Source of the DNA: a virus
Length of the DNA: 51,263 nucleotides
Reading direction: 5' to 3' (one strand)
Virus record (IMG/VR): IMGVR_UViG_3300045988_171568
In this document: positions 1-51,263 of the stretch, one piece after another
How positions within the stretch are numbered: the stretch's first letter is position 1
Layout of the letters: each line of letters starts with the position of its first letter
Notes under the pieces: model-generated
Databases searched by the model: none
What the model was told of the DNA's origin: nothing
The model's input: the letters and a program-made list of their open reading frames with translations, nothing else
Position numbers and translations under genes: made by a program

Positions 1-70
1 GTTCCTGGCGGATTCGAACCGCCGTACACGGTTTTGCAGACCGCTGACTAAGCCACTCATCCAAGGAACC
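1..70 (-). tRNA. tRNA-Cys (anticodon GCA), copy 1; the 3'-terminal 2 nt lie off the window
   Basis: The reverse complement folds as a cloverleaf: acceptor GGTTCCT/AGGAACC, anticodon loop CTGCAAA, T-arm GGCGG-TTCGAAT-CCGCC. Identical to 51193-51262. Confidence 0.9.
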
Positions 71-389
71 ATTATTTTCAGCAACCGTTATTTTCAATTG
101 CGATGCAAAGGTACAACTATTTTTGGAATAAACAATACTTTAACTGAAAAATATTAAAAAGAAATATATTATTTTTTTTAGTAGACAAGGATTATCTTAA
201 ATAAAAAAGAGATTTTTGGGATCTAAACATTACAGACTTTAGTATTAAGAATCAACAAAATACATGCTCCTTTTTCACTTACCAGCAGATATCAGAAGAG
301 TTTTAAAAAACTTACATCTATAATATAGATTTTACCTGCCGATAAATAAAAAAGAAGCATGTTCAATTCTTACAGATATATGATAAATA

Positions 390-1640
390 TCATTTTTTTA
401 ATTCATATTCCAAACTTGCCATAATGAATGGTCCTATCGCCTTACCTTCATTACTTACAATTGTTACATCCTTACCACACAAATAATAACTAGCTGAACC
501 ATCACGAGAAGGATCTTTTGCCGGACCTAAACCAGCAGAACGGCAACTCTGATTTAAATTAATAGTCCCGTCATTATTTGATGTAACAAATGTTTTCAGA
601 AGTCCCTGATATGCTTTTTCCGCAACCTTTTCATATGATTTTGGAAGAATACCCAGACGAACTCCCTTCAGATATGCATAAGTGAACATACTAGAAGCAG
701 AAGATTCCAGATAGTTTGCAATACCACATTCTCCAACATACGAATTATCATATTGAAGAAGTTGGTACCAAACTCCGCTAGTTTTATCCTGCCAGCGCTT
801 TAAACCTTTTGCTACAGTATTTGTAATAGTTACTAATTCCTTGTAGTCAGCATGAGTTTTCGGCATCACTTCCAATACATCTACTAAAGCAGCAAAGTAC
901 CATCCCATACCACGTCCCCAAAATTCTTTTGAGCAACCTTTGTATGGTTCAGTCTTATTCGCCCAGAAAGAATTGCTATCTTCCGGATTTGCTGACCAGG
1001 CATGATAATAAAGCTGTTTGTCCTTATCATATGTATGGCGAGCAATTGTTTTAAACTGGTGAGCGATATCTGTCCAAGCCTGCTCATTATCCGGTTCAAA
1101 ATTAGCTTGCCATTCAGCATAAAAAGCAGCCCCCATGTAAAGTCCATCCAGCCACATCTGATCGGGATAAATATCTTTATGGAAAAAACATCCTTTTGCA
1201 TCGCCCGACTGAATACGAGAATAATCATTCACCAAGTAATCATGCAAGAAATCAGCAGCTTTCTTATAACGGCTTGCATTATCCGTTCCATTTTGCTTGT
1301 CAAGTTCTTTTTCCCGCTTATACAAAGCAAAAAGAACTTTTCCTGAATTTATATTGTCTATATTTCCTTTTTTAAAATTCTTAAACGTACCATCCGGATT
1401 AATGGCATTATCCGCATATTCTTTTGCCCACTGATAATAGTTACCAGTCCAGTCAGCATATTGATACTGCTCACATAAATTAAGAAGAGATTTAGCTACA
1501 AGACCGTTTACATAATTCCATGACTTTCCATGAGTCCATTGTTTACCTTGTGATTGTGCCATTTCCTGCGAATAACGTTGCTGTGCTGTTGCAGAAACTG
1601 ATGCCAGAAACAAGCATACAGAAAAAAATAATGTTTTCAT
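390..1640 (-). CDS. Secreted glycoside hydrolase, GH88/GH105-like (unsaturated glucuronyl/rhamnogalacturonyl hydrolase family)
   Basis: 416-aa ORF. N-terminal signal peptide MKTLFFSVCLFLASVSATAQQ. The motif YPDQMWLDGLYMGAAFY is typical of the (alpha/alpha)6 GH105/GH88 fold. Lies outside the prophage. Confidence 0.7.
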   Translation of the reverse strand: MKTLFFSVCLFLASVSATAQQRYSQEMAQSQGKQWTHGKSWNYVNGLVAKSLLNLCEQYQYADWTGNYYQWAKEYADNAINPDGTFKNFKKGNIDNINSGKVLFALYKREKELDKQNGTDNASRYKKAADFLHDYLVNDYSRIQSGDAKGCFFHKDIYPDQMWLDGLYMGAAFYAEWQANFEPDNEQAWTDIAHQFKTIARHTYDKDKQLYYHAWSANPEDSNSFWANKTEPYKGCSKEFWGRGMGWYFAALVDVLEVMPKTHADYKELVTITNTVAKGLKRWQDKTSGVWYQLLQYDNSYVGECGIANYLESSASSMFTYAYLKGVRLGILPKSYEKVAEKAYQGLLKTFVTSNNDGTINLNQSCRSAGLGPAKDPSRDGSASYYLCGKDVTIVSNEGKAIGPFIMASLEYELKK

Positions 1641-1680
1641 GTTTTATTGATTTTATATGAATAATAGTTTTCCCATTACG

Positions 1681-1713
1681 AAAAAAGGTCGGCTGAATAT
1701 ATCAGTCGACCTT
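1681..1713 (-). terminator. Intrinsic terminator of the original (pre-integration) tRNA-Cys gene, now stranded at attL
   Basis: 12-bp stem (1685-1696 with 1702-1713, one G-U pair on the minus strand), then T6 on the minus strand (A-run 1681-1686). Starts 3 nt beyond the att core. Confidence 0.7.
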
Positions 1714-1715
1714 CC

Positions 1716-1732
1716 CTATGAGGTTCCTGGCG
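1716..1732. repeat. attL core (CTATGAGGTTCCTGGCG)
   Basis: Exact 17-bp match to 51186-51202, covering 12 nt of the tRNA 3' end plus 5 nt downstream. Flanking bases differ on both sides. Confidence 0.85.
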
Positions 1733-1771
1733 AACTTTAATTCACTTTGACGGTCAACTGATTAGCCTTAA

Positions 1772-1873
1772 TTTTTACTACCTTTTTACTACACATGCAA
1801 GTATCCTTGCATATGATAAGATGTTTTTTTTAATTCTTTTGTTCCAATCTTTTTTTACTACAATTTTTACTAC
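1772..1873 (+). promoter_or_regulatory. Four direct TTTTTACTAC repeats; candidate integrase arm-type binding sites (attL arm)
   Basis: Exact 10-mers at 1772-1781, 1783-1792, 1852-1861 and 1864-1873. The same 10-mer recurs at 51035-51044 inside attR. Confidence 0.6.
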
Positions 1874-2208
1874 ATTTTTTTACCCAGTAAAATCTGGATA
1901 GTTCTTTCTTTTTCTTCAATGATTTTTTTCAGAAGAGCATTCTCCGCTTCCAAGGATAAATTCTTTTCTTCCGACACTTCCTTTTTCGGTACAGGTTCTA
2001 CAGGATTCAACTCAACTTCACGATCAAAAAAATAATCTATTGGCAGTTTAAAAAAATCAGCAATCTTCTCCAGGTTTCCGGCACGGACATTAGAACCAGC
2101 TATTATTCCGTCAAGTCCCAGCGTAGATATGTTGACTGCATCCGCAAGAGATTTTTTTGTCACGTTCTTTTCTTCCAGCAACACCTTGATTCTTTCGCCT
2201 TTAAACAT
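1870..2208 (-). CDS. XRE/cI-type HTH repressor
   Basis: 112 aa. The N-terminal HTH_3-like segment KKSLADAVNISTLGLDGIIAGSNVRAGNLEKIADFFKLPIDYFF is followed by a C-terminal coiled-coil tail. Divergent from the early operon. Confidence 0.75.
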   Translation of the reverse strand: MFKGERIKVLLEEKNVTKKSLADAVNISTLGLDGIIAGSNVRAGNLEKIADFFKLPIDYFFDREVELNPVEPVPKKEVSEEKNLSLEAENALLKKIIEEKERTIQILLGKKM

Positions 2209-2300
2209 AAGTTTTCTTATTATAGTTAATTGTAAGTAGTCTAAATAACAAAAGTTTACTAAGTATTCTTTTGCTATAACATAAGTTTTCTATATGTTTG
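2206..2300. promoter_or_regulatory. Lysogeny switch region: two 12-bp direct repeats (candidate operators) and a rightward Bacteroides-type promoter
   Basis: CATAAGTTTTCT occurs at 2206-2217, overlapping the repressor start codon, and at 2280-2291. Promoter is TTTG (2270-2273), N19, TAtgTTTG (2293-2300). The second repeat lies in the promoter spacer. Confidence 0.55.
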
Positions 2301-2335
2301 CAGTATAAAATTAAGACTAAAATTTAGATTTTGCA

Positions 2336-2548
2336 ATGACAAACGAAAGAAAAGTTAGTGAATTGGGGTATGAAGACCAATACAATTCTTTATCCAGAGA
2401 AGATAAAGTAAGAGTACGCGACGAGTTTATGAGGATAACAGGCTTATCCTACCCTACTTTTTATAACAAGATGAAAAATGGATTTCGCCCTATAGAGGAA
2501 AAAGTCTTTATAGAGATTTTAAACAATTTATCTTATGCAGAACATTGA
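2336..2548 (+). CDS. Small DNA-binding protein (Cro- or excisionase-like), first gene of the rightward early operon
   Basis: 70 aa, divergent from the repressor. HTH-like segment ITGLSYPTFYNKMKNG. Confidence 0.45.
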   Translation: MTNERKVSELGYEDQYNSLSREDKVRVRDEFMRITGLSYPTFYNKMKNGFRPIEEKVFIEILNNLSYAEH

Positions 2549-3092
2549 ATTTTACAATTCTCCCAAAGGAGAAGTCATAGTAAGCATCGACGGAAATGTA
2601 GGGTTTGCTCTATCTCCGAAAAATGTAGATATTGTTAATATGATGTACGATCATATTAAGACTCACTACCAGGAAGCATATGCAGCTCTTACCCGATTAT
2701 ACAGCGCGTCAGCTCTTAATACGATGTACTATAAGTACAGAATTGTTAGCCGTTTTGCACGATGCAACTTTGGCGAATACGACTGTGCTTATCCGGATAT
2801 CGACACAGATGTTATATTTCACCATGAAGAAGTACATTGCCCTCTTCGCGGTACTGGCGATTGCCAACTGGAGAACATCGTTTGCAGGCCCAATGTGACA
2901 CTTCCGCTAACAGCCCAACAAATGAAGGTATTCCGGCTATATTCACAAGGATTGTCAACCTCTGATATTGCCGATGTCATGCATTTGTCTGTTCACACTA
3001 TAGACCGCCATCGTTGCGATATCTTTCAGAAACTTAATATTCACTCTGTCCCCGAACTTATTCTGTATAGTTCCCGGAATAATATTAAATGA
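2535..3092 (+). CDS. LuxR/GerE-family HTH regulator with a Cys/His-rich N-terminal domain
   Basis: The C-terminal LTAQQMKVFRLYSQGLSTSDIADVMHLSVHTIDRHRCDIFQKLNIHS is a LuxR-type HTH. N-terminal region contains CNFGEYDC...HHEEVHCPLRGTGDCQLENIVC. Confidence 0.7.
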   Translation: MQNIEFYNSPKGEVIVSIDGNVGFALSPKNVDIVNMMYDHIKTHYQEAYAALTRLYSASALNTMYYKYRIVSRFARCNFGEYDCAYPDIDTDVIFHHEEVHCPLRGTGDCQLENIVCRPNVTLPLTAQQMKVFRLYSQGLSTSDIADVMHLSVHTIDRHRCDIFQKLNIHSVPELILYSSRNNIK

Positions 3093-3093
3093 T

Positions 3094-3390
3094 ATGTTTA
3101 CCACACAGATTTTCGAAGCTGCCATCAATGAATGTGGCTATCACCTGTATCGTCTGTACTACACAGATGTATCAAGGCAAGTGCGTAAGGCAGAAGGATA
3201 TATCCGTATCCGTCGCAAGAGAGTCATTAACGGTAAGGTTAAGCGCGACAAGTACCGTATAAAAGTCAGATGGGACGCTACCGGATGCTGTTTCCTGGCT
3301 AAAGACAACAGTCGCCAGCCCAGATATGATCTTCCGCTGCAAACCATATACTACAATCAGGAACGGGAAAAATTCAAGCTATGTATGTAG
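3094..3390 (+). CDS. Hypothetical early protein
   Basis: 98-aa ORF packed tightly in the same-strand operon. Confidence 0.4.
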   Translation: MFTTQIFEAAINECGYHLYRLYYTDVSRQVRKAEGYIRIRRKRVINGKVKRDKYRIKVRWDATGCCFLAKDNSRQPRYDLPLQTIYYNQEREKFKLCM

Positions 3391-3587
3391 ACACCGATTT
3401 ATCCGGACGATATTCCATTATGGAACTTAACGATGAACAGCTCAGAATTATCACAGATGCACTTGTCCGGTTTGCATGCTGCCCGTCAAAACAGAAATCA
3501 CAACGGAACCAGGCTAAACATATAGCCTTAAAACTAACAGAACAACATGATTACACTCAATATACAGATCAACAGAATGCTAGTTAA
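3381..3587 (+). CDS. Hypothetical early protein
   Basis: 68-aa ORF overlapping its neighbours by a few nt. Confidence 0.35.
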   Translation: MYVDTDLSGRYSIMELNDEQLRIITDALVRFACCPSKQKSQRNQAKHIALKLTEQHDYTQYTDQQNAS

Positions 3588-3762
3588 GCCTTTGTTGGAA
3601 AATACTATGAAAGAGAATTACCCGTTTAACATTACCATTAAGAATAAACGAGAAATAGACAACGGCTGTGTTATGCAGCATGTCACTGTTGATTTTGACG
3701 AAAAAAACGAAGAACTCTTTAATGAAACTATTTCCGCAATTATTAATAAGTCCATAAAATGA
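3547..3762 (+). CDS. Hypothetical early protein (the start may be the internal ATG near 3607)
   Basis: 71-aa ORF in the operon. Confidence 0.3.
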   Translation: MITLNIQINRMLVKPLLENTMKENYPFNITIKNKREIDNGCVMQHVTVDFDEKNEELFNETISAIINKSIK

Positions 3763-4082
3763 AAGAAAACGATTTTTCAAAATTCCGTTTACCTGACGAT
3801 TCTTCCGGAGAATGGATTATGTCTGTCATTCAGGATATGGGGCTGAAAGCCTATACAGAATACGAGGATAAGGTATACAAAGCTCTGGACGGACTTAAAG
3901 AAGGAAAATACTTTGATATTAACGATGTCAAAGAAGAAGACAGAGAAATGTTTATCAAGATATCCTGCCTGTACATCCGTCAGCATCCCAATGTAATTTT
4001 TAACGGCACATATACACATATACATAAGGAGAAGATATATGAATCAAGGGAAATGGACAGTAGCAGAAAAAAAGTTTGTTGA
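3759..4082 (+). CDS. Hypothetical early protein
   Basis: 107-aa ORF with an ATGA-type overlap to the upstream ORF. Confidence 0.4.
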   Translation: MKENDFSKFRLPDDSSGEWIMSVIQDMGLKAYTEYEDKVYKALDGLKEGKYFDINDVKEEDREMFIKISCLYIRQHPNVIFNGTYTHIHKEKIYESREMDSSRKKVC

Positions 4083-4440
4083 AGACAATGTAGGCAAGCT
4101 TACCGTCGAAGAAATGGCTTCTCGCATTAACCGTTCACCGGTTGCAGTCAAGATGTATATTCTTCGCAATCGTATCGACCTGAAAGGCAAGGTACATCGA
4201 AACATTTTTCAGGAAATCCTTAAAATAAAGTTTGTCAACCCGGAATACTTCAAGCCTACACGCAATTTTTACAAAGCCGTAGGAATTACGCAGACGCGGT
4301 TCTGGGACTTATACTACGGACGTGTACAGATCACACAAATGGAGTATATAGCAATCACATCGCACCTAGGTGTTACTCTTCAGGAAGCATTCGAGGCGCA
4401 GCAGTTAAACCTCTTTGAAGGAGAATTAAAAAATGAGTAA
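4039..4440 (+). CDS. Putative DNA-binding protein (Myb/SANT-like N-terminus, XRE-like HTH C-terminus)
   Basis: 133 aa. Contains WTVAEKKFVEDNVGKLTVEEMASRINRSPVAVKMYILRNR and AVGITQTRFWDLYYGRVQITQMEYIAITSHLGVTLQEAF. Confidence 0.45.
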   Translation: MNQGKWTVAEKKFVEDNVGKLTVEEMASRINRSPVAVKMYILRNRIDLKGKVHRNIFQEILKIKFVNPEYFKPTRNFYKAVGITQTRFWDLYYGRVQITQMEYIAITSHLGVTLQEAFEAQQLNLFEGELKNE

Positions 4441-7400
4441 ATTAAGTCAGACCAGTATAGATCATGTAAAGTCTTCTACCAATATTGTAGATGTCGTTTC
4501 TCTTTTCGTCCGTCTTGAACGTAAAGGTCCGGCATACATAGGACTTTGCCCTTTTCACAACGACCGACATCCGTCTATGCGCGTCGATCCGGTCAGACAG
4601 ATGTACAAGTGCTTTGTGTGCGGTGCAGGAGGCGATGTGTTCGACTTTCTCATGCGTCACGAGAACTTTTCTTTCATCGAAGCAGTACGATGGTGCGCTT
4701 CACGTGCCGGAATACAACTCGAAGAAACGGAAGAAACCCAGGAAGAAATCAAAGCACGCAAGCATCGAGAGGCTCTGTATATCGCTATGAACGCGGCTAC
4801 CGGATGGTTTCAGAATAATCTTCCGGCTGTATCTTCTTATCTTGCTGGTAGAGGATTCTCTATTACCGACGAAGTTATCAAGACATTTCGTATAGGATAT
4901 GCACCTCAGGGAAACAATATACAGAAACAGCTTCAGGATGCCGGATATTCGGCCGACATACTTCAGGAAGTTAATATAATAGGGAAAGGGAAATACGGAT
5001 ATTACGACGTGTTTCAGGACCGTATAACATTCCCTTTTCTCGACATTCAGGGACGTACTGTAGCATATAGCGGACGTATTGTTACACCTAGAGAGAATAC
5101 CGGAAAGTATCTCAACACTAACAATACACCCCTGTTTCAAAAAGGTAATTACCTGTTTGGTCTGTATCAGGCATACCGTTCTATCAGCAGTCAGGGTACA
5201 GCTTATCTAGTAGAAGGGCAGTTTGATGTAATGAGCCTGTATGCAGCAGGAGTTAAGAATGTAGTTGCCGGTTCCGGAACTGCACTTACCGATGCTCAGG
5301 TGAAGCTTTTATCCCGATATACCAGTAAGGTAATACTTATGTACGATGCAGATGCAGCCGGACTTAAGGCAAGCATAGCAAACTGTGAGTCTATGCTTCG
5401 GCAAGGTCTTAATGTTAGTTGCGTACGTCTGCCAGAAGGTCAGGATCCGGATAATCTTGCCCAGGAAAAGAAAGAACATACGGCTGCATGGCTAGTCAAC
5501 AACACTTGTGGTTTTGTAACCTACTTCTGCAATATCTTTTTGCCTGAAACTCTCGAAGATCCGGTTTTGAAAGAAGAAAAACTTTCTATCATATCCAGAC
5601 TGGTTGCCTGTGTTGAAACAGAAACACTTCGTACAGACTATATACGTACACTGGCACGCCGTTTCAACCAGGAATACGATGCGGTAGAAAGAAAGGTAAA
5701 ACAGATCCGTTCCGAACTTCCGGCTGTTCCAGCTGTAGAAACCATGAAGCCAGGTGTGTACGGACTGGATATTCTTCCCGACATGGATACTGCCGGGAAA
5801 AGTATTCATGTGGCAGGCAGCTTTGATGAATTTCTCGAAAATTACGAAACAGAACCCCAGATATACTTTCACGAGTCTGTAACCATGCAGGATATACAGC
5901 TTATCCGTCGTGACTGCTCACTGCTGGATGTTAATGCCGACGATCTGGTTATATCTGCTTCAGGCGAAGAATGCGCTACCATGGCAGCTTTGTCCGAATG
6001 TTACCGCAATGGAATAACCAATATATCTGTATTGGTTCCCGGAATGACCATTGCCAGTATGACAAAGAAAAAACGCATGGCAGACGATTATATAGAAGAA
6101 GAAATAGCCGACGAAGAATGGATATTCATCAACGCTTATCTATATAAGTATAACCTGTTCATGAACCAATATAAGCCGGTAGACCGTACTCCATATCTAC
6201 AGCGATGCGCCGAAATGATAGCCTGCACCGACGAGTCTGTACGTATTGTGAACTTCAGCAAGTTCACACAATGGATGGAACTTACCAAGACAGAGCTTAA
6301 TGTTTTCCTGAAGCCTTATCTGGCAAAGAGAAAATCACGTGTAGCCATTAATGCGCAGCGCGACGACAGTTCAGAAGAATACTACGATCCGGATGTAGTT
6401 CCCGATTACGTAGAAGATAATCCGGTATACAAAAAAATGATGGACGACTACCAGTTTTATCCCCGTCTGAACAAGAACGGAGAACCGGTAGGATACATCT
6501 TTACCAACAACCGCCAAGGCGGTACATTGGTGGGCGATTTTTTTATGGAACCACTTATTCACATCGTGAGCGACAAGGACGAGGAAAATAAGCGTATTGT
6601 CAAGATTAACCGACGCTATTACAAGAAGCCTATCTATCTGGAAGCTCCCAGTAAGTGCTTTTTGAAAAAGAGCACTATCGAAGAACGTCTTATCATGCTG
6701 GAGGCAGTAAACTTCAGCAATGGAGAAGAAAAGCACTGGACCAAGATACGCGAGTGGATGTCGAGAAACTATACATCATGCCGCGAGGTACGTACCTATG
6801 GCAACCAGCAGCCCGACGGTTTCAGCCGCGACCAGTCAACGATGTTTTTTGCATTTGCAAACGGAATCTATCACCAGCAGGAAGGCGTTTGGCGGTTTGA
6901 TCCGGTGAACGAACTGGGAGTAGTAGAGCACCAGAACGAAAACTGGTATCTTCCTGCCTTTTCATCGCTGTACATCAATAGCGACATGAAAGACAAGTAC
7001 GAAACCATTTCCAGCCTGATGTATCGTGAAATTCCTGCCGAGAAGCAATGTTCTTTCGAAAAGTGGGCCGACCTGATGAACCGTGTATATTCACTTAACG
7101 ATAATGGCAAGTGGGCTATAATCTTTGCCGTGATGTGCGCATTTCGAAGTAACATTCACTGCATAGACCGTCTGTTTACCGCCCCCTTTTTTATGGGACC
7201 TATGTCTTCTGGTAAGACACAGATTGCGATATCTATCCGTTCGCTGTTTATTTCGCCCAAAGTACCGATTTTTAACCTTAACATTGGTACAGATGCAGCT
7301 ATGTCTACACTTATGAGCACTTTTCGCGACGTACCGGTAGTGCTCGACGAGTACAACAACAAGGATATTTCCGATGTAAAGTTTCAGGCCTTGAAAGGAA

Positions 7401-8458
7401 TTGTATACGATGGTGACGGCCGTCAGAAACGTAAGGGAACTTCCGGCAAGGAAATTGAGAACGATAAGGTTTTTACACCTGTTATCATTTGCGGTCAGGA
7501 AACACCTCAGCGCGACGATAATGCACTGATGTCACGTATTATAGTTTGCGAGGTTCCTAAGCCTGCCCGTCAGCGTACCCCTGAAGAAATAGCTTTGTTC
7601 AACGAACTGAAAGACATAGAAGAACAAGGCTTATGCAATGTGCTTGCCCAGATTCTTCAGCTTCGCACGCTTGTCATGGATCATTTCAGAGAATTGAAAC
7701 AGGAATGCTACAAGGAGCTGAAAGAACAGATGATGGCTCATGGCGAAATAGACCGACTCATGAAAACTGCTTCTCTGTTTCTTGCTACCTGCAAGATGAT
7801 CGAACAGCACACAGAACTGAAGCTGCCCTTTACCTATGCAGAGTTCTTTCAGATAGCATGCAACAAGATACAGTTTCAGGCAGATCTTATCAGCCGTACG
7901 GATAAGCTGGCAACCTTCTTCAAGGCTATGGATGTGATGATTGATACCAAGGCTATCATTACCGGCCGAGATTTTGATTTCGATTATCCTACAAGCCTTA
8001 CACTTGTCGGCCCTGGAAAGACTTCTGTTCCCTGCCCTGTTCCTGAAGGAACCTGCGTAATGTACATACGTCTGTCTGTCATTTACGCACAGTTCGACCG
8101 TTCATCGTTCAATCGTGAGCAGTCTTCACAATCTACCATCGAGCAGAACCTTCGAAGCAACTCATGTTACATAGGTCCGGTATCGGCACGTCGTTTTACC
8201 TGGCAGGAATCCGTAGAAGTGCCAGTCGGCGAACTGGAGAACTCAGGAAAGGATTTGCCCCCGGAATATACTGTAATGGGCAACGATTCGAAGATGGTAC
8301 GAAGCATGAAGCGTTTTTCCAAAAATACGAGTTGCATTGCCTTGAATTACGATGTTCTCAGTACCATGTATGGCATAGACTTGAAACGGAACATAGAGTC
8401 ATCCGATACCGATAATAAAGCAGATTCCAATAACGAAAAACAAGAATTACCATTTTAA
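4433..8458 (+). CDS. Fused DNA primase / P-loop helicase (DnaG-type zinc finger plus Toprim, with a C-terminal D5/P4-alpha-like NTPase)
   Basis: 1341 aa. CHC2 zinc finger CPFHNDRHPSMRVDPVRQMYKCFVCGAGGD. Toprim EGQFDVMSL...LMYDADAAG. Walker A GPMSSGKTQ and Walker B VVLDEYNN near aa 920-990. Confidence 0.85.
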   Translation: MSKLSQTSIDHVKSSTNIVDVVSLFVRLERKGPAYIGLCPFHNDRHPSMRVDPVRQMYKCFVCGAGGDVFDFLMRHENFSFIEAVRWCASRAGIQLEETEETQEEIKARKHREALYIAMNAATGWFQNNLPAVSSYLAGRGFSITDEVIKTFRIGYAPQGNNIQKQLQDAGYSADILQEVNIIGKGKYGYYDVFQDRITFPFLDIQGRTVAYSGRIVTPRENTGKYLNTNNTPLFQKGNYLFGLYQAYRSISSQGTAYLVEGQFDVMSLYAAGVKNVVAGSGTALTDAQVKLLSRYTSKVILMYDADAAGLKASIANCESMLRQGLNVSCVRLPEGQDPDNLAQEKKEHTAAWLVNNTCGFVTYFCNIFLPETLEDPVLKEEKLSIISRLVACVETETLRTDYIRTLARRFNQEYDAVERKVKQIRSELPAVPAVETMKPGVYGLDILPDMDTAGKSIHVAGSFDEFLENYETEPQIYFHESVTMQDIQLIRRDCSLLDVNADDLVISASGEECATMAALSECYRNGITNISVLVPGMTIASMTKKKRMADDYIEEEIADEEWIFINAYLYKYNLFMNQYKPVDRTPYLQRCAEMIACTDESVRIVNFSKFTQWMELTKTELNVFLKPYLAKRKSRVAINAQRDDSSEEYYDPDVVPDYVEDNPVYKKMMDDYQFYPRLNKNGEPVGYIFTNNRQGGTLVGDFFMEPLIHIVSDKDEENKRIVKINRRYYKKPIYLEAPSKCFLKKSTIEERLIMLEAVNFSNGEEKHWTKIREWMSRNYTSCREVRTYGNQQPDGFSRDQSTMFFAFANGIYHQQEGVWRFDPVNELGVVEHQNENWYLPAFSSLYINSDMKDKYETISSLMYREIPAEKQCSFEKWADLMNRVYSLNDNGKWAIIFAVMCAFRSNIHCIDRLFTAPFFMGPMSSGKTQIAISIRSLFISPKVPIFNLNIGTDAAMSTLMSTFRDVPVVLDEYNNKDISDVKFQALKGIVYDGDGRQKRKGTSGKEIENDKVFTPVIICGQETPQRDDNALMSRIIVCEVPKPARQRTPEEIALFNELKDIEEQGLCNVLAQILQLRTLVMDHFRELKQECYKELKEQMMAHGEIDRLMKTASLFLATCKMIEQHTELKLPFTYAEFFQIACNKIQFQADLISRTDKLATFFKAMDVMIDTKAIITGRDFDFDYPTSLTLVGPGKTSVPCPVPEGTCVMYIRLSVIYAQFDRSSFNREQSSQSTIEQNLRSNSCYIGPVSARRFTWQESVEVPVGELENSGKDLPPEYTVMGNDSKMVRSMKRFSKNTSCIALNYDVLSTMYGIDLKRNIESSDTDNKADSNNEKQELPF

Positions 8459-8469
8459 CAAACAGCAAT

Positions 8470-8697
8470 ATGATTACAGATAATCCATTAAAAAGTAAGA
8501 TTGATTTAGAAAAGAATCCCAAAGGGACAGAGTTAAAGGTAGCCTTACAGCGCGAACGCGAAAAAAGCGGTCGCTATGTATCCATACCAGGCGACAAGAG
8601 TCACACAAAGATTTTTGTCCGTGACGGAGAAGATCCAGAAAAACGGATCTTGTCTTTCATCAAAAAGATTAATAACAGAACTACAATGTGGAATTAG
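8470..8697 (+). CDS. Hypothetical protein
   Basis: 75-aa ORF. Confidence 0.35.
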   Translation: MITDNPLKSKIDLEKNPKGTELKVALQREREKSGRYVSIPGDKSHTKIFVRDGEDPEKRILSFIKKINNRTTMWN

Positions 8698-9545
8698 ATA
8701 TGGACTTAACAAAAAAAATAGATTATTCGATAAGCCTTTTAAGAAAGTGTGAAAACATGGCTCTTGAAATGGATCCTGAAAACGGCTTTTATTTAGCTTT
8801 TTCTGGGGGGAAAGATTCACAGGTCTTGTTTCATTTAGCTATAATGAGTGGTGTAAAATTTAAAGCTCACATGAATCTCACGAGTGTAGATCCTCCGGAA
8901 GTTATCAGATTTGTAAAACAACATTATCCTGATGTAGTACTGATAAAGCCTAGAATGAGTATTTATGATATGGTAAAAAAAAGAGGATGTCTTCCTACTA
9001 AAAGAGTCAGATGGTGCTGTGAAGAATTTAAAGAAATGTCAGGAGCCGGTAAGGTTACGTTAATCGGAATAAGGCGAGAGGAAAGCGCAAGAAGATCGAA
9101 GCGTAATGAGGTAGAAATGGATAATTATAAATTCAGAGGAAGCTTTGACCAGTGGAGCGAGCATCGCGAAAAAATGGTGACTTGCGTGGGAGGGAAAGAT
9201 AAAATAATTGTCAGTCCGATACTCTACTGGACGAGCCGCGATGTTTGGGAGTTCCTTAGCTCAAACGACATACCTCATTGCAGTCTTTACGACAAAGGGT
9301 ATAAAAGAATAGGTTGCATACTCTGTCCAATGTCAAATTATAAACAAAAGATTAGAGAGATAAGAGATTATCCGCATGTTAAAAGAAATTGGATAAAAGC
9401 TATAGAGTGGATGATGGAAAATAAATGGACTGAAAAACGTTTAGCAGATAATCCTGAAATGGCTTTCAACTGGTGGATAAGCGGAAAATCTTTCAAACAG
9501 TTTTATGCAGATGAATATTTGCAACAAAAAATAAATTTTGATTAA
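8688..9545 (+). CDS. PAPS-reductase / PP-loop ATPase family protein (phage IbrA/DndC-like)
   Basis: 285 aa. PP-loop LAFSGGKDSQV. C-terminal Cys cluster RIGCILCPM. Confidence 0.75.
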   Translation: MELDMDLTKKIDYSISLLRKCENMALEMDPENGFYLAFSGGKDSQVLFHLAIMSGVKFKAHMNLTSVDPPEVIRFVKQHYPDVVLIKPRMSIYDMVKKRGCLPTKRVRWCCEEFKEMSGAGKVTLIGIRREESARRSKRNEVEMDNYKFRGSFDQWSEHREKMVTCVGGKDKIIVSPILYWTSRDVWEFLSSNDIPHCSLYDKGYKRIGCILCPMSNYKQKIREIRDYPHVKRNWIKAIEWMMENKWTEKRLADNPEMAFNWWISGKSFKQFYADEYLQQKINFD

Positions 9546-10035
9546 TATGAAAATCACAGCAATACCAGGGACAGAGCTTGAATCAGTATTCAAGCAGTTC
9601 TATGAACAGATGAAGAGTGAACAAGAATTAGTTTTGAAAGTGATAACAGAGTTTACTGGTGTAAAGCCAGTAAACTTTGGATATTACTGGATTTTTGGAT
9701 ATACATGTAAATGGGCATACGATATGGTACGTTTTCCTGAAGACAGTAATCCAGCTCATATGATTTCTTACACTATAAATGGCAAGACTTATTTTAAGCC
9801 AAACAAAAGGCTTATAATATCAAAGGCTTTTATAAAAAAATGGTGTGAAACTTTTAAAGGTTTAAATGGCAATATACTAACAAAATATGGTATTCCGGTT
9901 ATGGATGATAATTCTGGAAGATACGTTAACTGGCTTCCCTGTTATGTAAATGATAAATATGGAATTGTGGTTCCTTCATCATTACTTGATTATATGCCTA
10001 ATATTAAAAACAAACAATACAACATTGAGTTATGA
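9538..10035 (+). CDS. Hypothetical protein; candidate partner (toxin?) of the downstream Panacea-like protein
   Basis: 165-aa ORF in an AT-rich stretch. Its stop overlaps the next start (ATGA). Confidence 0.4.
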   Translation: MINMKITAIPGTELESVFKQFYEQMKSEQELVLKVITEFTGVKPVNFGYYWIFGYTCKWAYDMVRFPEDSNPAHMISYTINGKTYFKPNKRLIISKAFIKKWCETFKGLNGNILTKYGIPVMDDNSGRYVNWLPCYVNDKYGIVVPSSLLDYMPNIKNKQYNIEL

Positions 10036-10571
10036 TAGATGGAGAATATAAAAGGAAACTAAAACTTGAATGTTTTGAATATATAATTTTTAAGTTTAAA
10101 AAATGGTACGAAGAAGATGGCAGATTAGATTTTTCCGACATGATGTCAAGGTTAAAAGCACAAAAACTTCTATTTTTTTGTGCTGTCATTAAAAATCCTT
10201 ATGGAGAGGATTTATTAAACATCTTTAATAAGTGGCATTTAACTTCTACTGGATTTCTAGAATCAGAAATTTATTATGCTATGGTTGATGATAGTTTTGA
10301 AAACATGAGAATTAAGGATTTTATTTTTTCTTTTAAAACAAAAAATTTTCAATCAAACCTAAGTAGTTATTATAAAGAAAAAATAGACATTGCGATAGGT
10401 TGCTTAAAAGTAGTAAGTCCTAAACTAATACACAAACATGCTTTTGAATTATCTGATTTACACAAGTGCTGGATATTATGGCAAGCTGGATGGATTACTT
10501 CTAAATCATTAAACAAAAGTTGTATACAAGTTTCTACTGATGAAATAAGAAAATGTAAACCTATATTTTAA
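10032..10571 (+). CDS. Possible Panacea (DUF4065/SocA-like) domain protein
   Basis: 179 aa. SRLKAQKLLFFCAVI ... FNKWHLTSTGFLESEIYYAM resembles the KLQKLLYF ... F.AW.yGPv...vY pattern of DUF4065. Assignment made by eye only. Confidence 0.35.
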   Translation: MIDGEYKRKLKLECFEYIIFKFKKWYEEDGRLDFSDMMSRLKAQKLLFFCAVIKNPYGEDLLNIFNKWHLTSTGFLESEIYYAMVDDSFENMRIKDFIFSFKTKNFQSNLSSYYKEKIDIAIGCLKVVSPKLIHKHAFELSDLHKCWILWQAGWITSKSLNKSCIQVSTDEIRKCKPIF

Positions 10572-10580
10572 AATAATATT

Positions 10581-10793
10581 ATGAATAAGAAAGAAGAATT
10601 AGCAAAAATATTTGCTTCAGGAAGTAATGTTCCAACCTTAAAAATTTTGAGAGAGCTTTCATTTATTGAAGGTTGGGATGCATGCATGGAACATCTTGCT
10701 TCATTGCCGTTGGATGAAGCTGCAAACGAAATAGTATATTGGCGGACAAATGGTTCGGAAAGATATTGTAAATCAAAGGAGGATAGAATATGA
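10581..10793 (+). CDS. Hypothetical protein
   Basis: 70-aa ORF. Confidence 0.35.
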   Translation: MNKKEELAKIFASGSNVPTLKILRELSFIEGWDACMEHLASLPLDEAANEIVYWRTNGSERYCKSKEDRI

Positions 10794-10984
10794 GTAATAA
10801 AACACATCAGCCAAATAGCGAAAGCAAAATAATTGAACTTGATACTGTTCTTGAATATAAGGATGGTGAGGTATTCATCAACAAGATGAATACAAACGAA
10901 ATGCCGGCAACACTGACATTTGCTCTTGTTCTATCATTAAATAAAACGATTGTTGAATATTATAAATCACGAGATAAGAAATGA
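10790..10984 (+). CDS. Hypothetical protein
   Basis: 64-aa ORF with 4-nt overlaps on both sides. Confidence 0.35.
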   Translation: MSNKTHQPNSESKIIELDTVLEYKDGEVFINKMNTNEMPATLTFALVLSLNKTIVEYYKSRDKK

Positions 10985-11548
10985 ACCTGAACGAACTAAA
11001 AGATATAGCCTACCAGTGCGCAGTTGCGCACGGTTGGCACAAGGAATCATTAACAGATGATCATTGGCTTTGCCTGGTTATTTCCGAGCTGATGGAAGCA
11101 GTAGAAGCCGACCGGAAAAACAAGCATGCAGATGTAGAACTATTTAATTACATCATTGATGATAACCTTCGGGAAAAACATTTGTATGGTAGTGAATATG
11201 AATTGTCTTATGTACAAGTCTTCGAAAATTACATTAAAGACAGCGTAGAAGATGAACTTGCAGATGCATGTATCCGCCTGTTAGATTATGCAGGACTAAA
11301 AGGTTTACGATCTGGATAATTACGACTACGAGGGAAGCGATACAGAAGATTATTCTGATATGACGTTTACCGAGGCTGTTTTTTTAATTGTAAAATACAT
11401 TACAGACAATTTTTATAAGCCGGACGAACTGCTGAACGAAATCTTTGCTTTCAGTGCTTCTATTAAAGTAAATATCATGTGGCATATCCAGGAGAAAATG
11501 AAATACAACCAATTAAGAAGCGACAAACATGGAAACAAAGCATATTGA
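10981..11548 (+). pseudogene. MazG-like all-alpha NTP pyrophosphohydrolase, split by a +1 frame change near 11297-11305
   Basis: The N-terminal part (10981-11319) has AHGWH...ISELMEAVEA...ELADACIRLLDYAG. The second frame is open from 11300 (KVYDLDNYDYEG...) and ends in the family-typical tail MKYNQLRSDKHGNKAY (11360-11548 in the ORF track). Confidence 0.55.
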
Positions 11549-11801
11549 AAAGAAAACCGTTACACGATATAAGTTTGATATATCCCTTGCAAAAAAGATA
11601 CAGAACAAAGAAATTGAAGGCAAGATTGTGACACGCGACGGACGTAATGTAAGGATCCTGTGCTTTGACAGAAATTCGATAGACTGTATTGTAGTGCTTA
11701 TTGACAACAAAAGCTGGGAAATGATAGAATCTTATACTTTAGACGGTGCTCTTTACGATTTAGGCATAGAAAGCCCGCTAGATTTATTTATATACTGCTA
11801 G
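11529..11801 (+). CDS. Hypothetical protein
   Basis: 90-aa ORF. Confidence 0.35.
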   Translation: METKHIEKKTVTRYKFDISLAKKIQNKEIEGKIVTRDGRNVRILCFDRNSIDCIVVLIDNKSWEMIESYTLDGALYDLGIESPLDLFIYC

Positions 11802-11859
11802 TTCTTATTCGGATAAAACAGAAGATAAATAAGAAATAAACACTTTTTTTCGCAAATAC

Positions 11860-11891
11860 CTTGTATTAGACTAAAATTTATACTACATTTG
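11860..11891 (+). promoter_or_regulatory. Bacteroides-type promoter of cassette A
   Basis: cTTG (11860-11863), N20, TAcaTTTG (11884-11891). The predicted start is about 6-8 nt downstream, at the first base of the long helix. Confidence 0.55.
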
Positions 11892-11894
11892 CGA

Positions 11895-12078
11895 TACCTT
11901 ACATTACGACATAGGGCAAGCGAGAGTTTGCCAACATATATCTGCTGGCATTTTTTATGCCAGTAAATTTCCGCATATAAAAATATAGCGGCTTTGTACC
12001 CCCGTGTGGAGTGTTAATGCACCCACTGCCCTTGTCGGTGTAAGGTAACGGGAAAGGCAAAGCCGTTTTCTTTTGCCT
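11895..12078 (+). ncRNA. Structured 5' leader RNA, copy A (unclassified; paralog at 34204-34378)
   Basis: A long-range helix of about 21 bp (11895-11918 with 12027-12047) encloses three hairpins. It also encloses a 26-nt block, CCCGTGTGGAGTGTTAATGCACCCAC (12001-12026), identical in copy B. A further hairpin lies at 12055-12078. Confidence 0.6.
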
Positions 12079-12104
12079 GTAATGCCAATAAATACCTTAT
12101 AGAC

Positions 12105-12353
12105 ATGGCAACAATTACATTAAACAAAACAAAGTCCAGCACTATACAGCAATGGCTGGATAGCGAGAACAGTATTATTACCTCTATCATGGAGGAATCC
12201 GTATCAAACCGCCAGACACTTCTTCTGTCAAACGCTATGCTGGCATTTTCCGTTATGGTATGCTCTGCATTTCTTCACTGGGCAGCTGCATTGATTTGCC
12301 TTATTTGGTTTGTCCTCTCACTTATTATGTGCCGGAAAGGAGGTTTGCGATGA
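12105..12353 (+). CDS. Small two-TM membrane protein (cassette A)
   Basis: 82 aa. Hydrophobic LLLSNAMLAFSVMVCSAFLHWAAALICLIWFVLSLIM followed by CRKGGLR. About 85% identical to 34420-34677. Confidence 0.65.
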   Translation: MATITLNKTKSSTIQQWLDSENSIITSIMEESVSNRQTLLLSNAMLAFSVMVCSAFLHWAAALICLIWFVLSLIMCRKGGLR

Positions 12354-12586
12354 AAATACAGGGAGTCAGACTAACAGACCGTGCGCTGGGGCTGATACAC
12401 ACTTTACAGGAAAACAACAATGCCAGTATCGAGTGCATTGCCGAAGGTATCTATGAAATCGAAGAAATAGTATTAAACCGTGAGGCTGACGCAAGCAACG
12501 ACGATCGTCTTATTATGATGCAGACACTTCGCGATATCCGTCACCTTCTCGACGAACTGAAGGTTATTCCAGGATACAGTTATTAG
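12350..12586 (+). CDS. Small acidic helical protein (cassette A); paralogs at 31121-31363 and 34674-34910
   Basis: 78 aa starting at MKIQG. ATGA overlap with the membrane gene. AAGGAGG lies 6 nt upstream. The ORF-track start at 12260 is an out-of-context extension. Confidence 0.65.
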   Translation: MKIQGVRLTDRALGLIHTLQENNNASIECIAEGIYEIEEIVLNREADASNDDRLIMMQTLRDIRHLLDELKVIPGYSY

Positions 12587-12717
12587 CCGTCCGGATGGTG
12601 TATACATTCATTTTCCCGACAAGGTTCCGCAACCGTGCTGCTGTCCGGTATTCACGTCGGGAAAATGGCGAGTCATTTATCGAAAACATACACTAAAATT
12701 ATACGAAAGTATACTTA

Positions 12718-12762
12718 AGAAGGGATATAGTAAACTTGCTTTATTATATCCCTTCTTTCTTA
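12718..12762 (+). terminator. Intrinsic terminator of cassette A
   Basis: 12-bp stem AGAAGGGATATA / TATATCCCTTCT (12718-12729 with 12745-12756), followed by a T-rich tract. Confidence 0.6.
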
Positions 12763-12842
12763 TGTAAAAATCCCCCGAACCCCCTGAATTAAAATATTTG
12801 CAGACACGCGTAATTTTGCACGCAGAATTTTGCGAAAAATGC

Positions 12843-13198
12843 GACCAACAGACCAACAGACCAACATTTCAAAAAACGGCAAATACAGCATAAAACCATA
12901 ACACGCTGATATATAGATATATATATTATTTTATTAAAGTATATATATATAAAAAAGTTGTTGGTCGCTGTTGGTCGCTGTTGGTCCGTGTTGGTCGCTG
13001 TTGGTCGGAGTGTTGGTCCGGATATTTCGAATGTTGGTCTGCTCGGACCAACAAAATACCCCATTTTTCGGGCTTTGTTGGTCGTGTTGGACGCCGACCA
13101 ACAGTAAAAGAATACTTAGTAAACTTTGTTTTGTCGCTGAAAATCACTAACTTTGCTTATGTCGAATCACGCTTTGTTGGTCTGTTGGTCTGTTGGTC
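12843..13198. repeat. Iteron array: 16 perfect copies of the octamer TGTTGGTC/GACCAACA flanking an AT-rich tract; candidate phage replication origin
   Basis: Reverse-orientation copies start at 12843, 12851, 12859, 13046 and 13096. Forward copies start at 12959, 12969, 12979, 12989, 12999, 13011, 13032, 13076, 13175, 13183 and 13191, with an imperfect copy at 13086. A (TA)n-rich segment spans 12909-12956. Confidence 0.8.
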
Positions 13199-13236
13199 GC
13201 AAAAAATTAGAAAAGCAAGGCAAAAAATTTTTTTTT

Positions 13237-13725
13237 ATGATAACCACATCTATTACTTTAACCCCATATCTTGCCGAATATCTCCGCGGAAAGTATGCAT
13301 CCGGATCGGATAATGTTGTAAACATACCCGATTCTTCGGACTTGTATCACGTAATCTGGAACTACATGTCGCGCCGCCCTTCAGACGTGACCGAAACATC
13401 CGGAAATATTACGATTGCTCTTCCCTGCCGGCGCGAAGGAAAGGATCCTGCTATATACAATTATCTATCTGAACGTGCAGTGCGCTGCGTAGACAAGGCA
13501 GTGCGCCGTGAGTTCAATCAGGAGCTTCACTCCTTTCTGCTTGAGAACGATCAGCGCGGACACCTGTTCGATAACATTGATGTAGTGCTTCAGTTCATCA
13601 ACATGTATCGCCTGGAAAGTATTACCGAAGATGCCTTGCTGAAAAATTTCTACCGCTGGAGGGAAAACCTGCGCAAGCGGAAAGCACGCCGCGAACGGAA
13701 AAAGGGATTGATTGGTATTTTATAG
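13237..13725 (+). CDS. Hypothetical protein with a basic C-terminus, directly downstream of the iteron array
   Basis: 162 aa from MITTSITL. C-terminal RWRENLRKRKARRERKKG. The ORF-track start at 13153 lies inside the repeats. Confidence 0.5.
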   Translation: MITTSITLTPYLAEYLRGKYASGSDNVVNIPDSSDLYHVIWNYMSRRPSDVTETSGNITIALPCRREGKDPAIYNYLSERAVRCVDKAVRREFNQELHSFLLENDQRGHLFDNIDVVLQFINMYRLESITEDALLKNFYRWRENLRKRKARRERKKGLIGIL

Positions 13726-13839
13726 CGTTAAAGAAATTTAAAAACTATCCGACAAAGTGTATCTATTTGTCCGTTTTCAGTGGTAAATATGGCTTAACAT
13801 GTCGGTGTAAATGGCGAATTATTTAATAGTCAGTTTATT

Positions 13840-14196
13840 ATGAGTAAAAAAAATAAAGAATTTTCTATTGTCATACGGTTTATTCCGGTAAACCGTATGC
13901 AACAGGAAGAATACACATTTCTTTCTGAAGAATTTGACTTCTCTCCTTCCGCTTCATCCGATTCAGGAGGTACGATTTTTCTGTGCGACATGGAGCGTGT
14001 AGTTTCCCGCCCCGAAAAAGAGGTTCTTAAAGAGTTCAATATATTGCGTTCTGGCATTTTGGTATTCCGCGATACCAGCGGAAATATGTATCAGGTAGGA
14101 ACTTCCGACATTCCGGCACGCGTTATGCTTTCGCCCAACCTCAATTCGGCACAGCTTGTAGTAAAATGTTCTATGCTTCAGTCGCCTCTGGTATAG
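13840..14196 (+). CDS. Hypothetical protein
   Basis: 118-aa ORF. Confidence 0.4.
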   Translation: MSKKNKEFSIVIRFIPVNRMQQEEYTFLSEEFDFSPSASSDSGGTIFLCDMERVVSRPEKEVLKEFNILRSGILVFRDTSGNMYQVGTSDIPARVMLSPNLNSAQLVVKCSMLQSPLV

Positions 14197-14247
14197 TCCT
14201 ATATATTATAATAATGTATATCTACATTTGCTTAAAACAAATAGCAA

Positions 14248-15186
14248 ATGAAACAGTCACAGAAAGATCTTCAGCAGCTTTTGCTTTCTCGCCAGTTGAT
14301 GTTTATAACCGCAGAAGGATATGCTTCTGCGGTTGCCGAAGCGTTCAGCGACGAATGCAAGGATGCCGATAAAAGCATACTTTACCATGATCTGTCAAAA
14401 AACATGTGTGAGCAGATGTCGCTTCAGGTTTCCGAAGACAATCCGGTAAACTTTACTACCGAATACACTTCCGAAGAAATTCCTGAAGGGACACTGGCTT
14501 ACTATCCAGTTTTCGGAATTATCACTTCAGACAGTTTATGGCGTTTTTCTTCCAAGAGGTTCGAAAAAGAACTTCTGGACTCTGAAAGCAATCCTAATAT
14601 TTCAGCACACTTTCTTCATATTTCTTCGCCTGGTGGAGAAGCGTTCTATCTCGATCGCTTATCACAGACCATGAGTGATTTGACAAAGCCGGTGGTTGCA
14701 TACGTTGAGAAGACGTGTGCTTCTGCCGCATATCTGATAGCATGCCACGCCGACAAGGTGATGGCTGCTACCGGATATGATAAAATAGGATCTATAGGTA
14801 CTGTCGCGCAGATGTATGACGATACTGCCTGGATGGAAAAATACGGATATAAGATACACACTTACCGGGCTACTGCATCCGACCTTAAGAATAAGGTTAT
14901 GGACGATGCTGTTTCCGGCAAAGGTGAAGAATATATTAAAAGATTCCTGAACCCGCTGAACGATATGTTTATCCGGGAAGTGAGAAATAACCGACCGATG
15001 CTTGCCGAAGCTAAGGCAGAAGATCCTGTTTTGCGTGGAGAACTCTACTTTACGCCCGAAGCTGTTCAGGTAGGTCTGATAGACAAGCAGGCTACTTTTG
15101 CTGAAGCTGTAGCCGAAACTCAGTTGCTTGTAAAAGAAAAAGACATTCAGCGAACAAAAAATCAATTAATAAGTATCATTCTCTAA
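14248..15186 (+). CDS. S49 (SppA/ClpP-fold) prohead maturation protease
   Basis: 312 aa. Contains HISSPGGEA and CASAAYLIAC motifs. Sits directly upstream of the capsid gene. Confidence 0.8.
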   Translation: MKQSQKDLQQLLLSRQLMFITAEGYASAVAEAFSDECKDADKSILYHDLSKNMCEQMSLQVSEDNPVNFTTEYTSEEIPEGTLAYYPVFGIITSDSLWRFSSKRFEKELLDSESNPNISAHFLHISSPGGEAFYLDRLSQTMSDLTKPVVAYVEKTCASAAYLIACHADKVMAATGYDKIGSIGTVAQMYDDTAWMEKYGYKIHTYRATASDLKNKVMDDAVSGKGEEYIKRFLNPLNDMFIREVRNNRPMLAEAKAEDPVLRGELYFTPEAVQVGLIDKQATFAEAVAETQLLVKEKDIQRTKNQLISIIL

Positions 15187-15197
15187 ATTATTCAGTT

Positions 15198-17192
15198 ATG
15201 AATTTCAAGGAAAAAGTTCAAAAAGTATTTCAGAAGTTGGGTTGGACCGCAACTAAGGAATCCATGGATGCAATGACTGCGGAAAAATGGCAAGAATTAT
15301 TCAAAGCGTACAAAGAAGAATTTTCTGTCGATTTTAAAGCAGACATGGAGGCTTACACTCAAGAACAAGCCAACTTGCCAGGTCAGAAAGAAATCACAGA
15401 AGCATACAATATAATGAAAGGTATTATATGCCCTGACCAATCTTCTGCTACCGGCGAACAGCAAAAAGATCAGTCTTCTTCTCAGGAGCAGCCTACAGGA
15501 AAGCAGGTGCTTGATATGGCTATGGCTATTCAGGCAACTATGTCGGCAATGGCAAAAAATGCAGCTCCCGACGTTCCGGCTGCAACAGTTTCTACTGCCG
15601 GAATCATTGGCTTTGTTGGAAACGCACCGGAAGAGAAGTTCCTCTATGGTATCGACAATCCGTTCTTTTCAATGGAAAAGCCCTGGAACCAGGTAGGCAA
15701 ACCGGGATTCTCTTTGCCAAGCGACAAAAAAACGGCTGCTGCCTTTGCTGCCGAAGTAGAATCTTTCTCTGCAAGTCTGCAAGACCGTTACAATTATCTT
15801 CAGAAGCACAATCAGCTAAATGCTGAAAAGCTGGCAGCCGGAGAATTTACTACCGACTATTCTCAGGTTACATCCATGAAGGGAGGCGACCAGTATCTTA
15901 TCCGCCGACAGGATGCTATTATCGCACGCGTACTGTCTATCCGTCAGCTTACGCAGTATTTCCCTGTTCGTTACGGTATTCAGGACCGTGATGTAATTTT
16001 CAATGCCTTCTTCGGCGAAACTTCACAGGCTTATCAGACTGGAGAAGTCTACAAGGGAGATATGGAAATTGCACCGGAAATGGGTTACGTAGACGATGCC
16101 ATGATCAAGATGAAGTTCGGTCCTATGAAAGAACTTGAACGCATGTATATCGGCTACCTGAACCGTGAAGGTTCCGATCCTATCAAATGGTCTATGATTG
16201 AGTTTGCCGTAATGGGAGCTTTGGAAACTGCTCAGCGCGAACAGAACATGCGCCGTATGCGCGGTATTTATGTGAAACCAGAAACAGGTGTTGCCGGTTC
16301 TTATCTCAATGCCGGTACTGGTGTACTGTATACGCTTATCCGTCTGGCTCATGAAAACAAGCTGCTGCTGAATGATACTATTACCGCCTACGACGAAGCT
16401 ACCATGCTCGATACCGTTCAGAACTTCCACTCTCAGATTTTGGCTAAGGTATCAGAAGACATGAGCCTCGAAAATCATGTAATGTATCTGAACGAAAATC
16501 ATAAGCAGTGGTGGATTGCTTGTATCCGTGAGAAATATGGCAATCAGCAGGACTTTACCGGACCTGGAAGCTATATGAATGTCATTCCGGATACTGACAT
16601 GCGCATTATCTGGCTGCCTTATCTGGGACAGTTGCCGTTCATGATGATTCAGGAGCCGGGTAACATTCAGTTCCTCGAAAATCTGCCTGGCGAAATGATG
16701 GCTATTCAGACAGAAATGCAGATGGAAATGGTTCGTGCGTGGTCTGTATGGAAAGAAGGATGTTCTCCTGCCTTCTGCGGAAAGAACTTTACTTCGGCTG
16801 ATAAGCTGAAAGAAAACGACTATCAGTTCCAGCAGATCTTCATGGTGAAACCTTCTGTCAAGCTGGATGCCGATGCAGTTACGGCTGATGCTTCAAAAGG
16901 ATTCTGGTTTGTTACCGGAACAAATACCGGAACAAAGGATCTTACCAGCATCGACAAAGCCAAGAAAGGTGTTGCCTACATTATCGAATGTGGTGATATT
17001 ACCAACGTTACCAGCGTACAGAAGTCCGGTAACTTCGATTCTATCGAAAGCGCATGGACTCCTACTGCTGTTGGCGATTACATTATGGTTAAGCTTGACA
17101 GTAAGAACAAGTTCATCGAGCTTGAAAGATGTGTCGGAGGTACACGTACAATCAATGTTAAGGCACAGCCTAATGTTCCGGGTGCAAGATAA
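15198..17192 (+). CDS. Major capsid protein (with an N-terminal scaffold-like or delta extension)
   Basis: 664 aa. Positioned after the protease. Helical and low-complexity N-terminus. Followed by a strong hairpin. No motif-level proof. Confidence 0.55.
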   Translation: MNFKEKVQKVFQKLGWTATKESMDAMTAEKWQELFKAYKEEFSVDFKADMEAYTQEQANLPGQKEITEAYNIMKGIICPDQSSATGEQQKDQSSSQEQPTGKQVLDMAMAIQATMSAMAKNAAPDVPAATVSTAGIIGFVGNAPEEKFLYGIDNPFFSMEKPWNQVGKPGFSLPSDKKTAAAFAAEVESFSASLQDRYNYLQKHNQLNAEKLAAGEFTTDYSQVTSMKGGDQYLIRRQDAIIARVLSIRQLTQYFPVRYGIQDRDVIFNAFFGETSQAYQTGEVYKGDMEIAPEMGYVDDAMIKMKFGPMKELERMYIGYLNREGSDPIKWSMIEFAVMGALETAQREQNMRRMRGIYVKPETGVAGSYLNAGTGVLYTLIRLAHENKLLLNDTITAYDEATMLDTVQNFHSQILAKVSEDMSLENHVMYLNENHKQWWIACIREKYGNQQDFTGPGSYMNVIPDTDMRIIWLPYLGQLPFMMIQEPGNIQFLENLPGEMMAIQTEMQMEMVRAWSVWKEGCSPAFCGKNFTSADKLKENDYQFQQIFMVKPSVKLDADAVTADASKGFWFVTGTNTGTKDLTSIDKAKKGVAYIIECGDITNVTSVQKSGNFDSIESAWTPTAVGDYIMVKLDSKNKFIELERCVGGTRTINVKAQPNVPGAR

Positions 17193-17208
17193 ATCATTTT
17201 ACTAACAG

Positions 17209-17230
17209 GAAGGGGCATAAAGGCCCCTTC
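17209..17230 (+). terminator. Stem-loop after the capsid gene (attenuator or partial terminator)
   Basis: 8-bp GC-rich stem GAAGGGGC/GCCCCTTC with no T-run. Confidence 0.4.
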
Positions 17231-17246
17231 ATAATATTGATAAGAC

Positions 17247-18194
17247 ATGAAATCATTTTCGTATAAAACGTTTTTCTTCCATCTCTTGCTGTTTGCTCTT
17301 GTGGTAGGCATTAGCATGTATTTCGATAATGGTATGCAGGCTGCCGGATTGTGCCTGGCTGCTACTAACATGATGTCTATCGGAGATATGAACGATGTTT
17401 CCGACCGCGACACACACGGATCTAACATTGCATATCAGATTTACCTGATCAGCCTCGAACAGGTAGACAATTCCAAGCCGTTCCCCGCTCCGAATGCTAA
17501 CCGTGAAGTCGGTCAGATTCCGATGAAATCGGGTGAATACATGAAGTATTTTGAATGTCATACGATACCTACATTTATGGGTAACGGAGAAAAAGGTGAT
17601 ATCACTACTTCAGGAACCAACCAGTTTGTAGCTGTTATGGGTGGTCAGCGCGACAAGCTGCTGTCATTCATCGAACAGTATGCCGGAGGTAAGTTTGTTA
17701 TCCTGTTCAAGGAAATCGAACAGACTCAGTGGTATATCCTGGGTTCTTACGACAGACCGATGATTCTTCAGACATTTGAGAATAAGAATGATGCCGACGG
17801 GCGGTATGCAACATTCACTTTCCAGCGTACATCTATCGACCAGTACAACAAGTATACCGGTGCTATCGTACGTGCTCCGGCTACCGAAAATACACAGGAT
17901 GCTACCGATCTGAAGATTGTTGCCGGTCAGGATCTGTATTCTATTCCAGACTGTACTTCCAGTGCAAAAACCATTGCAACTGTTTCCGGCCTTGCGGCTA
18001 ACGATAAGGGACGCTACATTACCCTGATGGGAGAAGGTGTAGAATATCCTGCCACTATCGAAGAAAACACAGTATTCGTTCTGGAAGACGGTGCTACATG
18101 GACTGCCCGTGCCGGAAGCCGTATTACATTCCGTGTAATGGATACCGACACACTGGTAGAAATTGCCGGTTCACGCGTACAGACAGTAGGATAA
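17247..18194 (+). CDS. Virion structural protein (possible major tail/tube or decoration protein with a C-terminal Ig-like region)
   Basis: 315 aa, bracketed by hairpins, which suggests high expression. The true start may be internal. Confidence 0.35.
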   Translation: MKSFSYKTFFFHLLLFALVVGISMYFDNGMQAAGLCLAATNMMSIGDMNDVSDRDTHGSNIAYQIYLISLEQVDNSKPFPAPNANREVGQIPMKSGEYMKYFECHTIPTFMGNGEKGDITTSGTNQFVAVMGGQRDKLLSFIEQYAGGKFVILFKEIEQTQWYILGSYDRPMILQTFENKNDADGRYATFTFQRTSIDQYNKYTGAIVRAPATENTQDATDLKIVAGQDLYSIPDCTSSAKTIATVSGLAANDKGRYITLMGEGVEYPATIEENTVFVLEDGATWTARAGSRITFRVMDTDTLVEIAGSRVQTVG

Positions 18195-18206
18195 TTTTCT
18201 CTCATG

Positions 18207-18236
18207 GTGAAGCATAGTTAAACAGCTATGCTTCAC
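18207..18236 (+). terminator. Stem-loop after the structural gene
   Basis: 11-bp stem GTGAAGCATAG/CTATGCTTCAC. Confidence 0.4.
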
Positions 18237-18253
18237 TAAAATACATTTACACT

Positions 18254-18682
18254 ATGAAGTATTTATTTAATGAAAAGATAACGCATTACAACCGTTTGAA
18301 GGGCGATGACAAGCATGCACAGAAAGATCTTTCCTTGCTGATGGAATTACAGCCAAAGCTGAAAATTAATCCGTCGTGGGTACGCTTTCCCGAACGGTAC
18401 GCAAAACAAATTCTTTACCTGCTTCTCGATTATGCTTCTGCCGAAGATATTCTGAAAAACAGAAACGGTAAGCAGCCGGAGAAAAAGAATGATCAGGATA
18501 AGGAACTGAAAGAAACACAAGCCGAGCTGGAAGAAACAAAAGATACTCTTGAAGATGTACAGATCGAACTGGAAGAAACCAAAGAAGCCCTTCAGGAAGC
18601 ACAGCTACAGGCGGATGAAGCCGAAGAACGTGCAAGTGAAGCGAAAGCCAGATTGGAAGCCGAGAAAAAAAAAGGCAAGTAA
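18254..18682 (+). CDS. Coiled-coil protein ending at an A9 slippery run
   Basis: 142 aa with ELEETK repeats. Ends ...EAEKKKGK, with 9 A's at 18665-18673. Confidence 0.5.
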   Translation: MKYLFNEKITHYNRLKGDDKHAQKDLSLLMELQPKLKINPSWVRFPERYAKQILYLLLDYASAEDILKNRNGKQPEKKNDQDKELKETQAELEETKDTLEDVQIELEETKEALQEAQLQADEAEERASEAKARLEAEKKKGK

Positions 18683-18780
18683 GGAAAAAACAGAAGCATG
18701 AAGAATATCCGGATATCGACTGGGATAATCTGGCAGACGAAAATGTACAGCTGGCTACTATTATATACAATGACCGTATC

Positions 18781-19179
18781 GTGTCATGGAAGCAGATGAA
18801 AGCCATTTCCGAAAAAATGGACCGTAACGAGTGTACTGCTACCGACATTTTCAGCATGGTACGTCTGCGCATACGGAATCTTCAGGCATTCAAAGAGCTA
18901 CAGTCATACAATGATACCGGCACGTTCCGTTACCAGCATCCGCTAGTTGAAGGTAAGAGTGAGCGTGCCGAACTTATTAAGATTCTGCAACAGGATCCGC
19001 AGGAGTTCTTGAAAAAACACCGTAATTGCCTTGATTCTATCCGACGCTACGAGTCTTATCTTCGCAATCCTGAACGCCAGAACCGAAAAGAAAAAGACCG
19101 GAAGCTGCTGCAAAAATACATGCTGCGCGACACGTTGTTTAAAGAAATAATCAGTAACAGCCATGAACGAAAAGAATAA
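18781..19179 (+). CDS. Hypothetical protein. Its frame is open from 18640 and has no ATG before 18796, so it may be the -1 frameshift extension of 18254-18682
   Basis: The ORF track opens it on a GTG. Its frame is -1 relative to the upstream ORF and overlaps the A9 run. Confidence 0.45.
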   Translation: MSWKQMKAISEKMDRNECTATDIFSMVRLRIRNLQAFKELQSYNDTGTFRYQHPLVEGKSERAELIKILQQDPQEFLKKHRNCLDSIRRYESYLRNPERQNRKEKDRKLLQKYMLRDTLFKEIISNSHERKE

Positions 19180-19504
19180 AATGCTTGCCGTATCTGCATC
19201 GCTAGACAACAAGTATGTGGCAAAAGTAAAGAGTTATGCCACATTGGGCTACAGTCGCGAACGCGTATGCCGGCTGCTCGGACTTACACGCCGTGAAACT
19301 ACTGTACTGCGCATCCGCCTCACTCTCCCCGGCGATGAATACTACGAAGCATACGAAGCCGGAATTGCAGCCGGTGAAATGAATATAGACTCCGAACTTG
19401 CCAAACAAGCTGAAAACGGAGATATAGATGCTATCGAATTGCTGGAAGAAAGAAAAAATGAAAGATACTTTAAAGACCTACGTAAAGAACTCTTTGGAAT
19501 ATGA
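19163..19504 (+). CDS. Small HTH protein (regulator or terminase-associated DNA-binding protein)
   Basis: 113 aa. HTH-like segment LGYSRERVCRLLGLTRRETTVLR. Confidence 0.35.
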   Translation: MNEKNKMLAVSASLDNKYVAKVKSYATLGYSRERVCRLLGLTRRETTVLRIRLTLPGDEYYEAYEAGIAAGEMNIDSELAKQAENGDIDAIELLEERKNERYFKDLRKELFGI

Positions 19505-20136
19505 CCGTTCTCGAAAGACTAGATAAAATTCATCCTGACCTGATATCCTCTTTTCTGGCAGACGGAAAAAGTGCCGGTATACCTGCCGACGTGCAGCTGT
19601 TCCTGAAACAGATACAATGGGCTGCCGAGATATTCGAATACGAACCGAATATTACACGTGCCAGCAAGAAGTTGCGTCTTCGCATCAATGCCGAGCAACA
19701 TATCGCGCTAGAGGAACGTACGTGCAAGGAAAGAATATACCAGGCTATCAATTACTTCAATGTCGACAATACGGTTTCCGAGAAAATATGGGAAAACCAT
19801 TATGCCGATAAGTTTGAATCCATCGCTCAGCTTTGCGCGGCAAAAGGAGATTTAAAGACGATGGCCATGTGCATGGAAAAAGCAAGCGAACACCGTACAC
19901 GTGCCGCACAGATTGCCGAAGCTGCTACCAACCTAGGAATTACGTTCCTGATTGATCCGTGTGTTCGTCCGGAAGATATGGGACTGGAAACCAAATCGCT
20001 CAAAGAGATTGCACGCAAGCATAATGAAGGATTCTATATTCAGCTTATCGACGGATTGCCGATTGATAAAAAAGAGAAAAAACGTCTGCTACGTGATGCT
20101 GACATACAGGATGCCGAACTTGTTAATGAAGAATAA
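19501..20136 (+). CDS. Candidate terminase small subunit
   Basis: 211 aa, immediately upstream of the large terminase. Assigned from position only. Confidence 0.35.
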   Translation: MTVLERLDKIHPDLISSFLADGKSAGIPADVQLFLKQIQWAAEIFEYEPNITRASKKLRLRINAEQHIALEERTCKERIYQAINYFNVDNTVSEKIWENHYADKFESIAQLCAAKGDLKTMAMCMEKASEHRTRAAQIAEAATNLGITFLIDPCVRPEDMGLETKSLKEIARKHNEGFYIQLIDGLPIDKKEKKRLLRDADIQDAELVNEE

Positions 20137-20137
20137 T

Positions 20138-21904
20138 ATGCAGGATAATGATATAACACAAGATAAGTTCTCTCTTGAAGTAGAACGTATATACATGAAC
20201 TCCATGCAGGTAATGGCCAACCTGATTGATCCGAACAAGCTCATCGTAGAAGCAGCCCGTGCTTCCGGTAAGACTTCCGAAGTCACAGTTAACCGTATCG
20301 TGCGTGTAGCAGATTCCATGCCCTCCGAACTTTCTTTCCTGGCACACCGCACTTATGTTGCCCTGTTGACTAATATCTGGCCTAATATTCAGGCTGCATT
20401 TTCCCGCCAGATAACAGTCAACGGGCAAACGCGGTGCATGCTGGAATATGGTATCGACTATATTGCAGGCGACGCTAAGATTCCGGATCATTTCCGACGT
20501 CCCCGCTACCCTATTTCTTATCCCAAACACAGTGTCTTGTTCCGAAACGGACACCATATTCAGCTGGTATCTTCCGATCAGCCTGATTCTGTTGCCGGCA
20601 GAAGCGGAGTACATGCGTTTGTCGAAGAAATGAAGCACAACGACGGTGAGAAGCTGAAGACACGTCTGTTCCCTTCCCTTCGTGGTTCTTCAGCCGAAAT
20701 ACGTAAGTCGCCCTATTACCAGGGATGGACGGGTGTATCGGATACTGCACGCGTAGATCTGAACGAAGACGACTGGTTCGAACGCTATGAGGACCAGAAC
20801 AACCAGCAGTTACTATCAGAGATTGCTACTGTTGCGCTTCATGTAAACAAGGCTGCTTATCAGCGCATGGAACTGCTGAACGCACAGAAGAATACAACCA
20901 ACCTGGTTACACTGGAAAAAATCAGGCTGGAAGCACAGAAGTGCGACCGTACTATTGCAAAATGGTCGGGACGTCTTGCCGACATGCGAAGAAACGCTAC
21001 CTTATACATCCGTGCCAGTTCGTTTGTCAACAAGGATATTCTGGGACCTAAATTCTTTAAAACCCAGCTTGAAACACTCGATACCGACGAGTTCCTGACG
21101 GCTATCTGTGCCGTACGTCATAAATCCGTAGTCAACAAGTTTTTCATTCACTACGAGAAAGAACGTCACCAGTTCCGCGACGGATATATCTACGAAAGCA
21201 TCATGAAGTTCGACCTTAAAGATCATTTCCGTATTACGGCCCGATATCTCACCTACTACAATAAGAACGATGAACTGTATATCGGTTACGATCCGGGACA
21301 CTTCTCCAGTCTTGTTGTAGGACAGAAAAAGAAGTACGGCCGTGAGTTCCGTATCCTGAAAGAATTTTTCTGCTACTACCCCGACGAACAGCCTGAACTG
21401 GCTCGCCAGGTATGGGAGTTCTTTGGTGCTGATGCAGTAAACAAGCGGATCGTTCTCTATCCGGATAGAGCCGGAAACAAAAAGCGTGAAGAGCTGGAAC
21501 GTATCACTACCGACAGCCGTGCTTTAAAGAGGGAACTGGAGTCGTACGGTTTTTCCGTACAGCTGATGAACGAAGGACTGGCTACCATCTACCACTGGCA
21601 GCAGTTCAAGCTGATGGCATTACTGTTCGGCGGACAAAGCAATGCACTGCCCAGCATACTTATCGACGAGAACGAATGTCCCAACCTGTGCAGTGCCATT
21701 CCGCTTTCTCCCCGACTCACTTCAAACGGCCGTATAGAACTCGACAAGAGTTCCGAGAAGAAAATTCCGCTGCATAAGCAGGCAGGTCTTACCACACAGT
21801 TGCCTTCTGCTATGATCTATCTGCTGTACGGACTTTATTCGGATGCTGCACAAAATGAATTAAACAGTATTCCTAACAATATTATAGACAATATGAGCAT
21901 ATAA
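20138..21904 (+). CDS. terL: Terminase large subunit
   Basis: About 588 aa from MQDNDITQ. Walker A-like AARASGKTSE. Contains VHAFVEEM. RNaseH-like nuclease motifs IGYDPGHFSS and YPDRAGNKK. The ORF-track start at 19952 overlaps the upstream gene. Confidence 0.75.
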   Translation: MQDNDITQDKFSLEVERIYMNSMQVMANLIDPNKLIVEAARASGKTSEVTVNRIVRVADSMPSELSFLAHRTYVALLTNIWPNIQAAFSRQITVNGQTRCMLEYGIDYIAGDAKIPDHFRRPRYPISYPKHSVLFRNGHHIQLVSSDQPDSVAGRSGVHAFVEEMKHNDGEKLKTRLFPSLRGSSAEIRKSPYYQGWTGVSDTARVDLNEDDWFERYEDQNNQQLLSEIATVALHVNKAAYQRMELLNAQKNTTNLVTLEKIRLEAQKCDRTIAKWSGRLADMRRNATLYIRASSFVNKDILGPKFFKTQLETLDTDEFLTAICAVRHKSVVNKFFIHYEKERHQFRDGYIYESIMKFDLKDHFRITARYLTYYNKNDELYIGYDPGHFSSLVVGQKKKYGREFRILKEFFCYYPDEQPELARQVWEFFGADAVNKRIVLYPDRAGNKKREELERITTDSRALKRELESYGFSVQLMNEGLATIYHWQQFKLMALLFGGQSNALPSILIDENECPNLCSAIPLSPRLTSNGRIELDKSSEKKIPLHKQAGLTTQLPSAMIYLLYGLYSDAAQNELNSIPNNIIDNMSI

Positions 21905-22147
21905 AAACAAATGTTTTTGCTTAATCTATGCTTTAAAAAATAGATTATAACATGCTGTTTGACATAATAATATATGTTACTCAGTTTTCATTCAGGCAAT
22001 AGGTTTTTCGAAAAATTTTTGAGGGATTTTTCAAGCGACGATTTTTTGCCCGCCCCGCTGGTATTTCGATGTGCGCGGCACAAACCTCAAAATCTCGGAA
22101 ATATGATTTGTCCTTTACATTAGGTAGTAATACAAGTAAATTCGTGT

Positions 22148-22486
22148 ATGAAAAGAACAGAAGAAACAGACGATTCTTTAATCATTCCGGGCACTGAAGC
22201 CATGCAGTTAGCCAGAGAGATATCCAAGTTGCCGGACGGTTACTTTACGGTAGCTTTCTACCCGTGCAGCTTGCAGAAGAACGAAGCAAGCACCAAGCTT
22301 GTAGTAAAGACCAAATGCAAATGGCGTACTCAGTTGCCGGAAGAAAAGTTCAGTGTAGACAGCGATAATCTGTTTCTCTTTACCGATGAAGAAGAGCAGC
22401 CTCGTATGTGTTATTCTATACTTATCAGATACATGGGCTTCCCACAAGACGGATATAAATTACATAAAATAGATTGGTTACAATGA
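22148..22486 (+). CDS. Hypothetical protein
   Basis: 112-aa ORF following a 243-bp non-coding gap. Confidence 0.4.
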   Translation: MKRTEETDDSLIIPGTEAMQLAREISKLPDGYFTVAFYPCSLQKNEASTKLVVKTKCKWRTQLPEEKFSVDSDNLFLFTDEEEQPRMCYSILIRYMGFPQDGYKLHKIDWLQ

Positions 22487-23973
22487 GCAGTACAAAACAA
22501 CATATTCAAATGCAGGGATGCCTGGGAGTATATGTCAACGATACTGATGTTATCTCCTTTCAGCTGGGCGATGGCAGCATGCTTGATGCTTTGCAAAGAG
22601 ATCGTTATGTTTATCTCGATCCGGTAGCTACCGAAGGACTGGTCAGATGGATGACTGTTAAAGGATATAACATTGCTTCTCGCGGATGGAATAACCTCAA
22701 ATGCGAAGAAGTAGCCAGCGATATCAAGCATAACCGATTGCTTCCGCGTCTGATCACCAAGCAGGTTAACATGCTGTATGGAATGGGACCGGCTGTATAC
22801 CGTATAGGCTTAGTCGACGGTAAGGTAAAAAGAAGCTGGGAAGAAGTTCCCCGTATACAGGAATGGCTGGAAAGCTGGGAAGACAACGGTATGGAGCAGG
22901 GATATCGTGCGTTTGCCAAACAGAACATAAAGAACTACTACTATTTCCGCGATTTTTTTGTAAAGTGGCGCATGTCTGCCGGTAAGGGCATATTACGCAA
23001 TACGCTGCCGGTTGCAGGACTTGAAGCCATGGAAAATAAAGACTGCCGTCTGGCTACCACGCTGACAGACGTGGCTTTCAATATGGTTTATTACAAAGAC
23101 TTTACGGCTATTGCCGTAGGTAAGTTTGCTTACGGCATTAGCCCGTCTTTCCGTATTTACCCCAAATTCCGTGTACAGGATATCAACCAGTACCGTTTTG
23201 CGGCTATTTCTCACCATCGAGAAAAAAGCATTGATAACTTCTATGGCGAAAACGAAACGCACGAAGGTACTAAGGCTTATATCAAAGGATCCAACGAAAA
23301 TGCTGTGTACATCAACTGCTTTTTGCGAAACTCTCTTGCTGCCAAGATTCATATTGTTATCCCGAATGCATGGGTTGCATCAAAACAAGTTCAGATAACC
23401 AACCTGTGCAACGAAAACAAAGAACGCCAGGCAAAGGGAGAAGCATTATTACTGTATAACGGCATAGAAATCGGTACAGAATATAAGGAGTCAACACTTA
23501 TTCAATACATCAAGTACGAACTTAACAAACTGTCCGAATATCTTTCCGGATCAGGAAATCAGGGTAAGGCATACGCTACTTTCAGCTTTAAAGATTCCAG
23601 CGGAGAAGAAACACGCTGGAAAATTGAAACAGTCGATTTGAAGTACAAAGAATACATTGATGCCATTATCTCGTACGACAAGCGTGCTGATGAAGTGCTG
23701 CTTTCTTCGGTCGGACTAGACAGCAGTATATCTTCCGTGTCGAAGGAAGGCGTTATCAGCAAGTCGGGAGCCGATGCCTACTACAACTATCTTATATATC
23801 TGTTACAGCTTGCTCCCGAAGATGAAATTGTTTGCGAGCCGTTTAACCAGGCAATAAGAGTCAACTTCCCCGATCTGTATGCACAAGGATACAGAATAGG
23901 ATTTTACAGAGAAATTCCGGCACGCCAGGAAGACGTGTCACCTTCAAACCGTTTAAATGCACAACAGTCATGA
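22483..23973 (+). CDS. Candidate portal protein
   Basis: About 496 aa from MSSTKQH, with an ATGA overlap. Size and position downstream of terL. No motif proof. Confidence 0.45.
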   Translation: MSSTKQHIQMQGCLGVYVNDTDVISFQLGDGSMLDALQRDRYVYLDPVATEGLVRWMTVKGYNIASRGWNNLKCEEVASDIKHNRLLPRLITKQVNMLYGMGPAVYRIGLVDGKVKRSWEEVPRIQEWLESWEDNGMEQGYRAFAKQNIKNYYYFRDFFVKWRMSAGKGILRNTLPVAGLEAMENKDCRLATTLTDVAFNMVYYKDFTAIAVGKFAYGISPSFRIYPKFRVQDINQYRFAAISHHREKSIDNFYGENETHEGTKAYIKGSNENAVYINCFLRNSLAAKIHIVIPNAWVASKQVQITNLCNENKERQAKGEALLLYNGIEIGTEYKESTLIQYIKYELNKLSEYLSGSGNQGKAYATFSFKDSSGEETRWKIETVDLKYKEYIDAIISYDKRADEVLLSSVGLDSSISSVSKEGVISKSGADAYYNYLIYLLQLAPEDEIVCEPFNQAIRVNFPDLYAQGYRIGFYREIPARQEDVSPSNRLNAQQS

Positions 23974-24818
23974 GTATATTAGAAGAATTGTTTACCGATG
24001 TAGCTAAGTTCAGGGAATATTCTCCCTATACTGAGTCTAACGTAACTTTTGAAGAGCTTGCATCAAGCGGAATGAGTGCTGTTAAGCAAGTAAAGTCACT
24101 TCTTACTCCCGACATATACAATACTATTATTTCGTCGGATGATGCAAAAAAAGAAGCATTACGAAGTGCGGTTGCCAATTTGACTCTGGCAAAACAGCTT
24201 GTTTTTAATATTCTTTCTCTTCGTAAGTCCGAAGTAGATGTATATAAGAACGAGCAGGAACAGATGCGGCGTGCTTACCGCGACAATTACTTCAACTCTA
24301 TGGATTCGTTGCTTCAGCTGCTCGATAATGATGAAGCATGGAAGAAAACACCGATGTACAGCGTTATGCAGTCGTTGAAGATAAAGAGTGCAGCCGAGTT
24401 TGATGCAGTATATCCTATTGATAACTCATACATGTATTTTTTCCGCTGCATTCCTTTGCAGCAGGAAGCCCTGGACGATTATGTAGGAAGTTATTACGAC
24501 AGGCTGGAAGACAACGATAAAACAACCCGTAGAAAGCTCGACAGATGTCTTGCCAAGTTTACCGTTGCTCTTTCTTTGCGCCGGTTTGATATTCTGGAAT
24601 TTCCGGTTACCATAAGAAATCTGTTTGAGGAAACTACAGCCAGCCGAAACGGTACACAGGAACAGGAAAGAATGCTAGACCTTTCAAACGAGCTTATGTC
24701 ACAGGCACAAGAGTCGTTGAAAAGCATTGATCTTATTCTTTCTTCCGACAAGGATACCAATATTGTTACCCAGACATCTTTTAATCAACCCGAAGATAAA
24801 ATATACCTGATGGGATGA
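23970..24818 (+). CDS. Hypothetical virion-associated protein
   Basis: 282-aa ORF, translationally coupled. Confidence 0.4.
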   Translation: MSILEELFTDVAKFREYSPYTESNVTFEELASSGMSAVKQVKSLLTPDIYNTIISSDDAKKEALRSAVANLTLAKQLVFNILSLRKSEVDVYKNEQEQMRRAYRDNYFNSMDSLLQLLDNDEAWKKTPMYSVMQSLKIKSAAEFDAVYPIDNSYMYFFRCIPLQQEALDDYVGSYYDRLEDNDKTTRRKLDRCLAKFTVALSLRRFDILEFPVTIRNLFEETTASRNGTQEQERMLDLSNELMSQAQESLKSIDLILSSDKDTNIVTQTSFNQPEDKIYLMG

Positions 24819-25786
24819 AAGCAGTTGAGTTTATATATCAAGGAGAGCAGTATGCTATCCCTAACGACTGGGAAAGTCTGAACACCTATCAGTTTACCGA
24901 ACTGGTAAGCGACCTCTTAAGTATGTCTATCGGTAAGTTATCTCCCGGATCTGTACGTGTAAGATATGTATGCCGCTACATGGGGTGGAATATCGACAAG
25001 ATAACAGAAGACAGTATGGCTAACGTGATATATCTTGCCGAACAGATTACATTCCCGTTTGTGATTGTTTATCCCAATAACGACGAAGCCTTGTCCGAAC
25101 TGGACCAGAACACATACCGCCTTTGCAAGCGAATTAATCCGGAAAGACTTACCGGCGTGACCATAGCAAGGTATCTGGCTCGCCTGAACTACCGGTATGC
25201 AATCGACTTGTGCTTCTGCAAACAATTTATTGAAGCTGTTTTTCTTCCAGGAAAAAGAAAGCCATTTACGGGATATACTATCGACACTAAGTATCACATG
25301 CTGACTAGCGACCTTACCGCCCAGCAGTTCATAGAAGCCCGCGAACTGGTAGACTGTACCGATGAACGTCTTCCGCTTCTGGCTGCCATACTTTATTCTC
25401 CCAGACCGTACGACAGCAATGCCGCACACCGTCTTTCTTCTGAGTTTGAAAAGCTCGATAGAAATACGCTGGAAGCTATACGCTTTAACTTTAAAGGATT
25501 TGTCAACTATCTGTTTACCCGTACCGAATTTAAACTGTTGACGGCTGCACGTCCAGGAAAAGAAAACGCTATCAGCACCGGAGCACAGGAAACATTATAC
25601 TCGCTCAGTTCTGAAGGATATGGCAGCCTGAACGAAGTCATGCAGATGAACGTTATCCAGTACCTTTCCATACTGCGCAAAAAAATAATAGAGTCTGTCA
25701 AGAGCCTGCATACAGCAAAAATGGACGTTGCCCAGATAGCCAATACTACCGGATTGCCAATAAACATTATTACTCAGATACTATGA
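24815..25786 (+). CDS. Hypothetical virion-associated protein
   Basis: 323-aa ORF, coupled. Confidence 0.4.
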   Translation: MKAVEFIYQGEQYAIPNDWESLNTYQFTELVSDLLSMSIGKLSPGSVRVRYVCRYMGWNIDKITEDSMANVIYLAEQITFPFVIVYPNNDEALSELDQNTYRLCKRINPERLTGVTIARYLARLNYRYAIDLCFCKQFIEAVFLPGKRKPFTGYTIDTKYHMLTSDLTAQQFIEARELVDCTDERLPLLAAILYSPRPYDSNAAHRLSSEFEKLDRNTLEAIRFNFKGFVNYLFTRTEFKLLTAARPGKENAISTGAQETLYSLSSEGYGSLNEVMQMNVIQYLSILRKKIIESVKSLHTAKMDVAQIANTTGLPINIITQIL

Positions 25787-26340
25787 TACTAGAATATTTA
25801 AAATATTTTGCTCAGTTCCCTTCCAAAAAGGCCGTTAATGATTTGTTTTCAAACGGACGGTCCAAATTGCCGGAATATGCCGAGCTTAAAAAACAGATTA
25901 AAGAACTTCCGGATTCTGTTATACCCGATATTACAGGATATGTTTTCGGACAACGCTTCGAAGACGTAAAGAAAAGAGTAGACAGTCTTACCGGAACATA
26001 CTTGTTCTGCGATTTTGGCGAGATATCCAGTTCGCAGAATAATATAGGCAGCATTACCGATTCTCATGTGCGCGCTGTAACTGTTGCCGCTAAGATACCC
26101 GACTCTTCCGATATGGTAGAAGTTGCCATATACAGTAACCGCACACTTTACATGTTGAATCTTATCCGTGCGCACATGATTAAGGATGCACGTACTCATT
26201 CCTGGCTTAAGCCTATTACCGAAAGACAGACAATAGTTCCTTTTGTCGCTCCCGAACTACAGTCATTAGGCTGGACCATGAAGTTTACTGCATCCGCTTC
26301 CGACTGGCTGAATGTAAAAAACCTTATAAGTACAATTTAA
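25783..26340 (+). CDS. Hypothetical virion-associated protein
   Basis: 185-aa ORF, coupled. Confidence 0.4.
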   Translation: MILEYLKYFAQFPSKKAVNDLFSNGRSKLPEYAELKKQIKELPDSVIPDITGYVFGQRFEDVKKRVDSLTGTYLFCDFGEISSSQNNIGSITDSHVRAVTVAAKIPDSSDMVEVAIYSNRTLYMLNLIRAHMIKDARTHSWLKPITERQTIVPFVAPELQSLGWTMKFTASASDWLNVKNLISTI

Positions 26341-26351
26341 ATTGAAAAAAA

Positions 26352-26954
26352 ATGAATGAAATTGAACAAGTCACCCAAGTTGCAAAGGGAATTAGCGAGT
26401 TTGGCATTCTCGTAATGATTGCGGCTTTCTTCTTACTCCTGTCGGCTGGAGTAATGATCTGGAACATGCGTAGCTACAAGTCTATTATCGAGCAAATCAT
26501 GTCCGATTTTTCTGATAAGCTTAATCTGATCCAGGAAACGGCAAATAAAAATGCTCAGACCATGATAGATATTGCTGAAGGATTGATTCCGGAAACTCAG
26601 CTTCGCATTAAGAATATTTCCGGAGTGTTTTTCGATCTCTCTGTCGAACGTGTTTGCCGGATAATTAAAAGAGTCCGTCAGGAAAACCATATTGTCGACA
26701 AAGAGGCTACACGCACCAAAATACGCACATTGCTTACTAACCTTTTCGAAGACCGTAACAGCAAGCTTGATACATTTACCTATCGCGGGAAAAAGCTGTC
26801 AGAGTATTCGAATTTGGATTGGATCGAATGGGTTGCTCAGGTAGTTGAAAACGAAATATACAACGAAGCCGGAGAAAATAACGGACGCGCTTATTCCAAT
26901 GTGTGTATGGTATACGAGAAAATAAAACTTGATTTTTATCACCGTTTAAACTGA
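26352..26954 (+). CDS. N-terminally membrane-anchored protein (possible lysis regulator)
   Basis: 200 aa. One TM, FGILVMIAAFFLLLSAGVMIW. Sits directly before the holin. Confidence 0.4.
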   Translation: MNEIEQVTQVAKGISEFGILVMIAAFFLLLSAGVMIWNMRSYKSIIEQIMSDFSDKLNLIQETANKNAQTMIDIAEGLIPETQLRIKNISGVFFDLSVERVCRIIKRVRQENHIVDKEATRTKIRTLLTNLFEDRNSKLDTFTYRGKKLSEYSNLDWIEWVAQVVENEIYNEAGENNGRAYSNVCMVYEKIKLDFYHRLN

Positions 26955-26962
26955 TTTGCCCT

Positions 26963-27151
26963 ATGAAAAAGAAATGGATCATTTTACTTATAGTGATAGC
27001 TGTTATTGTTGCTGTCATGGTATACAACCACTATGTACCGTTGTGGTTTAATCTTACCAGCCTTGTATTTATCGGAACAGGTATCGTGCTCGATCGCTTG
27101 ATTATCTGGTTGTACAACTCTTATATCAAGAAAGGAGATACAGATGAATAA
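26963..27151 (+). CDS. Holin (two-TM, class II-like)
   Basis: 62 aa. Two hydrophobic helices and a charged C-terminus KKGDTDE. Overlaps the endolysin start. Confidence 0.6.
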   Translation: MKKKWIILLIVIAVIVAVMVYNHYVPLWFNLTSLVFIGTGIVLDRLIIWLYNSYIKKGDTDE

Positions 27152-27635
27152 AATAGACGCTATTGTTATCCATTGCTCGTCTACACGTGCCGGGCAGGAT
27201 ATCGGGAAAAAAGAAATTACCCAGATGCACCTTCAGCGCGGATTTACCACTATTGGCTACAATTACGTAATCAGGCTGGACGGTACGGTAGAAGTAGGCC
27301 GAAGCCTGACTATCGACGGTGCACACTGCAACTCGAAAGGCTTTTCCGGTGTTAGCTATAACAAGCATAGTATCGGTATCTGCTATGTAGGCGGACTCGA
27401 TGCAGACGGAAATGCTGCCGATACCAGAACACCGGCACAAAAAGAAGCTTTAGCAAAGCTGATTAAAGAACTCTGTTCAAAATATCAGATTGTTGAAGTG
27501 CTGGGACATCGCGATACATCGCCCGATCTGGACGGCGACGGAATTGTAGAATCTCACGAATGGACTAAGATGTGTCCGTGCTTTGATGTACGTGCAGAAT
27601 ATCCCTTTATTCCGGAAATCGTTGTGAAGCCATGA
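27144..27635 (+). CDS. Endolysin, N-acetylmuramoyl-L-alanine amidase (Amidase_2/PGRP fold)
   Basis: 163 aa. Contains IVIHCSST, GYNYVI..DG, GAHC and GHRDTSPD...CPCFD, a T7-lysozyme-like zinc ligand pattern. Confidence 0.85.
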   Translation: MNKIDAIVIHCSSTRAGQDIGKKEITQMHLQRGFTTIGYNYVIRLDGTVEVGRSLTIDGAHCNSKGFSGVSYNKHSIGICYVGGLDADGNAADTRTPAQKEALAKLIKELCSKYQIVEVLGHRDTSPDLDGDGIVESHEWTKMCPCFDVRAEYPFIPEIVVKP

Positions 27636-28144
27636 AATTTATGAGCATATGTGATATTATACGATATAAGGCAAGCCGGCATATTCTGCTGGCTTCCTTT
27701 CTATGTCTTATACTGGCATGCTCCTGCCGCAGCATTAAGTACGTCCCTGTACAAAGCCAGATAGACAGTGTAGTAGTAGAAAAGCCTGTAGAAGTACATA
27801 TACCGCCAGACAGTTCTACTATCTATGCTTTGCTGGAATGCGATAAAAACGGAAAAGTCTTACTTAAGCAGCTGGATATTGTTAACAGCAAGAACGCACA
27901 GGCTCAGCTAACCATAGACTTTCTGGGAAACTTGAAGGCTCAGATGAAAACAAAACATGACACAGTATATATTCCTTCAAAAACGATTACAATAACTAAG
28001 AAAGAGCAAGTTCCATATCCAGTCGAAAAAGAACTTAGCCAGTGGCAAAAATTATGTATTAAGTTAGGCGGATGGGCGTTTGCCGTCATTATTATAGGAA
28101 TAATATTTATTGTAAAAAAAGTTATTGATAAATTTAGGAAATAG
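27632..28144 (+). CDS. Unimolecular spanin-like protein (N-terminal lipoprotein signal plus C-terminal TM)
   Basis: 170 aa. Lipobox-like LILAC. C-terminal TM WAFAVIIIGIIFIV followed by KKVIDKFRK. Last gene of the lysis cassette. Confidence 0.55.
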   Translation: MKFMSICDIIRYKASRHILLASFLCLILACSCRSIKYVPVQSQIDSVVVEKPVEVHIPPDSSTIYALLECDKNGKVLLKQLDIVNSKNAQAQLTIDFLGNLKAQMKTKHDTVYIPSKTITITKKEQVPYPVEKELSQWQKLCIKLGGWAFAVIIIGIIFIVKKVIDKFRK

Positions 28145-28219
28145 CCTGATAAATAATTTATATTACTATATTTGCATTGCTAGAATAAACTAAAATATTA
28201 ACAACTAAACGAGTGTAAT

Positions 28220-28390
28220 ATGAAAGAAAAATGGTTAAAAGTTAAATCTTTAATTGACGAAGGAAAGTTAGCAGAAGCCAAGTCTTTAGTTGACGAAATT
28301 GTTGCAAGTGTTCCAGAAACTTCAGCCGAACAAGATGATGAAAAAACTACTATCGGTGGTGGTGCTATTGACTTTCCTATAAAAAAGTAG
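28220..28390 (+). CDS. Small acidic protein (56 aa, below the ORF-track cutoff)
   Basis: Read manually as MKEKWLKVKSLIDEGKLAEAKSLVDEIVASVPETSAEQDDEKTTIGGGAIDFPIKK. Preceded by TAtaTTTG at 28167-28174. Followed 3 nt later by the next ATG. Confidence 0.45.
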   Translation: MKEKWLKVKSLIDEGKLAEAKSLVDEIVASVPETSAEQDDEKTTIGGGAIDFPIKK

Positions 28391-28393
28391 GAT

Positions 28394-28792
28394 ATGATTA
28401 AAACAGCAATAAAATTGCTTACTCCGTTCATTGTGTCTATTGTAGACATAATAGGCGGAGTTCTTTTATACTTAAGATGTGAGGGATATAGTATAAATCC
28501 AATATATAGAGAAGTTCTAAGTCATTTTTCAGGATCTTCTTTATTACTGATTTTATATGTCATAGTTTCCTCTCCCCACATGTGTAAGTATTATAAAACC
28601 TCATGTTGGCTTTTATTGACTTTTCATGTAATGTCTTTATTGTACATCTTTACAGATATTACAACGCTATTTTATATTTATATTACATGGGTTATTATGG
28701 TTGCGTCTTTGGTTTGTTGGACTATTTCAATTCTTAGCTGTAAAACTTACAAAACTATAAATCAATCCTGCAAACGTTTAGAAACAAAATAA
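28394..28792 (+). CDS. Polytopic (about 4-TM) membrane protein, moron
   Basis: 132 aa, strongly hydrophobic and Cys-rich. Confidence 0.5.
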   Translation: MIKTAIKLLTPFIVSIVDIIGGVLLYLRCEGYSINPIYREVLSHFSGSSLLLILYVIVSSPHMCKYYKTSCWLLLTFHVMSLLYIFTDITTLFYIYITWVIMVASLVCWTISILSCKTYKTINQSCKRLETK

Positions 28793-29117
28793 ACACACTG
28801 ATACCATATTCTCTTAATAAGTTCAGATCAAACTTTTTGCCTCGAAGTGTAGCGATGTGAAAGGCTATGATTTCTATATTCTTTGATACTCCTATCTTTT
28901 TGCGAATATTATCCAGATGGTTATTTACAGTTTTAGGCGAAATAAATAATTTTTCGCCTATTTCTTTTTCCGTCATGCCATGCGACAGATACTCTATTAT
29001 ATCCTGTTCTCGTCGTGTAATTGGGTAATTTACCCTATTGTCCTCTTGTAGCATTATAGATAATTTTGTTACATCTAAGATAATCAAAAAAATCTTGGTT
29101 TGCAACGCCTTAAGCAT
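28755..29117 (-). CDS. LuxR/GerE-family HTH regulator (the start may be the internal Met at 29054)
   Basis: EQDIIEYLSHGMTEKEIGEKLFISPKTVNNHLDNIRKKIG. The only minus-strand gene in the middle of the phage. Its 3' end overlaps 28394-28792 by 38 nt. Confidence 0.7.
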   Translation of the reverse strand: MLKALQTKIFLIILDVTKLSIMLQEDNRVNYPITRREQDIIEYLSHGMTEKEIGEKLFISPKTVNNHLDNIRKKIGVSKNIEIIAFHIATLRGKKFDLNLLREYGISVFILFLNVCRIDL

Positions 29118-29144
29118 TAAGAGGGCAAATTAAATACATTAAAA

Positions 29145-29633
29145 ATGGAAATGCAGGATTATGTAGCAATGCGTGAATTAGAACAGAATCACGGTAGTTG
29201 CTGGGCAAAGAGTTCCCCATTATGGGTAATTGCTGCTGTATTGGTAATTGGCTTCTTTGTCTATAACTGGACTAAGAGCTGTAATGAAAAGGTTGCTTTC
29301 GCGACTGGTCTGGCCAACCTTGACGGACGTATTAACTGTCTTACTCCGCAAGTTGGTAAACTTAACGATCAGATGTATGGTTCAGCACAAGCCTTTGCTG
29401 GTTTGACTGTCGGTCTGGACGAAACTCGTAGAGATTTCGGCAATCAGCTCGGACAGCTGAACAATACTGTTTTCTACAATCCGGTAAACAACGGATGGTA
29501 TGGAACCGGTACTCAACGCAACGGATGTGGATGCGGATGCCCTAGCCGTGTATTTGCACAAACATCTACTTACGCACAGACAGGTACTCCACAGGTTACT
29601 GTAACTGAAAGTTCTGCTAACGATTGTTGCTAA
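29145..29633 (+). CDS. Single-TM protein with a Cys-rich C-terminus
   Basis: 162 aa. TM PLWVIAAVLVIGFFVY. C-terminal NGCGCGCPS...NDCC. Confidence 0.45.
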   Translation: MEMQDYVAMRELEQNHGSCWAKSSPLWVIAAVLVIGFFVYNWTKSCNEKVAFATGLANLDGRINCLTPQVGKLNDQMYGSAQAFAGLTVGLDETRRDFGNQLGQLNNTVFYNPVNNGWYGTGTQRNGCGCGCPSRVFAQTSTYAQTGTPQVTVTESSANDCC

Positions 29634-29662
29634 AAATTGCGGTTTTGCCGCTTTTACAAACT

Positions 29663-29697
29663 GAGGGCGGCTATTTGTCGCCCTCTTATCTTTCTTA
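29663..29697 (+). terminator. Intrinsic terminator
   Basis: 7-bp stem GAGGGCG/CGCCCTC followed by a T-rich tail. Confidence 0.45.
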
Positions 29698-29701
29698 AGT
29701 T

Positions 29702-30097
29702 ATGTCAGTCTTCACCTACAAAAAGAAAACAATAGAAACGAATTTTCGTAGCCGGGCAGAGGCATTCAACTCGATGCTGGCATATCTTATCGACGAAAAG
29801 AAAATAGATCCGATGCAGGCTGCTAAAGAAGCAAATCAGTTTGCAGAAATTTTTGCGGTCAACATGGGTTTGCCTACTAATATTGAACCTGAGCGTAAAG
29901 GTTACGATAAAGTAATGTATTACGTAAAGGAAACAGTTACCATGGTTAAGGAGAATCCGGAAATCGTAAACTATTTAATTCCGGCAGCAACTTTCATAGC
30001 CGGTTTGTTTACAGGCAAAAAAGCCGAACAGGTACAAGAGCCGGTAAATGAACATCCGGAAGTACAGGAACCTATAGACTTTGACAACGTAAAATAA
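29702..30097 (+). CDS. Hypothetical protein (one C-terminal TM)
   Basis: 131-aa ORF. Confidence 0.4.
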   Translation: MSVFTYKKKTIETNFRSRAEAFNSMLAYLIDEKKIDPMQAAKEANQFAEIFAVNMGLPTNIEPERKGYDKVMYYVKETVTMVKENPEIVNYLIPAATFIAGLFTGKKAEQVQEPVNEHPEVQEPIDFDNVK

Positions 30098-30098
30098 T

Positions 30099-30347
30099 AT
30101 GCTAAGAAAATTATATATTGTGATAGACTGCGACGATGAAGAACAAGTGCAGACTATACAACAGGAATTGAATAACTTTTCAAACTCCCGCGTTCTCACC
30201 GGTAAAAAAATAATGTCTATGTTACCCTACTACAAGAGTCACCGGAACTCGCTTAACGAGCTTTTCAAGCTTGTATCTCAGGGTGGCGTTAAGGCAGTAT
30301 TATCCATGAAGGGAGCACAACTCATGACTAAACTTTCTTCCAAATGA
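30099..30347 (+). CDS. Hypothetical protein
   Basis: 82-aa ORF. Confidence 0.35.
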   Translation: MLRKLYIVIDCDDEEQVQTIQQELNNFSNSRVLTGKKIMSMLPYYKSHRNSLNELFKLVSQGGVKAVLSMKGAQLMTKLSSK

Positions 30348-30592
30348 TAGATGTAATTAACAAGGAATGTTGCGGAGATTGCACTAAGTGTACACTCATC
30401 AACGAAGTACCAGGGTTCGATTTTTACGGATGTGTATTAAACCAGATGTTTCAGAAAATGATTCGTATGGAAAACAGAATCAGTAATATCGAAAAACAAG
30501 AGAAACGTATAACTATTATTGATAACGATAAAAACTTGATAGAAAATGAAACAAGCAGTGAGAAATTGCCTGAACAAAAAGGGGAAAAATGA
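30344..30592 (+). CDS. Hypothetical Cys-rich small protein
   Basis: 82 aa. Contains CCGDCTKCTL...C. Confidence 0.35.
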   Translation: MIDVINKECCGDCTKCTLINEVPGFDFYGCVLNQMFQKMIRMENRISNIEKQEKRITIIDNDKNLIENETSSEKLPEQKGEK

Positions 30593-30971
30593 GTTCTGGA
30601 ACAACGATTACTACCAGACTTATAAGATGCATCATGGAATGCACTTCAGCAATAGACTTGCTGAATACGCCAGCTCAAAAATGATTAATGCCAACAACAC
30701 GCACCACATGTGGACCTGCAAGGATGTCGAAGAAGCATTTAGCGCGTTGGGATTTAAACTCCCGGAAAAATATACATGGGGAGATGCTACTTATGCAGCC
30801 AACATGATCTACTCCGATTATGCCCAGTTGCTTAAGATTGATACTGATGCCGTAAAGATGGCGTATGCTCTTCTTACTGATCCGGACGGCTACGAAGGCA
30901 TGATATTCAACCGCTATACAGCAGATATCATGGAAAAAGGAGAATGTATTCCGTGGAAAGACTTGATTTGA
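30546..30971 (+). CDS. Hypothetical protein (start uncertain)
   Basis: 141-aa ORF overlapping the upstream ORF by 47 nt. Confidence 0.35.
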   Translation: MKQAVRNCLNKKGKNEFWNNDYYQTYKMHHGMHFSNRLAEYASSKMINANNTHHMWTCKDVEEAFSALGFKLPEKYTWGDATYAANMIYSDYAQLLKIDTDAVKMAYALLTDPDGYEGMIFNRYTADIMEKGECIPWKDLI

Positions 30972-31120
30972 ATTGTCTTAATCCTTATTTTTATGGATAA
31001 AAAACAATAGTTTGAACGACATGCATGTAAAGATATGCTGATGATATATCGTCACTGTGAGATATACAGCCCGTTTTTAAGCTGTATTAATATAAATGCT
31101 AATTTTAAATTTTAAAAAAA

Positions 31121-31363
31121 ATGATACTTGATAATGGAGTAAAACTAACAGACGAAGCTATTGATATGCTGCGTACTATGCAGGAAGACAATAACAGTAC
31201 AATAGAATCACTTATAGAAGGTGTTGAAAATATTGAAGAAATGGTTGCTAATCCGGAATCAGATCCAAACAGTGACGAACGTATTCTTATGATACAGCAG
31301 CTTCATGGTATTAGAAAATTATTAAGACGACTTAAAGTTATACCTGGTTATGCATACGAATAA
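31121..31363 (+). CDS. Small acidic helical protein, third paralog of 12350-12586 and 34674-34910
   Basis: 80 aa. Shares the pattern KLTDEAIDMLRTMQEDNNSTIE...ERILMIQQLHGIRKLLRRLKVIPGYAY. Confidence 0.6.
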   Translation: MILDNGVKLTDEAIDMLRTMQEDNNSTIESLIEGVENIEEMVANPESDPNSDERILMIQQLHGIRKLLRRLKVIPGYAYE

Positions 31364-31607
31364 TTCAGATAAAGAAAACGATTACATCGTATCTCTTATG
31401 TCAGTATATGCTCCGGCACTTTCAGAGTGCGAAGCAACACATTGGTTTACCACGCACGAAGTTTTCGAAGCAATTCGTAATATTGATCCGGCTACATCCG
31501 TAACCGAGTCAGATGTATACCAGATACTTCACGATGCCGGTTTCCGTTATCAGCCTCGCCCAGGCAGTGTAGGCTGTGAGTTCCGGTGGATGATGAAACA
31601 GAAATAA
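31350..31607 (+). CDS. Hypothetical protein
   Basis: 85-aa ORF coupled to the paralog. Confidence 0.4.
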   Translation: MHTNNSDKENDYIVSLMSVYAPALSECEATHWFTTHEVFEAIRNIDPATSVTESDVYQILHDAGFRYQPRPGSVGCEFRWMMKQK

Positions 31608-31639
31608 TTTCGTTTTTTTCAATAAATTGGACTTATAAG

Positions 31640-31673
31640 GAAGACATGCAGTGATGCACGTCTTCTTTTTTTT
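31640..31673 (+). terminator. Strong intrinsic terminator
   Basis: 11-bp stem (one mismatch), GTGA loop, then T8. Confidence 0.7.
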
Positions 31674-31843
31674 ATTAGAATAAAAGATTTCTGGGAACAT
31701 TATAGTGAATTAAATTTAGAGGACTGGTCGAAATATTAATCAAAATAAAATACTATATTATTTTGATTTTTCATTAATAATTCGTATTTTTGTAATACAA
31801 ATAAATATCGAAAGTGAGACACACTTATAAACTGTACAACATT

Positions 31844-32263
31844 ATGAAAACATTTGGTGGTAATTCAGGTTATGTCGGTTATTCAATGAGCAAAAGAGCG
31901 TTGAATGCACGTAATGAAGGTTCTTATCCTAAGACTGAATTTAAAAAAGAGTATTCTGTCACAGCATCACATTTTGATTATCTTAAAGAAGCTCGAATTA
32001 TCTATGTGTCAGAATGGCATCATACGTCAAAGTATGGTAACAGAACAGACTTTTACCGCTGGTCTGAGGATGAATATATTGAACTTTACCAGTCTGCGAA
32101 AAAAGAGATATCAGGATTTATCAAATCTGTAGGGAAAGCTCCTAAGATGTCAGATTATAGCATCGAAAAGATGCAACTATTCTGCATGGATCATGATGCG
32201 TATATTCAGCGGAAGAAGGAAGTAATAAAAAAAATTCAAGATATATTCTACAATGAAGATTAA
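31844..32263 (+). CDS. Hypothetical protein (GYSMS...EWHHTSKY motif)
   Basis: 139 aa from MKTFGG. Promoter TTTG (31762-31765), N19, TAttTTTG (31785-31792). Confidence 0.45.
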   Translation: MKTFGGNSGYVGYSMSKRALNARNEGSYPKTEFKKEYSVTASHFDYLKEARIIYVSEWHHTSKYGNRTDFYRWSEDEYIELYQSAKKEISGFIKSVGKAPKMSDYSIEKMQLFCMDHDAYIQRKKEVIKKIQDIFYNED

Positions 32264-32609
32264 TAAGGTGACAATGATACACAGAGGGTTATACGCACAT
32301 ATATGTCCTCTGTGTGGAAATATACTTGCATCGTCTTCAGAAAAAGATATGATGCCTGAGTTCTCAATATGCGAATGTGACAAGAATGGTAACAAGTTGC
32401 CTGTGTATGAAACATACAATGCAGGTGATTCTATAATGATCCGCAGAAATACTTATCCCCGGTTTGTTGGTAAGGTAACGATGGGGGTGCAGTCTGACAT
32501 AGAGGATGTCAAGTGGATTGATAATGTTAATAATGTAATGGATGCAGCTAAGGCAATGAACAAGGCTGCTGAATTTTTGTGTAAAAGGAAAAACTATGAT
32601 AAGCGTTGA
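32253..32609 (+). CDS. Hypothetical zinc-ribbon-like protein
   Basis: 118 aa. Contains CPLCG...CECD. Confidence 0.4.
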   Translation: MKINKVTMIHRGLYAHICPLCGNILASSSEKDMMPEFSICECDKNGNKLPVYETYNAGDSIMIRRNTYPRFVGKVTMGVQSDIEDVKWIDNVNNVMDAAKAMNKAAEFLCKRKNYDKR

Positions 32610-32877
32610 CCAACAGGTTATGTGCGAGAGGCTCTATAAGGAAGGTAAGCTAAAGATTAAGGAGATTATGGCAGTGACCGGTATTCGCTCTGAACAGACC
32701 GTATACCGAATACTGGATGCTGCTGGCATTCCCAGACGACCAACAAGGGGAACGGTCATGAAAGCTACGATTTCGATGGATAAGGAAACTGTTGATATCA
32801 TTAATAGAGTAAACCCTAGGAACTTATCTGAATGGATATGTGACCTGATTAAAAAATCTTATAATGATGAAAGTTAA
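32596..32877 (+). CDS. Small DNA-binding protein (N-terminal HTH, C-terminal RHH/CopG-like segment)
   Basis: 93 aa. Contains IKEIMAVTGIRSEQTVYRIL and ATISMDKETVDIINRVNPRNLSEWICDLIKK. A terminator hairpin follows at about 32876-32905. Confidence 0.45.
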   Translation: MISVDQQVMCERLYKEGKLKIKEIMAVTGIRSEQTVYRILDAAGIPRRPTRGTVMKATISMDKETVDIINRVNPRNLSEWICDLIKKSYNDES

Positions 32878-33072
32878 AGGCAGGGGATAATCCTCTGCCT
32901 TTCTTGTGTCAAACAATCTTATAAGCAACAACCCTAAAAGAACGTTGCAGATATAATATTTATATTATTATACTGCTTTTTTAGTTTTATAATATAACCT
33001 TTGTTTAGTCTAAAAATTATACTGATATTTGCATTGATAGTTGTATTTTTGATAAACATTAATTTTTAATAT

Positions 33073-34152
33073 ATGGATTTTAAAGATTCTATTAAGCAAC
33101 TTTCAGACCGTGTTTTAAAGCTGAAAGATAATATCCTGACAGAAGAAGCTACTAAAAATGCATTTATTATGCCATTTATCAATGCATTAGGATATGATGT
33201 ATTTAATCCTTTAGAAGTTATTCCAGAAATGACTTGCGATATAGCAATGAAAAAAGGAGAAAAAATTGATTATGCTATAATGAAAGATGGAGAACCTATT
33301 CTTTTAATAGAGTGTAAACATTGGCAACAAGATCTTAATTTGCACGATAATCAATTAATAAGATATTTTAATGTGTCAAAAGCAAAATTTGGCTTGTTAA
33401 CAAATGGTATAATATATCGTTTTTATACAGATTTATTAGAGCCAAATAAAATGGATGAAAAACCTTTTTTAGAAGTAGATATTACTGATGTAAAAGATTC
33501 TCAAATAGAAGAACTTAAAAAGTTTCATAAATCATATTTTGATATTGATAACATATTAAGCTCTGCAAGTGAATTAAAATATATGGGAGAACTTAAGGGT
33601 ATTATGAATAAAGAATTTAGTAATCCTTCTCCTGAATTAGTTAAGTTATTTGCAAAACAAATATATGACGGTCCTATTACAGCAAAACTTTTAGAACAGT
33701 TTACTGTATTAACAAAAAAATCTATTTCCAGCTATATAAATGAAATTATATCTGACCGTCTAAAAACTGCTTTAAAAACAGAATCAGATGTTGTAAACTC
33801 AGAACAATCAGTTTCTTTACATCAAGAAGAATCTGTTCAGAATGAAGATAATAAGATTGTTACAACTGAAGAAGAAATTGAAAGTTATCTTATTGTAAAA
33901 TCTATATTACGACCTTATGTAGATATTTCACGAGTTTTTTACAGAGATGCGCAAACCTATTTTGCTATACTGCTTGATGACAATAACAGAAAACCTATTT
34001 GTAGAATGTATTTTAATGCCATAAGTAAAAAATACATTGCTACATTCGATTCACAGAAAAAAGAAACAAAGCATGAAATCTCTTCATTAAATGATATATA
34101 TGAATATAGTAAAGAACTTATTGACATTGTAAAATCATACGATGAAAAGTAA
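33073..34152 (+). CDS. HsdR_N-type (PD-(D/E)xK-like) nuclease-domain protein
   Basis: 359 aa. N-terminal EEATKNAFIMPFINALGY...KIDYAI...PILLIECKHW...GLLTNG matches the pattern of the type I restriction R-subunit N-terminal domain. Very AT-rich. Has its own promoter near 33000-33051. Confidence 0.55.
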   Translation: MDFKDSIKQLSDRVLKLKDNILTEEATKNAFIMPFINALGYDVFNPLEVIPEMTCDIAMKKGEKIDYAIMKDGEPILLIECKHWQQDLNLHDNQLIRYFNVSKAKFGLLTNGIIYRFYTDLLEPNKMDEKPFLEVDITDVKDSQIEELKKFHKSYFDIDNILSSASELKYMGELKGIMNKEFSNPSPELVKLFAKQIYDGPITAKLLEQFTVLTKKSISSYINEIISDRLKTALKTESDVVNSEQSVSLHQEESVQNEDNKIVTTEEEIESYLIVKSILRPYVDISRVFYRDAQTYFAILLDDNNRKPICRMYFNAISKKYIATFDSQKKETKHEISSLNDIYEYSKELIDIVKSYDEK

Positions 34153-34168
34153 AATTTATCTGTTTTCC

Positions 34169-34199
34169 TTTGTTATAAAAAAATAAATGCTCATATTTG
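34169..34199 (+). promoter_or_regulatory. Bacteroides-type promoter of cassette B
   Basis: TTTG (34169-34172), N19, cAtaTTTG (34192-34199). Confidence 0.5.
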
Positions 34200-34203
34200 C
34201 AGT

Positions 34204-34378
34204 GCTTACCATTTGAAACAGGCGAGAAGGCTCGCCAAATACTTTGCTGCGGGCATTTTTTATGTCTAAAGCACTGCATATATCTTATAGTTCCGTCCCG
34301 TGTGGAGTGTTAATGCACCCACAGCCTGTTTCAGGTGGTAAGCAACGGGGAGCGGAACTTTTCTTGTTTTCTCCCCGT
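34204..34378 (+). ncRNA. Structured 5' leader RNA, copy B
   Basis: A 19-bp long-range helix (34204-34222 with 34325-34343, two G-U pairs) encloses hairpins. It also encloses the identical 26-nt block at 34297-34322. An 8-bp hairpin pairs 34345-34352 with 34371-34378. Confidence 0.6.
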
Positions 34379-34419
34379 AATTAACTAACATATTGTTTCA
34401 TTTTAAATGCTTACCAAAA

Positions 34420-34677
34420 ATGAAAAATCAAATTGCATTGCCTGTAAGTCAGGCAAGAGAAAGCCGTATTACTTTATGGCTGGAAAGCGAGAACAGTATT
34501 ATTACCTCTATTATGGAGGAATCCGTATCAAACCGCCAGACACTTCTGCTGTCAAACGCTATGCTGGCTTTTTCCGTTATGGCATGTTCTGTATTCCTAC
34601 ACTGGGCAGCTGCCTTAATCTGCCTTATATGGTTTATTCTTTCACTTATCATGTGCCGGAAAGGAGGTTTGCGATGA
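34420..34677 (+). CDS. Small two-TM membrane protein (cassette B)
   Basis: About 85 aa from MKNQIAL. Paralog of 12105-12353. Confidence 0.6.
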   Translation: MKNQIALPVSQARESRITLWLESENSIITSIMEESVSNRQTLLLSNAMLAFSVMACSVFLHWAAALICLIWFILSLIMCRKGGLR

Positions 34678-34910
34678 AAATACAGGGAGCTAAAATAACA
34701 GACCGTGCGATAGGACTTATACGCACATTGCAGGAAAGCGACAACAGTACGATAGAAGCTCTTCAGGAATCTATCTACGATATCGAGGAACTTGTTTTAA
34801 ATCCGGAAGCAGATGCTTCTTTTGGCGACAGGCTGGTCATGATGCAGACATTACGGGAGTTCCGTCGCCTTCTCGACGAATTAAGAGTCAGACCGAATTA
34901 TAAATACTGA
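34674..34910 (+). CDS. Small acidic helical protein (cassette B)
   Basis: 78 aa from MKIQGAKITD. ATGA overlap. AAGGAGG at 34661-34667. Confidence 0.65.
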   Translation: MKIQGAKITDRAIGLIRTLQESDNSTIEALQESIYDIEELVLNPEADASFGDRLVMMQTLREFRRLLDELRVRPNYKY

Positions 34911-34917
34911 TTGTAAC

Positions 34918-34963
34918 AGAGAGCAAACTTCAGGCTGAAACCTGTCCTTTGCTCTCTTTTTTT
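34918..34963 (+). terminator. Intrinsic terminator of cassette B
   Basis: 10-bp stem AGAGAGCAAA/TTTGCTCTCT followed by T6. Confidence 0.7.
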
Positions 34964-34995
34964 ATCTCTATATCTTAGCTTGAAAAAGAAAAGCT

Positions 34996-35433
34996 ATGAT
35001 TACAGACCAGATGATTAAGACACAGTTTATCAGCAGTGTTGTATCGGCAGGAATCAAGAAAACACAGACCATACAGCAAGATATTATCCGTAAAAATCTG
35101 AATGTGATATCAGGCGATTTGCTTGCTTCTGTAAAAAAAATTCCGCTGGAAATGCAAGATGCAAACAAGCAGACATTCTATATGACTGTCTTGCCTTATA
35201 TGCGTTTTCTTGATATCTATTTCCGGCAGGATATGGGGCTTCGCCGAAACCTGGCATTATATAACCGCACCGTTTGGGGAGTTCTTTACGGCGAAACACA
35301 GCATATATTACGATATGGTCTGTCTGAAGATATCAGAAAGTACATTACCGCCCAGCTACAGCAGGGAAAAGATGTTGACTTAAGCAATCAGTATTCATCA
35401 ATAGAAGGTTACGATTTATGGCAAAACGATTAA
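34996..35433 (+). CDS. Tail-module protein upstream of the tape measure (possible assembly chaperone)
   Basis: 145 aa. Assigned from position only. Confidence 0.35.
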   Translation: MITDQMIKTQFISSVVSAGIKKTQTIQQDIIRKNLNVISGDLLASVKKIPLEMQDANKQTFYMTVLPYMRFLDIYFRQDMGLRRNLALYNRTVWGVLYGETQHILRYGLSEDIRKYITAQLQQGKDVDLSNQYSSIEGYDLWQND

Positions 35434-38400
35434 ACGAGGACGAGATAAAGTGGATTCTTTCTGTTGAATCCGGTCAGGCACAGCAGGAAATATACAAGCT
35501 TACCAGGGCAAACAGAGAGCTGAACCGTACCAACCAGGAACGGCGTAATGTAATGCGCTCGCTCGAAGCACAAGGCAAAAAGGATACGGAATATTACCGT
35601 AACCTGGAAAAGGAAATTAAGTCTACCAACGACGTCATAAAAAAGAACTCTACTTTAGTTGGCGAACTGGAAAAGAAACTCGATGTAACAGGTCTTACCA
35701 TGGTACAGCTTCGGAAAAAGGCTAAAGACTTGCGTGCGCAGCTCGACAATACTGCTCAGGCTGCCAATCCGGAAGAATATGCAAAGCTGGAAGCCGAACT
35801 GACCAAAGTAAATAGCCGTATGCGTGACCTGAATAATACAGGAGCTTATGCGAAAACTGAAATAACCGGTTTTGAAAAAGCTATGAGCATGGCTAAGACC
35901 GCGGCAAAAGGATTTATTGCCGTGCAGCTTGTTTCTTATCTCAAAAATATAGGAACAAATGCCTACAACACCCGCAAGGAGTTTGCCCGCTATGAAGCGA
36001 CTCTTAAGAATGTTACCGGCTCCGGCAAAGAAGCCAGCCAGATAATGCGTACATTACAGAATCTTGCCGCCGACACCCCTGCCAGTGTAGCAGAATGGAC
36101 GGAAGCATACATTAAGCTGGTAAATCGTGGAATAAAGCCTACTACATCCGAACTGACGGCATTAGGCGACATCGCTACCAGTCAGGGCAAAAGCCTTGAT
36201 CAGTTCGTAGAAGCGTTTCTTGATGCCTTGACGGGAGAAAACGAACGTTTGAAAGAATTTGGTATCACGGCCCAAAAGAACGGAGAAACTACCGCTTTCA
36301 CGTTTAAGGGAATCACTACTGAGGTCGAAAACAACGATCAGGCCATTAAAAACTACATCATTTCACTGGGACAGCTACAGGGCGTGCAGGGAAGCATGGC
36401 TACACAGATGAACGAGCTTGCCGGACTTGAATCCAATCTGGGCGATCAGATGGATAGCATCTACAATAAGATCGGTAAAAAGCTGGAGCCTATGATTAAG
36501 TCTTTCATGGGAACGCTGGGTAATTTGATGGGTACTCTTTCTTCTGCTCTCGATAGTGCTAATGACAGATACGAACAGCAGAAAGAAAAGGTTGTTACGC
36601 TTTATTCGGAATACTCTCCCCTGCTCGACCGTTACGACCAGCTGAAGGCTAAAACCAATCTGTCTAATACTGAACAACAGGAATTAAATTCTATCATAAA
36701 CAAAATTACTAATGCTATACCTGGAGTAGTTACAGAAGTCGGAAAGTATGGAGAAGCATTAGGTATATCTTCCGAAAAAGCCAGAGAGTTCATCGAAAAT
36801 CAGAAAACCTTATTAAAGTACATGAACCGTGATGCTATCTCCGAGGAAGAAAAGAAGCTGTCCGAATATAAAAAGAAATATGAAAATGCCAGACAAGCGC
36901 AACAAGCCGGAGGCGTATATGTTACTTCATCGGCAAGCATTACCGGATATTCTACTTCTTTTTTTGATAATTCTCCTCAAACTTTAAAAAGAATAGACGA
37001 AGATGTAAAAAAATATGGTGATCTGATAAAAGGTTCAGAAGCTCTTCTTGAAGAACTCCGTGGTGACAGCCTGCAAAAAGCATTAGATAACAACAACGCA
37101 AGAATTAAAATGCAGGATGAATTTAACAAGATGAACAAGCAGCAGCTTGATGCCTGGATTAATGATGAAAAAAATGCTCGATCTGAATACTTGGAAATCG
37201 CTCAGCAGATATATAACAGCCGTTTCTCCGGTACTACATCCGGCGGATCCGAAAGCGACACGCAAAAAAAAGTAAAGGAGCAGCTCGAACTTCAGACACA
37301 GCAATATCAGCAACAGCAGTTGGAACTGAAGAAAATTTATCTGGCAGGTAACGATGAAAAGCTTCAGACAGAATCTCAGTTTAATCGTGCCATGGAAGAA
37401 CTTACTTTGCAGGATTTGAATAAACGTTTGCAAATTATAGGTCTTGAAGCCGATCAGCGGCAGCAGATAGAGGATAAGATTCTCGATATCCGTATAAAAG
37501 CCATGGAAGACTTTTATGTCAAGAAGTCTGAAATAGAACAGCAGCAAGAAGAAGAACGCCAGCAAAAGAATCAGCAGGCCATGGAAGATAACGACAAGTG
37601 GATGAAGCAGCAAATGACCAACCTGCAAGCTACACACGAGGAAAGAACCAAAATTATACAGGAAAGTCTGCAAAAACAAGTTGATTCATATAAAGATTAT
37701 GGTACACAGATTGGTACATCTTTAGGGCAAGTTTTGTCAGGGCAGGAAAACATGCTTGCAGCTTTTGGAAACACCATGGTAGATATATTGTTTAACGTTC
37801 TTGAACAGATTATTAATCAAAAAATTGCAGAAGCTACCGCTGTAGCTGTAGCCGAAGAAGCTAAAGCTGCTGCAATATCAGCCGCACAGCCTGATTCTGT
37901 TGTTACTTTTGGTGCAACAGCCGGTGCTCGTACAGCTATTATCAGTGGTCTTATCATGGCTGCTCTTGCTACCGCTAAAACAGCTTTAAAAGGTCTGCTT
38001 ACCAAAGACAGTAAACAGGCTGTCACCACATCTTCCGAAGGAACAACATATTACACTCGTGTTCCTGGTAAAGAGTCTGGAGGATATATTAATGTTACAC
38101 GTTCTCAGGACGGAAAACAGTTTAATGCCGAATATTCTCCTTCACGGCGCGGATTTATCGACCGTCCTACCGTTATTGTCGGTGAAGGACCTGCCGGTAT
38201 GTCGCGCGAATGGGTAGCCAGCAATGCAGCAGTAATGAATCCTACAGTATCTCCTATTCTGAATGTTATAGATAAGGCTCAGCAGGCAGGAACCATACGT
38301 TCTCTTAATCTTAACCGTTATATTCAGGCTCGTATGCTAGGACGTGAATCCGGTGGTTCTGTCGGCACTACTGCATCTTCTGTTCCTGCTGTTGTGCCTG

Positions 38401-38546
38401 ATTACGGACTCACTAAGACAGTAGGAGAACTTAATTATATTTTGCGAGGCATAAAAGAAAAAGGTATACCGGCATATACTCTCTTGTCGGATCTGAATCG
38501 TGCTCAGGAATTGCAGAATAAATCTCGAAAAATCGGATCAAAATGA
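35418..38546 (+). CDS. Tail tape measure protein
   Basis: 1042 aa. Long coiled-coil, Q/E/K-rich sequence. Ala-rich hydrophobic segment near aa 800-860. Located at the head of the tail module. Confidence 0.8.
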   Translation: MAKRLNEDEIKWILSVESGQAQQEIYKLTRANRELNRTNQERRNVMRSLEAQGKKDTEYYRNLEKEIKSTNDVIKKNSTLVGELEKKLDVTGLTMVQLRKKAKDLRAQLDNTAQAANPEEYAKLEAELTKVNSRMRDLNNTGAYAKTEITGFEKAMSMAKTAAKGFIAVQLVSYLKNIGTNAYNTRKEFARYEATLKNVTGSGKEASQIMRTLQNLAADTPASVAEWTEAYIKLVNRGIKPTTSELTALGDIATSQGKSLDQFVEAFLDALTGENERLKEFGITAQKNGETTAFTFKGITTEVENNDQAIKNYIISLGQLQGVQGSMATQMNELAGLESNLGDQMDSIYNKIGKKLEPMIKSFMGTLGNLMGTLSSALDSANDRYEQQKEKVVTLYSEYSPLLDRYDQLKAKTNLSNTEQQELNSIINKITNAIPGVVTEVGKYGEALGISSEKAREFIENQKTLLKYMNRDAISEEEKKLSEYKKKYENARQAQQAGGVYVTSSASITGYSTSFFDNSPQTLKRIDEDVKKYGDLIKGSEALLEELRGDSLQKALDNNNARIKMQDEFNKMNKQQLDAWINDEKNARSEYLEIAQQIYNSRFSGTTSGGSESDTQKKVKEQLELQTQQYQQQQLELKKIYLAGNDEKLQTESQFNRAMEELTLQDLNKRLQIIGLEADQRQQIEDKILDIRIKAMEDFYVKKSEIEQQQEEERQQKNQQAMEDNDKWMKQQMTNLQATHEERTKIIQESLQKQVDSYKDYGTQIGTSLGQVLSGQENMLAAFGNTMVDILFNVLEQIINQKIAEATAVAVAEEAKAAAISAAQPDSVVTFGATAGARTAIISGLIMAALATAKTALKGLLTKDSKQAVTTSSEGTTYYTRVPGKESGGYINVTRSQDGKQFNAEYSPSRRGFIDRPTVIVGEGPAGMSREWVASNAAVMNPTVSPILNVIDKAQQAGTIRSLNLNRYIQARMLGRESGGSVGTTASSVPAVVPDYGLTKTVGELNYILRGIKEKGIPAYTLLSDLNRAQELQNKSRKIGSK

Positions 38547-40504
38547 AAATAACACATATCCCTTCGGGTAAGCCTTACCAGCTGGCTCCCGATACACAGC
38601 TTACAGTAGAACGTACCAATCCTTTTTTTAACGATTACGGCGAACAGACTATACCGGTCAGTTTGCCGGACAGCGAGTATAATCGTTCACTGCTGGATTA
38701 TCCAGGAAGTATACAGCGTAAAGAAAAAGTAGCAATGATAGATACTTCTATACAGGATGGAGAATACTATAATGTCTGCCGGCAAGCTATATTAAGTATT
38801 TCGCCCAAAGAAGGAATAGAAACTTCATTTTACATCAATGACGGAAGTTTTTATTCTCGTCTGGACGAAACTTATCTTACCGATATTTTTTCAGGTGAAA
38901 CTGTAGAAAATGTTTCTACGCTAGAAGAAGGTATTTCTTTCATGAAAAAGCTGTTTGAAACAGGTGGCAATAACATGTTTTCTGCCTTTCAGGTAAAAAT
39001 AGTTTCCGACTCGGCAAAAGAATCCCGATACTTAAATGGAAACGATTTCAGGACTGGAGAATTTTACAACGAAAAAGATACTTATGAAGTTGTTTCCGGA
39101 AAAAATATTCATGTTCCAAAAGGTTTTTACCTGACTCCGTTCCTGAAAGTAAACTATGTTCTTGACAGAATCTTTTCCCATTTTGGATATAAGCTTAAAG
39201 AGAATTTTTTTACACGAACTGCGCCTTTTCCTGACATGGTTCTTATTAATAATATTGCAGATGCTTTAGTCACTGGAGTTATACATATAGACCAGCTAGT
39301 GCCTAAAATTACTTGCAGCAGCTTTCTTGATGTTATCCGTAAAAAGTTTCATGCTGAGTTTGTTGTAGATGAAATCAATAAAACCGCAGACATTATTCTT
39401 TTTAACGATTTGGCTAACAGCAAACCTACTGTCTTTCTTTCCGATTCATTGGTAGATAGTATTTCTGTTAAGATACCGGAATCTTATAAATGCCTGACAC
39501 TTGAATCGGAAACAGTATTAGATTCGGAAAATTCAATAGATTCAATACCTTTGATGGTATCTAGATATCCTACCGCACAATTTGATCCTAAAACAGGAAA
39601 GTTCTACCGAACCGGCTTTGCACTGTCAAACAATCATATTCTTATGGAATACGAAGAAATACTGGCCGGACACGGGCAAAAGTATTATGAAAATGGTACA
39701 CTGGAAACTGAAGAAGTAAAAATACCCGAATGTATTCCAGGACTGGATATGTATATTGGAGATGTGCAGTTGTTAAACTCTTCGCTAATGGTTGAAGGTG
39801 CTTCGGCCGAAAATACCGATACTACTTCAGAAACGACTGATGACGTAACAATGTATACAATGCTGGCATTTGCTTATAAAGCTCCAGATTGGAAAGTCAT
39901 AGAAGGAAGTGTAACCGGATATATTTCAAATTATATTCCATTTGAAGGGCTTTTACAAGTTGATTTTTCTGAATATGCCTTAATTTACAACGGCGAAAAA
40001 GGAATATTTGAAAAGTTTTATCGTTCATACGATAACCTGCTACGTAATTCATTGCATGAAGTATCTGCTAATTTTTTGCTGACAGCCAAACAAAAACAGG
40101 ATATATCAGCAAATTCAGTGGTTGAAATTAATGGAGCCAAAATGATCTTTAATAAGCTATCCTATACTTTAGGAGATAAAAACAAGATATCCGAGTCGGA
40201 ACTTTATACGTTAAATATATATGAGCCGGCTTCGTATGCTAAGCACTTGAATGAAATGCTTAACGACATATCTTCTAATTACAGGTGGGTTCCTAAAACG
40301 CAGACTACAGAAATATCAGAAGAAGAATATAATAATTCTCCATATAAAGATGTTGTTATAGCTCCTTTCTTTCCTGACGTGCCTAAGCAAGAATATTTAG
40401 GGAAAAAATATTTTGAACGATATGAAGCTTACAGCGGTTCCAGTCCTCAGGGAGTGCCTAAATGGTTCTTTAATCATGTATGGCTGGAAGTAGAAGCCGT
40501 GTAA
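38543..40504 (+). CDS. Tail tip / distal tail protein
   Basis: 653 aa, coupled to the tape measure gene. Confidence 0.45.
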   Translation: MKITHIPSGKPYQLAPDTQLTVERTNPFFNDYGEQTIPVSLPDSEYNRSLLDYPGSIQRKEKVAMIDTSIQDGEYYNVCRQAILSISPKEGIETSFYINDGSFYSRLDETYLTDIFSGETVENVSTLEEGISFMKKLFETGGNNMFSAFQVKIVSDSAKESRYLNGNDFRTGEFYNEKDTYEVVSGKNIHVPKGFYLTPFLKVNYVLDRIFSHFGYKLKENFFTRTAPFPDMVLINNIADALVTGVIHIDQLVPKITCSSFLDVIRKKFHAEFVVDEINKTADIILFNDLANSKPTVFLSDSLVDSISVKIPESYKCLTLESETVLDSENSIDSIPLMVSRYPTAQFDPKTGKFYRTGFALSNNHILMEYEEILAGHGQKYYENGTLETEEVKIPECIPGLDMYIGDVQLLNSSLMVEGASAENTDTTSETTDDVTMYTMLAFAYKAPDWKVIEGSVTGYISNYIPFEGLLQVDFSEYALIYNGEKGIFEKFYRSYDNLLRNSLHEVSANFLLTAKQKQDISANSVVEINGAKMIFNKLSYTLGDKNKISESELYTLNIYEPASYAKHLNEMLNDISSNYRWVPKTQTTEISEEEYNNSPYKDVVIAPFFPDVPKQEYLGKKYFERYEAYSGSSPQGVPKWFFNHVWLEVEAV

Positions 40505-40563
40505 CGTGTCCTTTCTGCACCGGTTTCTGTTATCTAACTTAGCGTAGAATAAAAAAATACGTT

Positions 40564-43281
40564 ATGACTTTTATACAGAAACCGGACAATCTTTGTCTTT
40601 CCCGCAATATCACAAAAGTTATTGTTTCGTCGGAAGACGTTTTTTCTTTTGAGCTGAAAAAAGGAGAAGATGTCCTATTCTCTGCATCGTATACCCCCGA
40701 CAAAAACAATCGGGCTGAAATTGATATCAGAGAAATTGTGCATACTTCTCTGTCTTTTACGCTGAAAGAACAGACTACATCTTATGTACAGAGTAACCTG
40801 GTTGCCGATTTTACCATATCGCTTAATTCTGGCGAACTGACTGCATCGTTCCGGGCTATACGCGCTGGCGTAGACCGAAGCTCTGTAGATGCTGCAATCT
40901 TTTTAAAAGCCAATTTTCTGACCTGGCAGCCTCAGGTTAAAAAGGTTACATATTCCACTCCAGAATATCTTACTTTTTATGCAGTTTCCGATTGCGTAGT
41001 ACGTCTGAAAGCTTATTTCAACGAAGGTGAAGAAACAACTTCAGAAGAAATAGAACTCTATAATGCCAGTGCAGGAAGTGCTTATACGCTTCCAATGGAA
41101 TATGCAGTTATATCCGCAAAATTTGATTCCCGATTCCCTTCATTCTACGATGTATGGGTAGAAGATACAGTTGGCGCACGTCTTACTTATGTACAGCGTT
41201 ACGTGGCAAGTGATATCTTGTCAGAACGCGAGCACTGGATCCTGTTCGAAAACTCATTGGGAGGTATAGACACTATCCGCGCATACGGACAGTGTGATTT
41301 TACCGCCGATCATACGCATAACATTGCTGTTATTGATGAAGTATCTACAGAATATTCAGTAGACACGGAACGGATCTTTGAAAAGTCAACCGGATATTTA
41401 ACTCCCCAGGAAAGAACCTGGCTGCTCGATTTTTTGCCGTCGGCACAGAAGTATATTTTTGCCGGAAATGCTTTGCGCCCTATTGTCGTGACAGAAGACA
41501 ATACTGCATATACCGAAGAAGATCTTCCTTCAGAATATACATTCTCGTATAAGTACGCAGATGCAACTCCCCTGCTGAATATTACTCGTGCTGAAGAATT
41601 ACCGGAAATTTTAGACATTAAAGTTCCCGATCTTGGTTCTTTTTCTATACCCCCTCGGCTGATTGAATTTCCTTCTCTTAATCTTTCCGAGGGGGCACTA
41701 TTCCCGGTTCAGCATCCTTTTTCTGAAAACTGGGCTGTAACTACTGCCGGTGAGTTGTATAATTACATTCTCTCTCGCATAGCCGCAAACCCCGAAAGCG
41801 GAACAGGCGGTACAGGACATACGCATGCTAACTATAGCCTGCTGTCGGCTTTGTCACTTTTTCAAAAATACTTGCTTGTAAACGGCGAAAAAATAAATGC
41901 CGGAACGGCAGATCTGGCTAATGAGCTTTCGGAAGAATTACATGCTAGATTACTTCACAAAGACAAAGAAGACGGCACTAACTTCTTATTAAAGTTTGGC
42001 GAGTTTATTGACAGCATGATTGCCGGCAAGGGTGCTGGTATATTCCCCGACGGTCGTGGACAATTCTCAAGGCTGGAGGTACGTGATGCACTTGTTGTAA
42101 TGCGGCTTATCATAAATGAGATTCAGGCGATGGCAGGTGATTTCTCTTTCAGCGATGCAGGATGTATCGAAAAGGTGGAAGACCTGGGAGACGACACTTA
42201 CAAATTGTGGATGGAGAAGCGTACAGAATATGATGTGACAAATTTTACTGAAAACGACATAATGTATTCCATCATCAATAATCTGCTGACTGGAGGCACG
42301 GATTATTACACAAGCTGGTTCCGCTGTCTGACAAAGAACGTCAACGACAACACGCTAACGGTAGTGCTCTATCCTGATTCAGAAGTGCCTGGAGGGAAAA
42401 ACTATCCTCCGGTGGCCGGATACAACGTCACTCGACGTGGTAACTCTGTATTGCCAGACGAAGGAGAAGTGAACGAGCGTGCGCAGAGCTGGCTGCTCTC
42501 CAGCCGAGAAGGGCGCATCATGTTCCTCGCCAATGTCTACAAGCCTATATTGGAAGATTACAACTACGCCATCAGTATCGGTAAATTCCCTAATATTAAA
42601 GCTTTGGATAATCTTCCGGTCACTACAGAAGACGTGGGTGTGATGGCCAAGACTATCGTCTGCGAACGGCTATATCAATATGATTATAACGGTGATGTCA
42701 TATCTAACAAGGTGGACCGCGGCGAATGGTCGCTCACAGTGGCGCAGTCAGAGCAGCCTTATCGCTTTATTCAACACGATAGACTTTATCCGGACGGACA
42801 GCACACGTTTACGGAACTGGAGCAGCACACCGTCTATCATTACGGATGCAAGTGGGGTTGCTTGGTAGACAAGACGGAAGATGAACCTGTATGGAACTCC
42901 CCCTCGTGGTCTTTACTTGAAGGCGACAAGAATTATCATCTTGACTTCGAAAGTTCGAATGGATGGCAGTTCTTCATTCAGCAGGTCAATACAGACATTA
43001 CAGCAGTAGTAAGTTATGGTAACAGAAATATAACTAACGTTCTCATGGCTACAGATGGAGTGGAGGTAGAATGGCTTCGTGACACAGGAAACATACCATC
43101 AGATAACAGTTGGAAACCTACATACGTTGACGGTCAGAAGCATGTCATACATCTATCCGTAGCCGATATGGGTAGTGGTTGGGGAAGTGAGTATCGGAAG
43201 ATAAATTTCATCTGTAGGATATTTATACCTGTAGGAGAAAATTTTGAAACAGTGGAAAACAAAATTAACATCAAAATATAG
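40564..43281 (+). CDS. Large tail tip / baseplate-hub or receptor-binding protein
   Basis: 905 aa. Contains the fibre-like motif GTGGTGHTHANYSLLSAL. Confidence 0.5.
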   Translation: MTFIQKPDNLCLSRNITKVIVSSEDVFSFELKKGEDVLFSASYTPDKNNRAEIDIREIVHTSLSFTLKEQTTSYVQSNLVADFTISLNSGELTASFRAIRAGVDRSSVDAAIFLKANFLTWQPQVKKVTYSTPEYLTFYAVSDCVVRLKAYFNEGEETTSEEIELYNASAGSAYTLPMEYAVISAKFDSRFPSFYDVWVEDTVGARLTYVQRYVASDILSEREHWILFENSLGGIDTIRAYGQCDFTADHTHNIAVIDEVSTEYSVDTERIFEKSTGYLTPQERTWLLDFLPSAQKYIFAGNALRPIVVTEDNTAYTEEDLPSEYTFSYKYADATPLLNITRAEELPEILDIKVPDLGSFSIPPRLIEFPSLNLSEGALFPVQHPFSENWAVTTAGELYNYILSRIAANPESGTGGTGHTHANYSLLSALSLFQKYLLVNGEKINAGTADLANELSEELHARLLHKDKEDGTNFLLKFGEFIDSMIAGKGAGIFPDGRGQFSRLEVRDALVVMRLIINEIQAMAGDFSFSDAGCIEKVEDLGDDTYKLWMEKRTEYDVTNFTENDIMYSIINNLLTGGTDYYTSWFRCLTKNVNDNTLTVVLYPDSEVPGGKNYPPVAGYNVTRRGNSVLPDEGEVNERAQSWLLSSREGRIMFLANVYKPILEDYNYAISIGKFPNIKALDNLPVTTEDVGVMAKTIVCERLYQYDYNGDVISNKVDRGEWSLTVAQSEQPYRFIQHDRLYPDGQHTFTELEQHTVYHYGCKWGCLVDKTEDEPVWNSPSWSLLEGDKNYHLDFESSNGWQFFIQQVNTDITAVVSYGNRNITNVLMATDGVEVEWLRDTGNIPSDNSWKPTYVDGQKHVIHLSVADMGSGWGSEYRKINFICRIFIPVGENFETVENKINIKI

Positions 43282-43284
43282 ATT

Positions 43285-43494
43285 ATGAAAGAAGTCTTTG
43301 TAAGGTATTCGATTCATGAATGTATTGGGAAAGTGGCTAATGGAACTTTATCCAGAGAAATGCATATTTCCGATATAATTGATATAGAAGAAGATAAAGT
43401 AGACGATTTGCAATACATTAAAGATAAGCTATCAGAAATGTATGGTTTTTTTACATATCAGATAGAAATTAAATATATAAAATCATGGCAATAA
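43285..43494 (+). CDS. Hypothetical small tail-module protein
   Basis: 69-aa ORF. Confidence 0.35.
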   Translation: MKEVFVRYSIHECIGKVANGTLSREMHISDIIDIEEDKVDDLQYIKDKLSEMYGFFTYQIEIKYIKSWQ

Positions 43495-44681
43495 ATACGA
43501 ATGTAAAGGACATATCAGTACATGTAGACCCGATTTCCTTCATTGCAGACATTGAGATACTGAGCGGAAATACCGCACAGACCTATAACCAGGACACTAA
43601 GGAATATGAGCCGGACCGTTCGCTTGTCCCCTGCGTGCTGATGCCTTACGTGCAGGTGTCCGACCCTGAGGGGGTGATGAACGGTAACAGGACGATTACG
43701 GGTGTGGAATGGTACGAAGGATCTCCGAAAGCGGACGGTAGCAACCGTATATCGAACAACGACAATTATGTCATATCCGACACCGGACTTCCGACCTATT
43801 CTTTGAAGGTGAAGAAAAATGTAGAGCCAAATACTCCGATGGATATCTTTGCCATCTTCACGATTACGGATACCCGTAGGAATACGGAAGTTAAAGTGGA
43901 ACGCAGCGTATCTCTATATACGGCTCTGTATGATACAAAGGTTCTTAACATGCGGTTGATGGACCAGCCCCAGGGATGGTTTATCGACCCGACAAGGGAG
44001 AAAGCAGACTCATCCGGAAGATGGATGCACACTATCACAGCACAGCTTTTTTCAGGAAAGGAAGAAGTTCCTGATGCTAATGCGGCTTACTGGTGGGAAA
44101 TAAATACCGACAATTCTACATGGAGGCAGATTACACAGGACGAACTGGACATCTTCATTTCAGGCAAGGATAGCAGCGGGAACTGGACAAAATCGCTCAC
44201 GTTCGATGCACGTTTTGTGCGTACGGCTGCATTCCGTTGCCGTGCGGCATATTATACAGGAACACGCCCTTCCGCTCCGGAGCTGGAGAACCTGCAGGTG
44301 ACATCTACTGTTAAGGTTGAAATGCCGAAGACGTTGAGAGCAAGCATACGGCAACTTTCAGGAGCAAAGATTAATGCTTCGATGAGCACGACTGTCAGGT
44401 TTGAATGTGTTCTGACTGACAACAAGCAGGTGATAACCTACAATGACAAGCTGTTTTCTATTGTCTGGAAAGCAAAATCCGGAAAAGCGGGCGTGTCTGA
44501 CAAGACAATCGGTAAAGGTAATACCATCAGCTTTACGCCTTCATCCTTGGGATTCGATAAGGCATATTCCATGGCCGTGTATGCAGAGGTAAAGATGTAT
44601 GCGGTCACGGCGTTGGTAACCAGCGGGGGTAAAGTAATGATTAATAACAACAAGGCTGTCATAGCCACAAAATTTGAATAA
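43485..44681 (+). CDS. Tail-associated protein (beta-rich, Ig-like repeats suspected)
   Basis: 398-aa ORF in the tail module. Confidence 0.4.
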   Translation: MAINTNVKDISVHVDPISFIADIEILSGNTAQTYNQDTKEYEPDRSLVPCVLMPYVQVSDPEGVMNGNRTITGVEWYEGSPKADGSNRISNNDNYVISDTGLPTYSLKVKKNVEPNTPMDIFAIFTITDTRRNTEVKVERSVSLYTALYDTKVLNMRLMDQPQGWFIDPTREKADSSGRWMHTITAQLFSGKEEVPDANAAYWWEINTDNSTWRQITQDELDIFISGKDSSGNWTKSLTFDARFVRTAAFRCRAAYYTGTRPSAPELENLQVTSTVKVEMPKTLRASIRQLSGAKINASMSTTVRFECVLTDNKQVITYNDKLFSIVWKAKSGKAGVSDKTIGKGNTISFTPSSLGFDKAYSMAVYAEVKMYAVTALVTSGGKVMINNNKAVIATKFE

Positions 44682-44964
44682 TATGGGATATCTACTTGTT
44701 AAACCTGAAGTGCTTGAATCAAAAGGAATCAAGTATTTCGAACGTATGCCGGACGGTAGGGCAATTGCCGATTTCTCCATGTTGCGGGTAATAGGTAGCG
44801 TAGGAGATGTACAGATAGTATCTTCTGCTGAGGAACTGAAGAAGATGATTGAGGATCAGAAGGCCAGCGGACAGTATGAAACTGTCGATACAGAATCCGG
44901 TACACAAGAAACGGATGGAGATAATGATGTAGTTGTGCCTGATATGGAGGAAGGAGGTGAATAA
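44674..44964 (+). CDS. Small acidic tail-module protein
   Basis: 96 aa. Its 3' end encodes MEEGGE and carries AGGAGGTGA before the next ATG. Confidence 0.4.
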   Translation: MNNMGYLLVKPEVLESKGIKYFERMPDGRAIADFSMLRVIGSVGDVQIVSSAEELKKMIEDQKASGQYETVDTESGTQETDGDNDVVVPDMEEGGE

Positions 44965-46031
44965 TGAATCTGGAAGGTGGATTTACACTAATTGGACTGA
45001 TGGATGGTACAACTATAAATGGATTCATCCGCGTAGAAGGAACCCCTCTTGTACAACGGTACAACAAGGGGACCAGTCAGTTTATCCCTGATTTTGAAGG
45101 ACTGGCCGACAACATGAAGCCGACTTTGGTAACCATTCTTCGTGATGTGGCAACTGGAGAAATCATGATTCCTCATGAAATCACGTATAAGTACAACGGG
45201 GTAACACTAACTTTCGGCTCTGACGGACTTTCTACGAACGGCGGAATGACTGGATATTTCAAAAAAATAGACAATTATTCGGCGACAATCGGCTCCCAGT
45301 CTTACCAGTTGACTGCATTGCGGGTAATGAAGAACCTTGTTCCTATATCCGGATACGACAACGACCGTATCAGTGTATCTGGTACGATAGAAGTAGGCGG
45401 ACAGAACATTTCATTCAATGAGCTGTCGAAGAATGTGGTTATACAGGAAATGACAGGCAATGCCTATGATGTGATCATATCGGATGACAAGGGCGGTGCC
45501 CTGACAGAGGCCGGTGAGTCACTGACATGTACTGCTACACTCTACAAGGACGGTGTGGAAGTTACGGATTATTCCGGTTTTACTTACCAATGGGTGAAAC
45601 TTCTCGGTACCGGTGACTCGGACTGGGGTACTTCACGTACACAGAAAGTCACTGCGGGTGACATTGATAACATATTGAAACTTCGTTGTGACATTAAGTC
45701 AGGAGGCAGTGTGATAGCCTCCGGCTTCACGCAGATAACCGACTATTCCGACCCGTACTATGTAGATTTCAATATAACGGGGATTACGGGTAATACAATT
45801 CGTTCTGGGGAGACGGCTGTAGTGAAACCCGTAGCGCGGAAACGTTCAGACGGCACAGACGGAGGCATATCAAACTGGGACTGGAACATAAGGAATAATG
45901 CCGGAAATGCATTTATTCTTTCTGACAAAGAATCCGAAACATTTAATGCTGCTACAGTAAGTATAAGCTATGCGGACATTAAGCGTGCAGGAATGGGTAT
46001 TAGTGGAAGTGTTAGTGCAATAATTGAATAA
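44964..46031 (+). CDS. Tail fibre / Ig-like domain protein
   Basis: 355 aa with a TAATG overlap. Confidence 0.4.
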   Translation: MNLEGGFTLIGLMDGTTINGFIRVEGTPLVQRYNKGTSQFIPDFEGLADNMKPTLVTILRDVATGEIMIPHEITYKYNGVTLTFGSDGLSTNGGMTGYFKKIDNYSATIGSQSYQLTALRVMKNLVPISGYDNDRISVSGTIEVGGQNISFNELSKNVVIQEMTGNAYDVIISDDKGGALTEAGESLTCTATLYKDGVEVTDYSGFTYQWVKLLGTGDSDWGTSRTQKVTAGDIDNILKLRCDIKSGGSVIASGFTQITDYSDPYYVDFNITGITGNTIRSGETAVVKPVARKRSDGTDGGISNWDWNIRNNAGNAFILSDKESETFNAATVSISYADIKRAGMGISGSVSAIIE

Positions 46032-46041
46032 AGGAGGTTAT

Positions 46042-47415
46042 ATGATAGCGACAGGTGCTTTCTCTTTGATAGGGGTGCAAGATGCTGTAATCAATGAGTC
46101 AATTTATATAAGAACAGCGCAAAATGTAAAGCCTGAGACTCCCGTTTCTGATTCAGGTAAAATACCTGAAGGATGGAGTGCTACAATGCTTGATGTATCA
46201 GCATCATTTCCTTATTTGTGGGAAAGTCAAAGGGCAAGAACAGAAATGTATTCGTCGAATGACATTTCTAATGCTGTTTTCGTGTATGCAGGTTATAGAA
46301 TTAGCAATACGGGAAATAAAATTTCGGATGCGAATTACAAGTATAGCGATAACATAAAACTCTCTAAAGGTCAGGTTATAGAGGTAAATACAGCGGGAAG
46401 CTCTGTATCGGTTATTTCATTGTCTAATGGAAGCACGGCGAGTTTTACCCCTGTTAAAACTTTAAATAGCACCGTTCCACAAGTGTCTACCTACACAGCG
46501 GATGAAGATTGCAATGTCGTAGTTTGTGTTAAGACTACTTCTGCATACAGTGTTAAGATATACACTGCAAGTTACGGTGCATGGTCTACTCCAACCTTAA
46601 AAAACAGCTGGGGTAAACAAGGTGCAAAACTGCGAATGAGAACATGGGCAGAGGGTGTGGAGTATTTGCAAGGAGCAGATGGAGAAGAATTTTATGATGT
46701 TGTTGTATATAATAATAAATTATATCTATGCACCAAAACTCATACCTCTGACTCTAACAACAACCCTTCATCTTCTATATCAGGATATTTGGGTTTTTGG
46801 GAATCTGCTCAAGAATGGACTTTTATCGCAACAAAGTTACTATTAGCTGAGAAGATTAACGCAGAACAGATTAATGCAGATGGAATTAAAGCTAAAAATG
46901 TAGATATCGAAGGAAAGATTACTGCAACTTCTGGAATTCTTGGAGGATTTACAGTCACTCAATCAGCAATAGGCTCTACCGATGTTGGTGATAGTTTATT
47001 ACTTATGAGAAATGGTATATCATTTAACAATAAAAAAAAGACGGCTGGGATTGGTGATACCTTACCTGGATCTACAGGAATTGTATCCAAAGTTGCTGGT
47101 ATATTTACGACAACTTTAGATAAATACGACTTACATTCAGAAGGTATTGGGACATTAATTGTACAATCTAAGGGAGGTGTATCACATACTGCGTTAAGTA
47201 TAGTAACTGAAGGACGTGATAATGATACAGCGATTGATTTTCGTGGTAAAATTAACACTCATGGTAGTGAGTTAGGCGGATCTTTTGGTGATTACGGCCT
47301 GACTACAGCAGTTGGATTTCAGCATGTATGGGACCCCTCGGCTGGTAGATTTAGACTGGGAGATTTGTTTTTTGTAAATGGAATATTAACCGGTGTCAGA
47401 TGGCACGATAATTAA
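46042..47415 (+). CDS. Tail fibre protein
   Basis: About 457 aa from MIATGAF. AAGGAGG lies 5 nt upstream. Fibre-like segment LLLAEKINAEQINADGIKAKNVDIEGKITATSGILGGFTV. The ORF-track start at 46024 is a TTG. Confidence 0.55.
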   Translation: MIATGAFSLIGVQDAVINESIYIRTAQNVKPETPVSDSGKIPEGWSATMLDVSASFPYLWESQRARTEMYSSNDISNAVFVYAGYRISNTGNKISDANYKYSDNIKLSKGQVIEVNTAGSSVSVISLSNGSTASFTPVKTLNSTVPQVSTYTADEDCNVVVCVKTTSAYSVKIYTASYGAWSTPTLKNSWGKQGAKLRMRTWAEGVEYLQGADGEEFYDVVVYNNKLYLCTKTHTSDSNNNPSSSISGYLGFWESAQEWTFIATKLLLAEKINAEQINADGIKAKNVDIEGKITATSGILGGFTVTQSAIGSTDVGDSLLLMRNGISFNNKKKTAGIGDTLPGSTGIVSKVAGIFTTTLDKYDLHSEGIGTLIVQSKGGVSHTALSIVTEGRDNDTAIDFRGKINTHGSELGGSFGDYGLTTAVGFQHVWDPSAGRFRLGDLFFVNGILTGVRWHDN

Positions 47416-47439
47416 TAAAAATTTTAAATTAGGAAGATT

Positions 47440-47940
47440 ATGGAAACAATAGATTTTAATGAAGTAATAAGAGATAATATTGAGGTTGTGGGAGGACTAC
47501 TGGGAGTAGTATCCCAATCAAGTAATGGCCTGGCAACTGGAAATCTGTATAAAGCAGCAGGCGTAAGCATATCGGTTCCTTCCGACCTATGCTTGAAAAT
47601 AGAACGCAACAAAAAATCAAATAGTATCGTTCTAATAAATGTTACTGCTTTTAATTCACCTACTTGGTCAACAACCAGCAAACCAAGAAAGGTTTCGTTG
47701 TCGATACCATATGATAGTGGTGAAATAGAAAAAATCTATGCAAAAAACCTACTTGATGGTTCTAGTATGAAAATTTATAAAGATGAGAATTTTAATCTGT
47801 ATATTAAATGCATGGATACATACTCTACGGCATTTTTCATCGAAATCATACAAGGTAATGAAGCATTCTCTAAAATATCTTCTATACCTTTATCTGATGT
47901 ACCCAATATTGATCAATATGAACAAATAACAATCAATTAA
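47440..47940 (+). CDS. Fibre-tip or adhesin candidate, currently expressed variant (constant N-terminus plus variable body A)
   Basis: 166 aa. METIDFNEVIRDNIEVVGGLL precedes the divergent body. Last plus-strand tail gene. Confidence 0.5.
   Translation: METIDFNEVIRDNIEVVGGLLGVVSQSSNGLATGNLYKAAGVSISVPSDLCLKIERNKKSNSIVLINVTAFNSPTWSTTSKPRKVSLSIPYDSGEIEKIYAKNLLDGSSMKIYKDENFNLYIKCMDTYSTAFFIEIIQGNEAFSKISSIPLSDVPNIDQYEQITIN
47485..47498 (+). repeat. Left inverted repeat GTTGTGGGAGGACT (candidate recombination site)
   Basis: Perfect reverse-complement match to 48461-48474. Same codon phase in both ORFs. Confidence 0.6.
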
Positions 47941-47965
47941 TCTGTGTGGAGATATAACAGAGTTA

Positions 47966-47996
47966 CTCCCACGGTACTAAATTGTCACTGTGGGAG
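47966..47996. terminator. Hairpin between the convergent variant ORFs
   Basis: 7-bp arms CTCCCAC (47966-47972) and GTGGGAG (47990-47996), with a 17-nt loop. Confidence 0.4.
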
Positions 47997-48003
47997 GTTA
48001 TGA

Positions 48004-48474
48004 TTACTCAGCAGGAGGATTTACTATCATATCAGAAACGTCCAATTTTGTGAAGCCAGATTCGGATGGGCTGTTAAGTACCCCGTTAAACTTAGCATAG
48101 GATAAAGACAATATCTGATAGCTGCCAAAATCAAAATGCCCCCATCTCACATATACTGTATCATCCTTATAACAGACATACCCGAACGATTTAAAATTGC
48201 CAGATTTGTCGTGTACAAATGACATTCTTTTTGCAGAATATACTCCACTAGAGTTCCTGCAGACAGATAAAAATATAATTGCATTCTGGCCATCTCCTCG
48301 TCCACATACAAGTCTTAGCATTACAGAAGAGTTGTTAGGCATCGAAAAATTTAAGGTATTAATCACTCCTCCATTTGAATTATTGTCAACTTTACGTGAT
48401 GAGTAAGTAAATGCAATAGAGGACATTAATCCTTTTGCATTATCCGTCGCAATCGGTAACAGTCCTCCCACAAC
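48004..48474 (-). CDS. Silent alternative fibre-tip variant (body B); no ATG and no promoter in this orientation
   Basis: Homolog of 47440-47940 (VVGGLLPIATDNAKGLMSS..., ...YKDDTVYVRW). In-frame upstream there are only 15 codons back to a stop, and they lie within a terminator hairpin. The ORF track opens it on a GTG inside the repeat. Confidence 0.5.
   Translation of the reverse strand, partial: VVGGLLPIATDNAKGLMSSIAFTYSSRKVDNNSNGGVINTLNFSMPNNSSVMLRLVCGRGDGQNAIIFLSVCRNSSGVYSAKRMSFVHDKSGNFKSFGYVCYKDDTVYVRWGHFDFGSYQILSLSYAKFNGVLNSPSESGFTKLDVSDMIVNPPAE
48461..48474 (-). repeat. Right inverted repeat (AGTCCTCCCACAAC on the plus strand)
   Basis: Reverse complement of 47485-47498. Confidence 0.6.
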
Positions 48475-48478
48475 GGCT

Positions 48479-48516
48479 AAAAAAATAGAGGCTAATCCAC
48501 ATTGGATAGCCTCTAT
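48479..48516 (-). terminator. Intrinsic terminator of the recombinase gene 48541-49692
   Basis: 10-bp stem ATAGAGGCTA/TAGCCTCTAT followed by T7 on the minus strand. Confidence 0.7.
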
Positions 48517-48540
48517 TTACGCTACAAAGATATGAATTAT

Positions 48541-49692
48541 TTATAATTTCTGTAACTGTCGAACGAAAGCATTATCATTAATTCGAGCATATATCATCGT
48601 CATGCTTATTTGTCTATGTCCGATTACTTGCTGTATAGTCGTGATAGGTATATCTCTATTGATTAATCGTGATGCACATGTATGTCTGGCTACGTGAGCC
48701 GTTACATGTTTTTTTAGACTGCATTTTTTTAATGCTACTTGTAATTTTGAATTAAAGCTGCAACGATTTACCCCCACGTTGAAAAATTCAGAAAGCCTTG
48801 TTTTATATTTACTGTATATCTGTTCTGCACGACCATCAAATAAAGCCCACATTGGCAATCGTACTGGTGTGCTAGTTTTTACTGATGTATATTCCAACCA
48901 AAGCCGACCGTTGTCTTCTTTAAAATTATCTTCAGACAGAGAAGCAAAGTCACTTATTCTAGTACCTACATAACACATAAAAAGAAACTGATCTAGTACC
49001 AGCTCGTGAGATTTGTCTGCAATTCCTGAAGCTGCATAGTTCTCTATAATTCGTACATCATCATCGCTTAGTGCTTTCATCTTATAAGTTGATTTAAAAT
49101 CTTTTGGATCATGATAAAACGCTAAAGAATCAGCCGGAACTTTGTTCCCGTATAATTTACGTGCGATGTTATAATATGCCTTAACAACGTGCATTTCTTT
49201 GCAGACTGTAGAATACTTTAGTTTTCCTGATTCCATTAGAAAATTCATAAATCCACGAAAGAACTCCTCTGTCAATGCTGTTACAGGACATGTATCTCTG
49301 TATCTTTTCAATGTCCTAAGTACATTTGCGTGAATTTCTATAGTTCGAGGCTTCAATCCTCTTTCGTACATAGCCTTTTCCCACATAGAATACCAATCAG
49401 CCGATGTTCCACGCCTGGAATAAATGTCGTGCAATTTAGTTAGAGTCATTTCGCCTGCATAAGTCAGTTCAATTTCCTCTAAGCTATAAACAAGTTTCCT
49501 GATTAATAGGTTAAGATTAGCAGAATTTGGACTTTTAGAAATAAGCCCGTAATCTTCGTTCCATTCGTCATTAAAGACTCTTACGTCAGTGTCAAGTTCA
49601 ATACTTGATCCATACTGGGAACACTTCACAAAAATAGCGAGCATTCCGCTGTGAGCACGATGTGCCACAACTTCAAATCTGATTTTGTTCAT
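48541..49692 (-). CDS. Tyrosine recombinase (candidate invertase for the adjacent cassette, or a second integrase)
   Basis: 383 aa. Bacteroidetes integrase architecture. C-terminal HVARHTCASRL...VIGHRQISMTMIYARI gives the R/H-x-x-R/Y catalytic pattern. Confidence 0.8.
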   Translation of the reverse strand: MNKIRFEVVAHRAHSGMLAIFVKCSQYGSSIELDTDVRVFNDEWNEDYGLISKSPNSANLNLLIRKLVYSLEEIELTYAGEMTLTKLHDIYSRRGTSADWYSMWEKAMYERGLKPRTIEIHANVLRTLKRYRDTCPVTALTEEFFRGFMNFLMESGKLKYSTVCKEMHVVKAYYNIARKLYGNKVPADSLAFYHDPKDFKSTYKMKALSDDDVRIIENYAASGIADKSHELVLDQFLFMCYVGTRISDFASLSEDNFKEDNGRLWLEYTSVKTSTPVRLPMWALFDGRAEQIYSKYKTRLSEFFNVGVNRCSFNSKLQVALKKCSLKKHVTAHVARHTCASRLINRDIPITTIQQVIGHRQISMTMIYARINDNAFVRQLQKL

Positions 49693-49846
49693 ATATTAAG
49701 TTATTAAATGCAGTCTTAATATACGAAAAAAAAGATATATATGCAATATTTTTATATTAAAAATGTATCTTTGTAAAGATAGTTCATATGAATTATTAAA
49801 TGCAACAAAGGGGGATTTTATCAAGTGTGATAATTCCCCCTTTACT

Positions 49847-51016
49847 TTATACAGCAAACGAGTTAAAGAATTTAACCCCTTCCTGCTTTGACTCTTCCAG
49901 GACATGAGCATATATCAGCGTTTCCCGGTAATCGGAATGTCCCATGATTTCCTTTAATGTTGCCAGATCTTTTGTTTTTTGCAAAAATAGGGTAGCAAAA
50001 GTATGCCGGCCTGCTTTGCTGGATAATGGTTTGTTTATACCAACTTTTCTGGCGATACGCTTAAGGTATTCGTTTATCTTCTGGTCTGATATCACTGTTG
50101 TAAACAACAATCCGTTTTTTCTCTTGCCTGAAGCTTTCTTGATTATTTTCTTCAACGGATCTGACAAAGGTATTACAATAGGATCAGGTTTACTGTTCCG
50201 TAGCTTTATTCGGTAATAAGTAAATGAACTTTTCCCAATACCTTCTATTCTTATGTTCTTTGCGTCCCCAATATGAAGACTGCTAAAGCACATAAACAAA
50301 AATATTTGTAAGACAGACTGGTAATTTTCTGTAAGAGAATTAGACTTGTATAAGTCAACAAGTGTTGTTAGTTCTTCTTCCGTGAGATAAGTAAAATCAC
50401 TTTTAGATCGTGTTTTTACCTTTATGTTTTCAAAAGGATTTTTAGTCATGTATCCTTCTTTGATAGCGGCACGACAGTATTTTTTTATGCAACTCATATT
50501 CTTATTTATGGTACTGTCTTTGTTTTTGAGCTTTTTCTTAAGATACACTTTGTATTTTAAGATAAAATCTTCGTCCAGGCATTCCAGTCTTAAATCAGGA
50601 TCATAAACTCTCATCTTATTGATTGCATCCAGATGCACATCAATCGTAGAACTCTCCAGTTCCCCGCGATGGCGGTGCATATAATCCTTGACATAATCAT
50701 AGAAGGTCCTGAAATCATCCGGACGATTGTATTCTTTCATAAAGGTTTCCTTGGTAAGAGTCTTTTTCAGCAGACGATATCTTACCATGATGTCGTTAAC
50801 TCGTGCTCTGATCTTTTCGATACACAGATTATAATCCTTGTGATTCTTTTCTCGTGTGAGAACTTTTCCGGTCACATTATCGAAGTTTTCTACCAGGATT
50901 GAAAGATTTGTAGGAATCGCAATTTTTTTTCTTTCTACGTAGAAAGAAACATAAACAGGGGCACACCCGTCCTTGTTTACATAGCTTGTCGCTTGATAAG
51001 TTTTAATAACAGCCAT
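49847..51016 (-). CDS. int: Tyrosine integrase next to attR/tRNA-Cys
   Basis: 389 aa. N-terminal arm-binding-like domain. C-terminal AGRHTFATLF...IMGHSDYRETLIYAHV. Arm-type repeats lie immediately upstream. Confidence 0.85.
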   Translation of the reverse strand: MAVIKTYQATSYVNKDGCAPVYVSFYVERKKIAIPTNLSILVENFDNVTGKVLTREKNHKDYNLCIEKIRARVNDIMVRYRLLKKTLTKETFMKEYNRPDDFRTFYDYVKDYMHRHRGELESSTIDVHLDAINKMRVYDPDLRLECLDEDFILKYKVYLKKKLKNKDSTINKNMSCIKKYCRAAIKEGYMTKNPFENIKVKTRSKSDFTYLTEEELTTLVDLYKSNSLTENYQSVLQIFLFMCFSSLHIGDAKNIRIEGIGKSSFTYYRIKLRNSKPDPIVIPLSDPLKKIIKKASGKRKNGLLFTTVISDQKINEYLKRIARKVGINKPLSSKAGRHTFATLFLQKTKDLATLKEIMGHSDYRETLIYAHVLEESKQEGVKFFNSFAV

Positions 51017-51034
51017 AATTTCGTTTTTTCTAAA

Positions 51035-51135
51035 TTTTTACTACAATCTTAGTAAAATGCTGATATAAAACGCTTTGTTTTAATAGGCAATTTACTAAGA
51101 CCTGATTTCGCAAAGAACTGTTTTTCAGTAAAATA
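51035..51135. promoter_or_regulatory. attR arm: TTTTTACTAC plus three degenerate TTTACTA-like sites in both orientations
   Basis: Exact 10-mer at 51035-51044. Related sites at about 51049-51058 (reverse), 51089-51098 (forward) and 51127-51135 (reverse). Confidence 0.45.
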
Positions 51136-51170
51136 CAAAAAAGAGCAAACAGTGTGTAACTATTCGCTCT
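51136..51170 (-). terminator. Phage-supplied intrinsic terminator for the reconstituted tRNA-Cys
   Basis: 8-bp stem whose one non-Watson-Crick position is a G-U pair only on the minus-strand transcript (A-C on the plus strand). T6 on the minus strand. Confidence 0.6.
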
Positions 51171-51185
51171 TCATTTGAATTTCTA

Positions 51186-51202
51186 CTATGAGGTTCCTGG
51201 CG
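51186..51202. repeat. attR core (CTATGAGGTTCCTGGCG)
   Basis: Exact match to 1716-1732. Confidence 0.85.
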
Positions 51203-51262
51203 GATTCGAACCGCCGTACACGGTTTTGCAGACCGCTGACTAAGCCACTCATCCAAGGAACC
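51191..51262 (-). tRNA. tRNA-Cys (anticodon GCA), copy 2, the integration target
   Basis: 72-nt cloverleaf: GGTTCCT acceptor, CTGCAAA anticodon loop, GGCGG-TTCGAAT-CCGCC T-arm, discriminator T. Confidence 0.95.
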
Positions 51263-51263
51263 A

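What the first reader, a model, noticed from the sequence alone, without database searches (positions are those of the whole stretch)
12843..13198. Phased octamer iteron array flanking an AT-rich tract; probable origin recognised by the primase-helicase
There are 16 perfect copies of TGTTGGTC/GACCAACA in 356 bp, where about 1.6 would be expected by chance in the whole window. Three head-to-tail reverse copies (12843-12866) and three forward copies (13175-13198) form a perfect 24-bp inverted repeat that brackets the region. Five forward copies at 12959-13006 are spaced exactly 10 bp apart, so they lie on one helical face. A (TA)n-rich segment at 12909-12956 lies between the clusters, as a DNA-unwinding element would. 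Satellite phage P4 uses octamer iterons (TGTTCACC) in ori and crr, bound by its fused primase-helicase alpha. This phage encodes an analogous fused primase-helicase (4433-8458). Alternative roles are a pac/terminase recognition site, a partition centromere, or an operator array for the downstream basic protein (13237-13725).
Basis: partly seen in the sequence, partly recalled or inferred. Interest (0 to 1): 0.65.

Follow-up and report, generated by a model that had tools for sequence, protein, structure and literature searches.

The report
Probable phage origin: octamer iteron array
A dense array of 16 copies of an 8-base motif around the most easily melted DNA in this integrated Bacteroidales phage is most likely its replication origin, read by the phage's fused primase-helicase; this is a familiar kind of element, newly mapped in a very common family of gut and oral phages.

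Summary
There are 16 exact TGTTGGTC/GACCAACA copies in 12843-13198, where 1.3 are expected in the whole window. The bracketing inverted repeat is 27 nt. Five copies sit at exactly 10-bp spacing. The (TA)n block is the least stable 40-bp duplex in the 51-kb window.

The same scaffold recurs in over 100 related phage loci (BV01-like Bacteroides/Phocaeicola, Prevotella, Parabacteroides and Porphyromonas gingivalis phages). The motif differs by lineage: GACCAAC, GTCCAAC, (A/T)CCTACA, GCCCAAC, GTACTAC.

The 1341-aa protein is a DnaG-type primase fused to a helicase whose fold matches SCCmec Cch (DUF927, the SaPIbov1 Rep kind). Initiators of that kind bind short iterons just downstream of their gene.

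Sister phages L212 and L213 are alignable on both sides. The segment exchanged between them is a few small unnamed ORFs plus the replication gene plus the array. The array motif changes with that segment, while the downstream 162-aa gene stays 83% identical. This behaves as a rep-ori cassette. It argues against the 162-aa protein and against terminase as the reader of the motif.

Best explanation: a replication origin (about 0.68), with the late-operon promoter embedded in it. No binding or replication data exist. I class it as a new member of a known kind, of moderate interest.

The parts
4433..8458 (+). Replication protein (1341 aa). The N-terminal part, roughly residues 1-410, is a DnaG-type primase. 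The C-terminal 542 residues (nt 6830-8455) are a Cch/DUF927-like helicase with a C-terminal beta-rich domain. It is the candidate reader of the octamers.
   Evidence: Pfam Zn_ribbon_DnaG, DNAG_N and Toprim. TIGR01391 dnaG at 1.5e-114. Walker A GPMSSGKT and Walker B VVLDEY. Sub-threshold DUF927 hits in 9 of 10 family members. AlphaFold model with pLDDT 82.5. Top Foldseek match 5dgk, SCCmec Cch, E = 2.9e-10.
12717..12757 (+). Terminator-like hairpin with an 18-bp stem that closes the early and cargo operon.
   Evidence: The RNA fold is -24.4 kcal/mol, z = -6.1.
12769..12785 (+). C-rich box AATCCCCCGAACCCCCT. It is conserved at this position in most phages that carry the DnaG-Cch fusion. Its function is unknown.
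   Evidence: Sequence. Conserved in Bacteroides, Prevotella and Porphyromonas phage loci.
12840..12866 (-). Left bracket: three contiguous reverse octamers (12843-12866) inside the 27-nt left arm of the inverted repeat.
   Evidence: Bracket arms of 12-27 nt are present in most relatives.
12909..12956 (.). AT/(TA)n-rich block, the candidate DNA-unwinding element.
   Evidence: Least stable 40-bp and 60-bp duplex in the window. The equivalent block is the least stable 40-mer of the whole ~20-kb locus in 20 of 20 DnaG-fusion-type genomes.
12959..13018 (+). Forward cluster of six octamers: five at 10-bp spacing, then one at 12 bp.
13032..13103 (.). Inner sites: forward 13032-13039, reverse 13046-13053 (followed by AAAAT), forward 13076-13083, the variant TGTTGGAC at 13085-13092, and reverse 13096-13103.
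   Evidence: The same arrangement (a reverse copy plus AAAAT, then a forward pair plus a reverse copy) is conserved in relatives.
13125..13155 (+). Bacteroidota-type promoter consensus (-33 TTTG, 19-nt spacer, -7 TAACTTTG) that would drive the 162-aa gene and the head operon.
   Evidence: One of only four + strand matches in the window. Another lies just upstream of the first + strand ORF of the early region. The TAACTTTG box is conserved in relatives. The consensus itself comes from my own knowledge of Bacteroides promoters.
13175..13201 (+). Right bracket: three contiguous forward octamers (13175-13198) inside the 27-nt right arm. It lies between the predicted promoter and the start codon at 13237.
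   Evidence: This bracket has decayed in L212, where the cognate replication gene was replaced.
13237..13725 (+). First gene after the array, encoding a 162-aa protein of unknown fold with a basic C-terminal helix. It is the neighbour of the array, not the determinant of its motif.
   Evidence: AlphaFold pLDDT 91.9. No PDB fold match. Its basic C-terminal helix is largely conserved across motif classes. It is 83% identical between phages with unrelated arrays.

Best explanation
The array is the phage's origin of replication. It forms one functional cassette with the gene for a self-loading initiator, a DnaG-type primase fused to a Cch/DUF927-type helicase.

Inferred mechanism (none of these steps is shown):
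1. After induction the early operon makes the fusion protein.
2. A DNA-binding part of it, probably the C-terminal domain by analogy with SaPI Rep and Cch2, recognises the 7-8-bp iterons.
3. Protein assembles on the tandem brackets and on the inner cluster, on either side of the (TA)n block.
4. That block is the easiest place in the genome to melt, and it opens.
5. The helicase loads itself and the fused primase starts synthesis.

The early-operon terminator lies just upstream of the array. The late-operon promoter lies inside its right part, with three iterons between promoter and start codon. Initiator occupancy may therefore also influence late transcription. That coupling is speculation.

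What is shown: the anatomy, its conservation, the fold of the protein, and the joint exchange of gene and array. What is inferred: binding, melting and initiation.
For: (1) Anatomy. Sixteen exact octamers in both orientations flank the least stable duplex of the window.

(2) Conserved physical property. In 20 of 20 species-level independent loci with this replication protein, the least stable 40-mer of ~20 kb lies inside the array, 285-371 bp upstream of the 162-aa gene. The chance expectation is about 3.5% per locus.

(3) The initiator. It has a DnaG primase. It has a helicase with Walker A and B motifs, sub-threshold DUF927 hits in 9 of 10 members, and a top fold match to SCCmec Cch at E = 2.9e-10. 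The next matches are D5/E5, MCM, NrS-1, Rep40 and T-antigen helicases. PMC7581432 states that Cch (DUF927) is related to SaPIbov1 Rep. [quoted passage not shown]

(4) Position. In 9 of the 21 loci measured the gap between the replication gene and the 162-aa gene is only 545-580 nt, which is the array itself, and L137 shows the same. The 4.8-kb separation in this window is inserted cargo.

(5) Lineage-specific motifs on a conserved scaffold. L154 carries a hybrid array caught in turnover. This is the pattern expected of a protein-DNA specificity pair.

(6) A natural swap. L213 carries the DnaG-Cch gene and a TCCTACA array. L160, L211 and L212 carry a rep963 gene and a GTCACAA array. Their 162-aa proteins are 83% identical. 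L212 and L213 are alignable upstream of the swapped segment and from about -130 onward through the head module. The exchanged segment holds only 1-3 small unnamed ORFs, the replication gene and the array. The D-type right bracket has decayed in L212.

(7) Other candidate readers are weakened. The GerE-type HTH has an identical recognition helix in phages with different motifs. The basic helix of the 162-aa protein is largely conserved across motif classes.
Against: - There are no data on binding, replication or marker frequency.
- No segment or residue of the replication protein co-varies with motif class beyond the controls.
- Motifs switch between phages whose replication proteins are 72-84% identical, as in L147 and L154. 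Conversely, the C-terminal part of the protein is only about 41-74% identical among phages that share TGTTGGTC.
- When cargo is inserted, the array stays next to the late operon rather than next to the replication gene.
- The right bracket sits downstream of the predicted late promoter, which suggests a regulatory role.
- Arrays of the rep963-type relatives are looser and lack the melt-prone block (1 of 23).
- No DnaA boxes are present.
Confidence: 0.68

Rival explanations
1. The array is primarily a control region for the late-operon promoter. A protein from the replication cassette, either the initiator itself or a small co-inherited protein, binds the repeats, perhaps bridging the two brackets. 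It thereby represses or activates transcription of the 162-aa gene and the head genes. Replication would start elsewhere.
For: A consensus Bacteroidota promoter lies inside the array at 13125-13155, and the right bracket lies between it and the start codon. A terminator precedes the array. The array always abuts the late operon, even when cargo separates it from the replication gene. The bracket downstream of the promoter decays when the cognate replication gene is lost.
Against: Most copies and the melt-prone block lie 100-300 bp upstream of the promoter. Sixteen sites is far more than promoters usually use. L212 keeps the homologous promoter and gene without any D-type sites, so the promoter presumably works without them (inference). 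The universally conserved extreme duplex instability (20 of 20) has no obvious role in promoter control. Bracket-to-bracket helical phase is not conserved, which weakens a looping model. This role could also coexist with an origin.
Confidence: 0.15
2. The array is the packaging recognition site (pac or cos). It would be bound by a small terminase subunit and cut nearby to start headful or cohesive-end packaging.
For: It lies at the start of the head module. Its design, repeats on both sides of a central region, recalls the P1 pac site (own knowledge). Contig ends are strongly enriched in the array: 13 of the 23 related viral contigs truncated within 6 kb upstream end 0-406 nt before the 162-aa gene.
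Against: The motif changes with the replication cassette while the part of the head module held in these loci stays homologous. TerL and the portal lie about 7-9 kb downstream, not adjacent. Contig ends are scattered over about 400 nt rather than at one position, as expected for assembly breaks in repeats and (TA)n. Virion DNA of the relative BV01 assembles into a circle spanning attP (PMC8354205).
Confidence: 0.05
3. The array is an operator or autoregulatory site for the downstream 162-aa basic protein.
For: The gene is always the first one after the array in the array-bearing loci. The protein has a long basic C-terminal helix. One record annotates its homologue as a transcriptional regulator.
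Against: Proteins 83% identical sit behind unrelated arrays (TCCTACA against GTCACAA). The basic helix is largely conserved across all motif classes. Some homologues have no array upstream (L141, L168, L173).
Confidence: 0.03
4. The array is a partition centromere, made of contiguous short repeats bound by a ParR- or omega-like adaptor, for an episomal prophage.
For: Contiguous 8-bp repeats in direct and inverted orientation resemble the parS sites bound by omega-type proteins (own knowledge).
Against: No ParA, ParM or ParB family was detected among the early and flanking ORFs scanned. The element is integrated in the chromosome, with tyrosine integrase genes near its right end. BV01 integrates at an att site.
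Confidence: 0.03

Closest known systems
SaPI replication origins with their Rep initiator helicases (SaPIbov1 Rep is of the DUF927/Cch kind)
   Same: The initiator is a self-loading helicase. The origin is made of multiple short iterons and lies directly downstream of the initiator gene. The C-terminal domain reads the iterons (PMC7581432). The AT-rich centre between two iteron sets, and Rep-ori specificity that differs between related elements, are from my own knowledge.
   Different: Here the primase is DnaG-type and fused in one 1341-aa chain. The iterons are 7-8 bp in 16 copies. They include tandem triples that form a 27-nt inverted repeat 308 bp apart. The late-operon promoter is embedded in the array. 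The host is Bacteroidota, and the element is a complete tailed phage rather than a satellite.
SCCmec Cch and Cch2 helicases and the putative SCCmec origin
   Same: The best fold match of the helicase half is Cch (5dgk). Cch2 binds short direct repeats (AAGTG) in the intergenic region downstream of its gene through its C-terminal domain (PMC7581432).
   Different: Cch is not fused to a primase. The SCCmec site has only three iterons, and no comparable AT-rich centre or bracket design is mentioned in the passages read. Sequence similarity here is sub-threshold.
Satellite phage P4 ori/crr and the alpha protein (own knowledge, not checked in the library)
   Same: Octamer iterons occur in both orientations. 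They are read by a single polypeptide with primase, helicase and a C-terminal DNA-binding domain.
   Different: P4 needs a second cis element (crr) a few kb away that carries the same octamer. No second cluster exists in this window. The alpha helicase is of the D5/SF3 kind rather than the Cch kind. The resemblance between TGTTCACC and TGTTGGTC is superficial, since the motif here differs between close relatives.
Polyomavirus and papillomavirus origins (T antigen, E1)
   Same: Pentamer or hexamer repeats in inverted orientation lie next to an AT-rich tract. They are read by the origin-binding domain of a hexameric initiator helicase. Such helicases appear among the fold matches.
   Different: Those origins are compact (about 60-100 bp), and the DNA-binding domain is N-terminal to the helicase.
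Iteron plasmid and lambda-type origins
   Same: Repeated initiator sites lie next to an AT-rich unwinding element. Additional inverted copies lie near a promoter.
   Different: Those iterons are 17-22 bp long, spaced about two helical turns apart, and are usually accompanied by DnaA boxes. None is found here. Their initiator is not a helicase.

Membership tests
Rep-ori cassette of self-loading initiator helicases (SaPI Rep / Cch type) | An initiator helicase of the DUF927/Cch fold is encoded by the element. | tested here: met
   Foldseek top match is 5dgk (Cch), E = 2.9e-10 over about 480 columns. Walker A and B motifs are present. DUF927 hits occur in 9 of 10 members but fall below Pfam's cut-off.
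Rep-ori cassette of self-loading initiator helicases (SaPI Rep / Cch type) | Multiple short iterons lie directly downstream of the initiator gene. | tested here: met
   In 9 of the 21 loci measured the gene-to-gene gap is 545-580 nt, which is the array itself. In this window 4.8 kb of cargo intervenes.
Rep-ori cassette of self-loading initiator helicases (SaPI Rep / Cch type) | The iterons flank an AT-rich, easily melted region. | tested here: met
   It is the least stable 40-mer of the window and of 20 of 20 related loci.
Rep-ori cassette of self-loading initiator helicases (SaPI Rep / Cch type) | Initiator and origin form a specificity pair and are inherited together. | tested here: met
   The gene and the array are exchanged together between L212 and L213, with homologous flanks. 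Motif families follow the type of replication protein across 66 genomes.
Rep-ori cassette of self-loading initiator helicases (SaPI Rep / Cch type) | Identifiable residues of the initiator's DNA-binding domain co-vary with the iteron sequence. | tested here: inconclusive
   Two C-terminal positions (1198, 1251) track ACCTACA, but the count is no higher than in controls.
Rep-ori cassette of self-loading initiator helicases (SaPI Rep / Cch type) | The initiator binds the iterons and the region supports replication. | not testable with these tools
   This needs EMSA or footprinting, plus a replication assay or marker-frequency data.
P4-type ori/crr system | A second cis-acting cluster of the same octamer (crr) lies a few kb from ori. 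| tested here: not met
   Only two stray copies lie outside the array (32608, 32738), which is consistent with chance.
Iteron plasmid / DnaA-dependent origin | DnaA boxes lie next to the AT-rich region, and the iterons are 17-22 bp long. | tested here: not met
   There is no TTATCCACA with one mismatch or fewer in 12501-13300. The repeats are 7-8 bp.
pac/cos packaging site | The repeats are matched to the terminase or head module, and DNA ends map to the site. | tested here: not met
   The motif changes while the head-module genes held in the loci stay homologous. TerL is about 7 kb away. Contig ends are scattered. True virion ends are not testable here.
Partition centromere | A partition NTPase and a centromere-binding adaptor are encoded nearby. 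| tested here: not met
   No such Pfam family was found in the ORFs scanned. Not every small ORF of the window was scanned.

The most novel reading that the evidence does not exclude
The array is a dual-purpose switch rather than a plain origin. The initiator's sites bracket both the unwinding element and the late promoter, with three sites sitting in the late leader. Initiator occupancy or origin firing would then gate transcription of the whole structural operon. Rapid concerted turnover of the 7-8-bp motif on a fixed scaffold (the hybrid array in L154, a motif switch inside one clade in L147) would create replicon specificity groups. Such groups could stop co-resident related prophages from cross-activating each other.
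Probability: 0.2. Interest if true: 0.65.

Novelty: new member of a known kind. Interest (0 to 1): 0.45.

Why it matters
BV01-like phages of Bacteroides and Phocaeicola, and their relatives in Prevotella, Parabacteroides and Porphyromonas gingivalis, are very common temperate phages of the human gut and mouth. The papers I read on them say nothing about how they replicate.

If this reading is right, it has three uses:
- It gives a defined cis element and a defined initiator for the whole family. That makes the replication step directly testable.
- It offers a compact rep-ori cassette for building Bacteroidales vectors.
- It provides a natural series of motif variants and one hybrid array for studying how initiator-origin specificity changes.

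There is also a practical point. The array appears to break metagenomic assemblies of these phages (inferred from where contigs end).

Tried and rejected
- Helical phasing between the two brackets. Differences seen (332, 321, 291, 279) looked like whole turns. Over 25 distinct distances, however, the phase is uniform, with resultant length 0.03-0.1. Rejected.
- Co-variation of whole proteins with the motif, and of 40-60-aa windows of the replication protein. No signal.
- Residue-level co-variation. Two C-terminal columns fit, but this is no better than controls. Kept only as a lead.
Its recognition helix is identical in L147 and L156, which have different motifs. Rejected as the determinant.
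- The 162-aa protein as small terminase or as reader. It has no family or fold match, it is not adjacent to TerL, and the L212/L213 comparison counts against it.
- Contig ends as real DNA termini. The positions are scattered, so assembly breaks are more likely.
- DNA similarity to deposited phages. None at the nucleotide level.
- Known RNA families in the region. None near threshold.
- The BV01 att sequence in the window. Absent.
- DnaA boxes. Absent.
- GC skew. Uninformative, because the phage genes run almost all on one strand.
- A literature search for the P4 octamer returned only unrelated primer sequences.

Full report
**Observation**

The pattern TGTTGGTC occurs 18 times on both strands of the window, against 1.28 expected and never more than 4 in 100 shuffles. 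Sixteen copies lie in 12843-13198.

- The two outer triples are contiguous and mutually inverted. The perfect inverted repeat is 27 nt long (12840-12866 / 13175-13201) with 308 nt between the arms.
- Five forward copies start every 10 bp from 12959, and a sixth follows at 13011.
- A one-base variant, TGTTGGAC, lies at 13085-13092.
- By nearest-neighbour energies, 12909-12948 is the least stable 40-bp duplex of all 51,263 bp: -33.3 kcal/mol against a mean of -52.0 +/- 4.3, with the runner-up at -37.7.

**Setting**

The window holds an integrated tailed phage.

- A glycoside hydrolase gene on the left, and two tyrosine integrase genes and a tRNA-Cys on the right, frame it.
- Nearly all phage genes read rightward.
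- The early part encodes a Cro/C1-type and a GerE/LuxR-type HTH protein and a 1341-aa DnaG-type primase fusion. Cargo follows, including a PAPS-reductase-like and a pyrophosphatase-like protein.
- A strong hairpin at 12717-12757 ends this block.
- After the 650-bp gap with the array come a 162-aa gene, a 118-aa gene, an S49 head protease and a 664-aa protein. Annotated relatives call the equivalent of the 664-aa protein the major capsid protein.
- The same records place the large terminase subunit and the portal about 7-10 kb downstream of the 162-aa gene.
- A full match to the Bacteroidota promoter consensus (TTTG, 17-21 nt, TAnnTTTG; the consensus is from my own knowledge) lies at 13125-13155 inside the array. 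It is one of four on the + strand. Another lies just upstream of the first + strand ORF of the early region.
- The right bracket thus falls between the predicted promoter and the start codon.

**Conservation**

The 24-nt triple octamer is present in 56 viral contigs. Relatives of the 162-aa protein were found in 152 stretches of viral contigs (80 kept as loci), in 66 species-representative genomes, in 18 Porphyromonas gingivalis phage records and in Bacteroides phage BT-TP2.

L145 is from Phocaeicola vulgatus ATCC 8482, the strain in which phage BV01 was described. It carries the same TGTTGGTC array.

In the loci that carry the DnaG-type fusion, the same scaffold recurs:
1. terminator
2. C-rich box AATCCCCCGnACCCCCT (present in most of these loci)
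3. tandem reverse copies
4. AT-rich block
5. forward cluster
6. reverse copy followed by AAAAT
7. forward pair plus reverse copy
8. TAACTTTG box
9. tandem forward copies
10. the 162-aa gene

The motif is lineage-specific:

| Group | Motif |
|---|---|
| This phage and its closer relatives | GACCAAC |
| A large Bacteroides group | GTCCAAC |
| Some Bacteroides, Prevotella, Parabacteroides and Porphyromonas phages | (A/T)CCTACA |
| L158 | GCCCAAC |
| L154 | GTACTAC |

L154 still has GTTGGAC copies at several scaffold positions, so it appears to be caught in the middle of motif replacement. L147 has ACCTACA although every conserved protein places it inside the GTCCAAC clade.

The melt-prone block is the most striking constant. 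In 20 of 20 genome loci of this type, the least stable 40-mer of the whole ~20-kb locus lies in the array, 285-371 bp upstream of the 162-aa gene.

**The replication protein**

The N-terminal ~410 residues match bacterial DnaG (TIGR01391, 1.5e-114).

The C-terminal 542 residues carry a Walker A motif (GPMSSGKT) and a Walker B motif (VVLDEY). They hit DUF927 below threshold in 9 of 10 family members.

They fold with mean pLDDT 82.5 into a structure whose best match is the SCCmec Cch helicase: 5dgk, E = 2.9e-10, about 480 aligned columns. The next matches are poxvirus D5/E5, MCM, NrS-1, AAV Rep40 and polyomavirus T-antigen helicases.

The model ends in a domain of two short helices and a long beta-hairpin.

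According to PMC7581432:
- Cch (DUF927) is related to SaPIbov1 Rep.
- Cch2 likewise binds short direct repeats downstream of its gene.

In 9 of the 21 loci measured, the interval between the replication gene and the 162-aa gene is 545-580 nt, which is just the array. In this window, 4.8 kb of cargo has been inserted upstream of the terminator.

**Which module does the array belong to?**

Across 66 genomes the motif families follow the type of replication protein:

| Replication protein | Motif |
|---|---|
| DnaG-Cch fusion | G(A/T/C)CCAAC or (A/T)CCTACA |
| A different ~960-aa protein ('rep963', BT-TP2 gp6-like) | GT(A/T/C)ACAA |
| VapE-like proteins | other motifs |

Modules are mostly co-inherited, so the decisive cases are recombinants.

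- L160, L211 and L212 come from three independent samples. They encode a 162-aa-family protein that is 61-63% identical to those of Prevotella phages with TCCTACA arrays, and only 32-39% identical to any rep963-clade member.
- L213 encodes one 83% identical to theirs.
- L213 has the DnaG-Cch gene and 11 TCCTACA copies. L160, L211 and L212 have rep963 and 8 GTCACAA copies.
- L212 and L213 align at 78-86% in an early block upstream, and from about -130 onward through the late promoter, the 162-aa gene and the head genes.
- The non-homologous segment holds only 1-3 small unnamed ORFs, the replication gene and the array.
- In L212 the shared promoter is intact, but the D-type bracket that follows it in L213 has decayed.

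The array and the replication gene therefore behave as one exchangeable cassette. The 162-aa protein and the head module, including whatever terminase recognises, do not determine the motif.

Two further points agree with this:
- The basic C-terminal helix of the 162-aa protein is largely conserved across all motif classes.
- The recognition helix of the GerE-type early protein is identical in L147 and L156, which have different motifs.

**What remains open**

I could not identify the residues that read the motif. No 40-60-aa window of the replication protein changes allegiance with the motif.

The two C-terminal positions that fit (1198 and 1251, the latter in a basic beta-strand YIGxVxARRFxW) are no more than the controls yield.

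The small ORFs in the cassette remain formal candidates.

The rep963-type arrays are looser and lack the melt-prone block. The origin architecture described here therefore applies to the DnaG-Cch clade.

The promoter inside the array, and the bracket in the leader, leave room for an added regulatory role.

The 162-aa protein itself folds confidently (pLDDT 91.9) but matches no solved structure. Its only hit is an uncharacterised protein of Polaribacter phage Leef_1. Its function is unknown.

**Comparison and verdict**

The closest known systems are the SaPI Rep/ori pair and the Cch-type helicases. P4 alpha with ori/crr is a looser analogue, and its requirement for a second octamer cluster is not met here.

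The papers read on BV01-like phages, P. gingivalis phages and BT-TP2 do not mention this region.

I conclude that the finding is real, and that its favoured interpretation is the best supported one (about 0.68). It is a new member of a known kind. It is valuable mainly because it makes replication of a very common phage family testable.

Noticed in passing
window 12769-12785; also L095, L137, L144, L147, L155 and others: A 17-nt C-rich box, AATCCCCCGnACCCCCT, lies just after the early terminator and about 55 nt before the left bracket. It is conserved almost base for base from Bacteroides to Porphyromonas phages, while the surrounding non-coding DNA has diverged. rep963-type loci have a different C-rich tract at the same place (for example CCTCCCCCTTCCCCACCCT in L181 and L189). 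Its function is unknown. A priming signal, a Rho-loading site or a site for another protein are untested ideas.
   Followed up: partly
viral contigs (for example L032, L069, L079, L083-L085, L087, L089, L091, L093, L100, L131): Contig ends pile up in the array. Of 23 loci truncated within 6 kb upstream of the 162-aa gene, 13 end 0-406 nt before it, at scattered positions. These are probably assembly breaks at the repeats or the (TA)n block. Real DNA ends were not excluded.
   Followed up: partly
L154 (Bacteroides MAG), -400 to -40 relative to the 162-aa gene: A hybrid array. GTAGTAC copies occupy the brackets and some inner positions, while GTTGGAC copies persist at others on the same scaffold. 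It looks like a motif replacement in progress.
   Followed up: partly
window 13237-13725: The 162-aa protein that opens the late operon is conserved across Bacteroidales phages and predicted with pLDDT 92, yet it has no solved structural relative. Its only fold hit is an uncharacterised protein of Polaribacter phage Leef_1. Eleven columns are invariant, including K136, R140 and R151 in the basic C-terminal helix. Its function is unknown.
   Followed up: partly
window 7070-7520 (residues about 880-1030 of the 4433-8458 product): The helicase core is 95-100% identical between phages whose flanking segments of the same protein are only 30-60% identical. This points to very strong constraint or to recent exchange of this segment.
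   Followed up: no
window 8470-12586: The cargo block between the replication gene and the array holds PAPS-reductase-like and pyrophosphatase-like genes, with G+C down to 0.29. It is present only in the closest relatives and is replaced by other genes or absent elsewhere. Insertions always lie upstream of the terminator, never between the array and the 162-aa gene, apart from about 300-400 nt of extra sequence in the L160/L212 lineage.
   Followed up: partly
rep963-type loci (for example L172, L174, L177, L185, L200, L201): In these phages the least stable 40-mer of the locus usually lies roughly 0.5-1.1 kb upstream of the replication gene rather than in the iteron array. Their unwinding site, if any, may therefore be elsewhere.
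   Followed up: no
L181 about -150 to -125 and L189 about -145 to -120, relative to the 162-aa gene: Three contiguous copies of an 8-bp unit (AAAGTTGC) lie near the promoter. This echoes the triple bracket of the DnaG-Cch clade but uses a different unit from the main GTTACAA repeats.
   Followed up: no
window 48541-49692, 49847-51016 and 51190-51262: Two tandem tyrosine integrase genes on the minus strand lie next to a tRNA-Cys at the window edge. The published BV01 att sequence is absent, so this relative uses a different integration site, or a second element lies here.
   Followed up: no
window 32608-32615 and 32738-32745: The only two octamer copies outside the array are both on the minus strand, 130 bp apart, inside small ORFs upstream of an endonuclease-like gene. 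The number is compatible with chance.
   Followed up: no
window 12805-12832: A tandem pair of 14-nt units (CACGCGTAATTTTG / CACGCAGAATTTTG) sits just left of the left bracket. GTCCAAC-type relatives have a TTTTGAAAA-type palindrome at the same position.
   Followed up: no

Follow-up and report, generated by a model that had tools for sequence, protein, structure and literature searches.

Can a small gene that lies just past a tail-fibre gene be switched between two alternative bodies by inversion of the DNA between two short repeats? The question is raised by the end of a 51,263-nucleotide stretch of viral DNA (IMG/VR record IMGVR_UViG_3300045988_171568; the whole stretch is called the window, and all coordinates refer to it), where two convergent ORFs, 47440-47940 on the plus strand and 48004-48474 on the minus strand, carry the two copies of a 14-bp inverted repeat next to a tyrosine recombinase gene. 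With a probability of roughly 0.85, the locus is a site-specific DNA inversion switch, namely a shufflon of minimal size, two cassettes on one invertible segment. A temperate Bacteroidales siphovirus-type gut prophage, integrated at tRNA-Cys (51190-51262, minus strand; ARAGORN), carries it in its late tail operon. Positions 1-71 of the window are identical to 51193-51263 and represent the att direct repeat, tRNA-Cys sequence being present at both window ends. The gene that precedes the switch (46024-47415, plus strand) encodes a 463-aa tail-fibre protein with a carbohydrate-binding module (Pfam CBM_5_12, E = 5.6e-6), and the two genes 5' of it match the phrog_3267 tail protein. The fibre gene is constant and outside the switch, being kept at 98-99% in the related loci L002, L003 and L034-L049, and it has its own stop codon 24 nt 5' of the start of the switched ORF. 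The initial annotation had proposed a fibre-tip, host-range switch. Indeed, a tail-operon ORF after the fibre gene is involved, but it is a separate small ORF with 16-20 constant residues, and the fibre's own C-terminus takes no part.

The left recombination site, GTTGTGGGAGGACT at 47485-47498 on the plus strand, is the head site of cassette A, and its inverted copy at 48461-48474 on the minus strand (AGTCCTCCCACAAC) is the head site of cassette B. As originally described, the repeat is perfect over 14 nt and lies in the same codon phase in the two ORFs (GTT GTG GGA GGA CT, coding VVGGL). Its arms are 962 nt apart, and the invertible segment 47485-48474 comprises 990 bp. Exactly these 14 nt make up the full extent of DNA identity between the ORFs; the remainder of the conserved protein motif is encoded by differing DNA. 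Taken alone, the repeat is weak evidence for a switch: a perfect 14-nt inverted pair turns up by chance in 1.3% of the shuffled versions of 47440-49692 and in 11% of those of 45500-51263, and a second pair of this length, apparently due to chance, is present at 47139-47152 and 50233-50246. The distant homology that had been claimed for the two ORFs applies to their N-terminal part only. In particular, BLASTP aligns 18 residues (VVGGLL..GL, E = 0.014) and profile-profile comparison 45 columns, corresponding to the leader plus the VVGGLL..GL motif; homology of the bodies past this motif is rejected by both methods, and the resemblance of YKDENFNLYIKC to YKDDTVYVRW is unsupported.

The sole ATG of the switch is provided by the constant leader METIDFNEVIRDNIE (47440-47484, plus strand), with AGGAAG 5' of it. 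In the present orientation the leader is read together with the body of cassette A (47499-47940, plus strand) as a 166-aa product, and the body of cassette B (48004-48460, minus strand), which has no ATG and lies directly 3' of a terminator, is presumably silent; the leader-B fusion product has 171 aa. The earlier statement that the minus-strand ORF has no start is accurate for ATG and has to be relaxed for GTG, since the GTG at 48469-48471, within the repeat, is a possible start and is taken as such by the ORF listing and by public gene callers; some expression of the 'silent' copy could begin there. The open frame upstream of this ORF amounts to 14 codons (IEAIQCGLASIFLA) rather than the 15 first counted, and direct folding confirms that these codons are the hairpin and U7 of a terminator 3' of the recombinase stop codon. 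This intrinsic terminator (48478-48518, minus strand), with a 12-bp stem followed by U7, abuts the right site and folds at -22.2 kcal/mol (z = -4.17; 0/200 shuffles fold as well), although a consensus terminator scan missed it. At 16-20 residues, the constant part of the switched protein is shorter than docking regions usually are. The two convergent stop codons enclose a central palindrome, CTCCCAC-N17-GTGGGAG (47966-47998), formed by the 'tail' motifs of cassettes A and B (47967-47973 and 47991-47998), each an inverted copy of the 7-8-nt core. It may act as a terminator; it forms a stem upon folding but is devoid of a U-tract. The same arrangement of tail motifs is also found in L020, L027, L028, L030 and L032, and homology with L022, where B has another partner, begins at 47989.

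The inverted isomer predicted from this anatomy does occur. Two public assemblies of the same prophage, contigs L036 and L037, encode protein P0055, in which METIDFNEVIRDNIEVVGGL is joined to the body of 48004-48474. The two contigs are collinear with the window in the left flank (42437-47498, 98.0%) and in the right flank (48461-51216, 98.4%, both recombinase genes included) and carry 47485-48474 inverted at 99.4%, the alignment pieces overlapping exactly on the 14-bp repeats. The comparison of homologous prophages that had been suggested as a check thus yields both states, the native orientation in L041, L042, L044 and L049 and the inverted one in L036 and L037. A similar situation is present in L001 and L021 (flank 99.6% identical, segment inverted at 99.1%) and in L011 and L014 (segment inverted at 97.8%), so that opposite orientations are seen in three independent phage backgrounds, with breakpoints always on the same core. 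The isomer came from protein-cluster members, an exact search of viral contigs for the leader-B junction giving no match, and a single sample with contigs of both orientations was not found. Around half of the 18 viral contigs stop no more than about 30-50 nt from a site, which is what a fork in the assembly at a heterogeneous inversion would produce. The existence of both isomers, like the anatomy of the locus and the association of its sites with a recombinase, is a direct observation; assemblies of different samples suggest that switching may be ongoing within one lysogen.

Related loci place this pair of cassettes in a larger family. Their common core, GTGGGAG[G/A]ACT, occurs at 58 unique sites, all of which (58/58) are followed by an in-frame body starting VGGL[L/I]; the bodies are all different and range from 84 to 164 aa. 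Each locus has 2-6 sites, with four in 1.7 kb in L022 and six in 2.7 kb in L032. The leader METIDFNEVIRDNIE is joined to at least ten unrelated bodies in the relatives and to body B in P0055. Body B, in turn, is fused to a METIDFNEV leader in P0055 and P0059, to a MIQKK leader in P0052, L021 and L022, and to longer constant parts in P0009, P0012 and P0056. Near-identical phages can differ in their cassettes, with breakpoints at sites (the window and L002; L016 and L014), and the left site 47485-47498 is itself the homology breakpoint of the window with L002, L003, L036 and L037. Several phage backbones carry the system, in which the constant N-terminus is of at least four kinds and the recombinase of three types. 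A scan of a genome collection with ORF A retrieved one distant locus, L032, in a Bacteroides sp. MAG, and a B-family profile search of 1.84 billion representative proteins gave three clusters only, so that no deep alignment of the B family is possible. Among GenBank phages, megablast with 46000-49800 produced no match, and tblastn queries with two proteins, that of the fibre gene and that of 15198-17192 (annotated as major capsid in its matches), retrieved distant relatives only, represented by Bacteroides phage BS-TP2 and by Porphyromonas and Flavobacterium phages. The switch is absent from these relatives, the core site count in BS-TP2 (L033) being 0.

The enzyme next to the segment (48541-49692, minus strand, 383 aa) is the candidate invertase. 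Its assignment as a tyrosine recombinase is borne out by matches to Pfam Phage_integrase (PF00589, 2e-19) and Phage_int_SAM_5, with the catalytic R, H-x-x-R, H and Y aligned in place; with a weak Arm-DNA-bind_5 match, SAM_5 and the catalytic domain, it has the three-part layout of Bacteroidetes integrases. Its gene lies 67 nt from the right site. A second tyrosine recombinase (49847-51016, minus strand, 389 aa; Pfam Arm-DNA-bind_5, SAM_5 and Phage_integrase), 22% identical to the first, is likely the prophage integrase because its gene adjoins the tRNA-Cys forming the att repeat, which fits the division of labour that had been proposed for the two enzymes. Neither contains a resolvase domain (Pfam, PHROGs, NCBIfam), and the NCBIfam models for tyrosine-type DNA invertases score 20-25 bits, below cut-offs of about 221. 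A tyrosine recombinase gene adjoins the last site in all of the approximately 29 related loci with enough flank, L010 has neither the inverted site nor a recombinase, and in L003 the right site is missing and the recombinase gene is truncated. Judging from adjacency and co-loss, the inversion is most likely catalysed by the product of 48541-49692.

As for the switched protein, the AlphaFold2 model of body A is a beta-sandwich with a pLDDT of about 90 over residues 35-166. Its best fold matches are small uncharacterised gut siphovirus proteins and distal parts of tail fibres and tailspikes, and the matches are weak throughout, at TM 0.3-0.5. With a pLDDT of 49, body B is modelled poorly and was left out of the fold search. 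Bodies A and B, their fusion and the long constant parts of the relatives have no family match in Pfam, PHROGs or NCBIfam. In the family as a whole the bodies are extremely diverse, in contrast to the conserved first ~35 residues, and in other phages the same bodies are joined to constant parts of 60-135 aa encoded after very large tail genes. Position and the weak fold matches suggest a receptor-binding role.

Several other explanations have to be weighed against a programmed switch. The two ORFs may be independently expressed paralogues in which the repeat merely reflects the conserved VVGGL motif, as the GTG start of the minus-strand ORF and the 155-aa product predicted by gene callers would allow; nevertheless, DNA identity stops at 14 nt in the middle of a longer protein motif, the leader-B fusion exists in the same phage, and the minus-strand copy starts 3 nt past the U-tract of a terminator, leaving this account with only the faintest chance of being right. 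Hardly more probable is that the two orientations reflect rearrangements that are rare and evolutionarily fixed, or else errors of assembly at a short repeat. The evidence gathered here does consist of consensus assemblies from different samples, and a 14-nt inverted repeat alone is only modestly improbable. On the other hand, general homologous recombination is not efficient on as little as 14 bp, opposite orientations recur on the same core in the three backgrounds, many contigs break at sites, every site is followed by an in-frame body, and read-level heterogeneity has been reported for the BV01-like system (PMC13596623).

If the inversion is real, it could still be carried out by another enzyme, either the integrase 49847-51016 or a host invertase acting in trans (Mpi-like, as in Bacteroides fragilis), in which case the adjacent recombinase would have a different job. 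The same A/B segment and core are found beside three recombinase types that are mutually only 30-49% identical, so either all of them recognise the same core or another enzyme acts; in addition, no conserved outer arm is visible at the sites, and an inverted phage locus without a flanking recombinase is noted in Bifidobacterium (PMC6109161). This is nonetheless improbable. Wherever the flank is long enough, a recombinase gene is found within about 50-120 nt of the last site, in either of two orientations and across several lineages; the two loci that lack an inverted site, L003 and L010, are also the ones in which the gene is truncated or missing; and in L001 and L034 its position, with the switch on one side and the lysis genes on the other, is remote from any att site. 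Somewhat less improbable, and still unlikely, is that the switched product is not a receptor-binding tip. Considering its size of 150-175 aa and its position just past the fibre gene, it may help tail fibres to assemble, as the chaperones Mu U/U' and P2 G do; given the lack of family annotation and the weakness of the fold matches, it may instead have a non-structural function, for instance in superinfection exclusion or lysogenic conversion. A chaperone switched without its client would be purposeless, and the fibre gene 5' of the switch is constant. Moreover, diverse bodies behind conserved first ~35 residues follow the pattern of an adaptor plus a binding domain, other phages carry the same bodies on constant parts that follow very large tail genes, and the best fold matches are distal fibre and tailspike parts.

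In the inversion switch favoured here, the constant start (ATG plus 15 codons) would read into the recombination site, which itself codes for VVGGL. Recombination of the left site with the inverted copy 976 nt downstream would flip 47485-48474 and join the leader in frame either to body A (the present state, 166 aa) or to body B (171 aa). The body not selected would be left without an ATG, right behind a terminator, and would presumably be silent. The site on which the invertase is predicted to act is asymmetric, like R64 sfx: conservation is confined to the core and to the arm on the inner, coding side. The second recombinase, near tRNA-Cys, would serve integration and excision. For the switched protein, the most likely role is that of a small distal tail subunit, whose constant N-terminus and VVGGLLPxAxxxxxGL motif would dock onto the tail or fibre and whose variable beta-sandwich body would bind the host surface. 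One lysogen would then give rise to virions of two adsorption specificities.

The initial annotation regarded the arrangement as undescribed, a view that does not survive comparison with two reports of the same kind of system. An active tail-fibre shufflon of BV01-like Phocaeicola vulgatus phages was described in a Research Square preprint of 16 September 2026 (PMC13596623), with a core TGGGAGAACT beside a recombinase and a carbohydrate-binding tail fibre and all configurations seen in reads; BV01 itself is reported to have three cassettes in 1.7 kb and six configurations (PMC13596623), and it has three PF00589 genes and is integrated at another site (PMC8354205). The window, with BV01 compared by its published description, is a minimal two-cassette member of this kind. 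Both are temperate Bacteroidaceae tailed phages, the core TGGGAGGACT at both window sites differs by one mismatch from the 10-bp TGGGAGAACT of BV01, the segment is flanked by a recombinase (48541-49692) and lies beside a carbohydrate-binding fibre gene (CBM_5_12, 46024-47415), and inversion alters the distal coding sequence of a tail protein in each. The exact BV01 core is present in relatives with the same leader and recombinase types (L006, L018, L026), and the 'tail protein 2 Pro14Ser' of BV01 fits the MIQKKSLKDAIQNP leader of L001, L021 and L022. Unlike BV01 with its three cassettes, the window contains one 990-bp segment with two full sites and two bodies; its prophage is at tRNA-Cys with two PF00589 genes, and the CBM fibre gene and the switched ORF are clearly distinct. 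To the preprint, the present analysis adds the spread across several backbones, constant N-termini and recombinase types, a minimal form that offers a clean experimental system (two states, two 14-bp sites, one candidate enzyme) and of which natural examples of both isomers are on record, and the apparent movement of cassettes between phages.

The second report concerns the Rin shufflon of Bifidobacterium prophages, which uses a phage-encoded tyrosine-family invertase (Mavrich et al. 2018, PMC6109161). Here too, the invertase lies beside a constant N-terminal part (Rc) with several variable C-terminal cassettes (Rv), each headed by a short asymmetric 11-bp site. In contrast, the rix site TTCCCTAACCC is unrelated to GTGGGAGGACT, Rin is armless and XerD-like whereas the candidate invertase here matches SAM_5 and, weakly, Arm-DNA-bind_5, the Rin prophages reside in an actinobacterium, and Rc is a full receptor-binding-protein N-terminus rather than a 16-residue leader. 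In the R64/IncI1 shufflon, the tyrosine recombinase Rci acts on 19-bp sfx sites and switches the C-terminus of the adhesin PilV in frame. By description, it shares with the related loci asymmetric sites with a conserved core and one conserved arm, and several segments, and differs in site sequence and in its target, a conjugative pilus tip protein on a plasmid instead of a phage tail-operon ORF. The Mu G, P1 C, p15B Min and e14 Pin segments, host-range switches of phage tail fibres, depend on the serine invertases Gin, Cin, Min and Pin, 26-bp crossover sites and a Fis-dependent enhancer. They also invert two convergent alternative ends after a constant part, a resemblance that is functional only. 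Both enzymes here are tyrosine recombinases (PF00589), and the constant part Sc of the Mu/P1 type is most of the fibre, against 16-20 residues of a separate small protein. Tsr-type invertases of Bacteroides act on promoter invertons, while here coding sequence is swapped. For the protein alone, a proposed model is offered by the gp38-type adhesins of T2, T6 and S16, small separate proteins encoded after the fibre gene, in which the N-terminal part would sit on the fibre end and the variable part would recognise the receptor; gp38 is not known to be switched by inversion, and it has no sequence or convincing fold similarity to the switched protein.

Bacteroidaceae vary their capsules and surface proteins by DNA inversion. 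Inversion of a phage tail protein may represent a counter-move to it, which would let one prophage hedge between host surface types. Orientation-locked variants could be of use for receptor mapping in gut Bacteroides phages, and the cassette library, if the bodies do bind, would be a natural source of swappable binding domains.

Cassettes with head and tail core motifs also appear to move between phages, and a tentative extension of the shufflon reading, doubtful at present, is that they are individually mobile through integron-like exchange. Each cassette is bounded by the head site GTGGGAGGACT and by an inverted core copy CCTCCCAC a few nt past its stop codon, so that a minus-strand cassette sits between two direct copies of CCTCCCAC. 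An event between these direct copies would excise a circle with a single site, which could insert at the head site of any phage with the system. Such mobility would explain why a 987-bp A/B segment is 100% identical between phages with different leaders, tail genes and recombinases, why homology breakpoints fall exactly on head and tail motifs, and why the arrangements of L023 and L002 resemble the result of a cassette deletion.

Comparison of homologous prophages, which the initial annotation had proposed as a check for both orientations of the A/B segment (47485-48474), indicates that both isomers of the same prophage exist in nature with the crossover inside the repeat, thus supporting the inversion mechanism proposed there. 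In particular, the predicted fusion of the constant leader (47440-47484, +) to body B, the variable part of the minus-strand ORF B (48004-48474), was found, as P0055, among the proteins that cluster with ORF B; it reads METIDFNEVIRDNIEVVGGL and then the B body. P0055 is encoded on, among others, contigs L036 and L037, which stem from two sequencing runs and align to the window in three pieces overlapping exactly on both 14-bp repeats: window 42437-47498 is collinear with contig positions 1-5059 (98.0% identity), 47485-48474 is inverted at 6035-5046 (99.4%), and 48461-51216, with both recombinase genes, is collinear with 6022-8777 (98.4%). Four other loci, L041, L042, L044 and L049, have the orientation of the window and the same recombinases. 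Among relatives, L001 and L021 share a 3-kb flank at 99.6% identity and have the segment inverted at 99.1%; since their right flanks differ, L021 probably carries one further segment. L011 and L014 are likewise inverted relative to each other (97.8%). About half of 18 viral contigs end within a few tens of nt of a site, as expected of an assembler where one sample holds both orientations.

The repeat itself, GTTGTGGGAGGACT, lies at 47485-47498 (left site) and, as its reverse complement, at 48461-48474 (right site), with no mismatch and with 962 nt between the arms; as previously noted, ORF A (47440-47940, +) and ORF B both read it as VVGGL, in the same codon phase. Taken alone, it is modest evidence and proves little, as shuffling yields a perfect 14-nt inverted pair in 1.3% of cases for the 2.25-kb region and in 11% for a 5.7-kb region, and the latter also contains a second pair that is apparently due to chance (AGAAGGTATTGGGA, 47139-47152 in the fibre gene and 50233-50246 in the integrase gene, without a supporting feature). 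The minus-strand copy was described as having no start and a frame open for 15 codons upstream: it indeed has no ATG, while 14 open codons are counted and the only start-like codon, a GTG, is found within the repeat. The upstream codons do form an intrinsic terminator hairpin followed by U7, directly after the recombinase stop codon, with a stability of -22.2 kcal/mol (z = -4.2) that none of 200 shuffles reached. The suggested distant homology of the two ORFs is supported only for the N-terminal part, and the C-terminal resemblance is unsupported. BLASTP finds only the first 18 residues in common (E = 0.014), and the profile-profile alignment of the A and B families extends over no more than 45 columns, which cover the leader and the VVGGL..GL motif (95% probability).

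The same layout is common to related viral, metagenomic and genomic loci. Their leaders are of the type METIDFNEVIRD(N or PET)I(E or S)VVGGLL, of others such as MIQKKSLKDAIQNPEIISVVGGLL, or consist of a constant part of 60-135 aa, and they lead into bodies of 84-164 aa, mutually unrelated except for the motif VGGL[L/I][P/G]xAxxxxxGL. The core GTGGGAG[G/A]ACT occurs at 58 unique sites, and whichever strand a copy is on, such a body follows it in frame; no conservation was detected on the outer side of the core among these sites. Two sites are present in the window, L001, L014 and L016, three in L038 and L045, four within 1.7 kb in L022, and six within 2.7 kb in L032, from a Bacteroides sp. MAG. 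Between near-identical phages the differences are confined to the region between sites: homology of the window to L002 is lost at 47502 and returns at 48461, and L016 and L014 have flanks 99.9% identical with the cassette replaced between the sites. A third cassette lies behind B in the same orientation, with site order + - -, in L038 (6532, -) and in L045 and L046 (4492, -); this three-body order possibly matches the three cassettes described in BV01.

A few nt past the stop codon of each cassette, the 7-8-nt core occurs once more, in inverted form. In the window, these tail motifs form the palindrome CTCCCAC-N17-GTGGGAG (47966-47998) between the convergent stop codons; its halves (CTCCCAC at 47967-47973 and GTGGGAGG at 47991-47998) each repeat the recombination core in inverted orientation. 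This feature recurs in unrelated cassette pairs (L020, L027, L028, L030 and L032); L022, in which B is paired with another body, becomes homologous to the window at 47989, on the tail motif of B; and the window and L021, whose leaders and upstream tail genes differ, share the 987-bp A/B segment at 100% identity. On these grounds the cassettes behave as modules bounded by head sites and tail motifs; the tail motif may serve as a functional recombination half-site or be simply a hairpin. Head-to-head segments have a spacer of about 28 nt with its own CTTTACAnnnnTGTAAAG-like palindrome (L022 3808-3847, L004 4895-4934, L005 5062-5102 and L023 1287-1326), replaced in L027, L028 and L030 by a 9-10-nt stretch containing GGGCC.

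The gene adjacent to the right site (48541-49692) encodes, as proposed, a tyrosine recombinase, with a Phage_integrase catalytic domain, SAM-like domains and, in alignment with the enzyme of L001, the conserved Arg, His-x-x-Arg, His and Tyr positions. All of the approximately 29 related loci that extend far enough have a tyrosine recombinase gene within about 50-120 nt of the last site, and several lineages are represented: the type of the window, a second, encoded on the same strand, with about 49% identity to it, and a third, with about 30% identity, which is encoded on the other strand and sits between the switch and the lysis genes. Four mosaic phages (L034, L035, L038 and L039) combine a tail module and leader 99% identical to those of the window and an inverted A/B segment with a right side made of another recombinase type on the other strand, then lysis genes and no integrase. 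The link is also backed from the other direction, since two loci without an inverted site have a truncated recombinase or none: L003 is the phage of the window but has no right site, and the beginning of its recombinase gene is deleted, the integrase being intact; L010 has neither inverted site nor recombinase. In L003, a 'frozen' variant, another body follows the left site, and homology to the window picks up at 49038. Evidence that the 48541-49692 product is the inversion enzyme is thus good but circumstantial and not proof; the same A/B segment is found beside all three enzyme types, so either these recognise the same sites or the inversion is due to a different enzyme. The second recombinase (49847-51016), the likely integrase and 22% identical to the first, adjoins tRNA-Cys and, as anticipated, the att repeat: bases 1-71, a copy of tRNA-Cys, recur at 51193-51263, and the window is therefore a prophage bounded by its own att repeat. 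In BV01 the att-adjacent integrase is required for excision, and further PF00589 genes are present (PMC8354205).

The switched product is a separate small ORF that starts at 47440 behind AGGAAG, the upstream CBM_5_12 fibre gene having its own stop codon at 47415. Neither body is recognised by any of the family libraries searched (Pfam, PHROGs and NCBIfam). Of the structure predictions suggested for both variants, AlphaFold2 gives for the A product a confident beta-sandwich (residues 35-166, pLDDT about 90) after 33 residues of low confidence, while the model of body B is poor. Fold matches of body A are weak (TM 0.3-0.5), the best being small uncharacterised gut-siphovirus proteins and distal parts of tail fibres and tailspikes. 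Elsewhere, in other phages, these bodies are fused to longer constant parts and come immediately after proteins of 1,666 and >2,400 residues, whose location just before the switch, where the window has tail genes, suggests that they are tail proteins. L050, L051 and L052, in which body A follows such proteins on a constant part of 100-135 aa, are contigs that stop 60-80 nt past the stop codon, near the central palindrome and not at a head site. Most likely, then, we infer a distal tail subunit, which would attach to the tail by its constant N-terminus and bind the host surface with its variable body. A role as a chaperone is less likely, as the upstream fibre is unchanged by the switch.

The R64 shufflon works on the same principle on a pilus adhesin. 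The likeness drawn to Mu G, P1 C and p15B Min applies to the logic and not to the enzyme, as these use serine invertases, unlike the window. The Rin system of Bifidobacterium prophages was described in 2018 as using a phage-encoded tyrosine invertase to exchange receptor-binding-protein cassettes at 11-bp asymmetric sites (PMC6109161). The initial annotation knew of no description of the arrangement in a Bacteroidales siphovirus-like prophage, which no longer holds: a preprint of 16 September 2026 reports that BV01-like phages of Phocaeicola vulgatus carry an active shufflon of several cassettes, with core TGGGAGAACT, three cassettes in 1.7 kb, a flanking recombinase, an adjoining carbohydrate-binding tail fibre and all configurations seen in reads (PMC13596623). 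Compared by its published description, this is the closest known system; the core of the window is one base off, the exact BV01 core being present in some relatives, and the window instead has two cassettes within one segment, in a different prophage. The switch thus belongs to a kind already described and will not surprise a specialist; the window adds a clean minimal form, documented natural isomers and the breadth of the family, together with a hint of cassette movement between phages.

Elsewhere in the prophage, a glycoside hydrolase family 88 gene (390-1640, -; E = 3.6e-78) lies just inside the left att repeat, before a phage repressor-like HTH gene; it could be cargo of the phage or a fragment of host DNA. 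A protein with a type I restriction enzyme R N-terminal (HSDR_N) domain is encoded among the morphogenesis genes (33073-34152, +), and a 1,341-aa protein (4433-8458, +) has a DnaG-type primase at its N-terminus.
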